Source: Azolla caroliniana
Lineage: Eukaryota; Plantae; Polypodiophyta
NCBI GenBank assembly: GCA_043228905.1
Contig: JBHGNT010000018.1
Location: 16,368,001-16,432,000 of the forward strand
DNA: 64,000 bases
Direction: 5' to 3'
Each line of letters begins with the position of its first letter. Position 1 is the stretch's first letter. Under the pieces are notes generated by a model. The model worked only from the letters and a program-made list of their open reading frames with translations. It was not told where the DNA came from and searched no databases. Below, piece by piece: positions 1 to 64,000 of this stretch. Position numbers and translations under genes: made by a program.

Positions 1-1365
1 TGCAAGACGTTCCTCATGATTCCCTTCTGGCTGACATGGCTCAGAGGAACATCCCCGATATGCTCGATGGGATGGGATGTGGGGTGTCGTCTTCGGTTTC
101 CACCAACCCCGGCTTCTCCAGCTTCTCGAGAAAGGAGAACCATTCTTTGTGGTTCGTCATATGGTTTGAAGCTCCAGACTCCACATACCAAACTCATGCT
201 TCATTATGCTTCATTATGGGATGTAGGGATTTTGTTGGCCTTATGCTTCATTACGAGGGCCGGTTCCGACCTGGCTCTCTCTGAGCTTCCAGCGAAGTGC
301 GATCGATGACACCTATCTATGTCCCTCCAGCTAGATCTGGCTTTGTCCGAATCGACTCTGTTCTTCCAACACTCGCTTTCTTGGTGGCCTTTTCGACCAC
401 AATGCTAGCAATCTGTTGCAGTCTTTCCTTGCCAGCTCCCAGCTCTGCCTTGCCTCCCCCTGCTTCCAGAGGGTCCGGTACTACTGTCGGCACCATCTTT
501 GTGCCTCCAATTCTGCTCTTGTTGGCCACCTACATTGCACGCCGATCCGCCTCAACCTCCACATCCACGGGGCCTATTTGCCTCCATGTTCAACATCTTG
601 TTGTCAGTGTGCGTACTCATCGATGCACCCACGTGGTTCTCCTCTACAAGGAGCATCGACTATAAGTTGAAAAAACGAATGCGTATTCTCCCTTGTACAT
701 ACCGTTGTCCGGAATGCTCCGAACTTTGACGTCAGGCCCCCGAGACAGACCTACACCATCTCATCCTCCTCGACGGTCACGTTGACGGAGACAAGGGAAT
801 CGCAGATCTCCTTAATCCAGGCCGTGTAGTCGACCACCAACATGTCCTTCTACCGGACATTGCTCAACTCTCTTGTCGGCAGTAGAGGTTCTCAACCCTC
901 ACGCTCTGATACCATGTGACAACTATAGCGTGCAGAAGCTAAGACAACCGGCTCGTCTGGATAGAAATAGAAAGTAGAGATGAAGGTTTAATGGAAACCT
1001 TAAACACACATACGCGGGAGACAGGGAGAGCAGAACAAAACTCAATTTCAAAATAATACTCTATAATTGTATACAATGTCCTAGACAACACTTTTTATAC
1101 AAGTCCTTAAAGGACTGACAGAAGTACTGACATGTACTTCAATGCTCGTACAAGCAACTAACACTAACTCCAAGGAATATGCCTACGTACTAGGCCCGAA
1201 CCGTATGCCTCCAATGGCCTATCGGTTCACACTATTCCAGAGTACGATCCAGTTATCCGATTCGGCTCTAGATTCCGGATACCTATCCGGTTCTCCTTTC
1301 CGGATATCAATCCTACTCTAGCTTATTCAGCCGATCTGGATCTGGTTGAGCTTGTCCGCCCAATA
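1..1365 (-). mobile_element. Ty1/Copia LTR retrotransposon, 5' part (5' LTR ~917-1365, PBS-Met, degenerate gag-protease); runs off the left window edge
   Basis: gctctgatacca at 903-914 is the reverse complement of the tRNA-iMet PBS (TGGTATCAGAGC). The minus strand reads gag-like IKEICDSLVSVNVTVEEDEM..CLGGL and SMLLVEENHV, and the Copia protease motif WYVESGASNHMT (~150-190). The LTR resembles the one at 36630-37072. Confidence 0.85.
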
Positions 1366-1668
1366 CTTTCTTTTTTTCATTCATCATTTGGGCCGATGTC
1401 ATTTCCTCTCTTCTTCTTACCGCTTCTCTCGTATCACTTTTCTTTGAAGGGCCCACTTGTTAATCCAGTCATTTCCATTTCTCTTCGACAAGAACTTCAT
1501 AATTTTGGTGTATGACCTCAAAAAGGCATGTCTTTTCATCCACCAAGTCGTTCCACTCTGGCATTGCTTGAACTCTTTGTTTAGCTTCATTAGCCCCCTC
1601 TGCTCGGAGCTTTCCCTTCCCAACATGGTCTAAAATTATCAACCAAAATTCTCCTTCTTGCAAGCCTT

Positions 1669-1756
1669 TGAGTGAGTGAGTGAGTGAGTGAGTGAGTGAG
1701 TGAGTGAGTGAGTGAGTGAGTGAGTGAGTGAGTGTGTGTGTGTGTGTGTGTGTGTG
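1669..1756. repeat. Compound microsatellite (TGAG)n(TG)n
   Basis: Directly visible. Confidence 0.95.
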
Positions 1757-2025
1757 GGTGTGTATTTTGGTTACAAAACTAATCGTATTAAGCAACAATT
1801 TATGAAATTTATTGCAATGGGGTTCTAGTCCTAGAAGGATTCATCAGAGAGAGCATTGTCCTAGACTTAGACATAGAGATAACACCATATAGAAAGAACT
1901 TTCCATTATTCAACCAAACCATCTTTAATTATCCTTCACTAACAATTTGATGTCAGAAAAGGATCCTAGTGGTGTACAAAAATGATCTAGGAGGTTGATT
2001 CCTTGATTATTGAATAGATTGACAT

Positions 2026-2415
2026 TGTTGGCCGGTCAGAAGAGCAAGGACAAGTGGGAAGGCGGAATCGGATCGGATAATAGGAAGTAAATAATAGTAG
2101 AATTATTATTCGGAGGGACGGATCCGGTACAGTTGTACCGATCCGGATCCGGACCGATTCGGATGTCGGTTGCCTAAGCGCACCGATTGTAACCTTGCCG
2201 GATGCCTATAAAAGGATCCGATGATTTGTAAAGTGTTTTGACGGAAGTAATACAATAGTAATTATTGCGTGTTTATCTGTATCTCGTATTGTTTACCGTC
2301 TGTGCTTAATTGTAATCATCTTACGCGTGTAACCTAGCATCCAATCCTTACCACCCCTTTGGAGAAGTGTCGGATAGACACCTGTGTTGAGGCTAGTCCG
2401 GCCAGACAGACAACA
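2026..2415 (+). repeat. 5' LTR (390 bp)
   Basis: Direct repeat of 11414-11803; TATA-like ctataaaa near 2206. Confidence 0.97.
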
Positions 2416-2467
2416 CTATTTTGGCGACCACGATTCCTGCAAAGTGCAGAGGACAACCGGGGGATGG

Positions 2468-5400
2468 ATGTCTAGACCAAACGATGACCACATCACCGAA
2501 CGAGGGAGATGATACACCGAACGCGAGCAACGACGGGAAGCCCTGCAGCAAGCCGTCGACGAGATCCGGCGGGATCGGTCATTCTCCAAAACTCTTCGGA
2601 GAGTCGCAGAAGAAGCATTGCAGTTCCGGGTTCTGCAAATCCCCGACGAAGGCAGTAGCATAACAAGCCTGCAAGAGGCGGAAACGATACTGCAGACGCT
2701 CGCCGCGGGCGACGGGGACTCGGAAGCATTCGCAACACTTGAGGCGGAGTCGGAAAGCGACGGAAGCGTTGCATCCCGGTATAAAAGCAGCCACGACACA
2801 CCAAACGACCGGGAGGACGAGGGGTCGGAAGACTCAGTAACACCGGCACCAGAGGAAGAAAGAACCCTGGAATTCGGTGACCGGCAACCGCCGAGGAAGG
2901 CTGACCGTATACCGACAACAACCGCGAGGGAACCAAGGGAGCAGATACCGACAACACCCGCGGAGGAACCAACGGACCAGACACCGGCAACACCCGCGGA
3001 GGAACCAAAGGTTCTCACACCAACGCCAACAGCGGACAGAGAATGGAGGAAACAGGAGAGTCAGTTGGACGACACGATGTTGTACCCATACCCAAAGTAC
3101 CGGGATGAGGCCGACGCGGAGGCACACATGTACGCATTCCTCCAAACATGGGAAGCCAACCATATCTCCCAAAGACTGACGGAGCCCGAAGCCGAACGAT
3201 CCAAAATCGCCGAATTCGGCATAACCTTAGAAGGACCGGCGGCCCAATGGCACACAAAGCACTTACCGGGCAGCTTTGCCACATTCGATGCCTTGAAGGC
3301 CAGATTCCTCAGGTTTTTTCACAGACAATTTGAGCAAAGGGAATTGGTCGGGCAGTTCTACACCACCCGGCAGGAAGAGAACGAGACTATGCCACAATTC
3401 ATCATTCGGTTCCAGAACCTGCACAGCCAACTGACAAGAGCACCACCCGAAGACGAAGCCAAAGCAGTCTTTCTGGCCGCACTGAAAGAGCCACTTCGAA
3501 CAATGTGCGGAGTCCTTGATTTCCAAACCAACACAATGGACCAAGTTATTGATCGGGTTTTAGAAATGGACAAGACTAGCCCCTTCTTGTCGATGGGGAT
3601 GTCACACCGGGCACTCCCAAAGGAGGAAGACCTGAGGTTCCGACAGGCCTTACAATGTACAACATGCCTAAATTCGGGGCACTCAACAGTGGACTGCACC
3701 CTGCGGACACAATGTGTGATCTGCAACTCTCGAGCCCATACAACGGACCGATGCGAATATAACCTGTTAAATCGGCAGGCAGCACCGGTTCGACACATAG
3801 AACCACGCAATCAGAACCCGGACGAGGATCGATTCCGGAGAGACGACCGCTACCAACGCGAACGCGGTAACAGATACGCTGATAGAAGACGCGACAACTA
3901 TGACCGAGAGGAGAGACGCAGAGATAGCTACCCCCGGGACCGGTACGACAGAGACGAATCCCCGGAAGACGACCGACGCGGAGAAGAGAGGCGACAAGGA
4001 TACGCTGATAGAAGACGCGACAACTATGACCGAGAGGAGAGACGCAAAGATAGCTACCCCCGGGACCGGTACGACCGAGACGAAGCCCCGGAATACGACT
4101 GACGCAGAGAAGAGAGGCGACAAGGGAACCGAAATTTCCGACGGAATCAGAAGCGTGGATTTTTCCGAAGAGAGGAACTTCGGGAGGGAGCAAGGAATGA
4201 CAACCCGGTATCGGTACCGGATAACCGAAAAACCGAAGACGACCGCCGGAGCATACACACCCTCCAAACCGGGGACAAAGGAGAAACGAGCAACAGTCAC
4301 AAGGTGTACTGTTATTACTGCCGCAAGGAAGGCCACTATAGTAACCAATGCCCAAGCAAAAGCTATGACAAGCAGCCGGAAGTCAACATGGTTACAGCCG
4401 AAATAACAGAAGTACAACAGGTCACAACCCGGTCAAAGGGAAAGACCGCCGAGTGGGAAGCCCAGGAGGCAATCAGAAAACAAGCGACACAATGGATCAA
4501 GGAGGCCAATGAACAGAATGCGGCAGAAGTAAGAGACCAAAATATGCCAAAAGACGAAGAAATCATACAGCCAGGAGAAAACCCGACGTGGCAAGCGCTA
4601 CAGGACTGTCAAATCGTGATGCCGTTAGCACGACTACAACAGTTAGTGCCACGATTTACGGCAGACCTACAGGCATCCGTCAGCAAACCGAAGCCGACGC
4701 TAGCACCGGCATTCTTCTCCAACCCGGAGGAAGGACCAACGGTGGTCGATACAAGTAGCTCGGCGATCACGGCAATCGTGAAAGGAAAGGAAATTGCTGG
4801 AACGATTATTGACGGAGGCTCTGGGGTAAATGTCATCAGCCAACAGACATGCAACGACCTGGGCATCCGGGAATGGGAACCATGCCCCTTCTGGTTACGC
4901 ATGGCGGATACTAGCTCAGTCCGACCGACCGGGCTTATCCGGGATTTGGAAATAACGATCGGAGGCCACGTATTCCGGATATCGGCCGTGGTGCTGCAGC
5001 TGAATGTACAAGGCGCGTACCCCCTACTGCTAGGACGACCATGGCTGCGAACGGCGCATATCAAGCAGAATTGGCAAAAGAACATGATCACATTCCGGCG
5101 AGGGAAAACAAAGGTACGAGTAACGACGCAACCACGGGTGATCACCAGTAAGGAAGCAACTCCATTGTATGCGGAAAGCATTAACATGTTGGAGGGATTA
5201 CCGGATGAGGAAGTCGAGCGGTACCTCGAGGAACACCCACGAATCGTCCCACTATTTGAGGTGGATATCACGGCGGCAGTAGAACCGTACATTACGACGC
5301 CGGAAGAACCGGACCAAGCGGCGATCCGGGAACTGCGACAAGCGCAGGAATCCCTAGAGAGGGAAATGATGATATCCCAGAGGGTAAAAGCATCCCAACT

Positions 5401-8400
5401 CGAGGAGGTGGACCTCGGCACAGCAGACAAGCCCCGACCGGTAAATGTTGCAAAGGAATTGCCGAAGGAAGAAAAGAAGGCAATGGTAGCATTGTTAACA
5501 GACTTCAAGGATGTGTTCGTGTGGTCGTACGAAGACATGCGAGGGCTGGACCCCCAGCTCTATCAGCACCAAATTCACCTAAGTACAGACGCGAAACCGA
5601 TTGCTCAACGCAGGTACCGGATGAATCCGAATTATGCGGCAAAGGTGAAGGAGGAAATTGATAAGCTCCTCCGGGTCGGATTTATCCGACCAGTCAAGCA
5701 GGCAACCTGGCTGAGTCCGATAGTGGTGGTCCCGAAAAAGAACGGCAAAATCCGGGTATGCGTGGACTACCGAAAACTAAATGCCGCAACAGTGACCGAT
5801 GCGTTTCCACTACCATTTACGGACGGGGTGTTAGATGCGGTAGCCGGGCACGAAGTTTACAGCTTCCTGGATGGATTTAGCGGCTACAACCAAATACGAA
5901 TGAACCCAACCGACCAAGAGAAGACAACGTTCGTGACGGAATGGGGAGTGTTCGTCGCGGTCGTGATGATGTTCAGACTAAAGACGGCTCCAGCGACCTT
6001 TCAAAGGATAATAATGGAAATTTTCGGGGAATATATCCCCGGTTTTATGCAGGTCTTCCTTGACGATTTCGCAGTCTACAGCCGGCACGGAGAGCATCTC
6101 GATCACCTCCGGCTGTGCTTGGAGAAGTGCCGCGAGTACCGATTGAGCCTGAATCCGGCCAAATGCGTCTTTGGAGTGGCAAGCGGCAACTTGCTAGGGC
6201 ACGTGGTGAGTAAGGAAGGAATCGCGGTAGATCCGGATAAAGTCAAGGCGATTCTCGATGCACCAGCACCAAGTAACGCAAAGGCTTTAAGCCGGTTCCT
6301 GGGCCAAATAAGGTGGCATAGCCGGATGATACGGCACCTCGCGGACTTCGCTACACCGTTACATACCGCCGTACATAGGGTACCCTTCCTATGGGCAGAG
6401 ACGGAGGAGGAATCCTACAAAGCGTTGAAGGTTATGTTGTCGCAAGCCCCGGTGGTGCAACCGCCGGATTGGAGTAAAAGCTTTCACGTCTTCGTCGACG
6501 CGTCGGACGTAGCAATCGGCAACGTTCTGATGCAACTCACAGAGCCGAAATGGTACCGACCGGTGTACTACGCAAGCCGGAAACTCTCAAAAGCCGAACG
6601 GAATTACTCTACGACGGAACGCGAGGCATTGGGAATGGTGTATAGTGTCACAAAGTACAGGCACTATCTGCTCGGAAGGAAGTTTTCCTTCCATGTCGAC
6701 CATTCGGCACTACTCTACCTGGTCTCGAAGGCATCCCTAACGGGAAAAATTGCACGGTGGACACTGCTACTACAGGAATTTGAATTCGACATTTTCCACC
6801 GACCCGGGGCGCAGCATGCGGTAGCGGACTATCTAAGCAGACTCGAATCCGGACAAGCAGGGGACGGCGTCCAGGATGAGTTTCCCGATGCCGAATTGTT
6901 CCGGATCACGACGAAACCGGCAACGGATACAACGGTAGCCGATGAAGACACATGGCTAACTGAGATGCATCAGTTCCTGAGCACTGGAGTTCCCCCGGAG
7001 AACATGGACCGCGATGAAAGGAAAAGGGTAGCAGTAAGAAGCAGACATTTCTGCTTGGTTGGAGACACCCTCTATCACAAGGGGGCAGATGGCATCTGGA
7101 GACGAGCAGTGCGGAGCGATGAGAAGGATCTAATCCTCAGGGAAGCCCATTGTGGAATTGCCGGCGGGCATTATGCCGGCGACACAACCGCTCGGAAAAT
7201 ATGGCAGAGCGGACTGTGGTGGCCGACCACCCTAAAAGATGCCGTGAAGTATAGCAGAGAATGCGATTTGTGTCAACAACTAGGCCAACCCATAGAGCAG
7301 GCCCGGATGCCACACCACCCGGTCTTGCCCTTGGAACCGTTTCAAAAGTGGGGGTTGGACTTTGACGGTCCCTTCAAAACACCGGCAATGCGAACCGGAA
7401 ATCGGTATGTCATAGTGGCGACCGACTATTGCACCAAATGGGTAGAAGCAAAGGCCTTACGGGACAACACGGCCGCATCCACGGCAAAGTTCCTGTACGA
7501 GTGCATATGGTGCCGGTATGGTTGCCCGATCGAGCTTATAAGTGACCAAGGAGGACATTTTCTCGGGCAGGTAGTAGAAAGCCTGACGTCATTTTACGCG
7601 GTGGTACATAAAAAGAGTACACCCTACTACCCTCAAGACAATGGGCTAGTGGAATCAACGAACAAAACTCTGCAGAACATCCTACGAAAAATCGTCAACG
7701 AGAACCGGACCGACTGGGATACGAAATTGCAAAGCGCGCTATGGGCGTACCGAACAACGTACAAAACTAGCATCCGGACAACCCCGTTCCGACTAGCATT
7801 CGGGTTAGAAGCGGTCATGCCGGTAGAGTTCCAGATCCCCAGCTTACGGATTCAGGTGAAGGAGCGCTTAAGTGAGAACGAGTCCGAACGAATCCGGCTG
7901 GCAATGTTGTTGGAATTAGAGGAAAACCGAATAGCCAGCTTACTACAACTCGAACTGGAGCAAAGGAGGAGAAAAGCCTTCGTGGACCGACACCAGCGTG
8001 GCAATGAAAAGGAGTTCGAAGTCGGGAAACCGGTACTACTATTCCAGACACGGATGGGGAACATGCCGGGAAAGTTGCGGTTTCGATGGACCGGACCGTT
8101 CTGGATCACCAAGGAGTACAATGGGTCATATCAGCTCGGCACGTTGTCTGGAGATGTCATCGGCAAGTGGGCAAATGGATTTCGGCTAAAGCCGTATAAG
8201 GGAAATATGCCAGCCAACCCGTTCAAGAGAAACCCGGAAATCCGGCAAGATGAGGAACCGACACCGACAGACGCTGCTGAAGATATTCGGACTGAGGAAG
8301 AACCGACACCGATACTGACGAAGACTATCCCGGAAAACCGACAGAAGGATCCGGTATCCACACGAACCGACCCGAACAAATCGGGGGGGACCAGCAAATG

Positions 8401-8401
8401 A
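2468..8401 (+). pseudogene. gag-pol polyprotein in a single frame, broken by in-frame TGA at 2510-2512 and 4100-4102
   Basis: ATG at 2468, ORF 2618..4102 and ORF 4304..8401 share one frame. Three CCHC knuckles (CTTCLNSGHSTVDC, CVICNSRAHTTDRC, CYYCRKEGHYSNQC); protease IIDGGSGVN; RT FLDGFSGYNQI and FLDDF; RNase H VFVDASD and YSTTEREAL; integrase H..H..C..C, WGLDF, SDQG. Confidence 0.92.
3873..4125 (+). repeat. 126-bp (42-aa) tandem duplication in the Arg/Asp-rich part of gag
   Basis: YADRRRDNYDREERRRDSYPRDRYDRDE... occurs twice, with copies starting at 3873 and 3999. Confidence 0.9.
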
Positions 8402-8420
8402 CGTGGTCCAAGCAAAGGAA

Positions 8421-8472
<52 letters not shown>

Positions 8473-8746
8473 TAAATAAATAAATAAAATAAAATAAAAT
8501 AAAAAATGACGTGGGCAAAATCGACGCGAATCATCGTAATGATGGGGAGATCACAAGAGGTGGGAGCGCCACCATGCAACGAAGAGGCGCCATGCATTAA
8601 AGAAGGACGTGCGCGGACTTGCTATTTAAAGCATGGAACGTGGGCACTCACACGTGGCAAACAAGAAAGGACATACTAATTATGGCGGGAGAGGAACATG
8701 CGCGGGAAACGAAAAAGGGTGGCTCGAGGCACAACCCACTATATAA
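8399..8746 (+). promoter_or_regulatory. Candidate internal promoter for ORF3 (ACGT/ABRE/G-box cluster plus TATA motifs, around an (AAT)n tract)
   Basis: TGACGTGG at 8399 and 8507, ACGT at 8607 and 8638, CACGTGGC at 8651; CTATTTAAA at 8622 and TATATAA at 8740. Confidence 0.45.
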
Positions 8747-8882
8747 GACACAGGCCTGCGAAGGGCTCACTTTTTACGAATTTTCCTACATACAGGCGCA
8801 GAAGCACAGAAGAGCGACCCAACGCACAGAGCACACACAGCGCGACCCCGAACAACAGGCAGCAGACGAAGAATTCGAAACA

Positions 8883-11363
8883 ATGGTACTATCGGAAGAG
8901 GCACGCCAATGGATGAGGGAGAACGGGTTAAAAGGATTGCTGCGGATCGCCGACGCTCCACCACACGCAGAACCAGAGCAGGCGGCAGCATCGATCGATA
9001 TATCAGAAGTCACGGAAGGAGCGGTGCAGGCGCTCACGGGGATCAAAGCAGGAGGACTTCAAACAATCGAAAACCCTTCCAATGAAATCCTGTTCGAATA
9101 TTTCGGGGAATACTCTATCAGCAGCAAGGCGTACCGAACGCAGGGCAGAGAGAACCTGCTGTTCGGAGAAGTGGCCCGCGCTATGATGGAATACGGATTC
9201 GTGAATCCCCGTCCCCCAGCCATAGCCAAGTACCGGGCAGCGTTCTTAATAGCAGCGTACGAGGGCTTACAAATAGACTGGCTCCATTTCATAACCGAAG
9301 GATTGAAGGAGGCCATCAAAAATCTTGTGGAAGGAAAAAAGCCATGGGCCGGGATAGCACAATGGCTAACGGTGTTAGTCCCACCGGTGCTCCCCATCAC
9401 ACAAAAGAAAAGAGGTCGACAGGAGACGACGCCGAAAAAGGTCACAAAGCGCCGACAGATCTTGGAGAAACACACCCCCGGATGGACCCAGCAAGAAGCA
9501 GAACAGCAAGGGGAAGGACCATCCCGACAGCAAGAGCCGGAAAATCAGCCTGACTTAAGTGAGCAAGGCCACCCTGACACCGGAAGAACAAAGCCACAAT
9601 GGCTGAGATGGCTTTCGGAGCAGTTATCGGGAGTAGCGGACCAGTTAGAGAAAGAAGAAACGTGTAGGCAACAGCTGACGCATACAACAACTCAGGAGTT
9701 GGTCGCGCTCCGAACACAGATCGAGGAAATGCAAGGGGAGCTGTTGCAGGCAAGGGAAGGAATTCAACAAGCACAAGCTGTCACCGAGCTGGTCGGGACA
9801 ACAAGGAAGCAACCAGAACCGGAACCGGAACCGGTAGCCTTGCAAACCGGCCCTGAGACCGAAAAAATAATAGAAACCTTACGAGAGGAGTTAAAAGCTC
9901 AGGAGACATTAAGGGAAAGAGAAAGGGAGCAGCGGAAAGCGGTGGAGGACGACAGACGAAAAATGGAAGAAGGCCTCCGGAAAGGTCGAGCCGCTAATGA
10001 CCGACTGCAAGAAGAAAAAGAGAAGCTGCAGAAGGAGAAGGACCGACTACGTCGACATGCCGAGCAAGAGTTAGAACGACTGCAGGAAGAACTCCGACAA
10101 CAGAAGGACCGGGACGATCGGTTAAGAGCTCAGGCAACCCGACGCCTGAAGCAGAAGACGGAGGACTTCGACCGTCTCTACCGAGATCACAAGCAGGCCG
10201 AGTCGAACAACAAAAAACGGGCAACAGACTACGACCGGCAAATAGAGAAGCTGAAAGAGCAGCTCAAAGAGACCCGATTAGACCTGGCTAAGGCGATGGA
10301 TGAGGTCAGTGCCAACAAGGAAGCATTGTCGGCGGAAATAGCCCAAGCAACGGAGAGAAGGAAGGAATTAGAGGCGCTAAGGCGGAAAAAGTTGGACCTG
10401 ACCAAGATCAGGAATGAAGAAAAGGAAAAATCGACCTTCATGATCAGCAAACTACAGAGTACCTATGAAAAGCAGAAAGCAGATTACGAGGCCCAGGCTC
10501 AGATAATGGCCGACATTATAAAACGGGCAAGGAAGGAAAAGCAGGAAGCTTATGCGCATGCTAAGGCAGGGGTTGACCGGATCAAGCTCATCATGTCAGG
10601 ATGGAGTACCCGAGCTCAGGCAAGCATCAACGAAAGTACGGAAAAGCTATGGAAGGAGTGGTCACAACAGGCAGCCGAGCTGCAGACACTCCGAGCGGAT
10701 GCCGAGAATCGGAGGAAGACCGGTGACAAGTTCTATAAGATGGATGAAGAAAGTATCGTCGCCATTCAAGAAGAATTGTTGGAGGATTTCTACACTTTAG
10801 CAGAAGAACACCTCAAAGAAATCCGAGGGTTGGTAGAGAGTTTGGATGACGGGCAGCTCGCAACTCAGTTGGAGTTGGAGAGATACGAGCAGGACCGGTT
10901 ACGACAGGAAGCTAAGGGAAGAACGACGCCAACCACTATTGGTGAGGGAACGCGACCGGCTGAAGATGAACCAACCGACACCGAACAACCCCGACGAGGA
11001 ATACCCGAAGACGAACTTGAAGAAGAGCAGGAGCGGACCGATGCCGGCGAAGAAGAAGAGTTGAGACCGGAAGACACCAGAGCAGAGGAAGGAGGCATAT
11101 CGAGTCGACCAGTCGAGACCGGAGAAAGCGACACCGGTAACAGAACAGAGCCAGGAACGGAGGGAGAACAGGAAGAACCCGGACGAAGCGGTGAGGAAGC
11201 ACCGGCACCACAGAATCAAGCAGAGCCGGAGCAGCAAATTTTTACGGAACAGCCTACCCAACCGGAGGTCGGAGACCAGGCAGGCAAGGAACAGGAACAG
11301 GAGGAAGAAGCACCACTTGACACCATCGAGCAAAGTGTGCTCGATATTTTGGAGGAAGACTGA
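8883..11363 (+). CDS. Retrotransposon extra ORF3: N-terminal globular domain (plant-transposon-protein-like), long coiled coil, acidic tail; 826 aa from ATG 8883 (893 aa from ATG 8682)
   Basis: Uninterrupted ORF 8619..11363 between pol and the 3' LTR. E/K/R/Q-rich heptad-like middle region. The N-terminal domain is homologous to the relic at 38995-39476, and the homology starts near M8883. Confidence 0.85.
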   Translation: MVLSEEARQWMRENGLKGLLRIADAPPHAEPEQAAASIDISEVTEGAVQALTGIKAGGLQTIENPSNEILFEYFGEYSISSKAYRTQGRENLLFGEVARAMMEYGFVNPRPPAIAKYRAAFLIAAYEGLQIDWLHFITEGLKEAIKNLVEGKKPWAGIAQWLTVLVPPVLPITQKKRGRQETTPKKVTKRRQILEKHTPGWTQQEAEQQGEGPSRQQEPENQPDLSEQGHPDTGRTKPQWLRWLSEQLSGVADQLEKEETCRQQLTHTTTQELVALRTQIEEMQGELLQAREGIQQAQAVTELVGTTRKQPEPEPEPVALQTGPETEKIIETLREELKAQETLREREREQRKAVEDDRRKMEEGLRKGRAANDRLQEEKEKLQKEKDRLRRHAEQELERLQEELRQQKDRDDRLRAQATRRLKQKTEDFDRLYRDHKQAESNNKKRATDYDRQIEKLKEQLKETRLDLAKAMDEVSANKEALSAEIAQATERRKELEALRRKKLDLTKIRNEEKEKSTFMISKLQSTYEKQKADYEAQAQIMADIIKRARKEKQEAYAHAKAGVDRIKLIMSGWSTRAQASINESTEKLWKEWSQQAAELQTLRADAENRRKTGDKFYKMDEESIVAIQEELLEDFYTLAEEHLKEIRGLVESLDDGQLATQLELERYEQDRLRQEAKGRTTPTTIGEGTRPAEDEPTDTEQPRRGIPEDELEEEQERTDAGEEEELRPEDTRAEEGGISSRPVETGESDTGNRTEPGTEGEQEEPGRSGEEAPAPQNQAEPEQQIFTEQPTQPEVGDQAGKEQEQEEEAPLDTIEQSVLDILEED

Positions 11364-11413
11364 GGCCGGGAGTGGATTCGAAGTGCAAGGCACTTTCCCA
11401 CGGGCGTGCCATG

Positions 11414-11803
11414 TGTTGGCCGGTCAGAAGAGCAAGGACAAGTGGGAAGGCGGAATCGGATCGGATAATAGGAAGTAAATAATAGTAGAATTATTATTCG
11501 GAGGGACGGATCCGGTACAGTTGTACCGATCCGGATCCGGACCGATTCGGATGTCGGTTGCCTAAGCGCACCGATTGTAACCTTGCCGGATGCCTATAAA
11601 AGGATCCGATGATTTGTAAAGTGTTTTGACGGAAGTAATACAATAGTAATTATTGCGTGTTTATCTGTATCTCGTATTGTTTACCGTCTGTGCTTAATTG
11701 TAATCATCTTACGCGTGTAACCTAGCATCCAATCCTTACCACCCCTTTGGAGAAGTGTCGGATAGACACCTGTGTTGAGGCTAGTCCGGCTAGACAGACA
11801 ACA
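11414..11803 (+). repeat. 3' LTR (390 bp)
   Basis: Direct repeat of 2026-2415, followed by TSD GACAT. Confidence 0.97.
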
Positions 11804-14800
11804 GACATTTGTTATTTGTAAGGGTCATTCAACCCTAAACTAATGGTCCAATCACGGTCTTTGAAGATCATGCACAAGTTATTGTAACCCACCATGTTGT
11901 AGTCGCCATAATGTTGGTTTTACCAATCTTTACTACTCGTAATTGCAAAATTGTACCAACTATTGACCAAATTTTCATTTAATACATTTTCAAATTCATA
12001 AGGGATTTAAGTAAAGTTCAAACGAAGGAAGGCATCTAGAACTATGTTTCTGTTTACTTTGTTAGGTGCTTTATTTCCATTGAGAACTAGTTGTGCATGT
12101 AAGCTATATTAGGATTTATTTTTGAAAGGAACCCACAATCAGTCTAAGTTTTGCATTTGCAACTCATGAGTGGAAACCCAATTCATCTTAGAGCACATGA
12201 TGTTCTCAAGACTATAAGTGAAGGCTCCACAATAAGAGATAGCCTAAGAACTAATGGTCTTATAATTATGTTATGCAAATTCTTAGTTCATATTGACAGG
12301 TTTTCCGTCATATGCTACAAATCAACTAGCTTATTAGCTGGAAGAATTACGAATGATTTTGAAAGCCCAAGATTAGCATGACTACAACTTTATAAAGATG
12401 TGAAACCACATGTCTAACGAATTCCTTCTATGACTTGACCACCAACATCTAAATATCATTTGTACAACTTATGTTTGGGATCTTAATGATTCCTACCCCT
12501 AATAACTACAAGCTCTATATTAATCAAGTTCGTTGCAAATTCTCTTATGGATATTGATGGTATTCATAAATCAATCTCTTTTTTTCTCCTATACACAAAC
12601 TAGTGCTAACCTTCCTATTTCTAGGGTTTTTAGGCTTTATTTCTACCCAATTCGGGAAGATGGTTCTCTTAATGAATTGCTATACAATGGTACCTAAATA
12701 ATAGAGGCCTATTTTTTTAGTTTACCCAAGAATATATGATGGAAGTGAAGGAACGCAATATCCTCCTCAAGGATGCCAATAGTTGGATAAAAGACTTCAA
12801 TGATTACTCTGTTAAATTTTTTCTTAAAGGCATTCACATTAATTTCAAATGTGGGGTCGCAACATCAAAAAATTACTGACAATCATTTGAACTTTTTCCT
12901 TCATTTTAGTAGCAAGTGTGCATCATGTGCTTACTTAGTAAGCACATGAATGCAACAACTTTGGACATATACCTCATGGTGCATTAAAATATTGGCACTT
13001 CTTTAAGCACATACAATCAAAGTGTCAAAAGTGAAAGGGATAAAGAGAAGAAACGACATTTCTTGGAGAAGCAAAGGAATATAGGAAAGCGTTGTGGTCA
13101 CAACAAATAAGATTGATGTAGTGTGTCTTTAGTTGACAAAATTAATACTCAAAACTTTGGGTGATCTCTTTTAGATATTGGAAAAGGAGAATCCATCTAA
13201 GCTTTGGGCCCCTTTCACTTGCATATATATTACACATGCGGTAAAAGTGGATTCCACGATTGCTTTCACTAAACATAACCACATACTTAACAAAAGTAGA
13301 TTCTATTATTAGTGCCACATAGATTTGTTTATGTGTGTTCTTCAATTGTGGTACGAAAACTTAAGCCTAAATATTCGTGTAACATAAAATAACTCTTTGC
13401 ACTAATAATTATGTGGCATACACAATGCCCCATCACTTAAATTTGTGCAATAGAAATATAATTGTCACATTTTATATTCCATGCTTGTAACATCGATATT
13501 AAACTAATTCCTTGTAGGTTTGCATTTAGTTTGTATTAGAAAGAGAAAATAGAAACTATGTCCAAAGCACATGTAGGCCATGGATTGCGTGTTGTTGGCA
13601 ATATGCAATCATGAAACAATCGCTTGCTTCTATTAAATATTTGATATTTGTCATCAACATATGATCCAAAGAATCCACTAGAACACAATGGACAAAATGC
13701 CAAACTACTCCAATAGAACCTAATTATTTTTGCTAATATTTAAGACCAAACGTGGAATGTATATGGAATCTCCTATGTTGTTATGATGAGTTCAGCCTAA
13801 GCTTGTGGTAGTTGTCATTAAGAGAACTAAAGAATGCCACTTATATTACTATTTTGCTTTGCAATTATTATTATAATCTAGGTGACAAAAAAAGTGTGTT
13901 GTACATAGAATGATATGTGCAACATAAGTGATATTTATACATTTGACAATGAGATGGTGATGGAAGGAGGATAGGATTAAATCAAGGGCACATTATTGAA
14001 AAAATTAGAAACAAAGGAATATGGATAGACAAAGGGGGGATGAGAAACATGAGCTAGGGGTGATCATAAATATGAGTCCGTTTAGCATGGTTTGTGTAAA
14101 AGGAGACAAACACTAGTTCTTTCTTTTTCTTTTTCTTTTTGGGGGGGGGGGGGGGGGTGGGGGGCGGGATGCATTACAGCACTTATGCTCTAATCATTTT
14201 ATGTGGTAGAGAACATATCAACATATTAAATTATTTGTGTGCAATAAGTGACACTTGTAGTTCAATAAAGACTTGTTTATATTTGTCAAGTGATGATAAG
14301 ATCATGATGATGTGGTGATGGAGATTAGGGCCAAGACAATGTTTAAATTTCAAACCCATTCTAGGCTTGCTTCAGAAGGATCCAAAAGTTTTCAAGGTTG
14401 GAAAAATGGAAACCAAAGAAATGCCATACGTTGAAAAAAATTACAAGATGTAAAACACACGGGAATTCAAAATACCCTTGAGCTTTTCAATACCTTTGCA
14501 ATGGCCCCAAATTTTCATTATTTTCCCGAACATCTTGGTCAACCCCCAAAATAGAGAAAATGGGAATTAATGGATCATATAAATCCTAAATAAGGAATAT
14601 AATTGATAAAAGAGGAGATGGAAATTTGATCAGATAATTGCTCAAATAATATATATGTTTTCTTGATTGAGAGTATTCCCTCTATAATATTAAAACTTTG
14701 AGGGCTCATCGTACAAATTAAAAATGAGGCTTCATGGTTGAATGCAAAGTTTTCGATAGGCTTGATTAACCAAAATTTCTCCTTTATAGATCATTAGTGC

Positions 14801-15680
14801 AATATCAATCAATATTATTTTTATTTCAAATGAAACGTTTCATGCAATATAATAGATATAAAAAAATCTCTCTCTCATGTAAAGAGTTTGTCCAATATAA
14901 AGAAACCAACAATGGGTGCAAGCGAAAATAAAATTTTATGTTCTATGTAAGATGATAACTAAGATGATGAGGAACACTTTTGATGTAATATCAACTTTTT
15001 TTATTTGATATAATTCCCAATACCTCGACATACTCCACTTAGTCGGACAATCTTGGTCTACCAAGGGGATGTTTCCATGGTTTAAAAGCTACATCACTTA
15101 CTCCAACATGTCAATAGTAAGTATTATCCATTGGAGTAGGAATTACTATTGACATGGTGGAGTAATTGATGGATAGGACTTACTATAGACATATAAGTTA
15201 AAAGGCATATAGGTTTGGTTATTGCTTTGCCCAACCCTTGCATCAATATGTAGCATTCATGTTCTAATATCGTGTAATTGTTGTTCATGGTCAAAAACAA
15301 CACTGAGAATATAAGTTCATATTATAAGAATATATAGTTTTGGGGACGGTGGAGGAGGCCACCGCCCCACAATATTTTAATAAAAGGAAGGCAGCCCAAG
15401 TATGAGCATCTACATGTAAGTGATAAGATGTAACCCAAGAGAGACAGATAGTGAAAGAGATAGAAGGGGGGACAAATATTTTAATAAATTGCGAATAGTA
15501 TGGGCTTCAATAAATAAGCAAGCAAACTAAGGCCTAGGAACTAGCCATACCTAGTTTGTATGACAATAAGGGCGAAGTGTCACTAAGTAACTAGAAGAGT
15601 GAATGTACTAAGTGCTTCATTATATACATACAATAACATATAGGATAAATTCCTCATTGTTTTTCTTTATCAATCAACAA

Positions 15681-18600
15681 ATGGCAAAGGGTGGTGGTGA
15701 GTTAGAGGGTAGGGATTATGTGGATCCACCATCGGCGCCATTGTTCGATGCGGGCGAGTTAGGTCGTTGGTCATTCTATCGTGCACTCATTGCTGAGTTT
15801 GTTGCCACTCTCCTCTTCCTTTACATATGTGTTGCAACTGTCATCGGTGTAGTCCAATCGGAATCATGTGGAGGCGTCGGAATCCTCGGGATCTCTTGGG
15901 CCTTCGGTGGCATGATCTTTGTTCTTGTCTATTGCACTGCAGGCATCTCTGGTATAAATCATAATTTATACTTTTAATATCTTCCTCTTTAATTTTTTAT
16001 TACCAAAATACCCCCCTTTTTCTAAAATTAAATCCATTGAACACAAACAATTGGAACATTATGATTGATAGCCAAATTAACTCTAATAATAAGAAATAAG
16101 GGGGTATTTACAATAATTTAGAGGGTTGGTGGGGTGAATTGTGAAAAGATTAAGGCTATCCTAGTGTTTTCCTATGCAAAAATCCAATGAATTTTGTTGG
16201 TGTTCTCCTATAAGCTACTTTGTGCAGAAAGAAGTCTAGGTCATGAGCATTCTAATTCCATGATTCAATGAAGTGAGTTAGAGACCACGGTAATGATTTG
16301 TGATATTGTGTAGTCATTGAACTAAATTCTAGGATGGCCAATTGTACATTAATCTAACTATTATTACTAGCTAAAAAATGTAATTACACAATACTTGTTC
16401 TTTGCCCTTGGGTTTAGGAATTACGGTATCCATTTTAAAATTTGGTTAGGAACTGTGTTAATTCCATTCAAACAAGGTAAAAGAAAGCTATCAAATGGCT
16501 GCCCTATATTTTAGTAAGAAATAGCTGAGAAAGTGAGAAAATTTAACACAATACCATATTGTAATGCACAATATAAAAGCATTGTACTTTATGTATATAA
16601 TAGAGATTTAGGCTCCCCACATATAGTTATTACTTATAAACTCACATAGTTGGCCAATTCAAATGCGAGATAGAGCTTATTTTTTATAGCATTAAGGTTG
16701 TGGGTTCATATCATGAAAGATTGGATTGATATCAATCATCATATTATAAATTCTGTAATCTTAGTTTGAGTTTGTGCACATTAACAAATTGCTCTGTTAA
16801 AATTTGACCAAGACATGAAGTATGCCAACTACATAATGGTGTTGTCCTTTGGGTGAGCCTGGAAAATGCAACAATTTGTTATAAATTAACGTAAAGTCAC
16901 AAAAGAATTCACATGAGGGTTTGGGTAAACATCTCTCTCAAACAAATTTGAGCATTATCGAGTATGTTTGTGTTATTTTCTTTGGGAGATGATATATGTA
17001 CATGAAATAGTTTTGATGTGTTAATTCACGTTCTTTCGATATATATATATATATATACATGAAGTGTGTGCATGTTTGCATGTGCAGGGGGACACATCAA
17101 CCCAGCGGTCACATTCGGGCTATTCTTAGCACAAAAGGTATCACTACCACGTGCTATCGGCTACATTATAGCCCAATGTTTGGGTGCGATTTGTGGGGTT
17201 GGTCTTATCAAATCCTTCCAACGATCTCTATATGTGGCATCCGGTGGTGGTGCTAATGTTGTTAACCCTACCTATTCCAAAGGCGTAGGCCTAGCTGCAG
17301 AGATCATTGGCACATTTGTGCTTGTTTACACGGTTTTCTCTGCGACAGATCCTAAGCGTAATGCACGTGATTCCCATGTCCCGGTAAGAATCTATAATGC
17401 GTATATGCATAATTGCATTTAACAATGCATTAGGAATATGTTTTGATGCTTTACATTATTGATTCTTATAACATGTTTGTATTACTCTCTAAGATTCTCA
17501 AAGTGACTTCTTTTGAACTTAATGAAAGCACATGTGTGAGTCTTTCTACATTTCTAATCTTCACATCTGTAGAGGCAAACTTTTGAAACGTTTTTAAAGT
17601 TAAAAGGAATGATACTTCACAAATTTATAAAAGATATGATGTTTACTTTCACGTATTGTAATTACTCAGTAGCCCAAATCTTAGACAGGTAGGAATAAAA
17701 TAGTATATTGAGCATAAATTCCGTATTCCCACCTATTCATGTATATGTCTCTATACATCTCATGGTTGCACTGTGCACACATAAACATGATTCCTTGTTA
17801 AGTTCTTCCATCTTCATACATGCTTCTACCAACCATGCACTTATGATAATTCCATTTAACCTCTAATACTACGATCTCGTTGGCATCCAACCCATTTTTC
17901 ACTGTTTGCAAATAAGAGGGGGTTTCTTTGTAGAAAAAGGTTTTTGGGCTCCTTTAATGTGTGAAAAAGCATCAAGCTCACCCAAGGACAAAACATCTTG
18001 AAATCATTACATGGGCATTCAATCAAGGAAAAACCTTGTGTACAAGGAACATTTTGTGATTGAAAAGGCATCTAGCAGAAGAAGATTTCAAAATCATTAT
18101 ACTTTTTCTTAAACAAGAAAATGACAAAGTGAAAGAATATATATTTCCTATTTTTTATAAAGATAACAATGACATCTTATGACACTTTTCTTTAAAATGA
18201 AGGCTTATAATTATGCCATTAGTTTTTAAGCTTTTATAATATCTAGCTCAATAAATTTCATTTGGGAGTTGATTTACAAAAAACTTTTATTTAATAACAT
18301 GTTATTGATATAAACATTTTAACAGGTCTTAGCTCCTCTTCCCATTGGATTTGCTGTCTTTATGGTTCATTTGGCAACCATACCCATCACAGGAACAGGG
18401 ATTAACCCAGCTCGAAGCTTTGGTGCTGCTGTCATTTATGGTCACAAGCAATCTTGGGACGACCATGTAAGAGAAGTCATATGTATATAGTCATATAACC
18501 ATGACATTATGTTATTTACATGTTTGTACACTAAGTTTTTTTCTTTGCTTGTAAAATGTAGTGGATATTTTGGGTTGGACCCTTCATTGGTGCAGCTATT

Positions 18601-18681
18601 GCTGCAGCTTACCATCAATACATATTGCGTGCTGGAGCATTTAAAGCCATGGGATCATTCCGTAGTCAACCAAACTTTTGA
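15681..18681 (+). CDS. PIP2: Plasma membrane intrinsic protein 2 (PIP2) aquaporin, 275 aa; join(15681..15951,17088..17383,18326..18466,18562..18681)
   Basis: DYVDPP...[39 protein letters not shown] and C-terminal GSFRS motifs. Three GT-AG introns at the usual PIP positions. Exons of 271/296/141/120 nt sum to 828 nt in frame. The short N-terminus is typical of PIP2. Confidence 0.96.
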
Positions 18682-19597
18682 TACACCTTGTGTATTTGAT
18701 TAAATACCTACATGCATTTGTTTGCACCTAAGGAAGGCACCCACCTACAAGTAATTTGTTATGGGAACAAAAAACTTCACAAGCAATAATCGCCACCACC
18801 ATCAACCTCATTGTAAAATAACTTTTTTAGTATCTCATTTATAGATTATGCTTGATATCTATAGTGAACTAGTCCCATAATGTATGAGGCCAAACTCTAT
18901 AGATATGAGTATACTCTTCTTATTTTATCCACACCTGTCATTTAAGTTTCCAATGTAGAAAAAAATGTGTTTTCTTTTGAATGTTCCACATATAGAAAAT
19001 GCCACATGTTTATTCCATACACTTTACTTTTGAATGTTCCTATTTTCTTGGTACATACTGTGACTATTATATTTGCAGTACGAGTTACGTGTCTTCTATA
19101 AGTATGTTAATATGTATTTTTATTACAGTGGTGGTACATATCGTGGAGAAGCATGATAACAAAAGTGGTAGCCATTAGTAAGTTGTGTTTGTGGACCTAC
19201 TATCCACCTACTATGTAGTACTTGTCTATTTTGATCATATGAGAATTTAATTCAAAGTACAACAAAAATCAAAATATCACAAGGATACACCATATTGACT
19301 ACAAACATCTTTGTAAGAATCCTATGTTGAGGCACTATAGAGTCTAAATACGAGAAAACAAGAAATTTTCCAAATATGATAAACATTTTGATAACAATCT
19401 TATGTTGAAGCATTAGAGGCAATGATTTGTTATATACAAGTTATAAGAATTTATAACTTAGGAGACATTAAATTAAAAAAACATATTACATATACTTCAT
19501 AACATCTAACTTCTATGATATTTTTAGAGGTAAATTTTGGTGAATCTTAAAATAATCTTGATCATATAATATGAAGTTACTAGACTCTTGAAAAGCA

Positions 19598-19632
<35 letters not shown>

Positions 19633-19826
19633 GTGAAAACACACCATTATATTAATAAATGTGTGTAAAAAACACTACTTACAATGGGTGTGACAATGGA
19701 GTATGGTCACCCACTAACTACACCACATGGGTAGTGGAACATGTTGAATTGCCAATAGGCAAGACGAACACTCCAGTTAGGAAAGAATTTCCACTTGTGC
19801 CAATAACGAAAATTGCCACATTAGTA

Positions 19827-20998
19827 CAATAACCATTTGGTTAAGTGTGTGTCCACTTAAGTGTGCCATTCTATTAAGTGCGCTTTTTATAGAGGTCAAA
19901 ATCCAGATCATGAAAATTTCATTGTTTCATGATTACATTACATAAAACCAAATTGAAACTATGTGCTAAACATTCAAAAAACAACAAAATGGTCAACATT
20001 CAATAAAATTGATATTGTGAACCACAAAATGAATTGAACTTCGATCTGGCATTCCTACCATTACATAGGTTGGGCGTGGGTCTATGAAGCGAAAGTGGAC
20101 TCATATTGGGGGAAGACTATTACTCGATTAATAGCTCATTATGTGAGCTCACGTTAGGGGAAAGCTATTAATCGATTAATAACTCATTATATGGACTCAC
20201 ATAAAGGAAAAGCTATTAATCGATTAATAGCTCATTATGTGGACTCACATGAAGGAAAAGCTATTAATCGATTAATAGCTCATTATGTGGACTCACATGA
20301 AGGAAAAGCTATTAATCGATTAATAGCTCATTATGTGGAATCACATGAAGGAAAAGCTATTAATCGATTAATAGCTCATTATGTGGACTCACATGAAGGA
20401 AAAGCTATTAATTGATTAATAACTCATTATGTGAACTCACATAAAGGAAAAACTATTAATTGATTAATAGCTCATTATGTGGACACTCACACGAAGGGAA
20501 AGCCGTTAATTGATTAATAGCTATTGATATATTAACACAAGTATTTGGATTCAAATCCCTACTTTTAGGTATTTTTGTTGCACTATCTCAGCCAAGTACG
20601 TGGATCGTTTCTCCTAAACCACATGCCACATATCAAAATAACGACATCACGCACAACCTCCAAATAGTTACCATCTAAGATATGCAGAGATTCAGGCCAT
20701 CTTGACTATGCACAAGACCTCCCTTCTCTTCTTTCTCTCGTATTCATACCATAGACACCAAAAAATAGACATAGGAAAGAAACGTGGGGAGTGACATGGA
20801 TTGCAGCAGTGTGGGAGCAATTACAGCAGCAAGGAAGGCCTCAACAATGGCTGTTGGGATTGGGTTTTCTCAAAATTAGAATAGGAAAGAAAAATTTGAA
20901 ATTTTCTTTTTTGACTAAAAAAGCCCTAAATGCACATCTCTGTTAAGTGCACACCTTTCCCTTGCGTTCAAAGTGCGCACTTAACTGAATATCTACTA
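19827..20998. mobile_element. Non-autonomous Tc1/mariner (pogo/Tigger-like) DNA transposon with TA TSD
   Basis: Degenerate TIRs: TA-caataaccatttggttaagtgtgt versus the reverse complement of the right end, TA-tagtagatattcagttaagtgcgc. Repeated ttaagtg subterminal motifs. Removing the element and one TA restores the LINE reading (ttgaagggagTActaatgtgg on the minus strand). Confidence 0.75.
20095..20522. repeat. 48-bp tandem minisatellite, about 9 copies, built around a 22-bp palindrome
   Basis: Unit gtggactcacatgaaggaaaagctattaatcgattaatagctcattat; AGCTATTAATCGATTAATAGCT is self-complementary (perfect in central units, slightly varied in outer ones). Confidence 0.95.
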
Positions 20999-23900
20999 TA
21001 CTCCCTTCAATTTTCGGTGATATGCTTTCACTCCACGTCTACCATCGAATACAAAAGCGTTGCGCATGTTCCAATTATGACGCAATCCCCAATATCTTAG
21101 AAATAGAAAAACAATCTCCATCTTTGATTTTGGGTCAACCTATGTAAATTGTGCAAACACCCATTGTCTAGGTGTCAAATAACACCGTGATAAAACTTGT
21201 CAAATTTGAGAAATGTAACTCCAAATCTGACATTGTATAAATTGATGAGTATTATCTTCCATTTGAACAATGCAAAAAAAGAAATTACTCGTTGCTAGTC
21301 CACGATGCTTTAAAGCTAATCCCAAAGACAATCCTCCAATCAAAACTCTCCAAATGAAGACCTTTGCTACAATTGGCAATTTAGAATGCCAACTACGTTG
21401 GAAGATTTGCCACCACCCAGATCAGATTTGTGTATTTTCCCTTCTTCTTCAGCCTTAGAGGATAGTCATCCAAGAGACTCAACAAAGCATTGATACAAAA
21501 GATTAGTAGTCACTTGTAACAACGATGTTTGACCGTGTAAACACTAATCAATCCACGGTTGTTCTCCTGTTTGTAGAGGTAAGGAACCTTGCATCAATGC
21601 AATATAATTTGTAGTTGTTGCCAAAAAAACCCATAATTAGGCGGGATGCGTAATAATTGTCTCGCTTCAACAAAGTCCAAAATTCTTTGAGATGGAGCCT
21701 TAACTATATCTCCCACCTATTTGACCCCCAAACAAAACAAACAATTAAATTGAGAGCGCAATCTCTCATTTCCTGGTCAACATAATAATCGAGAAGACAC
21801 AAGTAACTCTTTTTGCAAAGAATTACAATGCTCTCTACTTGATGATGGTTTCCATACACATAACAAGTGTGCTTCTTGTATATGCTTTTTAGATTTGTAA
21901 TGGAAACTATGGTGTAGTTTAAAAAAAAAACAAGAATGCTTCTTGCCATGAAGTAACAAAGTGTTGAACACATGAAGAGCCTAGAATCCTAAGTGAAATA
22001 CATCCATTCAGTAATTGCCACCATGAAGCCTTAATCATTGTCCTCCCATGTGTTAAAACCTTGTTCTCAATGAAATATTGAGCAATAGATATCCATGGTT
22101 GTGAGTTTGAACACATGTATTGTAATAATGAAAATCTACAAGCCATCATATGCATAGGGGTTGCGAGATGATTCCACGCAACCCATGTGATTCCCATCTT
22201 ATCCCTCTTCTTCCACAACAGATATCGAAGAGGTTGCAAAACAGAATGCAAAGCCTTCTTTGTCCATGGCAACAATGACAAGTAATATAATATCATGGGT
22301 TCCATAATACATTGTACAACTGTCAAGCATACATGAAATGGCCAAGATTGTGACCATTTGTAACATTCATTTCTAATGGATATCCCAAGTGTCGAAAAAT
22401 AGAGCCTTTCTTCACCATGAACGTTCCCATCCTAAACATTCCAAATCCCTTTCAGTACATGATATGAGCCTAGACTTCCTCCAATTAATATATAATCTGA
22501 GCCAATGCAAATTGGCTCCATACAAGCATCCCCTTCTCAAGATTCTCTCATGAGGCTTGTAGAAACATGAAAGAATCATCAACCAAAGCTTATGATACTA
22601 GTTGCCCTCCAGACAAAAGCTGTAGACCCACAATGTCACCATTTGTTGCAAGCCTTGACAGTATCAATAACAAGGGATGAGTAACAATATCAAACAACAA
22701 TGGGCTAAGAGGGCATCCTTGACGAACGGATCTTGTGAGTGCAATATGTGATGTAACCCCCCCATTAAGCATTACTCGAGACATCACATCTTGTCCTAAT
22801 AAAAATATGAGGCGAGACATACGAGGTCCAAAGCCCATTGTATGCATTAACCCAGAAACAAGGGACCAATTAACATGATCATAAGCTTTCTCCAAATCTA
22901 ATTGCACTATAATCAATTCTTGATGAGTGTTTTGAGCATAATCCATGGCCATTTGAACATTCAACACATTATGCAATATATTCCTACATGCAATAAAACC
23001 ATATTTGGCAGGTTGTATCAACTTTGGTAAATACTTTTGTAATCTATTTCCCAAGACCTTTGTAAATATCTTATACAACCCCCCCCCATCAAAGAAATAG
23101 GTCTCCATTGATGAAATAACTTTGGAGATGCCACCTTTGGAACTAATTTAATTAGACCAACCTTCCAAGATTGAGGCATACAACTAGAATCCCAATAATG
23201 TTGAAACATCAAAGTTAAGGGTCCCTTTAAAATGTTCGAATATCGCTTAAAAACTTCATATGTGAAGCCATCCCAACAAGGCCTCTTACCACTAGGAAGA
23301 TGCCTTAAAACCATGTCCACGTCATCCTCAGTGAAATCCGCATCCAATTCATGACTAATGAGGTCATGCATAATACATCCAACCACATCATAAAACTCAT
23401 GATGTGCTCTACCCACCTCATTTGTCATTAACAATTGTGGGACAATCAACTTCTTAAAGTAATGAACACATATGTCAATTATTGTAGTAGGATCCACTAT
23501 CAATTCAACCTCTTGCTTCACATGTACCAGATTAGATCGAGCATAAGTAGGATGTAACTATTGGAAAAACAAATGAGATTGGCATTTGATTATCTATGAG
23601 CCCATCCCTCAATTGATGCATCTTTGCATAATGATAACTTTGGCATTGCAACTGAGAAATAATAACCTACAATTGACTTTGGATATCTAAAAGCTCCTCA
23701 TCTAATGGTGCATGTATCGATAATGCATTACACCTAGAGAGAACTTGTGAGAATTGTAAAAGAATACCTCTTCTTTGTTGAGCATTAGTTACTCCATACA
23801 TACGATGAATGATGTTAATGTTTTGTAATGTGATATCCCATGCTTTAACTCCTTTAAGATTCACTTCTTTTGAAAAATTTACCAAAATTTTCTCCATGAA

Positions 23901-25924
23901 GGAATCAAAGTGAGGTTGAAGCAAAAGAGAAGAGTTAAAGCATAATGACAGCTTTCCAAGTAAGGATTTATAATCGTCAATTGCATGATTACAAACCTAC
24001 AAACAAATAGGAAAGTGATATGAAGTTCCTACATCTTGTAGAACTGTCATACAAAGTGATGTTGGTAAAAAAGAATCATCATGCATCACATAAATTCTAT
24101 CTAACTGACTCTATGTTTGTCTATAATGAGCAGATTGAAAAGTAAAACCTAGATCATTCCCATGCAACCACGTCTAAACATCCAACTTCAAAACCTCGAT
24201 AGCCAATGAATCTCAAACAAGTTGCTCAAGTTCATCCATGATTGAATGTTCAAATGTAGATTGAGATGCATCAACACATGTTAAAATCACCCATAAATAA
24301 TCCTGGACGACCCACACATAGGGTTTGACAAAGTGGGCCCCATAATGCAATACATTGAGTGGCTTGGTTAGGGGCATAAATCCCACCCACCCACACAACC
24401 TCACCAAAAAATGTGATTTCTAGAACCAAAAATCGGCCATAAGGAGGATCATTATGCACCACTTGAGGATAATATTTATCCTGCACGATTAATACCACAC
24501 CTGAATAAGGATTATTTCATGCACTGTGGATCCTGCTAACTCATTGCACTTATGCCCAACTACATAATACATCCCATTCTTTACTTAACAAAGTTTCCCA
24601 TAATATATACTTCTTATGAGGAGAACATGCCCCTCTCACATTCCATGTTTTTCCATATCCATAGATTGACTTCCCTTATTCGTAGGGCCCAAACCTTGAA
24701 GTGAGACCTCTTTATAACCTGCTCTAGATGATGTTCCTTCATCCATGACAACCACAATATTTGACACACCAACATCTCTCCCAACTCCTTCATTACGAAC
24801 CTCTATTGTTGAAGGACAATGGCGATGGCATTCCGCCAGAAAGTGACCCCATTCACCACATCCAAAACAATGACCTGGAAATGTCTCCCACTTCAATTGA
24901 AAACAAAGTCTTTTCATACCAAGTGTGTTCATATGCACCCAACTTGGCCTCTTATGACTTGTATCCCATAACACACAAAATCTGCACTTATTTGTAGCAT
25001 TTGCATGTGGAGATACCAACACTTTACCCATTTGACTCATCAACTCTAGTAAAAGTGGCCATAAAAAAACATGCTTACAATCCACTATTACCCAAACATG
25101 GCATTCTTGTTTTAACAAAGCATGACAGTCCACTACGGGGGACCATTGCATTACATGCACTAATCGTTTATCAAAAAACATAGGAACTTTAGCCAACAAT
25201 GCACTTCGATGTTTTGGTGAACGAAATACTACATCATAAAACCCTCGTGGTCCTACATATATATTTTCAACACAATTTGGTGACATGATTGTGTTCAACC
25301 ATTGTTTAATCCAATTAATGTATGGGAGTTTCCTAGTAAAAATAATATAATCGCATGATCATAGAATACATTAAAAGATTGCAACAATGCCTTAGCATCA
25401 ACTTCCACATCAATGCATTCTTTCGCTTCATTTTCATTTTCTTCCACAATATCAGACAACAAGGTATTGGCAATTCCCCAATAATTATCCCAATTTCAAT
25501 GACCCTTGTCAATCTCATCTACATTACTTTGACATATCATGTAAATTTTTTCTCATTAATTTCCTCATTACCCTTAAACCTCTTAGAGCTTCCAATGTCT
25601 TCCCTTTCACGATTACATTCAACCATCACATTACTCTTTTTATTATCAATTGTTTCCATATCAATGTCCCCCACAATTTGTGAGGAATTCATGTTTATAT
25701 CCATTATTCTTGATGTGATTTCGATCCGGGATAAAAACAATTTTCCATGAACAAGAGAGACAACCGGAACTCACCCGATTGAAGAGGTCGAAAATGATGA
25801 AGACAATCGAAGACCTGCAATCTAATGCTTATCTTTGTGCCCAATTCCGTTGTCGATAGAGAGCGCAACAATAAAAACAAATTCGCTTCTTCTTCTTCCC
25901 CTCTCCACTCTTGCTTTTTCTTCT

Positions 25925-25964
<40 letters not shown>

Positions 25965-26752
25965 GACGGGATCACTTCTCATTGAGATCTTGGCCATGGA
26001 AAGGGTTGTTGAATACATGGTTAAGGTTCAAAAAAGTTCCTCACATCAACTTCTTAGAATCACATGGGAAGCAAGCAAAAAGATCCAAAAGATGCATAAA
26101 AGCAAAATTTTGTGTTCCGGTTGGATGCAATATATGAAAAAGTGGTTTGGTAGATAGGATGCAACACATTTGCTTCATGATGCATCGCTAGATTCCTCTG
26201 TAAATGAGGCCATTTTGTAATGCCAATGTATCATGACATGGGAAAAATGTGGAGGCTCACGCTTCATACATTATAATACACATTTTGCACCTAACTACAA
26301 ACCATATTCTTTTCGGAACAAGGAAACCGTACACATCGATACATATTAGAGCCCATTCCGTTGGCTTCTATTCGAACCATTGCTTCCATGCGACTTAACT
26401 TACATGCATTGTGATATGAGACAAGGCATTTGGGCGCAAGTGATGAGAGTGGTCAACTATGCACCCTTTGCCCCTAGACAATTTCGAGAGTCTGAGTACC
26501 ACACTTTGATACAATGCTCTACCTTTGATCATATTCGACCATGCTTTCCACATATCTTCGACCAAGCCCAATCCTTGCACAAATTTCTCTCACAACCAGA
26601 ATGTGCACTCTTGATTGCAATATTCATTGGTAAAGTTCTTGAAGATCGAGAGTCGCTACTCACTTTCACATGTATCACGTGAATTGTAATTTTTTGGTCT
26701 CATAGGTCATATTTGACCTTTGAAGACGATAATATAATCTATCTATCTATCT
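25965..26752 (+). mobile_element. 3' fragment of a second LINE (RTE/L2-like) with an (ATCT)n tail
   Basis: Post-RT C-terminal-like peptide (LAMERVVEYMVKV...WEAS; ESEYHTLIQC), followed by an atct repeat tail at ~26737-26752. Confidence 0.55.
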
Positions 26753-26754
26753 CT

Positions 26755-27905
26755 CTACAAATGTGCAATAGTACCGGATTGCTTGTTGCAAGTGGTGTTC
26801 CATTATGACCCAACACTAATGGTTTTACATGTAGAAAACACAATGGAAATAGTGTGATTGACTATGTGCTACTTTCTGAAGGTATTTTGGATTGTATTTA
26901 TAAATTCTCACTTGGTGAATGGACATCGGAATCTGATCATATGGCTTTATGTACTAACCTCAAATATATGCATAGGTTTGATTGTGAGAAAGCCATTGAA
27001 GATAATAAACCACCATACTTGAGTTGAACCTTAAGCGAGCGCCCATGTATTCCAAGATGGTTGAGGATATGTTACAAATGACAAAGATTAAACATGGTGC
27101 CACACTAGAATGCAAATGTGAAACTTTTAAGAAAGACATTCTCTCATGCACAAACAAATGTTTTTTGACCAACCACACATCTTGGAAATGCATCAAGAAA
27201 TGTTGCTCAAAGAAAACATGGTTTGATAAAGAATGCCATGAAGCTCGAAAGTGCCCTATGAATTTGGATGTAGTTAAGGGTAAAGAAAATTACCAAACGC
27301 ATTTGCATGAGTACAAAAGGCTTATTCAAAGAAAGGGAAGAAAATGGGAAGTTACTCAACAATTTCTTCAAACGCAAGAGAAAGCACATGCATGTGCAAA
27401 ATTTTGGGGAAATCTAAATCGTAAATGTGTTGAGAGTTATGGTGACTTAACTCTTCATGACTTGTTTATGCATTGTAAGAATTTATATGAGCTATCTCCT
27501 ACCGGAAAGATGATGTCTTATGGTTCTCTTTCACATATGTCTCCCTTCTTTACAATTGAATATATATGCATAGGACTTAAGAATTTGCCTCTCGAAAGGC
27601 AAGCGATATTGAATGTATAAAAGCCGAAATGATCAAATGGATAAAGAAGGAAACACATGTATGGATAAGAGATATGTTTAGTCATGCATTGCAACATGGT
27701 ATCCCATATGATTGGACTATAAATTGGATCAAACCTTTACATAACGGTGGAGATGTAAATAATCTAAACAAATATCGAACAATCATGGTTGGCTCGCTAA
27801 TGAAAAAACTATTTGGATGTATAATAGAATCAAACATAACTGCATGGGCTAAAAAAAAGGTAAGAGAGTGTATGGACAAGCTTGCTTTTGAAAATACTAC
27901 AATAC
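26755..27905 (+). mobile_element. LINE fragment (end of endonuclease to start of RT), truncated by an LTR insertion
   Basis: FTC...SVIDY...SDH endonuclease end; WFDKEC; W...IKPLHNGGDVNNLNKYRTIMVGS...KLF RT start. Confidence 0.75.
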
Positions 27906-27937
27906 TGTTGAGAATCAAGCTCAACATAGGGCAACGT
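27906..27937 (+). mobile_element. 32-bp stub of a Copia LTR start, immediately interrupted by a Gypsy LTR
   Basis: tgttgagaatcaagctcaacat matches the LTR start at 36630 (tgttgagaagcaagctcaacat). Confidence 0.65.
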
Positions 27938-30900
27938 TGTCGTGTTGTTACGCTCTCGCGTATGAAATAAGGCGGGGCCGCGGGGGCCCTGAACCGAGGA
28001 GCGTGAGAGAGAAGAGGGAAAGAGATTCATAGAAACACAGAGAGACAGAAATGAAGGAATCAATTCCAATAACGGTATAGATTACAGGCTTTGCAATGTT
28101 ACAACTAGCAAGCCGGTGACAGACTCAACACAGACGAACACACGCACTGAGATACGCAGTGGAGCCTCTACCGGAAGCACATGGGCTTTCACACAACAGA
28201 GGCAACCAACCTAATCCGAAATCCCCACAGGAGCCACAACGATAGTGGAGGAGAGAGCTCGGTCCCCAGTCCTACAACACTTCGACCTCTCGAAAATGCG
28301 CAATCCCCACTCACCCTCTTTTCCTCTCCTTTAATAGCACAAGGAGAGAGAGTCGTTATAGACTATTACATCACTTTTATTCTCTGTCCTTCCGGATAGA
28401 GATCCTCTTCGATTCCCTACCTAACGAATTTGTGCTACCTAGGATAATTACATCGTCGACTTGTACTTAACTATGTAAATACATCAAAACATGTGCCCGT
28501 GTGTGAGGGCCGGTTCACGCACACTATCCACCGATTCCTTCTAGGGACGGTTTTGTCCACGACATCTGCCCCCACCTAACCATACATCCTCTGGTATGCG
28601 CCAGAATAGACTTCTACCGGAGAAGACCGGCCCACGATTATCTTTCAATCTCCGGTTCGCAACCCGCGCTGAACAGGTCATCGTCGCCATCCATGCCCTT
28701 TGTGTCCGGTTCGTCCTCGTGCCACTTCTTGAACGCCTTGATCCTCTTCCCGGCCACCAGCACAACTATTCTCATTTCGTCGAGCTCTGCGAGATGGTAG
28801 GTGCCGTTGTTGTTGGCGCTTGTCACCGCGTAGGGCCCGAACCACCTCCTCGCAAACTTCCGCATTGCCTTGTGTTGGTTGTTGAGGCTACTATCATAGA
28901 CCAGAACCCAGTCGCCTTCCTCGATTTTCTTTGGTCGTAGTCAGTGAGTCTGGTCGAATCGCCCCTTCTTCTTTTTCCTTGCCGCACGCAGCTTCGTTGT
29001 TGCTCATTCTACGTCCTCTGTTCCACCTTCCCGTTTGCCTTTGAATTGTACGCAGTGGTGAGCGAGAGTTTAACCCCTAATCGTTCAAACAACTCTGCGG
29101 CCTCTTGTGCATCCAGTTCTCCACGGTCTGGTACGATCTTCCCTACGCACTTGTACCAATATACCACCTCCTCGATTAGGAATCGACACACGGCCGTGGT
29201 CGTCTTGTTTGGTAATGCTCGGTCCTCCACCTAGTTCATCAGATCCTCTTGTGCTAGCACCAGATATCGCATCTGCCCTACCCCCATCGACATCGTCACC
29301 ACATCCACCATTGACTTGAAGTGGACGGTCGGCGGGTAAGTTGGGTGCAGCTCATCCCGATGTCCGACTATGGAATGCATCTGATAGCTTTCGCAAGTTG
29401 TTACGAACCGATGCACGTCTCGGTATAGTCCCGACCACCAGCACTTCTCCTTCAGCTTCTCGAACGTGGCCCATGTCCTTCGGTGTCCGGCCCAAGGACT
29501 CTCGTGGTACGCCGTCTCGCTTCTTCAGGTGCTTCCATATGCTCCCGTCCCGTAGGAAGAATTGGTATGCTTTCTTTTGGATCCGGTTAGCCTCTTCCTT
29601 TGTCCATGCCACGTCTGGCGCCATCGTTCTCAGGAACCCACTAATCTGGAGCCACTCCCCCTCGTACTCGCTCTCATCAAACTCGTTAAGTGCTGGGGTG
29701 CTCCCCCTTCTCATCGTCACGTAAGCTGTCTCGAAGAAGTCCATGCCGACTTCCTCGTCCTCTGAAACCATGCCGTTTTCGTCATCAAACCTTGCTCTTG
29801 AAAGCATGTCGGCCATGGCGTTGTCTTTCCCGGAGATGTGTCATATCTCCGGATTCAGGGACTTAATGTACGCTATCCACCCGAGCATTGCCAAATCTGG
29901 CATCGCGCATCCGGAAACCATACCAAGAATCGGTAAGCAGTCTGTCTCTATTATTACCTCTGTCCCGATCAGGTAGTCTTTGTCGGCCTTGACCGCCGAA
30001 AATACTCCAGAGTTTGCGTTTAACTTGGGGGTATCCTCGCTGCCGTGCGCTAAGTATTTTCGCACTGAACCGGATGGGGAACCTCGCGCCGTTCTCACCC
30101 ATCCGACCCTAGTCGGACTCGTGTCTACGGTTACATAAATCGGAATGTGTTTATTGTAGACTGCTTTCCAGAGTGCCGGTGCTGCGGCAAGCGCTTCTTT
30201 CATTTTCCGGACCGACTCCGCATGCTCCCTACTCCACTCGAACTTCCACCCTTTCTTCAACAACCCATAGAGTGGCTCCGTGATATGGGTGTAATGCGGG
30301 ATCCAAATGTGGTAGAACGCGCAAGCTCCCAAGAACCTCTGGACCTCTGTAACCGACGTGCAGTCTTCCTTCATCGCGGAGATGGCTTCCACCTTAGTCG
30401 GAGATGGTTTCTGGCCGTAAGGCCTGCATAGGTGACCGACCACAAGGATCTCCGACTGCCCGAAAGATGACTTCTCTCCGGAGAGGGTGAGCCGCGCTCC
30501 TTGTAGTCTTTGCAGCACCTTCTCGTAGTCGTCGATGTGGTACGCTACAAATCTCCGGCATCCGTCCGACCCAACCGTTTTGTCCTTATCCTCCACTGGG
30601 CACCCCTTTATCAACATTTTTCCCAGAAATGGCATGGTGATGTCCCGGATGCAGTCCCTCAGCACCTTGTTCATCGCATTCACCATGTGCGCCACTGAGT
30701 TTGTCCCTCCCTGCGGCAGGGTACACATCCGCACTAAGCCAAGAGGCGTCCGCATCATCGTGACATCCCTACTCTCCTCGGCTAGTTGGAACTGGTCATA
30801 CCCTGAGTATAGATCCCCGACCGAATAGATCGACCTTCTGGCGAAGGCCGCTGCAAAGTCGTCGATCGTTGGTCTGACTCCTGCATTCCGAATAGTCACT

Positions 30901-30988
30901 TTATTGACCAGCTGCAGGTCCTGAATGAAGCGCAACATGTCGTTCTTCTTCGGCATAGTAAACCACCGATTCGAATACGGGGCACTCG
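27938..30988 (-). mobile_element. Truncated Gypsy element (3' LTR 27938-28564, PPT, deleted IN/RH/RT), related to 50723-57730
   Basis: TGTCG...CGACA termini; PPT (reverse complement of ctgcccccacctaacc); peptides close to those of 51390-54120 (MCTLPQGGTNSVAH, RKFARRWFGPY); internal deletions. Confidence 0.88.
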
Positions 30989-32610
30989 ATCAAGGAGCTT
31001 TGCGACTCACTTGGCTCGATAAGCGTCAATGTGGACGATGATGAGATGGTGCAAATATGCCTGGGTGGCCTTGCACCACGATTCGACGTGATGTAGATCG
31101 CCGTACTAGCACAGGAGAATCCGCCCTCCTTCTTCGATCTTCAATCTATGTTGTTGGTTGAAGAAAACCATGTTCGAATGAGGAGCAACGCCTCCGAAGC
31201 CCACATGCTCTACTCGCATTTGGATGGAGGAAGAGAACGCGGCCGTGCAAGAAGAGGTTGATTCGGCCAAGGACGAGGCGGACGAGGCCCGACTCACAAA
31301 AACAACTCACAATTTGGAAATCAAGACGGAAGCCATCGAGGAACCTTCGGAAGAAGGGGGAGCTTCCATTGCAGTTCGAACCGACAAAGCTCGGTTGAAT
31401 GCGGATATTGGGGAAAAATTGGTCACCACGAAGAAGAATGTCGTAAGAAGATACGCGAGTCGGCTTCCACTAGCTGACAACTCACCAACTATGCCATCAA
31501 CTCCGACTATGACGATCACGACCGAATGTTCGTGATGAGACATAAAGCGAATTTTATGTCGGCCTCTACTTCTACTAATGCCTCTGGTCTGGAAGACGTA
31601 CGGTTCGTCGATTCCGGTGCCTCGAACCATATGACTTCGCATCAAGAATGGTTTCGAGAACTTCGAGAGCCGGACTGACCCGGCTATGTTGAAACCGGAG
31701 ACGACACTACGCACCTGATTCGGTACATTGGCAATGTTCCGTTTAGCGAAGAAGGTAAGAAAACTTATATTAAAAATGTATTGCATGTACCAACTATCAC
31801 AAAGAATTTGGTCTCCGTCGGCCAAATTGTAGAGCAAGGAATGTAAGTACGATTTAATCAACTTGGTTGCTTCATTGAAAAAGAGGGTTGACTCATCGCT
31901 CGTGGACGAAGAGAGGGCCGAATGTTCATTCTCGACTCACACGAGATGAAATCGGCCATGTTCGCAAAGGGCATGAAAGCCGATTCCAACATAGAGTTAT
32001 GGCACAAGCAGATTGGCCATATCAACCTCCAAAAGCTCAAGGCAATGCAATTGAAAGGAGTCGTCATCGGGCTCTCGACATTCACAAAGAAAGAGATTGA
32101 AGGCGTGTGTGCCGCTTGCCAATTCGGCAAGCAACATCGGCACCCATTTCCGAAGGAGCGGAACGTGAGCAAAGGCGTACTCAATGTAATTCATTCCGAT
32201 GAATGGGGTTCGGCTCAGACGACGACATTTGGCGGATGCCGATACTACGTGACCTTCATCGACGACTTCTCTAGGCACAGTTAGATGTACCTGATGCGGC
32301 AAAAGAGCGAAGTGTTCAGACACTTCCAAAAATTCAAGAATGAAGTTGAGAAAGCCACGGGCCAACATGTATGATGTCTTCGGTTGGATGGAGGCAAGGA
32401 ATATTTCTCGAATGAGTTTACGACGTATCTACGGAAAGAAGGAATTCGACAAGAGTTTTCGTGTGGACATACGCCACAACAAAACGGAGTGGCCGAACGA
32501 AAGAATCGGCACATCCTCGAAGTAGCACGGGCCATGATGAACGAAAAGCACGTGCCGAAGTTGTACTAGGCAGAAGCCGCTAACACAAATGTATACCTCA
32601 TGAATCGGTG
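30989..32610 (+). mobile_element. Degenerate Ty1/Copia gag-protease-integrase fragment
   Basis: KELCDSLGSI; FVDSGASNHMT; LWHKQIGH...CAACQFGKQHR; YYVTFIDDFSR; DGGKEY; TPQQNGVAERKNR; many stops. Confidence 0.88.
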
Positions 32611-32611
32611 T

Positions 32612-33095
32612 GTTGCCGATACTGTTCGGTCATGTATTGTTGCCATTTTTCGATCCGAGGTAGTTCACTCCTTCTCCACTACTGCCATTGTACTCTCAAT
32701 TGCCTTCACTAGCGTTCCAAGCATCATCTGCCACTATTCGATCTGACGGAGTTCACACCTCCATTGCCATCATTCTACACTCAGTTGCCGCTACTGTTTG
32801 GTCATGTATTGCTGCCACTTTTCGATCCGAAGGAGTTCACTCCTTCTCCACTGCTGCCATTCTACTCTCACTTGTCATCACTATGCGTTCCAAGCATCAT
32901 CTGCCACTGTTCAATCCGATGGAATTCACTCCTCCATTGCCATCATTCTACACTCAGTTGCCGCCATTGTTCGGTCCTAGATTGTCAAAACTGTTCGATC
33001 AAACAGAGTTCACTCCTCTGTTGCTGCTATTATACACTCAGTTGCCGCCACTATTCGGCCTTGGATTACTTCCACTGTTCGGTCTTGGATTTGAA
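32612..33095. repeat. ~172-bp tandem repeat (two full copies plus partial ones) with internal subrepeats
   Basis: gttgccg...ctacactca units start near 32612, 32783 and 32957. Confidence 0.8.
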
Positions 33096-33579
33096 TAACT
33101 ATTCTATCTATTGATTATCTTGTGTATTGTTGTGTATAATCTTGTGTATTGCGGAATATTTTTGTGTATTGTTGTTGCACATAGCCATCTTTAATATGTG
33201 TCAGTTTTTCAGGAAAATTAGGGTTTAAACCCGTCAAGCCAAATGGAAGGGGAAGGAGGGTGTTTAGAATTACCCCTCAATGATCATTAGGATAGGGATG
33301 ACGCAATCAAGACACAACAATCGATATGAAAGTATTGGGCAGAAAATAAAAAACATTGTCAATTGTTGAAGGATACGAAAGCCACACTCACTAAAGGTAA
33401 TGATAGATTCTTGATTGAACTGCCGGATAGAATAGAAATGACCAATGATTTCGTGTTGTGGAACATTCTAGTGAAACACTTGAAGGAACGTCGTGCGGAG
33501 TTGGTCGAACGTCATGAAAGTTGAGAGATCGAGTTGCGAATGTCACAGCGCTGCTCGTCCCTTGAGAGTGCGGCCAAAG

Positions 33580-34595
33580 TTCATGATCTTAGAGGCGTTG
33601 GCGTTGGCCTCCGAGAGCTACTGCGACACATGGTTTGCATTCCAGATGTTAAGAAAAGATCATGCATGAGCCTCGGCATCGGCTTCACCATCGTACGGGG
33701 ATAAGAGAAGGTCATGGTTGCGCACGTATATCGTCCGAAGTTGTCGTAGGCGAGCTCGGTCGGAAGCTGTGGGAGGTTTGTCTCACAAGTGCCACTTGTG
33801 CTGTCAGTGACTGGATGCAATGGAGAGAGGACCTCCTGACCACTCGTGCTCTGCTCAGTGAGTGAGGACTCGAACATGCTTTCGTCTAGATCCGGTAAGC
33901 GGGTGTCGTGGCGTGACTTTTCCACGACAAGTTCTGTCACCTTTCGGGATTCTGCCCGAGTCTGGGGTTTACCTTTGCGATTTTCTTCTTTGCTACCTCT
34001 ATGGCTAGAAGACATCCATTCCTCGATGTTCAGTTGTGCTCGTCACAAATCTTCAAGCGTGCCAAAAGTTTTACCGATTAGGGTGACACTGCACCGAGTC
34101 CCTAGCCTTTCGAGGTTCGACTTCAAGGAAATCATGGTTCAGGAATGGGAGAGTATGCCGTAACTGTGATATGGGTGACTATACACTGGCCTCGTAAGTG
34201 TTGACTTAATTGTGGAGACTATGGAGATTAGGAAGACGGTTACAACCGTCTTCTTACGCCCTAGCACATGTGTATATGGCTCAACACAGAGAAAATAAGC
34301 TTCGCATGAACAAATACTAACAGTTACATGACACAGAGAGTCCGACAATTAAATACTATATTGTAGATGTTGAATACAAAATTACAACTTTTCCATGCCA
34401 TTTATATACAGGCTCATGGGTGGTTACGCTCGGTGTGTGAACCGTCACTTTTTCTTAAAATATTAATTACGCTTCAACTGTCCCTATGCTATAATGGATG
34501 TTATGGCCCCACTCGCCTTCTTCGCTTGCCATAAACGTCCTTTTGTCTTTTCTCCTTCTCAACATTTCCCACTTGGTCGTCCAAGGCGTCCAAGA
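33580..34595 (-). mobile_element. Relic 5' end of another non-chromoviral Gypsy element (LTR ~34065-34595, PBS TGGCACGC, start of a gag-like ORF)
   Basis: On the minus strand, gtaaaacttttggcacgc (~34054-34071) precedes ORF 33581..34015. TATA-like tatataaa near 34401-34408. The putative LTR start resembles that of 2026 (caagtgggaa). Confidence 0.5.
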
Positions 34596-34680
34596 GCATA
34601 GGGTTCCCTACAACCCAAAAGAAAATGGAATCGCTGAACGGAAGAACATGACTCTACTTGATGCAAGTAGATGTATGTTA

Positions 34681-36228
34681 TGTTGGGAATTCGGTCCCTC
34701 TAGATGGGATCCGGATGAGAACTGGACGAGTTGAAGGAAGGAACTGAATAGGACGGATCTATTGTGAACAGGACCCAGGGACATATCTGTAAATATGTTC
34801 TAATGTGCTTGTCATGGCCATATTTGTAAATAGCCCTAAAGTTATATAAGTATAAATATGACTTAGGGCAAACACTTTGTGAAGGTTGTCAAACACTTTG
34901 TTGGTGTTATTATTATTGTACAAAAGAGAGAGACTAAGAGAGAGGGAAATATACAAAAATTATCTTTTGTTGTAACTGCCGGTTGACGAAGCTAGAGCTG
35001 GAGGTCATTGCCTCTGAGTCTCACAGTGTTGTACCCCTTATCTATAATGACAGTTGGAGTCTGTGGGCTCCCGTGGTTTTTCCCTATTAGGGTTTTCCAC
35101 ATAAACATCTATTGTCGTCTCATACTGTATAAGTGCATTAATCGTATTTCAATTATTTTCTACTTTCTTCCATGAAGTGATTGAGACTTGGTTGTGGCCG
35201 AGTGCTATTCCACACAAACTGGTATTAGAGCCAAGGTTCTAAACCTTGAAGAAAAGGGAAGAGTCATTCGGAAGTATGTTCAAGCTCACCGACTCCAACT
35301 ACCCAATGTGGAAGTCGAAGATGAGGGACATGTTCGTGGTCAAAGATCTATGGTAGTCGGTACAGTTTGGGTACAAAAAACTGAACAAGATCGATGCCAC
35401 GACGTGGGAGGTTATGCACATGAAGACGACTGCATAGATCTGGTGTTTCATTGACATGAGCATGTACAACAACTTCAATGAAGAAAGCAAGGCTCATGTG
35501 CTTTGGGAGAAAATCGGCACCATGCTGGAGGGTAAAAATGTCGTTAATCGGGTTTCGATATTCTGGAAGTTAGTGAGACTCCGGTACCAAGAAGGATCTA
35601 GCATGGCGGAGCACATGAATGCATTCTAGGGGTTCATAAATCAAACAACCTTGTTGGAAGTACCTCTAGTTGACGAGGTACTTGCGTTCCTCTTGCTTGG
35701 TTCCCTCCCGGATAGTTGGGAGACACTAGTTGTTACTTTGGGCAACACCGGACCGGAAGGAAAACAATTGTCCCTAGCCAAGGTAAAATCAGGCTTGCTA
35801 GATGAAGAAGCTCGCCAGAAGGACTGGAAGTCCAGAACCAATCCAAAGGCCTTGGTCACGGAAGTTGACCGAAACCGGGGAAGAGGCCGGAATCAGAGTC
35901 CCGAAAACCGGGACAAATCGGGGACGAGGTTGAAGTCAAGGGGGAGGCCCACATGCTTTTATTGCGGAAAGTTGGGGTACTTCCAGAAGAACTATCGACA
36001 CTTCCGGAAAACCAAAGGGGGAGCCGACATTCCGGAACCGAAGAAGATTTCGAAAAGGAGAGGAACATCGACGATCGCAACAAGTGAAGAAGAACTGTTA
36101 CTAATCACCGAGGAGAGTGAGTTGCATCTTGCCAGCGATGAAACGACATGGGTGGTCGACTCCGGAGTGTCGTTCCATCTGACTCTCGACCGGAAGTGCT
36201 TCTTATCATACAGAGCCGGAGATCATGG
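34681..36228 (+). mobile_element. Truncated Ty1/Copia (5' LTR 34681-35216, PBS-Met at 35220, degenerate gag-protease); same family as 43837
   Basis: TG...CA LTR homologous to 43837-44406; tggtattagagcc; LLLGSLPDSWETLV, CFYCGKLGY, WVVDSGVSFH. It directly follows a Copia integrase scrap (PYNPKENGIAERKN, ~34596-34680). Confidence 0.85.
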
Positions 36229-36618
36229 TCAGAGCCAGGACATGGTCAGAAGTGGTCAATTGCCTGAAGAAGAAGGAGGAATTGGAGACAACCAATTCAG
36301 ACAAGAGCAGGAATGAATTGGAGACAACTGATTCGGTCGAGTCGAATCACATGAAGGCCAAGCGAATGAGAAGGCAGCCAAAGCCAACACCAAAATGAAA
36401 GAGCAAACAGGTCGAGTGGCGATGGTACTGTGATAACGAGGGAGCTAAGAAGTGCTTGATAGGTCGGGGTGCTTGGAACTAGAGGGGTCAAGAAGCGTTG
36501 GACTAGAGGGGTCGTGGAACGTGGGACTAGACTAGACAAGGAGCACGAGCAAGGCATGAAGACGCTAGGAGTAGTCGAGGCGAAGAACTGACAGAGTTGA
36601 AGGTACCTCAAGTTGAGC

Positions 36619-37072
36619 TTGAGGGGGAGTGTTGAGAAGCAAGCTCAACATGGGCCGGATCGGATGAAGACCGATTGGCCAGGCCCAGATCGGATCGAAG
36701 AGCAGGATCAAAAGAAGACCGATCGGAGAGCTGGATCCGTAGAAAACTGACATGATGTTAGACTTCTATGCTCCTACTGTAGTAGGTAGTTATATTTTTG
36801 GGAGTTGGTGTCAGTAGCTCGTTTATGAGCATTGAAGTACTTGTTAGTACTTCTGTAAGTCCTTTAAGGGCTTGTATAGAAGTGATCTCAGAGCACATTT
36901 GTATGTATAGACCATATTATTGTTTTTTTAATAAAGTTTTATCTTCTGCTCTCTCTGTCTCTCCCACACAGTATGAATCTCCATTGTTTCTCTGTGTTGT
37001 CTCTGTTGTTGTCTAGTTGAGCCGGTTGTGTTCTATTTAGCTTCTGCACGTAAATCTTTTCAGTCCTTAACA
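36619..37072 (+). mobile_element. Copia PPT and 3' LTR (36630-~37072)
   Basis: ttgagggggag PPT followed by tgttgag; similar to the LTR at 917-1365. The right boundary is ambiguous with the following Gypsy relic. Confidence 0.75.
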
Positions 37073-39476
37073 GGCAAATTGGCTCAGTGGACATTACTAC
37101 TTCAAGAGTTTGAATTTGAAATTTATCATAAACTAGGAGCAACATATGGTGGTTCATTACCTGAGTCAACTTGAATCAGGCAAAATAGGCGAAGGTGTAA
37201 AAGACGACTTTCCAAATGGACGATTGTTTCACATCGATGCAACCAATTCGGATGACCTAGATCAAGAACCCGAGGACAAGTGGATACGCAACATGTTCGG
37301 TTTTCTCACCACTGGGTTACCACCTGAGGGAATGGTGCAAGATGAGAAGAAGAGACTTCCAATTTGCAACCATAATTTTTGTGTACTTCATGAAACTTTA
37401 TATCATAAGGGTGCACATGAGATTTGGCGACGAGCCATACAACAATTCAGAAAAGAAGAAATACTACGCGAGCCACATTGCGAAACAGTTGGAGGGCATT
37501 ATGCCAGTAAGGCAACGACCAAGAAAATATGGCACAATGGACTATGATGGCCAACGAAGATGAAAGACGCGGCCAAATACTGTAAGGAATGCGACCTATG
37601 ATAGAGGATGGGCCAACCTATGGAGAAGGCCTGCATGTTGCGCTAGCCGGTTATGCCTTTGGAGCCATTCCAAAAATGGGGTTTAGATTTTGTCAGTCCT
37701 TTCAAACTAGTGGCGGCATGCATAGGAAACAAATACGTCATCGTCGCCACTTACTATTGCACGAACTGGGTGGAAGCCCATGCATTGCGTGACAATATGG
37801 CTACATGAACAACAAAATTCATGTCTAAGAATATCTAGTGCCAATTTGGCTATCCAATTGAGTTGAACAATAAGCAAGGGGGTCATTTCATCAACAAGGT
37901 GGTGCAAGGACTTACGTGCCACTATGTCGTCATTCACAAGGAAAGTATGCCATATTATCCTTAGGCTAATGGATTAGTTGAGTCGATGAACAAGACCCTA
38001 CAAAAAATTCTACAGAAAATAGTGAATGAAAATCAAACGGATTGGGACCTAAAATTGCATAGTGCTCTTTAGGCTTATCGAAATATCTATAAAACTAGTA
38101 TACATACGACCCCATTTCGACTAGCTTTTGGTTTAAAGGCAGTCATGCCAATAGAGTTTCAAGTGTGGAGCTTGAGGGTGCAGATTATTGAACGGCTATA
38201 TGAACACGAATCCGAACAGAAGCAACTAGAATGGTTGCTAGAGCTCGAAGAGGAGCGGATACATAGCTTATGGAAACTGAAGCACAACCAAAGATGCCGA
38301 AAACCATTTGTCGACCAATTTCAGAAAAAGAATGGAAAAATGTTCACAATCGGCAAGCCAATATTACTCTTTCAAACTAAAATGGGCCTAATTCCGGGGA
38401 AATTAAGGTTTTGGTGGACGAGAGACCCTATTGGATTACAGATGCCATAAACGGGACATATCAGTTGGGTACACTAGCCGGGGAAGTCTTGCCAAAATGG
38501 ACCAATGGATTTCGATTTAACCCTTATGTTGGGCCAAAACCCCCTAAGCCATTCCCACATGAGAGTTGGAAAGCTGACAAAGAAGATGCTATAATGGATG
38601 AAGTTAGAATGATCGGAAAACTTCCAACAGAATCAACCTCGGGAGGAGGACTTCATCTGACTTAAGCCGAAAAGGTTTAAACTGCAATATTCCTGTACTA
38701 TACATGTATATTACCATTCTTTTTCCATTACACATTCTTTTCCGTTACACATTATTGAAAAAAAACAAAAAACTATCGGGGTAGATATTACATTAATGGC
38801 TATTTAAAGATTCCCTTACCATTACTTCAAGCTGCCACAGGCTGAAAAAGAAGATGGAGAAAAGAATAATAAATAAGGACAAAACATTATAATTTCGCCA
38901 CAGACACAGAAGCACACAAAGAACGCAACATTTTTTGTAGACTCGAACATTCGATCACACAGACAACCAAGTTCTTCGGCGCCCAATCGTAGAAATGACG
39001 ATCGAAATGATGCCTCAACTCTAGACATGGCTACAAAGGAATGGTCTCCGTGGATTTCTAAGGATTGTTGAAGTTGAACCTCATTGAATGGCAACAGAAA
39101 TCAACCACAAAGACGATTCGCGAATCAACCATCCAAATAGATAATCTCACCACAAAGACGATTCGCGACATGCTAGGCCTGAAACAAGAAGGCGTAGATC
39201 AAATGGAGGTCCTTGATGCCGACATGCTTGAGTCATATTTTCGGAGAATACTCAACTTTGGCGAAGGCATACCAAACACAGGGTGGCCTAGACGCTTTAT
39301 ACCGAGAAGTGGCCAAGTTCCTGCCTGAGACTGGATGCTTATATCCGAAGACGTATGCCATGCCCAAAAGCAATTCTAGATTCATTATTGTGACATATCA
39401 AGGAGTCAAGAGCGAGTGGGGTTTCATCACAGCTGAGGCCCTCTGCGGAGGTATTGTGGCACTCCATGCCCAAAAG
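37063..39476 (+). mobile_element. Decayed Gypsy relic (RNase H end, integrase, ORF3 N-terminus), related to 2026-11803
   Basis: [61 protein letters not shown] all align to pol 4304..8401; ORF3 homology at 38995-39476. Confidence 0.88.
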
Positions 39477-39847
39477 TGTCAAATACGAGTATATACTGGC
39501 CGTATTCACATTGTCCCACTTGGACAGACTAGGTTTAGGAGAATTATGTAAATATGTCAAAGGACAGTTGCCCTAACCCAGTTAGTATATAACTGGCTTT
39601 GTAACCTAGTTCAAGAGAGTTGCCATCCTTTGATTGTAACATTTAGAATAATACATTTATATTGTGTGCCTCTTTGTCTCTCTCACAGTCTGTCTTTAAT
39701 CTTGATTTTCATCAAGTTGTCTTATTCATCTTTGTTTCAATCTATCCAAGTTGATTCTACCATCATCAACTTGGTGTACTTCAACACCTACATGTTGTTT
39801 CTGATTCCATATTGACGGCCTCATCTCCAATATTTGGTATTAGAGCT
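39477..39847 (+). mobile_element. LTR (~39477-39832) with PBS-Met of another element, truncating the ORF3 relic
   Basis: TG start at 39477; tatataa near 39586; tggtattagagct at 39835. Confidence 0.6.
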
Positions 39848-40599
39848 TGGTTTTGCATTTCCGCTGCCAACCGTCATCTACCCTCAACAACACTTCTTGT
39901 TTGCCCTATGAGAACCTCAAGCTTGATGAAACCATACTGAACAAAATCTAGATTTTAGTTAGACTAAAATCTTCTTATTGGCAACTTACAACATCGCACA
40001 CTGTGAAGAGAAAAGATACACCCGTTGATTTGCATTGCATTGAGCTAAATCACACCCCAAGTAAGCCATGCTCTTGTACTTTGTCCCTATGATTGTGGTC
40101 GCTCAAAGTGGAATCTCCATCAAATAAGCCCCATCCGTGTTTCACCAGGTTAAGTGACATTCAGTCAAGCCAGTTGGCGTTGCCCATCTATTCGATGTAG
40201 TCACTTGGAGCAAGATCGGTCTTGTAATCGGCACCAACTAATCTGTGATTGGAATCGAAATTGGCACAATAGTGCCTTATTTGAAATCAACAATCAATTC
40301 GGCAAGTTTAATTGGCAAACTCGGGTCCAACCTAGCTAAACCAATTCGTTCATAGCCACTCCGGATCGAACACGACTATAACCGAAGCCGATTCGGCTTG
40401 TATACAAATTCGGTTGAAACAAATTCGAGTGAGCCAATTGGCTGCAAAGAGTCTTTCAGCCGACACGGTTTGAGATGGCCTCAACCTCCGGTTCATTAGA
40501 GTTGAGTCTGAGAAATTTCGAGGACTCACTGTCATGGACACACCAACCGTGGATTCTGACGGAGCACAGATGATGGGGCTATGAGCGTGGAACTTAAGA

Positions 40600-40970
40600 A
40601 GTTGGGAATGACACAAGAGCATGAAGACAAAGACGAAGAAGGAGAAAAGATAGAATGAAATGAGAATACTAGATTGATGTGTCAATGACTGGTGTTGAAT
40701 CCCTTGAAAGGGACCAAAGAGGTTACAAGTATATATATTGTGAGTTGACGTACATGCATTAGAATATTCTAGAGAATATTCTAGAACCTTCTAGTTCTAA
40801 AACTTTCTAGAGGTATGTGAGTAAAGGGTATGTCTCGATCAACTATATCATATACAAATAAATGCTCATATCAAAATGGTTGAGCATGATATCTTGTTGA
40901 GTGAGGTTGCAGGTTTAATCCTCATCAATTATGTATTTTATGTCATTGTGTCATGTCATTATCCTCCCTT
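40600..40970 (-). mobile_element. Relic chromovirus-type LTR, distantly related to 58088-58513
   Basis: Shares gactggtgttgaa, ttctagaa repeats, a tRNA-like segment and the terminal catg(t)ca..atc.tccc.tt PPT context with the LTR at 58088. Confidence 0.5.
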
Positions 40971-41099
40971 TTATGGTTACCTTTTCAAAACCGTGGTGTA
41001 GGGATGAGTGGAAATTGAAGCACCGACGGGCGTGAGTGACCATGTGCAGTCATAACCGGAGACACGGACACTGACGGACGTGAGCGACCATCTGCGGTC

Positions 41100-43836
41100 C
41101 TCACCTCACCAACTACATATTTTATGTCACTATGCCCTGACAGCAACAGGACGGGCCAATGGCCGAATTATGAGAAGCTGTGGATTTTTGGGTGCGAAGC
41201 GTTCCCCCGAAATCTTGAGCGGAAGGACAACCGCCGAAAGCTTGAGCTGCGATCCCGAAAATGTATTTTCCTTGGCAATGGATCTGACGGCGAGTTCGGC
41301 CACCGTCATTGGGATCCGAAAAACAGACAAGTCATCCAAAGTTCGAATATCATTTTCAACGATTCAGAGATGCACAAGTAGGCCGAAAGGCCAATTGAAG
41401 TCAGAAGAGTCACATCTTCAGACTCTTTGACTCCTTCTAAAGGCCCAACACAACACAAAAGAGCGGCAACATGGCAAGTCGCCTCTAGGGACCATGGTTG
41501 TTTACGTACCCGTATTTAACGTTTAAATACGTATAGTACCTCATCATTTGTATAGTACGTATTATACCTCAATGTTGTTCAGTCAAATATCATGTACATT
41601 TGTCCAATACGGTATTTAACGTATTTATAAAAAAATAGGTATAATACGTATTTATAAAGAAAATGTAAGTAAAACCCTAACAAAAAGAAAAAGAGAAAAA
41701 AGATTTTAGTGAAAAAGAAGCCAAAGGAAAGAAGAAACAAGAATAGAAGAGACGAAGATGAAGAAGATGATGATGATGAAGAAGAAGAAGAAGAGAGAAA
41801 AGAAGACATAAACCTATCCTGAGTGTGATAATCGCAGTAGATAGAAGAAGTAGAAGAAAACGAAGAAAAGAGAAACCTATCATGAGTGTGATAATCGTAG
41901 ACGATTCCTCAATCTGTGAAGGCATAATTGTAAATAATTACAATTTGAAGTAGAACATCGTGATACACACTTACACTGATTTATAGAATAAGGGAATGTC
42001 GACATCTATATTACTACAAGTATTTTAGGATGTGAAATGTTCAAATGTCTTATATGCATTTTAGGATGTAGAACAATATTGTACATCACAAAATTGTGTA
42101 AACATAGATGTTTTTTACAATATTATAGATATTTTTTAGAAAGGTAAATAATTTTCAAATTCTAGAAGTATTTAACGTACTATACGTAAAATACGTATTT
42201 AACGTATTTTATAAATATTTAACATATTAAGAAAACGTATTTAACGTATTTTAAATTGGGAGGTACTATACGGGTATTAATACGTTAAATACGTATGGTA
42301 TCCGTACCGTACCTAACGTACCTAACAACCTTGCTAGGGACAAGTTTGCTCAAAGAGCAACCTAAGTAGCGATCCACAAAATGGATCTGCTACTCACGAA
42401 ACCATCACCAGTGATGATCTAATGAGTCCAATTGTTCCACGAAAATATGAATGATTGTCTCAGTCATCGATGAGATATTCTCCTAGTCTCTTTTTCACGA
42501 ACGCCAGCGAGTCAATGACCTATGAAGAAGCATTGGCATGTGCCGATTCAGCCACTTGGCATCTGGTGATGGAGTCTGAAATGAACTCCATTCGGAATAA
42601 CAAGACATGGAACCTAGTTGAGTTCTCGACACATTGACGTGCTCTCCCTTGTAAATGGGTCTATTAGCTTAAAGAGACATTAGATTCAACAAGTCCCAAG
42701 TATAAAGCCAGAGTAGTCGTGAAGGGTTTCCCACAAGAATATGGCGTCAATAAATTGATGGTATCTTTTCACCAATAATTGTGAAAAAGACCACCCTTTG
42801 ATTCCTACTCAGTGTAGTGGCAGTTGAAGGTTTGGAGTTGATCAAGCTAGACATGAAGATGACATTCCTCCATGGTGACCTAGAGGAGGAAATCTATATG
42901 GAACAGTTGAAAGGCTTTGTTGAACCCCACCGCGAAAGTCTAGTCTGCAGACTCGAGAAGAGTCTCTATGGATTGAAAAAGGCTCCTCAACAGTGGTACA
43001 AGAAGTTCAACGATTTTATACAATCGGTCGGCTTCTCCAAGAGCGATGAGGACCATTACCTCTTCTCAAAAATAGCTCAAGTTGGGTTTCCCAACTTCCT
43101 CATCTTCTACGTGGACGACATGCTACTCTCTAGCATACATGCTAGAGAGCTTTGCCGATCTTGTTCGGCAACTGCAATTGAATTTTGCAATGAAGGACCT
43201 AGGTCTGGCTCGGCACATACTCGGAATGAAGATTAGTCGGCTCCGGAATCAGCAACAATTACTTTTGTCCCAAGCTGACTACATTAGACGTGTCTTGGAG
43301 CGCTTCAACATGCAATCGACCAAATCTGCTTTGACCCCGCACCCCATTAACCTTCGGCTCTCTCAACAAGACTATCTGACATCCGGTCCAGAGGGGGAAT
43401 ATATGAAGTCAGTATCGTATGCACCGGTACTCGGCTCCTTGATGCCCGCAATGGTCACAACACGGCCTGACATAGCATATGTCATAGGAGTTGTAAGTAG
43501 ATTCATGCACAACCCCGACCGATCGCATTGGAATGCACTTAAGCATGTATTCAAATACATGGTAGCAAGAACAAGAACAAGAACTCAGGTGTAGTCGACT
43601 ACACTGACTCGAACTTTGCCAGTTGTGTGGACAACCAAGAGTCAACAACCGGTTACCACTTCAAATTCAACAATGGAGCAATTCCATGGAAGACGAAACT
43701 CCAGGAGTGCACAACCACTTCAACCACCGAAGCCAAATACGTAGCCGCATTCGACGCGGTGAAAGAGGCTCTATGGCTCGATCGGCTAGCATGTACGTTT
43801 TGACAAGCCAATTCCAATTCAGCTCCAGTTGTATAC
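41100..43836 (+). mobile_element. Degenerate Ty1/Copia integrase-end/RT/RNase H relic, interrupted by a hAT MITE
   Basis: IFGCEAF...KLELRSRKCIFLG; YKARVVVKGF; LDMKMTFLHGDLEEEIYMEQ; KSLYGLKKAP; YVDDML; TRPDIAY. Confidence 0.88.
41493..42333. mobile_element. Non-autonomous hAT element (841 bp)
   Basis: Perfect 8-bp TSD CTAGGGAC (41485-41492, 42334-42341); TIRs CATGGTTGTT / CAAGGTTGTT (reverse complement of right end); many cgtatttaacgta subterminal repeats. Confidence 0.9.
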
Positions 43837-46800
43837 TGTTGGGAAATCGGTCTCTCCGGATGGGATTGGTGATGAATAAAGAGGACCCGGTGAGAACCAG
43901 AAGAGATCCGGAAACTGGAGGAGACCTGGTGAGAACTAGAAGAGAGCCGGTGAGAACCGGAAGAGAAGACATATATGTAAATATGTTTTGAGTGAGCCTA
44001 TTGAGGCTATATTTGTAAATAGCCCTAAGTTCATATAAGTATAAATATGACTTAGGGAAATCACTTTGTAATGTTTTTGTAGTGGTCATACTGTTGTAAC
44101 TGTTGTACAGAGAGAGCAAGAGAGAGAGAGTGAGAGAGAGAGAGACAGAGAGAGAGAGCGAGAGAGTAGCTACGAGCACTCTCTGTTGTAACCGTCGTCT
44201 GGCGAAGATTGCGAGCACGAGGTCGTTGCCTCTATGCCTCCACTTTGTATTTCCTCTCATATAGTGATAGTTGGAGTCCGTGGGCGCCTGTGGTTTTTCC
44301 CTATTAGGGTTTTCTACAAAACATCCTGTGTACTCTCTCGTTCTTTCCCATTTCAGTGATTCAAGACTAAGTTGTCGCCGAGCGATATTCCGCGCTATTC
44401 CTCTCAAACTGGTATCAGAGGAAACAACACAGGAAATGGAAGAATCATTCAACGGCATGTTCAAGCTCACCGGCTCCAACTACTCAGTGTGGAAGTCGAA
44501 GATGAGGGATATACTCGTGGTTAAAGATCTTTGGTTGTCGGTTCAATTCAAGGACAAGAGACCAGATAAGATCAACACCACAGTGTGGGAGGTGATGCAC
44601 ATTAAGACGACGGTATACATCTGGTGCTTCATCGACATGAGCTTGTACAACAACTTTAAAGAAGAAACTAAGGCTCATGAACTCTGGGAGAAGATCGGCA
44701 TCATGTTCCAGAACAAGAATGTTGTTAACCGGGTTTTGGTATTCCAGAAACTAGTGAGGCTCCGGTACCAAGACGGCTCCAGCATGGCAGAGGACATGAA
44801 TGCCTTCCAAGGGCTAATACATCAAGCAAGCTCGTTGGAAGTACCTCTTGCCGATGAGGTACTAGCATTGCTCTTGCTCGGTTCCCTCCCGGATAGTTGG
44901 GAGACGTTTAGTTGTCACGTTGGGCAATGCCCGGCTGAAAGGAAAACAGTTGTCCCTAGCAAGGGTAAAATCAAGCCTGCTAGATGAAGAAGCTCGCCGG
45001 AAGGACCGGGAGTCCGGAACCGATCTGAAGGCCTTGGTCACAGAAGATGACCACAATCGGGGAAGATGCCGGTATCGGAGTCCCCAAAACTGGGACAAAT
45101 CGGGGACGAGGTCGAAGTCAAGGAGGAAGCCCACGTGCTTCTATTGCGGGAAGCCAGGACATTTCCAGAAAAGCAGTCGGCATTTACGGAAAGAGAAGGA
45201 AACCGGCACTACTGATTCGAAGAAGAGTTCAGACCGAAACAGTTCAGACCGAAGAGGACCGGATCTGAAGGGAATGTCGGCGATCGCGACAAGTGAAGAA
45301 GAACTGATGCTCATTACTGAAGAGAATGAGTTAAACCTTGTCGGCGACAAGACAACATGGGTTGTCGATTCCGGAGCGTCGTTCCACCTGACACCGGATC
45401 GGAAATGCTTCTCATCCTACACAACCGGTGATCATGGTTGTGTCCGGATGGGGAATGAAGGCACATGCCGAATTATCGGCATAGGAGATTTGTTGTTGGT
45501 GACATCAACCGGATGCAAATTGTTGTTGAAGGATGTCCGACACGCTCCGGAGGTTCGACTGAACCTGATATCAGCCGGTCGGCTAGATGATGAAGGCTAC
45601 ATGGGTAGCATCCGGAACGGTGTTATGAAATTCAACAAGGGAAGCTTGATAGTGGCTCGAGCCTGGAAGATCAACACACTGTACTTGATGAATGCTCGGA
45701 TATGCCGGGAAGAAGTGAATGTAGCATTCGACACTACCGGTGAGCTGTGGCACAAATGACTGTGTCACATGAGTGAAAAGGGGATGAAGAGGCTTGCCGA
45801 AGACAACCTCATTTCGGTGAAGGACGTGCAGCTTGAGAAGTGCACCGATTGCTTGGCCGACAAGAAAAACCAAACCTCCTTCCGGTCAAGACCACCGATG
45901 AGACGGAATGCACCACTGGAGTTGGTGCATACCGATGTGTGTCAAGTGGACACAAAGTCACATGCCGGATCACAGTACTTCGTGACGTTCACAGATGACC
46001 ACAGCCTGAAGCTGTGGGTCTCACCATTGAAGACGAAGGATCAAGTGTTATCCATCTTCAAGGAGCTCCACGCGAGAGTGGAAAGAGAAACCGGTCGGAA
46101 GCTTAATGCGGTTCGAGCAGATAATGGAGGAGAATACCAGGGGCAGTTCGAGGAGTATTGCCGGTCGATGGGAATCTGGCTCGAGTTTATTGTGCCGAAG
46201 ACGCCGGAACTAAACGGGTTGGCCGAAATGATGAACCGGACCATAATGGAGAGAGTCTGGAGCATGCTAGCACATGCAAAGTTACCCAAGACATTTTGGG
46301 AGGCGCTAACGACGGCGACCTATGTGATAAATAGATCAACCTCAGCACCCTTGGAAGGAGACTCACCTCAGAAAGTATGGACCGGTAAAGATGTATCTTA
46401 CCGGCATCTGATGGTGTTCGGGTGTCTCACATATGTGCATGTTGCAAAGTACAAGAGAGCAAAGTTGGATCCAAAGTCCTGGCCATGTATATTCCTTGGA
46501 TACGACGATGATGAGTTCAGTTACCGGGTGTGGAATCTGGTCGACAAGAAGGTGTTCCAGAGTCGGGACATAGTCTTCATGGAAGACAGGAACATTGCCG
46601 ACTGGGAGTTGGAGAAGGTGATGAACTCCGGATCATTCATTGAAAATCGGCTCGAGGACACAAGGACTTACCCGGTTGAAAACCGGACACTAGCCGGTAA
46701 CCGGATGACACTTGATGAACCGGCCGGATATGGATAATTAACCGAACCGACCGAAGAAGAAGTAGAAGAAGAAGAAGACACCAAACCGGACAAAATCCCG

Positions 46801-47998
46801 AATCGGATTTGTATGAGGAACAAATGGAGGAACCAGCAGTCAGAAACCACAGACGGAGATATCCTCTCCGAGAGAGAAGCGCCCCCCGGAGATTTCCGGA
46901 TGCAGAGCATGTGTTGCTAACCGATGAGGGGGAGCCGGAAAGCTTTGAAGAAGCAAAGAGAAACCTCACATCTACAAGTTGTTGAGTGCCATGTAGGATG
47001 AGATGAATTCCCTGCATGAGAACCACACATATGAACTGGCGGAGTTGCCGAAAGGGAAGAGAGCACTCCGGGACAAGTGGGTGTACAAGTTGAAACCGCG
47101 AGATGCTGGAAATCCACCCAGGTATAAGGCCCGAATCGTGGTGAAGGGCTTCTAGTAGAAGAAAGGAATGGATTTTGATGAGATATTTGGCCCGGTAGTA
47201 AAGATGACATCCATCCGGTATTGGGCATAGCGGCAAGCATGGACCTCGAGGTAGAGCAACTGGACATCAAGACAACATTCCTACATGGTAACCTCAAAGA
47301 AGAGATCTACATGCATCAACCGGAAGGATTTGAAAGGAAAGGGAAGGAACACCTGGTGTGTCGGCTGAAGAAGAGCCTATACGGACTGAAGCAAGCTCCC
47401 CGGCAATGGTACCGGAAGTTCGACTCCTTCATGACCGACCAGGGGTACCACAAGACGCAAGCCGATCACTGCGTGTTTGTGAAGAAATTTGATGGAGGAG
47501 ATTTCCTGATACTCCTCTTGTATGTGGATGATATGTTGATCGTCGGACGAGACCAAGGAAAGATTCAGATGCTGAAGAAGGCTCTGAACTAGACCTTCTC
47601 AATGAAAGACTTGGGGCCGGCAAGACAGATATTGGGGATGCACATTATCCGGAACCTGTCGAAGAAGTTGTTGTGGTTGTCATAGGAGATGTATGTGACA
47701 AAGGTGCTTCAACGGTTCAACGTGTCGGATGCGAAACCGGTCGGATCGACACTTCCGGCAAACTGCAAACTATCCAGATTTAGATATGTCGGCTGATGTA
47801 GATACTAGCCGGTCAAAATCCAAATATGTCATGACTTATGTAGGGGGAGCTGTTTTGTGGCAGTCCAGGCTGCAGAAGACGGTTGCATTGTCAACCACGG
47901 AGGTGGAGTACATGGCGGTTGTAGAAGCCGGCAAGGAGAGAATCTGGATGAAGGACTTCATCGGAGAGCTAGGAATCCAACAGGAGGAATATTGGCTC
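43837..47998 (+). mobile_element. 3'-truncated Ty1/Copia (5' LTR 43837-44406, PBS-Met at 44410, degenerate gag-PR-IN-RT-RH)
   Basis: tggtatcagag; gag from ATG ~44437; CFYCGKPGH; WVVDSGASFH; integrase HTDV/DNGGEY/NGLAE; RT KSLYGLKQAPRQW and YVDDML; RNase H VALSTTEVEY; deletion near 47775; no 3' LTR. Confidence 0.92.
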
Positions 47999-48302
47999 TA
48001 CGAATATACCTTTTGAATATATGCAAGCCATCCATCTGTCATCTCTTCATTCATAACTATTGGTTGATCTTTGGGCTTCCATAAAGGATGCAAAATATGT
48101 GTAATAATATGAATTGGCTTTTTGAACCCTAAACCCTAAACATTCCAAAATCTCTTTATATCTGCATTAACATTTGAATTTGAATCAAAACTCGAAATCA
48201 GTTACCAAAATATGCATAACGAAGTTGATATCAATGATTCAAAGAAATGAAAAAGATGCAATAAACAACAAATGTACATACTACATAGTACATAGAAACA
48301 TA

Positions 48303-49786
48303 TTACCTGTCCTTGTTTAATGTGTCCTCTCTCGCTCCTTGTTGCAATTTGTCTCCAACCCTCCTCATGAACTCATAAAGTAAGCCCATTGTATATCCTT
48401 CATGATCAGTTAGCCACAAAACATAAAACAATGGACGCATAATCGAAATTACAATCATAATTGAAGGCAAAGTAGAGCTATCTTGCACAATGGACTTCAC
48501 CTTGACCACATCCGGCTTTTTGGAGTCACTCCAATCCTCCCAATAGTTACTAACCATAGTTTGTTCAAGGGCTCTCCAAACTCTTGCCAACCTCTCAAGG
48601 ACAATAAGAATGTAGCCAAATCGAGTGGCACCTGCCCTAAGGAGCACAAGAGATGAATAGTTGCTGAACATTTTTCGTGCATTCCTTTTCTTGGTGAATA
48701 GTCTAACCACACAATTTGCTCTCTTGTGCACTTGACGAACCCAAATCAACTTCCCAATATCCTCTAGCAATAAATCTAAACAATGTGATCCACAAGGAGT
48801 CCATACAAGGCTTGGGAATTCAGTCTCTAGAATGTGACCCATGCTAACACAATTAGATGCATTATTCGTGACAATTTGCACCACATTTTCTACTTTTACT
48901 TCCTTTATCGCAGTTGATAGCATTTCATCCAACCATGGACCATCAACCCTTGTAGAAACACCACTACAATCAATAGTTTAAGGTACATTGTGCCATAACA
49001 ACATGAGACCAAAATATTCACAAGTGCTCGTTTGCTAGTGTCAATCCATCCATCTGAAAGTATGGTAACTCCATATTTTGACCAAAGGGCTTTCACATTT
49101 TCCACTTTGTATTGCACATTCAAATGCTCTTTCTTTAAATATTTAACTCTTAAATCATTGTAGGTAATACCACTATACGTTTCCCCAATATCAGAGAAAG
49201 CTAACAACATGTTCCTCCAACATGACATTTTCAAAAGATTAAAAGATAGATTACCTTCCACAATGCATCTAACCAACATTGTGTTTGCATGGTCTTTCTT
49301 GATCAACATAGCGGCACTTGATCCTCTCCTTATCGTGGTTTGAGTGAGACTTTTTCTTCTTGAACCTTCTGTATCTTCAATATCAATAGGAATTTGGTCT
49401 ATTGAATCCTTCTTAGATGAGGCACATATGCTATCCATTGAAGGTTGTGTTTGGAACATTCAATCAACCATTGAATCCACCATGCCTTCTTGAAGCTCAA
49501 TTTGTTTTTCCATGGCTTCTACTTCTTTAATGTGTTTTAGCTTCTTGCGAGTCAATGCACTTTCTTGTGCTACTGCTATAGCATCTTGATATGCCTCTAG
49601 AGTTACTTGCACACACTTGTCTATACCTTCACCTTTAATTCCAGCAAGGTGACCAACTAAACATGTTAGTGTCCTAGACCCATGAAAACCACATAATTTT
49701 CAATCCCAATAATAGTTCCCAAATGACTTCCCAGCTTGTTTGTTCAAACAATACTTATCCCATAAGGGAGATTCCTTGCGTGGCAT
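48303..49786 (-). pseudogene. Degenerate hAT-family transposase (BED-finger-like N-terminus, DUF659-type core)
   Basis: GVTILSDGW, ALVNILV, VVQIVTNNASNC, WTPCGSHCLDLLLEDIGK, ATRF. N-terminal W...GHLAG...C region at ~49600-49786. Frameshifts and stops; likely splice donor AG|GTAA near 48305. Confidence 0.82.
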
Positions 49787-50388
49787 GGTTGATTGAGGAT
49801 GACAAGTTTTAGAGACTCGAAGTTGTCTTTTATATTGTCCTAAATTCATGAATCCACAATGTTAAATGTGTGAATAAGGAAATAATGTGATGTAACAATG
49901 CAGGAAGAAGTTTAAAATTTAAATGATAGGCATAAGCAAATGGCAAATCCGAATGGAAGATACTTGCCTAAGCAAATGGCATTCCATCCCCATCAAGAGG
50001 AAAAAATTATTATTCATTAGAAATGAATTATAAAAGAGCACATAATCACAGAACTTTTACCTGTGATGTCCGTGTGCTCTTGTATGAAGACATTATTCTT
50101 TGATAAGTCACCACAAGCTATCAATGTCTGTATCTGCCACCAACATTGTTGTATTAAAGAAGGGATAGACACACATAAACCCAAACCATACATGTAACAT
50201 GTTGTATTATACTATAATCTATTATGCATATAAGTTTATGGGATCTGTGTTTTGATGAATTCAATAGGAAAAATTCCAAAATACTTGTTCCAAAATCTTA
50301 AGAGTGATAGTGACAATTTAGTGAGATATCATGACTAGGAAATAGATGTAAAGAGTGTCACAATTGTATGCATCACGAATCATACATG

Positions 50389-50477
50389 TATACAATACAA
50401 TACAATACAAACATGCACACACACATACATACATACAATACAATACAATACAATACATACATATACATATGTGTGTG

Positions 50478-50525
<48 letters not shown>

Positions 50526-50554
50526 TGTGTTTGTATTGTATTGTATTGTATTGT
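50389..50554. repeat. Compound microsatellite (TACAA)n / (CA)n / (TG)n / (TTGTA)n
   Basis: Directly visible. Confidence 0.9.
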
Positions 50555-51389
50555 AAATACTCACTTCTTCTCTTCCTTTCTTTCCTGTGTAGCCAAGGGA
50601 AGGCACAAGATAAAGAATGAGATAATGGCCGATTGTTGTCGAGAGCTGAGCTTTAGCTCTTCCCCATCCCTCCGCTCTACGCCTCTCCATCTCACACAGA
50701 AGACATTCTCCAATGATGACGTTGTCGAGGTATTCCTCGTGGATGCGTGGAATGAGGCGGCACCTCAGGGGTCCTGTACCGAAGAGCAAGAGAGAAAGGA
50801 GAAGAGACCCACTACGTACGAGCGTAGATTCACAGGGACACGGCCCTTCGACACAAAGACGCGAGTGGGACAACGACACAGAGAGACACGAATGTATGTA
50901 TGTATTAACAAAGACAAAACAACAAAAGCACAAAGTCGGTTACAACCAAACAGGCCGGCGAACAGATGCCGATGCCTGTTCGCAAACGCTCAGAAAGGAA
51001 GGAGTAGGTTGGAGGTGCTGCCGGAAGCACTCGGGCATTCCTCAGAGCAGCGCGAGCCTCCCGAAACCTGCACAGAAAGAAGCTATGGAGTTTGGAAGAG
51101 AGAGAAGCCTTCGGCCCACAATCCGACAACACTTCGTCCTCTCTTACTTCGCAATCCCTTCCTCCTCCTCGTCTCCCTCCTTTTATAGGCAAGAAGGGAG
51201 CCGTTTCCTATTAACTTCCTACCTACTGAATCTACCTACCTAGGATCTTCCATGTCCCTAATTCTCTCCTATATACAACACAAGGCGTACGTGCATGAAG
51301 AGTCGGTTCCTATGCTCCGGCGCACCGATTCCGCTCGTGGACGTTTTTCTTCACGACATCCGCCCCCACCTAACCGCGCATCCACCGGT

Positions 51390-54300
51390 ATGCGCCAAAT
51401 TGAGTTGGGACGGAGAAAACCGGTCCAGCCTTTATTCCCCGCCAGTCGGTTCTTCTTCGGTCTCGGATCGTTCGTCGTCCCGGTCCAGGTTATCCGGATC
51501 CGACTCGTCGTCGTGACGCTTCTTGAACGCTTTGATCCGCTTCCCAGCTACCGATATCGCCATTCTCGTGCCGTCGAGTTCCGCCAGATGGTACGTCCCG
51601 TTGCCGTTGGCGCTTTGTACCACGTAAGGCCCGAACCACCTTCTTGCGAACTTCCGTGTCGCTCGGTGCTGGTTGTCGAGGCTGCTGTCGTAGACTAGCA
51701 CCTAGTCGCCTTCCTCGATCTTCTTTGGTCGGAGCCAGTGCGTCTGGTCGAACCGGGCTTTGTTCCTCGTCCTTGCCACCCGAAGCTTTTTCGTAGCCTG
51801 CTCCACGTCCTCCGGTCTTCGCTCGAGCTGTCGTATGCGCGCCGCCAATAGTTCCTCCCGGCTCATCTCGTCTTTCCAGTCCACGGTTACCCATGAGGAG
51901 ATCGTACGTTCCATCGGCATGATCGGCTTTTGCCCAAACATGAGCTCTACCGGCATGAACCCGGTTACCGAACTGTGCGTAGTTCGGTCAGCCCACAACG
52001 CGTAAGGCAGCAGCCGCGGCCAGTTCCCGACTTGACCTCCGCATGCCCGAACTAACGCCTTGACGATCGGTCCGTGTCCGCGCTCCACCTTCCCATTCGC
52101 CTCCGGATTGTACGTAGTGGTAAGCGAGAGCTTGACTCCTAGCCGGTCGAACAGCTCCTCGGCCTCTTCGGCGTCCAACTCCCCGCGATCAGCCACGATC
52201 TTCCCGACGCACCCGTACCGGCATATCATGTCCTCAATCAAGAACCGACATACGGCCGCGGTCGTTTTGTTCTGAAGGGCTCGGCCTTCCACCTGGTTCG
52301 TCAGATCTTCCCGAGCCAGGACCAGATACCGCATCTGTCCTATGCCCATCGGCATTGTCACCAGATCTACCATCCATTTGAAATGGATGGTCGGAGGGTA
52401 TGTAGGGTGAAGCTCGTCCCGATGCCGGACTATGGAGTGCATCTGACAGCCCTCGCAAGTTGTCACGAACCGATGCACGTCCCGGTACAGTCCCGACCAC
52501 CAGTACTTCCCCTTTATCTTCTCGAACGTGGCCCACGTTCCACGGTGTCCAGCCCAAGGGCTGTCGTGGTAGGCCGTCAGCAGCTCCTCCTGTTCTTCCT
52601 TCATCGCCACCACCCGGAGCGGGACGCCGTTCCTCTTCTTCGGGTGCTTCCATAAGTATCCGTTCCGGAGAAAGAATCGGTAAGCTTTCTTCCGGATCCG
52701 GTTGGCCTCGTCCTTCATCCATGACGCATACGGCGTCATCGTCCTCAAAAATCCACCGATCTGGAGCCACTCGCCGTCGTACTTGCTCTCATCGAAGTCG
52801 TTAAGTGCCGGAGTGCTCGTCCCATCGGTCGTCACATACGCCGCCTCGAAGAAGTCCACGCCGACTTCTTCGTCCTCCGAAACCATGCCGCCCTCGTTAT
52901 CAAACCTCGCCCTCGAAAGCATGTCGGCCATGGCGTTGTCCTTTCCGGAAATGTGTCGTATTTCCGGGTCCAGGAACTTTATGTACGCTATCCACCTGAG
53001 CATCGCTAGGTCCGGTGTCGCGCATCCGGAAACCATGCCGAGAATTGGCAGGCAATCCGTCTCAATAATCACTTCTGTCCCAATTAGGTAGTCTTTGTCG
53101 GCCTTTACTGCCGAAACGATACCCTAGAGTTCGCGTTTAACCTGGGCGTACCCTCGCTATCGCTCACTGAGGACCTTCGCGCCGAATCGGATCGGGAACC
53201 GAATGTCGTCCTCGTCTTCTTGGTTGACGACCCATCCGATCCCGGTCGGACTCGTATCCACTGTTATGTATACCGGGGTACCCTTCTCGTAGACAGCCTT
53301 CCGGAGCGCCGGTGCTGCCGCAAGAGCTTCCTTCAGCTTCCAGACCGACTCTGCGTGCTCGTCTCGCCACTCGAATTTTCGCCCCTTCTTCAACAACCCG
53401 TATAGCGGCTCCGCAACGTGGGCGTAATGCGGGATCCATATGTGGTAGAATGCGCATGCCCCCAGGAACCTCCGAACTTCCGTAACCGAGCTACAGTCGG
53501 TCTTCATTGCGGAGATGGCTTCTACTCTTGCCAGAGACGGCTTCCGGCCATACGGTCCACACAGGTGTCCGACCACCAGGATTTCTGATTGCCCGAAGGC
53601 CGATTTCTCCCCGGAGAAGGTGAGCCTCGCATCCTCTAGCCTTTGTAGCACCTTCTCGCAGTCGTCGATGTGTGTTGCCACGAATCGCCGGCATCCGTCC
53701 GGCCCGACTGTCTCGTCCTTCTCTTCCACCGGGCACCCCTTTATCGGGATGTCGTCCAGAAATGGCATGGTGATGTCCGGGATGCAATCCCTCAGTACCT
53801 TGTTCATTGCATTCACCATGTGGGCCACCGAGTTGGTCCCTCCTTGTGGCAGGGTACACATTCGCACTAGGCCGAGGGGAGTTCGCATCGTCGTAATGTC
53901 TCTGCTCTCCACGGCTAGCTGGAACTGGTCGTACCCCGAGTACAGATCACCGACCGAGTAAATCAACCTTCCGGCGAAGGCCTCCGCGAACTCGTCTATG
54001 GTCGGTCCGATTCTTGCGTTCCGAATGGTCACTCTGTTGACCGGCTGCAGGTCCTGAATGAAGCACAATGTTCCGTTTTTCTTTGGCACGGTAAACCATC
54101 GGTTCGAGTATGGCGCGCTCGACGGTTCGAGAATACCCATATCAACTTTCTGCCTCAGTAGCTCCATCAACTCCGGGATGTCAGCTCTTGGTACCGGAAT
54201 CGGCTTGAGATTCCACGGCACATGCGGTACCGTGAATACCACCATCGGCTCCACGATTGTCAGGTCTACGCACCCGATCTCTTCCGGCGAGAATGCGAAG

Positions 54301-54935
54301 GCTTTCCCGTGCCTTCCGAGCATTCTCCGAAACCGGTCTTCCTCCGCCGGCAGTAGGAACCCGCCCCCACCGATCTTGAGCTCCCGGAGCGTCCCGTCGG
54401 TGAAGGTGTGTCCTATGCAGGCCGGATCTCGTAAACTGGGGTCCGACGAAACCCCTCTGATTCGGGACTCGCTGCCCTCCGGTAAGGGTGCCGCGATTGG
54501 CCTTACCTTCCGGTCCACAGTCTTGTACTTCGTGCTAACTCGGGCCGCCCGATCCGACCGGAGCCCCTGGCTGAAGTTCGCGATGACTTCGTACATCTCT
54601 TCGGAACATACCAGTATCGTCCGGTCTTCGTTAAGGTCTTCTCCGGCTACCTTCCTCAGCATCCCCAAGGTGTCGTCGAAGGAGATCGCCTCCACGGCCC
54701 CGCTGATTTCCTCGTCCGCGCCGAGAACTCCGCACGCTCGAAGTCGCTCCTCCGCCCTTGCCCTTTCTCGGCCAACGATGCCAACTATCATACACCCTCC
54801 GTTGTTGGAGAAGCAAAATTTCCTACCTATCGTACAGGGTTCCTTCGGTTTCGGTTCTATCGTACAGTCGTGGGGTCTTTCCCGGGTGTCCGGACTGTCT
54901 CGGCCCCACACCTTGGCAACCCTCTCTAAAAATCC
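51390..54935 (-). pseudogene. RT-RNase H-integrase ORF, in the -1 frame relative to gag-PR, with in-frame stops
   Basis: ORFs 53157..54911, 51702..53072 and 51432..51701 share one frame, separated by stop codons. Confidence 0.85.
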
Positions 54936-57070
54936 TCTCGGTTCTCGCCACCGAGGGATTCGCGGTTTCGCTTGTGGTTCGGCCGCACCGTCAGAAATTG
55001 GACCGAATGGCGCCCGTCCTGGCTTTTGACCCTCGCGTAGGCCGAACCGTTGTCCAGCACCTTGGTCTCCATTCGCGCCGCCGTGATGTATGGTTCCCCT
55101 AATATGACCGGGTGCGAGGACGTCTCCTGTACGAAGAAGTGCTGGTCAATCTCGACGTCGTCGATCTTGACTCGCACGTTCGGGCAGGCCCCGTGCAGTT
55201 CCTCGGTGGCGCGCGTCGCCGCCCGTATCTTCCACCCGTGCTTGATGTTGATCGGCCACTTTCCCTTTTTATAGAAGTCCATGGACATCAGGTTTATTTC
55301 CGAACCGTGGTCCACCAATGCCACCACCGGTTCCTGAACATCTCCGATCTTTACCGGGGTCTCCGTGGTTGCTCGGGCCCAGTGCGGCCTTGAATAGTGG
55401 CTCTCCGCCCACTCATCTTCTAGCGCCATGTCGTCGATGTGCGTCGTCCGCACCTCCACCGGTCTTTCCGGTTCCGTCTCCGTCGACAGCCTCTTCCGTT
55501 TCACCAGGTCCACAATGGAGTCGTGGAACTCCTTCTTGGCGATCCCTAGCACCTCTCGCAATGACAGCTCCACTTTGCTGTCGAGGATCCATTCTTCTAG
55601 GACCTTTCGTAGGTCCGTAGTCCTTTCTATTTCCGTCCCCAGTCGGTATCCACCCTTCCTGGGGTTATCTTGCGAGCTGGACCCACCGGCATCGTTCCGT
55701 CGTTGCCCGAATCGGGTCTCGTACCGTTGTGAGCGCCCGGCCGCTCCGGCTTTCCCCACTCGTTTGTCTTCTACCAGAGCCTCGTAGTTCCGGCAGGCGG
55801 CTTCTACGAAGCCCGTCTTCTCCTCGACCGGATCGCTCCACCCGGTTATTTCCCGGACCCGTCTCTCAGCGCGGTCCGTTTCATCTTTCCTTAGCCGTGC
55901 GCCGGCAAGACCTTCCAGCATTGCCGACTAAAATCCGTCTTTGCCCTCCTTTCGGGCCTCGCTGCCCCCAACCCGAATGCCGGCCGACACCGAGTAGTGG
56001 ATGCCCTCCACGTGTCGGGCCGCTGCCTCTTCCATCAGTCTCTTCATTCCTCCTCGCCCGTCGTTTCGGTTTAGGGCCCTTCTGGTGTCGCCGGCGTGCA
56101 CCCGGCCTTCCCACAGGTACACCACCCGGTTCCTCAACGCTTCTACGAAATCGCCGCAGTCCTTCCGGATGTGGCCAACCTCGTCGCACCACATGCACCT
56201 GTTCCCTGCTACCGGCCGTCGGTCACGAGCCGGTTCGCCGCCTTCCCTTCGAGTCTAGGCGATCTGCAGATCCTTTATCGCTCGCGTCAACTCCTCCAGC
56301 GCTGCTCCTCCGGACGAGCCACTGACCATGCCGGTCGAAACCGGACCGGTTTCGAGCCATTCCCGGGTTTCTTCCCTTCGCCCTTGTGGTGCCGGTTCAA
56401 GCCTCCTTGTTGTGACAGAGCCCGCACCAGCCGCCCCGTCGTCAGCCCATTCTCACCGTTTGTCGAAATAGCCACAGACTCTCTTAACCGCAGCCCAATC
56501 GGTCGCCAGCCCGTCTTCGGTTTCCAGCAAGGAGCCGACTTGATCCCGGTCCCGCTCGTCCACCGACTTGACGAACAGTAGGACCCGGCTCGTATCCAGA
56601 ACGGTTCAGTCAAGCGCCAAAAGGCGCGCAAAACGTTCTTCGAACTCCCGGAGGAGTGCCGACGCGTTTCTTCCCTTGCCGGGGGACTCCACCCACTCCA
56701 TAAAGTCCCGTTTCGAAAGCCGGAGCGTGTCGTCCAACCCGTATTTTTCTAGGAGTCGACCTTCGAACTCCTCCCAGCTACGGCTCTCCGCCCGCACCTC
56801 GAGCACCTCCGCATGGATGCTCGGCATCGCCACTCGAGGGAACCCGGCAAGACGCCTCCCTTCCGGAATGTCCCGCATCAGCATTTCTGCCCCGTAGGAC
56901 GCCAAATACTTCGTGGCGTCCTTTCCACTGAACCGGCCGATCGTACCGACGCCGCCTCAATGGCTCTGTCGAGGGCGTCGGTGCCCTCGCGTGCGCTCAA
57001 TATCCGATCCACTGCCGAAGCCATGGCCTCCGCAAGATCCGACCCCTTCATCTTCTGCTCTTCTGCCGCC
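54926..57070 (-). pseudogene. gag-protease ORF (degenerate)
   Basis: Zinc knuckle WCDEVGHIRKDC; protease-like ALVDHGSEINLM...VILGEPY; stop and frameshift lesions. Confidence 0.8.
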
Positions 57071-57730
57071 TCCTTCACGTCGGGTTCACCAAGATGTCGA
57101 GGTATTCCTCGTGGATGCGTGGAATGAGGCGGGATCTCGGGGGTCCTGTACTGAAGAGCAAGAGAGAAAGGAGAAGAGACCCACTACGTGCGAGCGTAGA
57201 TTCACAGGGACACGGCCCTTCGACACAAAGACGCGAGTGGGACAACGACACAGAGAGACACGAATGTATGTATGTATTAACAAAGACAAAACAACAAAAG
57301 CACAAAGTCGGTTACAACCAAACAGCCCAGCGAACAGATGTCGATGCCTGTTCGCAAACGCTCAGAAAGGAAGGAGTAGGTTGGAGGTGCTTCCGGAAGC
57401 ACTCGGGCATTCCTCAGAGCAGCGCAAGCCTCCCGAAACCTGCACAGAAAGAAGCTATGGAGTTTGGAAGGGAGAGAAGCCTTCGGCCCACAATCCGACA
57501 ACACTTCGTCCTCTCTTACTTCGCGATCCCTTCCTCCTCCTCGTCTCCCGCCTTTTATAGGCAAGAAGGGAGCCGTTTCCTATTAACTTCCTACCTACTA
57601 AATCTACCTACATAGGATCTTCCATGTCCCTAATTCTCTCCTATGTACAACACAAGGCATACGTGCATGAAGAGCCGGTTCCTATGCTCCGGCGCACCGA
57701 TTCCGCTCGTGGACGGTTTTCTTCACGACA

Positions 57731-58087
57731 ACGCATTCCTCATATCCCCCTTCTTTCTTCTCCAAATCGGGAGGCCTTTTAATGGCTAGTTATGATTGAA
57801 TTAACCAACCATTAAAAGGCCTAGATTAAGCTCAATTTGATGTCTATTCCATGTCAATATGAATGGTCATCAAGGATTGAAAATGTATCTATTGAATATA
57901 GTCTATTTATGATTAAAATTGCTTTGAAATTTTATGAAATTCTGGTCAAATTAGCTCTGGTCAATATGAATGAGATAATGGCCACCTGTTGTCGAGATCT
58001 GAGCTTTAGCTCTTCCCCGGACCCCATCCCTCCACTCTACCCCTCTCCATCTCACACAGAAGACATTCTCCAATGATGAGGCATTCC
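57731..58087. repeat. ~348-bp tandem repeat unit (other copies: 50615-50722 partial, 63755-64000 partial)
   Basis: 57735-57980 matches 63755-64000; 57968-58078 matches 50615-50720. Confidence 0.9.
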
Positions 58088-61000
58088 TATCAGGAATAGT
58101 ACTAAAGCAGAGATGGAATTAGTACTAAGAAGAGTAATACTATTAGTACTAAGAGGACGGGACTGCGTAAGATTCCCGAGAGAGAGGAAGTGAGAAGAGG
58201 AGAGAGAAAGAAATAGGATGATGACAGCAACTCTTATATTATATGAAAGATAAGTACAAATCGGCTAAGAGGCTTAAGACTGGTGTTGAACCAATTTGGT
58301 TCAAAACAATGCCTTGTGCCTCCTTTTATAGTGTTTTTAGGAATAATCCTGAAGCTTCTAGAATGTTCCAGAGAGATCTGGAATATACATCAATTTTCTA
58401 TGATAAAGCATAAATGAAAATAATATCCTACAAAATACAATTCATAATCTAATGGTAAGAGCTTGACCCATGTAGCATAAGGTCATTGGTTCGAGTCTTG
58501 CCATATCATGACACTATCTCCCCCTTAAAGACGACGAGTGGAACGAGTCGGCGCTAATTGCGGACCAGGTTTGTCCGGATACTTTCGGTGGAAATCAGCA
58601 AGAAGATTTTGTGCATTGGCAACATGCTCGACGGGTTCCCAAGTACATTCGCTCGAACTATAATCGAGCCACTCGACCAAGTAATAAAGTTTGTTGCGAA
58701 CAAGTTTGGAATCGAGAATGGCAGCAACTTCATACTCTGGGCCGGCGTCCAACTCCAGCGGGGGCAACGGTGGTGTCACACGATCGGGAATGGTGTTTGC
58801 TTTATAAGGTTCAAGAAGAGAACAATGGAAAACCGGATGTATCTGAAGCTGCGGAGGAAGATCAAGGCGGAAGGTGACATCATTAATCTTCCCCGTAATA
58901 CGGAAAGGACCGAGTCATCGATAATCCAACTTGTCGCACGGTCGAGTAGTCTTGATGTGACGACGTAAGAGCCATACTCGATCTCCGATGGCAAAAGAGG
59001 AGGGAATCCGATGACGATCCGCATAAGTCTTCTGTGTGTGTTGAGCATGACAAAGGTGAGTAGAGAGATCCATCTGGATCTTGCGTAGCCTCTCCAAATG
59101 ATCCTCGGCACGAGGGTTGGTAGGTAGCTCCGGAGTGTCGATCACCGACCAGCGAGGATGGAAACCGGTATAAGCAAAAAATGGGGAGACCCGAGTCGAG
59201 GAGTGAATAGCATTATTATACGCAAACTCCACAAAGTGGAGAATCTCGGCCGAATTGTCTTGTTGATAACTCAGGAAACACCGGAGATATTGCTCCAGCG
59301 TTTGGTTTGTTCGTTCCACCTGTCCGTCGGTCTGAGGATGGTAGCCAGAGGAGAGGTTACAGGAGACCTTGAGCATCTTGAAGAGATGCTGCCAAAATTT
59401 GGAGACAAATTGCGGGCCTCGGTCACTGATAATACTGTCTGGGAGGCCATGATGCCGAAATACCTCACGCATAACAAGAGCGGCGGTTTCCTCGCTAGTG
59501 ATGGCTTTAGTACATGGCACAAAATGTGCCATCTTCGTATATCGATCGACGACGGTTAGGATAACATCGAACCCCTTCGAGACCGGCAGATCTATGATAA
59601 AATCAAGACAAATAGACTGCCATGGCTTACTTGGAATCGGTAAAGGTTCCAACAAGCCATATGGATGGTGTCGTGGCATCTTTGCTCGGCAGCAAGCATC
59701 ACAAGTCTGAACGTAGTCGTCGACAAAACGGCGCATGTGGGGCCATCAAAAAGATTGTTGCACTAGCTCCAACATCTTAGTACTACCGAAATGTCCCGCA
59801 GTATGGGTGTCGTGACAATGTTGGACGATTTGAAGGCGACAGGAGCAATCGGAGACATATACGCGCTTTTTAAAGAATAACAAACCATCATGATATTCGA
59901 ATTGTCGGTAGTCAATACCTTGTTGTTGAGACTGAGAACAGGATGCCCGAGAAGTATCAATATGCGCCAGGATGTCTTGAGCAAAACTATTCGTCTTCAA
60001 GGTTGCACGTATGTCATCGGTAATCCGTGAATCCATCGGGGTGTGAAAAATCTGCGTCGTGTGCAATCGTGTTGGTCCCAAGATTACTTGCTTTTGATTA
60101 TCAAATGTTGCGTCACCAGGACGAGGTGCAAGATATGAACGCCGTGATAGTGCATCTGCTTTTCCTTGCTGCTTCCCCGGTCGATATGTGATTTTGAAGT
60201 CGAAACGCGTGAGGAATTGCGCCCACCGAGCTTGCCGTCGATTTAGTACGCGAGCGTTCTGAAAATAAGCAAGATTTTTATGATCGCTAAAGACAATGAC
60301 CTGATGTGGAGAGCCCTCTAAGAAATGCCGCCATTGTACAAATGAATCCACGATGGCTAATAACTCCTTGTCATGTATTTCGTAGTTGATTTCTGCGACA
60401 TCGAATTTGCGCGAATGGAAAGCCACCGGATGCAACTCTTCTTTATCGCCTTGTTGAGAAAGGATGCTACCGAGGGTGAAATCTGATGCGTCGGCCTCCA
60501 TGATGAATGGTTTGCTTCTATCCACATGAGCTAGAATCGGTGCTGATGTAAAGGCTTTCTTAAGATGTCGAAAAGCCATATCTACTTCTATGGACCAAAG
60601 AAATGCTTGGCCCTTCTTCGTAAGTTGTGTGAGAGGTAAAATAATCTTCGAGTAATCCTGTATAAACTTACGGTAGAAGTTAGCAAAACCTAGAAAACAT
60701 TGTACATCTCGTACCGACCGTGGAATTTGCCACTCTAGTACAGTTTGGATTTTAGCTGGATCCATGGCGATGCCCTTTGAGGAGATGACGTAGCCTAGAA
60801 ACTCCACTTGCTTGCAGTCAAAGCTACATTTTTCTAGCTTGGCATGAAGACCATTCTCGCGGAGTCGCTTTAGTACTAATAGTACATGAGAATCGTGCTC
60901 TTCCTGGGTCTTCGAATAAATCAATAGATCATCCAGATAAATGATCAAACAGATATCCAAGAGGTCTCTGAATATATCATTTGCCATGTGTTGCAAGACT

Positions 61001-63754
61001 ACGGGTGCATTGGTTAGGCCAAACGGCATAACAGTATACTCGAAATGCCCATACCGCGTGCGAAAGGCGGTCTTCCACTCATCTCCCGGTCGGATCCGCA
61101 CGAGGTTATACACTCCTCGTAGGTCGATTTTAGTAAAAAACTTGGCACCATTAACTCGCTCTAAAAGACTTGATATAAGAGGAAGTGCATACCTATTCCG
61201 GATGGTGACTTTATTCAATCCACGGTAATCAATGACAAGACGATGTGAGCCATCTTTCTACTTGACAAAGAAGATGGTTGCACCGGCCGGAGATTTCGAA
61301 TGGCGGATGAACCCGCTTGCCAAATTCTCCTCTATGTAGGCTCGAAGGACTTCTAACTCGGTGGGTGACAAGTTGTAAATTGGTCCCCATGGTGGCTCGG
61401 TTCCTGGTTGTAAATCGATGGGACAGTCATAGGGTCGGTGATGAGGAAGGGTACCGGCTTTTACCTTGTCAAATACATCGGCATAAGGATGATATTTTGC
61501 TGGAAGTTGTACTGAGGAGTCCTTCTTAATAGTGCTGGAAGGATGTACTGATATTGGAAATAGGAACATTGCCTCCTTGGGTCCTTCTTCGCGTAGTTGA
61601 TGGAGTGAAATGGTCGAAACTTGGTGAGTTGATTCTTGGGGTGGTCGATATTGGACTTCTCTTGTTCTCCAATCTATGGTTGGATTATGTAATTCAAACC
61701 AAGGTAATCCTAGGACAATGGGATGCTCTGGACTACTAATTATATTAATTGATATTACACACACAAAACTACCTAGGACAACTTGAATGGGTTCTGATTC
61801 TTCTACAATATTCCCGGAAGCAATGGGACGACCATCAATGACTACTACAGATGCGGGACAAGGAAGTTTTCTTAAGGATATCTGAGCAGCTTGGGCAAAA
61901 TTTCGATCCATGAAACAGGAATTAGCTACGGAATCTAAAAGTGCTAGGACGGGTACTGGGGGAGTACTTTTAGTACTAACAATGACTTGGGCTAGGAACC
62001 CATTGCTAACTTGCTTGGAAGGAATGGAACCACTAATGGGCTGTACAAATCTAGGGTTGATGTCCAACCAAATGGCTCCTATTTTGGCTGGACTCAATCA
62101 TTTAACTCTTCATCTATTTGACTAAGGATTTCAAATTTATTTGAGATACTTGGGCTATTAGTACTATGAATACTATCAAACACTCTATTAGTACTATTAA
62201 TACTATCAGACACTCCTAAGGGAAGAATTGACTCGGGTTTAGTACAGGCTACAATTTGATTTACCTGTCTTCTTGGCCTATGGGGACAATTGATTGCGAT
62301 ATGCCCTGGTCCACCGCAATAAAGACATAATCAATTTGCACATCTTCGTTGCTTTTCTTCTTCCGATAACGGGCCGCGTCGACGCATGGTATTGATCTCC
62401 ATCGGTGTCAAAGTATTTGCTTGAGGAATGTCTCGTGCAAATGGTCTAGCCGCGACTGCGGCGTAAGTGGGCTCCGGCCTAGCGCGTGGTATCTGTAATT
62501 GACGTTCCGAACGCCGTTCGAAGAGGCGGTTGTCACATCGGACCGCTCGACTGATTGCCTCCGTAAGAGACTTTGGTTCTTCGGGGAAGGTTAGAAGTAG
62601 ATTTTTGACATCATTTCGCAGGCCATAGCGAAACTGCTCCATTAGTGCTTGATCATCCCAGGGTATGTTGGAAGCGAGTAGGCGGAAATCCGCCGCATAG
62701 GCAAAGGCTGGACGATCGCCTTGACGCAATCACCGGATCTTGTTGATCGCCGTCCTAATGCTGTCGGTGTCTCCAAAGTAAGCTTTGAACTCACTAATAA
62801 AATCTTCAAAGTTATTAAGCAAGGGCGATTGTTTTTCTAGAAGCGGAGCGAACCATGCTAAGGCTGAGCCGCTAAGCAACGTGCCTATTAAGCCGACTCG
62901 GGATGCATCAGTGGGGTATCGGGAAGGATGCATTTGGAGGACTAATCGTACCTGATTAAGGAATCCCCTGAATTGCGATCGTGTTCCATCAAATTTCACA
63001 GGAAGTCCAATCTTCGGCTCTTTATGAAATCCTTGGGGACTTGATCCTTGTTGTTGCAATGCCGCTTCGAGTTGTTGCACCCGTAAAGCTAACTCCCCAT
63101 GTTGTTGCTGCGTTTGTTGCTTTTCTAGAGCGATTTGTTGCAGATCCCCTATCAGCCGTTGGTTTTCTTGTTCCAAGGCAACAAACTTTTCTTTTAGGCA
63201 TTGTAACTCGGAGAAAACGGATTGATATTCTTGGGCGCTAACAGTAGCCATAGTAGGGGGAAAAGGATTGGAGGATGAGGGAGAACGACAAGTAGGCTGG
63301 AGGAAAAAGGAGGAAAATTGGTTCAAACTGTCAGGAATAGTACTAAAGCAGAGATGGAAATAGTACTAAGAAGAGTAGTACTATTAGTACTAAGAGGACG
63401 GGACTGCGTAAGATTCCCGAGAGAGAGGAAGTGAGAAGAGGAGAGAGAGAGAAATAGGATGATGACAGTAGCTCTTATATTATATGAAAGATAAATACAA
63501 ATCAGCTAAGAGGCTTAAGACTGGTGTTGAACCAATTTGGTTCAAAACAATGCCTTGTGCCTCCTTTTATAGTGTTTTTAGGAATAATCCTGAAGCTTCT
63601 AGAATGTTCCAGAGAGATCTGGAATATACATCAATTTTCTATGATAAAGCATAAATGAAAATAATATCCTATAAAATACAATTCATAGTCTAATGGTAAG
63701 AGCTCGACCCATGTAGCATAAGGTCATGGGTTCGAGTCTTGCCATATCATGACA
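58088..63754 (-). mobile_element. Full-length chromoviral Ty3/Gypsy element (Tcn1-like, self-priming); coding region decayed
   Basis: 426-bp LTRs (58088-58513, 63329-63754) with about 12 mismatches by eye. TSD ATTCC/ATTCT. PPT aagggggagatag. gag KFDGTRSQFRGF; protease ALLDS; RT YLDDLLI; RNase H; integrase; C-terminal chromodomain EYEVAAILD...YLVEW...TWEP (58525-58779). Confidence 0.96.
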
Positions 63755-64000
63755 ATTCTTCATCTTCCTCTTCTTTCTTCTCCAAATCGGGAGGCCTTTT
63801 AATGGCTAGTTATGATTGAATTAACCAGCCATTGAAAGACCTAGATTAAGCTCATCTTGATGTCTATTCCATGTCAATATGAATGGTCATCAAGGATTGA
63901 AAATGTATCTAATGTATATAGTCTATTTATGATTAAAATTGCTTTGAAATTTTATGAAATTTTGGTCAAATTAGCTCTGGTCAATATGAATGAGATAATG

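Follow-up and report, generated by a model that had tools for sequence, protein, structure and literature searches.

The window (the whole 64,000-nt stretch of Azolla caroliniana DNA analysed here) carries a young plant Ty3/Gypsy LTR retrotransposon with a long third reading frame, ORF3, between pol and the 3′ LTR. We tentatively favour the reading that ORF3 is a conserved accessory gene encoding a probably nuclear, dimeric DNA-binding protein of the VANC/PMD type, which would recognize a short repeated motif in the element that encodes it and maintain the activity of the family in the face of host silencing. ORF3 would likely help the element to stay active, because the predicted shape of its N-terminal domain (N-domain) resembles an anti-silencing protein that binds the DNA of its own element.

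Anatomy of the element and of ORF3

The features of the element are listed in Table 1. The youth ascribed to it by the sequence-only reading was borne out, as its two LTRs differ by 1 mismatch in 390 nt and a 5-bp target site duplication flanks the copy. The family is abundant as well as young, with thousands of contigs per DNA run matching the ORF3 element. The gag-pol frame had been described as carrying stops; a single one was found in the window copy, at 4100–4102, and in a relative 96% identical to this copy, gag-pol is a single 1901-aa ORF. Pfam gave no match to an additional RNase H or a chromodomain in pol. The conserved sequence ahead of the 3′ LTR is not a purine tract; it presumably resembles a tRNA 3′ end, and Rfam returned no match for the sequence before the 3′ LTR. 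CpG was undepleted in the ORF3 element (observed/expected ratio 0.9–1.3) and equally so in the Gypsy element at 50723–57730, which is without the ORF3 domain (1.15); CpG and CHG content did not separate the two.

Table 1. Features of the ORF3 element and of the divergent relic, in window coordinates.
Feature	Position	Strand	Remarks
Target site duplication, 5 bp	left copy 2021..2025, right copy 11804–11808		seen in sequence
5′ LTR, 390 nt, TG...CA	2026..2415	+	11 copies of the 5-mer CGGAT/ATCCG
Primer binding site-like sequence	2422..2432	+	begins TGG; 6 nt past 5′ LTR
gag-pol, single frame	2513..8401	+	gag, zinc knuckle, protease, RT, RNase H, integrase (Pfam)
Spacer pol–ORF3	8402..8882	+	AAT/AAAT run 8421–8507; conserved TATTTAA 8623–8629
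ORF3, 826 aa in window copy	8883..11363	+	between pol (ends 8401) and 3′ LTR
N-terminal all-alpha domain, aa 1–168	8883..9386	+	model pLDDT 92.9
Basic patch, aa 175–191	9405..9455	+	candidate nuclear localisation signal or DNA-binding arm
Deletion junction, low-complexity linker	~9531–9536	+	
Long helical region, aa 331–677	9873..10913	+	three long helices in model
Acidic tail, probably disordered	10923..11360	+	C-terminal hydrophobic-acidic end conserved
Conserved non-purine-tract sequence ahead of 3′ LTR	11372..11413	+	
3′ LTR	11414..11803	+	
Relic RNase H end and integrase	37064..38554	+	~60% identity, stops and frameshifts
Relic ORF3 N-domain homolog, three frames	39005..39476	+	cut off near 39500

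An uninterrupted sense ORF of more than 800 aa had been noted after pol, and we confirmed it; 826 stop-free codons are expected by chance at the same base composition with a probability of ~4e-16. This ORF had also been called intact, but relative to all six relatives tested it has lost 465–480 nt (~155 codons) in frame. Whole ORF3 relatives (n=6) measure 964–1018 aa. The deleted segment is present in nine of nine database relatives. Three DNA runs covered it at summed depths of ~600–6800, and the matches listed for these runs include no joint of the kind that the linker deletion would give. An early stop or frameshift was found in ORF3 at 11 of the 20 loci examined, and ORF3 follows pol in 9/23 loci.

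The proposed layout of the protein was recovered, with a globular N-domain and three long helices in the models and an acidic tail by composition. Acidic residues outnumber basic ones in the N-domain (21 D+E vs 16 K+R); its conserved basic residues include K82, R85, K116, R118 and K152–K153. A basic cluster follows it in 21 of the 28 relatives long enough, compared with 319/2180 in-domain windows. The tail holds 48 D+E vs 10 K+R. The C-terminal model of ORF3 had a pTM of 0.26 and was left out of the fold search. In the eight near-full-length ORF3 proteins, the top 19-residue hydropathy was 1.18–1.31 in every case, and each protein has only 1–5 cysteines; a signal peptide with a transmembrane anchor, as in a retroviral-type env, was not detected in these proteins, in line with the initial view that ORF3 is not a classical env.

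Upstream of ORF3, TATTTAA is conserved in 18 of 20 sequences, the relic included, and is likely an internal promoter element. A canonical TATA at −143 occurs in only 5/20 sequences and was therefore discarded as the conserved promoter. Upstream in-frame ATGs, the choice of gene callers, were likewise rejected as the main start, because omega in the in-frame extension is 0.62 and distant relatives begin near the 8883 position.

Conservation of ORF3

The N-domain and coil of ORF3 are under purifying selection close to that on RT–RNase H and integrase. Across eight copies, omega was 0.073 in the N-domain and 0.14 in the coil; it was 0.56 in the acidic tail. For the structured parts of ORF3, distant pairs were almost saturated at synonymous sites. 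Pairwise values in pol were 0.08–0.09 for RT–RNase H and 0.03–0.11 for integrase. The sequence-only reading had named a dN/dS near 1 and an exact match to a characterised accessory ORF family as findings that would speak against it, and neither was observed. Its suggestion of a lineage-wide accessory gene is upheld by this selection, by the loci with ORF3 after pol and by a divergent relic.

In that relic, a homolog of ORF3 had been claimed after pol. The claim holds for the N-domain, with profile matches at E 2e-30, 2e-9 and 6e-9 and 39% identity over 72 aa. It does not extend to the coil and tail, because another LTR-like sequence cuts the relic off near 39500.

The N-domain family comprises 179 clusters. 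Pfam offered no family for ORF3 at E 1, and none matched 110 N-domain members at E 0.1, with DUF1985, PMD (PF10536), ATHILA (PF03078) and Transposase_32 (PF20167) included in the search; scans of viral contigs also gave no match. Among the Atlas language-model clusters, the nearest named ones were Transposase_32 and ATHILA at 0.84–0.85, below the 0.9 line; both are families of extra ORFs in plant retrotransposons. The likeness of the N-domain to these families, including the ‘putative plant transposon protein’ type suggested by the sequence-only reading (Transposase_32, 0.85), may thus serve as a lead only. An hhalign comparison with one Transposase_32 protein, underpowered as a single-protein comparison, gave a probability of 0.5.

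Predicted fold, self-association and known systems

The N-domain model was compared with 48,161 solved chains. The single match at Z ≥5 was 9lnk_A, entitled ‘VANC21 in complex with its target DNA’ (PDB 9LNK; Z 6.5, rmsd 3.6, 164/180 residues or 91% of the model), and the next chain reached Z 2.3. Sequence identity over this match amounts to 8%. VANC21 was matched over 307–533, ~55 residues more than the N-domain model contains. With this tool, models without a clear match typically peak at Z 7–8 (14 if helical) and the caution line lies at 8–13. Homology of the N-domain to VANC21 is therefore likely on the modelled fold but short of shown, as a Z of 6.5 is middling. The match was seen by the exhaustive aligner only, since Foldseek found nothing at E 0.001 for the N-domain in the PDB or among viral models, and its top 595 chains, when re-examined, contained nothing at Z 2. 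A family profile run against the sequences of solved structures gave a ribosomal protein as its best match (E 0.084), which was taken as chance.

ORF3 is predicted to form a parallel coiled-coil homodimer through residues ~396–567. The self-association model had a complex score of 0.39 (best of three controls, 0.00), with at least 52% of contacts common between runs and a partner pLDDT of at least 67. In the benchmark, this mark was reached by 21/30 solved pairs and 0/23 single chains; among eukaryotes it was reached by 17/29, and by only one of the seven without an older solved relative. A coiled-coil pass in this test may reflect memory of solved coils.

The RT of the ORF3 element groups with liverwort and fern elements, the nearest named being from Riccia, Marchantia and Adiantum. 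It falls outside the flowering-plant clade (UFBoot 100), which would be Athila-like in a tree without labelled reference RTs. Phygy and Selgy are described with 4-bp duplications and no extra ORFs (PMC6317226 supplement 3), and moss Tat-like elements are reported to lack extra ORFs (PMC4408406); in these surveys, no extra ORFs are reported among the liverwort and fern elements with which the RT groups. The ORF3 element, like Phygy, Selgy and the Tat-like Tat Z1/Z2 of seed-free plants, is a non-chromovirus Gypsy without additional RNase H, but it differs from Phygy and Selgy in its 5-bp duplication and long extra ORF.

VANC (DUF1985), the best fold match of the N-domain, is also an element-encoded accessory protein, with a conserved domain and variable low-complexity regions; a coiled-coil dimer is predicted for VANC21 (PMC13547354), as is coiled-coil self-association for ORF3. 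However, VANC resides in Arabidopsis VANDAL elements, which are MuDR DNA transposons, whereas ORF3 sits in an LTR retrotransposon with gag-pol. ORF3 has no sequence match to VANC (no DUF1985), and its domain is shorter and N-terminal. VANC proteins diverge fast together with their targets, whereas the ORF3 N-domain is strongly conserved, which counts against the VANC-like reading. Moreover, VANC is described as dicot-specific (PMC13547354), in contrast to an element whose RT lies near those of liverworts and ferns. VANC/DUF1985 is reported to be structurally homologous to the PMD found in the host proteins MAIN and MAIL1 (PMC13547354; bioRxiv 2024.09.27.615353).

Two groups of Gypsy extra ORFs resemble ORF3 in part. 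Tat elements are reported to carry extra ORFs with PMD and coiled coil (PMC4408406), and in these Ogre/Tat PMD ORFs, as in the ORF3 model, one globular domain is followed by a coiled coil. Theirs are 3′ antisense or 5′ sense, whereas ORF3 is 3′ sense; their elements have the additional RNase H not detected here, and ORF3 has no PF10536 match. Athila elements (166 extra-ORF hits 3′ forward in PMC6317226 supplement 2) share with ORF3 the sense frame between pol and the 3′ LTR, the lack of additional RNase H, the 5-bp duplication and the nearest named Atlas clusters, and extended coiled coils are predicted for the Athila domain (PMC13547354). In contrast to Athila ORF-1/Transposase_32, ORF3 has neither a PF03078/PF20167 match nor a transmembrane segment, it has roughly double the length of the 487-aa sunflower example, and its RT is outside the flowering-plant clade.

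Possible roles of ORF3

The 11 CGGAT/ATCCG copies in the 5′ LTR exceed what shuffling gave: in none of 500 dinucleotide shuffles did any 5-mer reach this count (mean 4.5). As a point against the VANC-like reading, LTRs often contain repeated motifs; a different LTR of the window holds 7 copies of one 5-mer in 427 nt, and pol has CGGAT at 6.5 per kb. VANC recognizes short motifs that recur in noncoding DNA (PMC5735166), and by analogy the CGGAT-rich LTR array is a candidate target of ORF3.

In the mechanism that we tentatively propose, ORF3 would be transcribed from an internal promoter in the pol–ORF3 spacer and imported into the nucleus by means of its basic patch. The two N-domains of a dimer would bind the CGGAT-rich array, and the acidic tail might recruit host chromatin or transcription factors. 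Acting in trans, such a protein would serve defective copies, e.g., the window copy with its gag-pol stop and linker deletion. Among the three functions first offered (anti-silencing factor, particle scaffold and chromatin tether), anti-silencing gains a specific lead from the VANC21 fold match. Against the VANC-like reading, a shared fold leaves the direction of the effect open to either sign, given that MAIN/MAIL1 silence.

The N-domain could instead be a true VANC/PMD-fold binder of nucleic acid or chromatin that acts in replication, escorting the cDNA–integrase complex to the nucleus or tethering integration to chosen chromatin. The VANC-like fold, basic patch and predicted dimer fit this as well, pol has no chromodomain match, and conservation at the level of the enzymes fits adaptation to a stable partner better than it fits an arms race; we nevertheless hold it unlikely, since the one relative with a solved structure counteracts silencing, and a protein encoded apart from gag-pol, likely under its own promoter, need not be packaged. 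We rate it as rather improbable that the likeness to VANC21 arose by chance between helical folds and that ORF3 works in the cytoplasm as a coiled-coil scaffold, whether in particle assembly, in RNA granules or in cell-to-cell movement. The middling Z, the 8% identity, the net acidic N-domain and the conserved 350-residue coil, the largest structured part, would suit such a scaffold, but the match stands 4 Z units above the rest at 91% coverage, VANC21, too, is an accessory protein of a plant transposon, and the basic cluster follows the N-domain in most relatives.

A protein that binds its own element and restrains it, by copy-number control or self-silencing, would have a counterpart in MAIN/MAIL1, which promote transposon silencing (PMC5418596) and place silencing factors in the fold family (PMC5418596, PMC13547354); the young and abundant family argues against it, as does VANC, the one element-encoded member with tested function, which activates its element, and we consider it quite improbable. 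An env-like entry protein is disfavoured and very hard to maintain: the sense position after pol, long coils and a possible splice acceptor at 8795 would be expected of it, whereas the hydropathy maxima (no segment above 1.31) and the few cysteines, the missing hydrophobic leader and the basic patch after the first domain are not. Least credible of all is a passenger, i.e., a captured or neutrally open frame of no benefit to the element. Disrupted loci and the tolerated 155-codon deletion are what it predicts, and single copies may indeed be dead, but omega values of 0.07–0.14 in the structured parts refute it for the lineage, and a homolog still follows pol in the relic, even though pol identity there is 60%.

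Should ORF3, as in the anti-silencing reading, bind its own LTR and relieve repression there, it would constitute a retrotransposon anti-silencing system beside that of VANC, and a new sequence-specific epigenetic tool; the question is now concrete, with one small domain and one candidate motif. The function of plant Gypsy extra ORFs has been called speculative or enigmatic (PMC6317226, PMC4408406). A broader and doubtful proposal is that ORF3 represents a VANC-type, sequence-specific anti-silencing system of retrotransposons in seed-free plants, and that VANC, the host PMD proteins and the Athila and Ogre ORFs stem from one ancient Gypsy third gene. If all descend from such a gene of non-chromovirus Gypsy elements, the plant ‘env-like’ ORFs would be DNA-binding counter-defence factors. 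One study left it ‘fully open’ whether Gypsy elements or host genes gave rise to the PMD fold (PMC5418596), and in a 2026 study VANC is traced to the capture of a host gene resembling MAIN (PMC13547354). A gymnosperm Tat origin has been proposed for the extra ORFs (PMC4408406), which a VANC-like fold near liverwort and fern elements, if true, would predate.

Two runs guessed to be RNA yielded six partial contigs (<95% identity) and none, respectively, which is uninformative on expression either way. In the spacer, the possible splice acceptor is formed by an AG at 8795 that closes a T-rich stretch. G-box-like ACGTG motifs varied from 0 to 5 per copy.

ORF3 is a conserved gene under selection

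The young Gypsy element (see table) was reported by a sequence-only reading to carry an intact third ORF behind a gag-pol with stops. Its ORF3 frame is open throughout, but the window copy has lost 465–480 nt of the linker, in frame, at about 9531–9536 (compared with 6/6 loci tested). The missing segment was present in all nine close database relatives (67–87% identity over the alignment) and was covered throughout in three DNA runs; no joint matching the deletion was listed in these runs, whose contigs drop rare variants. The gag-pol frame is interrupted, by one stop codon and not several, within a 126-nt tandem duplication, and one relative, 96% identical, is a single 1901-aa ORF. Neither a chromodomain nor a second RNase H was matched in gag-pol by Pfam.

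Features of the window and of database loci (assembled contigs with ORF3 relatives)
Feature	Sequence	Position	Strand	Remarks
Young Gypsy element	Window	2026–11803		390-nt LTRs, 1 base apart; 5-bp target duplication
gag-pol	Window	2513–8401		Single frame; Pfam matches to gag, zinc knuckle, protease, RT, RNase H, integrase
Tandem duplication in gag	Window	2909–3008		In frame; 36-nt units
Tandem duplication in gag	Window	3873–4125		In frame; 126-nt units
Open frame upstream of ORF3	Window	8682–8882		94 codons
ORF3	Window	8883–11363	+	826 open codons; chance about 4e-16
tRNA-3′-end-like pattern	L002	3472–3511
tRNA-3′-end-like pattern	L003	3988–4027
tRNA-3′-end-like pattern	L006	4747–4786
tRNA-3′-end-like pattern	L009	3742–3781
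tRNA-3′-end-like pattern	L010	3352–3391
Tandem array	Window	20047–20526		48-nt period
Degraded LINE	Window	21900–25400	−	DUF4283 and RT matches
Older Gypsy relic	Window	28529–30989	−	75–80% identical to the element at 50723–57730
Degraded gag	Window	33393–33941	−	37% identical to gag of the young element
Nested Copia-like elements	Window	34800–48000		Initiator-Met-type primer sites at about 35220, 39836, 44411
Relic pol homology	Window	37064–38554		Similarity to the young element
Gypsy element	Window	50723–57730	−	LTR pair about 97% identical
Gypsy element	Window	58087–63754	−	LTR pair about 97% identical

Among 20 loci examined of the 23 fetched, ORF3 was complete in 6 (964–1018 aa), open to the contig end in 3, and interrupted in 11. 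Pol followed by ORF3 on the same strand was found in 9/23 loci, most other contigs being too short to show pol. In four loci (L005, L006, L008, and L011), the 900–1700 nt upstream of ORF3 gave no pol match, which may reflect misjoins at the AT-rich run or truncation of the copies.

Omega was determined for the window copy and seven of the 23 loci, which were picked for long open frames; each is a contig assembled from a high-copy family and does not represent a single insertion. The codon model gave 0.073 for the N-domain (aa 1–165), 0.39 for the linker, 0.14 for the coil (aa 331–680), and 0.56 for the tail. The dN/dS of N-domain and coil is thus not near 1, in keeping with the accessory gene supposed earlier. 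Pairwise values for the pol enzymes were similar (RT-RNase H 0.08–0.09, integrase 0.03–0.11), so the structured parts of ORF3 are about as constrained as these enzymes. ORF3 is a real, conserved, and unclassified accessory gene. Relatives of the N-domain formed 179 clusters at 50% identity, down to about 25–30% identity (full HMMER scan), and none of 110 aligned N-domain sequences matched Pfam better than E 0.017.

The in-frame stretch upstream of 8883 had an omega of 0.62 (codon model), against 0.073 after it, which makes 8883 the likely start of ORF3; a minor start upstream is conceivable. Gene callers extend the ORF3 protein because the upstream frame stays open, for 78–116 codons in 11/12 loci (L001–L012; 97 codons in L007). 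Low DNA divergence combined with the omega of 0.62 would fit a promoter or leader region that is conserved as DNA and contains short tandem units.

About 450 nt past pol of the relic, three frameshifted pieces matched the N-domain profile. A further LTR-like sequence cuts the relic off beyond these pieces, and sharing between the two elements is therefore shown for the N-domain alone; the proposed homolog right after this pol was found to that extent, and the sharing of the rest of ORF3 does not follow. Copia-like elements cut the relic on both sides. The degraded gag may belong to a third lineage member or have been displaced from the relic.

Predicted structure and lineage

The N-domain model (110 sequences) was all-alpha, with pLDDT 92.9 and pTM 0.85. 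Foldseek found no match for it in the PDB or among viral models. With an exhaustive aligner, 9lnk_A (VANC21 on its target DNA) was the sole chain of 48,161 above Z 5 (rmsd 3.6, 164/180 residues, 8% identity); its Z of 6.5 lies in the range (<8, or <13 for helical folds) that may reflect merely a common arrangement, but more trust is advised for matches far above the rest (here, next Z 2.3) and covering most of the domain, both of which apply. VANC21, this one structural match, is itself an accessory protein of a plant transposon. Among the named Atlas (protein language-model) clusters, Transposase_32 and ATHILA, plant Gypsy extra-ORF families, came closest, at the level of leads. We judge that the N-domain is probably a true homolog of the VANC/PMD fold. 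By sequence profile, ORF3 lies outside VANC, although it is predicted to work alike, and is not a member of PMD or ATHILA/Transposase_32.

A basic patch follows the N-domain in 21 of the 28 relatives long enough for the test, compared with 15% of in-domain windows. Residues 331–677 were modelled as three long helices. For two copies of aa 389–674, a parallel coil in register was predicted with a score of 0.39 (0.00 for the best of three controls); runs had at least 52% of contacts in common, and partner pLDDT was at least 67. The score mark was reached by 21/30 solved pairs and 0/23 single chains; among eukaryotes it was reached by 17/29 pairs, but by only 1/7 of those lacking an older solved relative. 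The coil may therefore have passed because the predictor had learned solved coils.

The best named RT-RNase H matches were from Riccia, Marchantia, and Adiantum (48–54%), with flowering plants behind (33–44%). Maximum likelihood on 47 of the 111 usable sequences (FastTree for the full set) placed the window clade with three Riccia sequences (UFBoot 100) within a larger liverwort/fern group (80), sister to a flowering-plant clade (100). We call the latter Athila-like because one member carries Transposase_32 after integrase, the tree itself having no labelled reference. The lineage may be aRH-less Tat Z1/Z2, clades present in Marchantia according to the available part of PMC10508981. The host is a land plant, as indicated by the DUF4283-bearing LINE of the window, and is probably seed-free.

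Extra ORFs that combine a globular domain with a coil are already known from plant Gypsy elements. The PMD-coil ORFs of Tat lineages have this build; in the accessible text of PMC4408406 they appear earliest in gymnosperms, and moss Tat-like elements and lineages I–II show none. ATHILA ORF-1 occurs 3′ in the sense orientation; Phygy and Selgy are without extra ORFs (PMC6317226, in part). Gypsy-encoded PMD-A is known in angiosperms, its ancestry left open in the portion available (PMC5418596). ORF3 is new by sequence, position, and lineage. Neither its family nor a fold like that of VANC in a Gypsy ORF of seed-free plants is described in the literature searched, most subscription papers lying outside it, where a link between Gypsy extra ORFs and the VANC fold may already be in print.

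Proposed function and its rivals

ORF3 provides a specific, testable link to VANC-type anti-silencing; effects of retrotransposon extra ORFs on methylation of their own element are termed uninvestigated in the part of PMC12844716 available. Our leading, still tentative, reading is a nuclear dimeric LTR-binding factor. ORF3 would be transcribed separately, and its protein would enter the nucleus, dimerize through the predicted coil, and bind an LTR motif of its own family through the VANC-like domain, which would keep family copies active against silencing. TATTTAA, found 215–326 nt before the ORF3 ATG in 18/20 sequences including the relic, is suggestive of an internal promoter. Expression by splicing is also conceivable, given a T-rich stretch with a terminal AG at 8795. 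VANC21 targets a short motif repeated in noncoding DNA of its own element, and binding leads to methylation loss (PMC5735166 and PMC10398659, as far as available). CGGAT occurs 11 times in the 390-nt window LTR (0/500 shuffles reached 11 for their top 5-mer) and 7 times in a 141-nt LTR fragment of a relative; the array is a candidate target only, because LTRs often hold repeated motifs. CpG content does not set the young element apart.

Against anti-silencing stand the middling Z, the net acidic N-domain, the lack of a sequence-level match, and the slow evolution of this domain, unlike VANC. A tether in replication or integration is unlikely, and a cytoplasmic scaffold, with the fold match arising by chance, slightly more so. 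A self-restraint factor resembling MAIN/MAIL1, which shares a fold with VANC (PMC13547354; bioRxiv 2024.09.27.615353; both in part), is improbable. We give an env protein very little credence; none of the 8 ORF3 proteins tested had a transmembrane-like segment, as the sequence-only reading had noted for the window copy. A mere passenger would be the least expected, given a gene under selection.

The 3′ LTR border and other repeats

The polypurine tract is absent before the 3′ LTR, and a conserved sequence lies there instead (11372–11413). We liken it to a tRNA 3′ end, with a T-arm-like stem whose loop carries a small inserted hairpin; CCA, 2 nt, and the LTR follow. The pattern recurred in 5/23 loci, and the stretch also occurs in contigs of other families, with loose ends on both sides. 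Its folding z was −0.34 for the window copy and −2.07 for that of L010. Rfam gave no match for 11372–11413, and no account of a tRNA-like sequence before a 3′ LTR was found in the literature searched. It may reflect an unusual route of plus-strand priming.

The ORF3 domain profile had no match in the two further Gypsy elements. The degraded LINE is of a type typical of land plants, and the tandem array is partly self-complementary.
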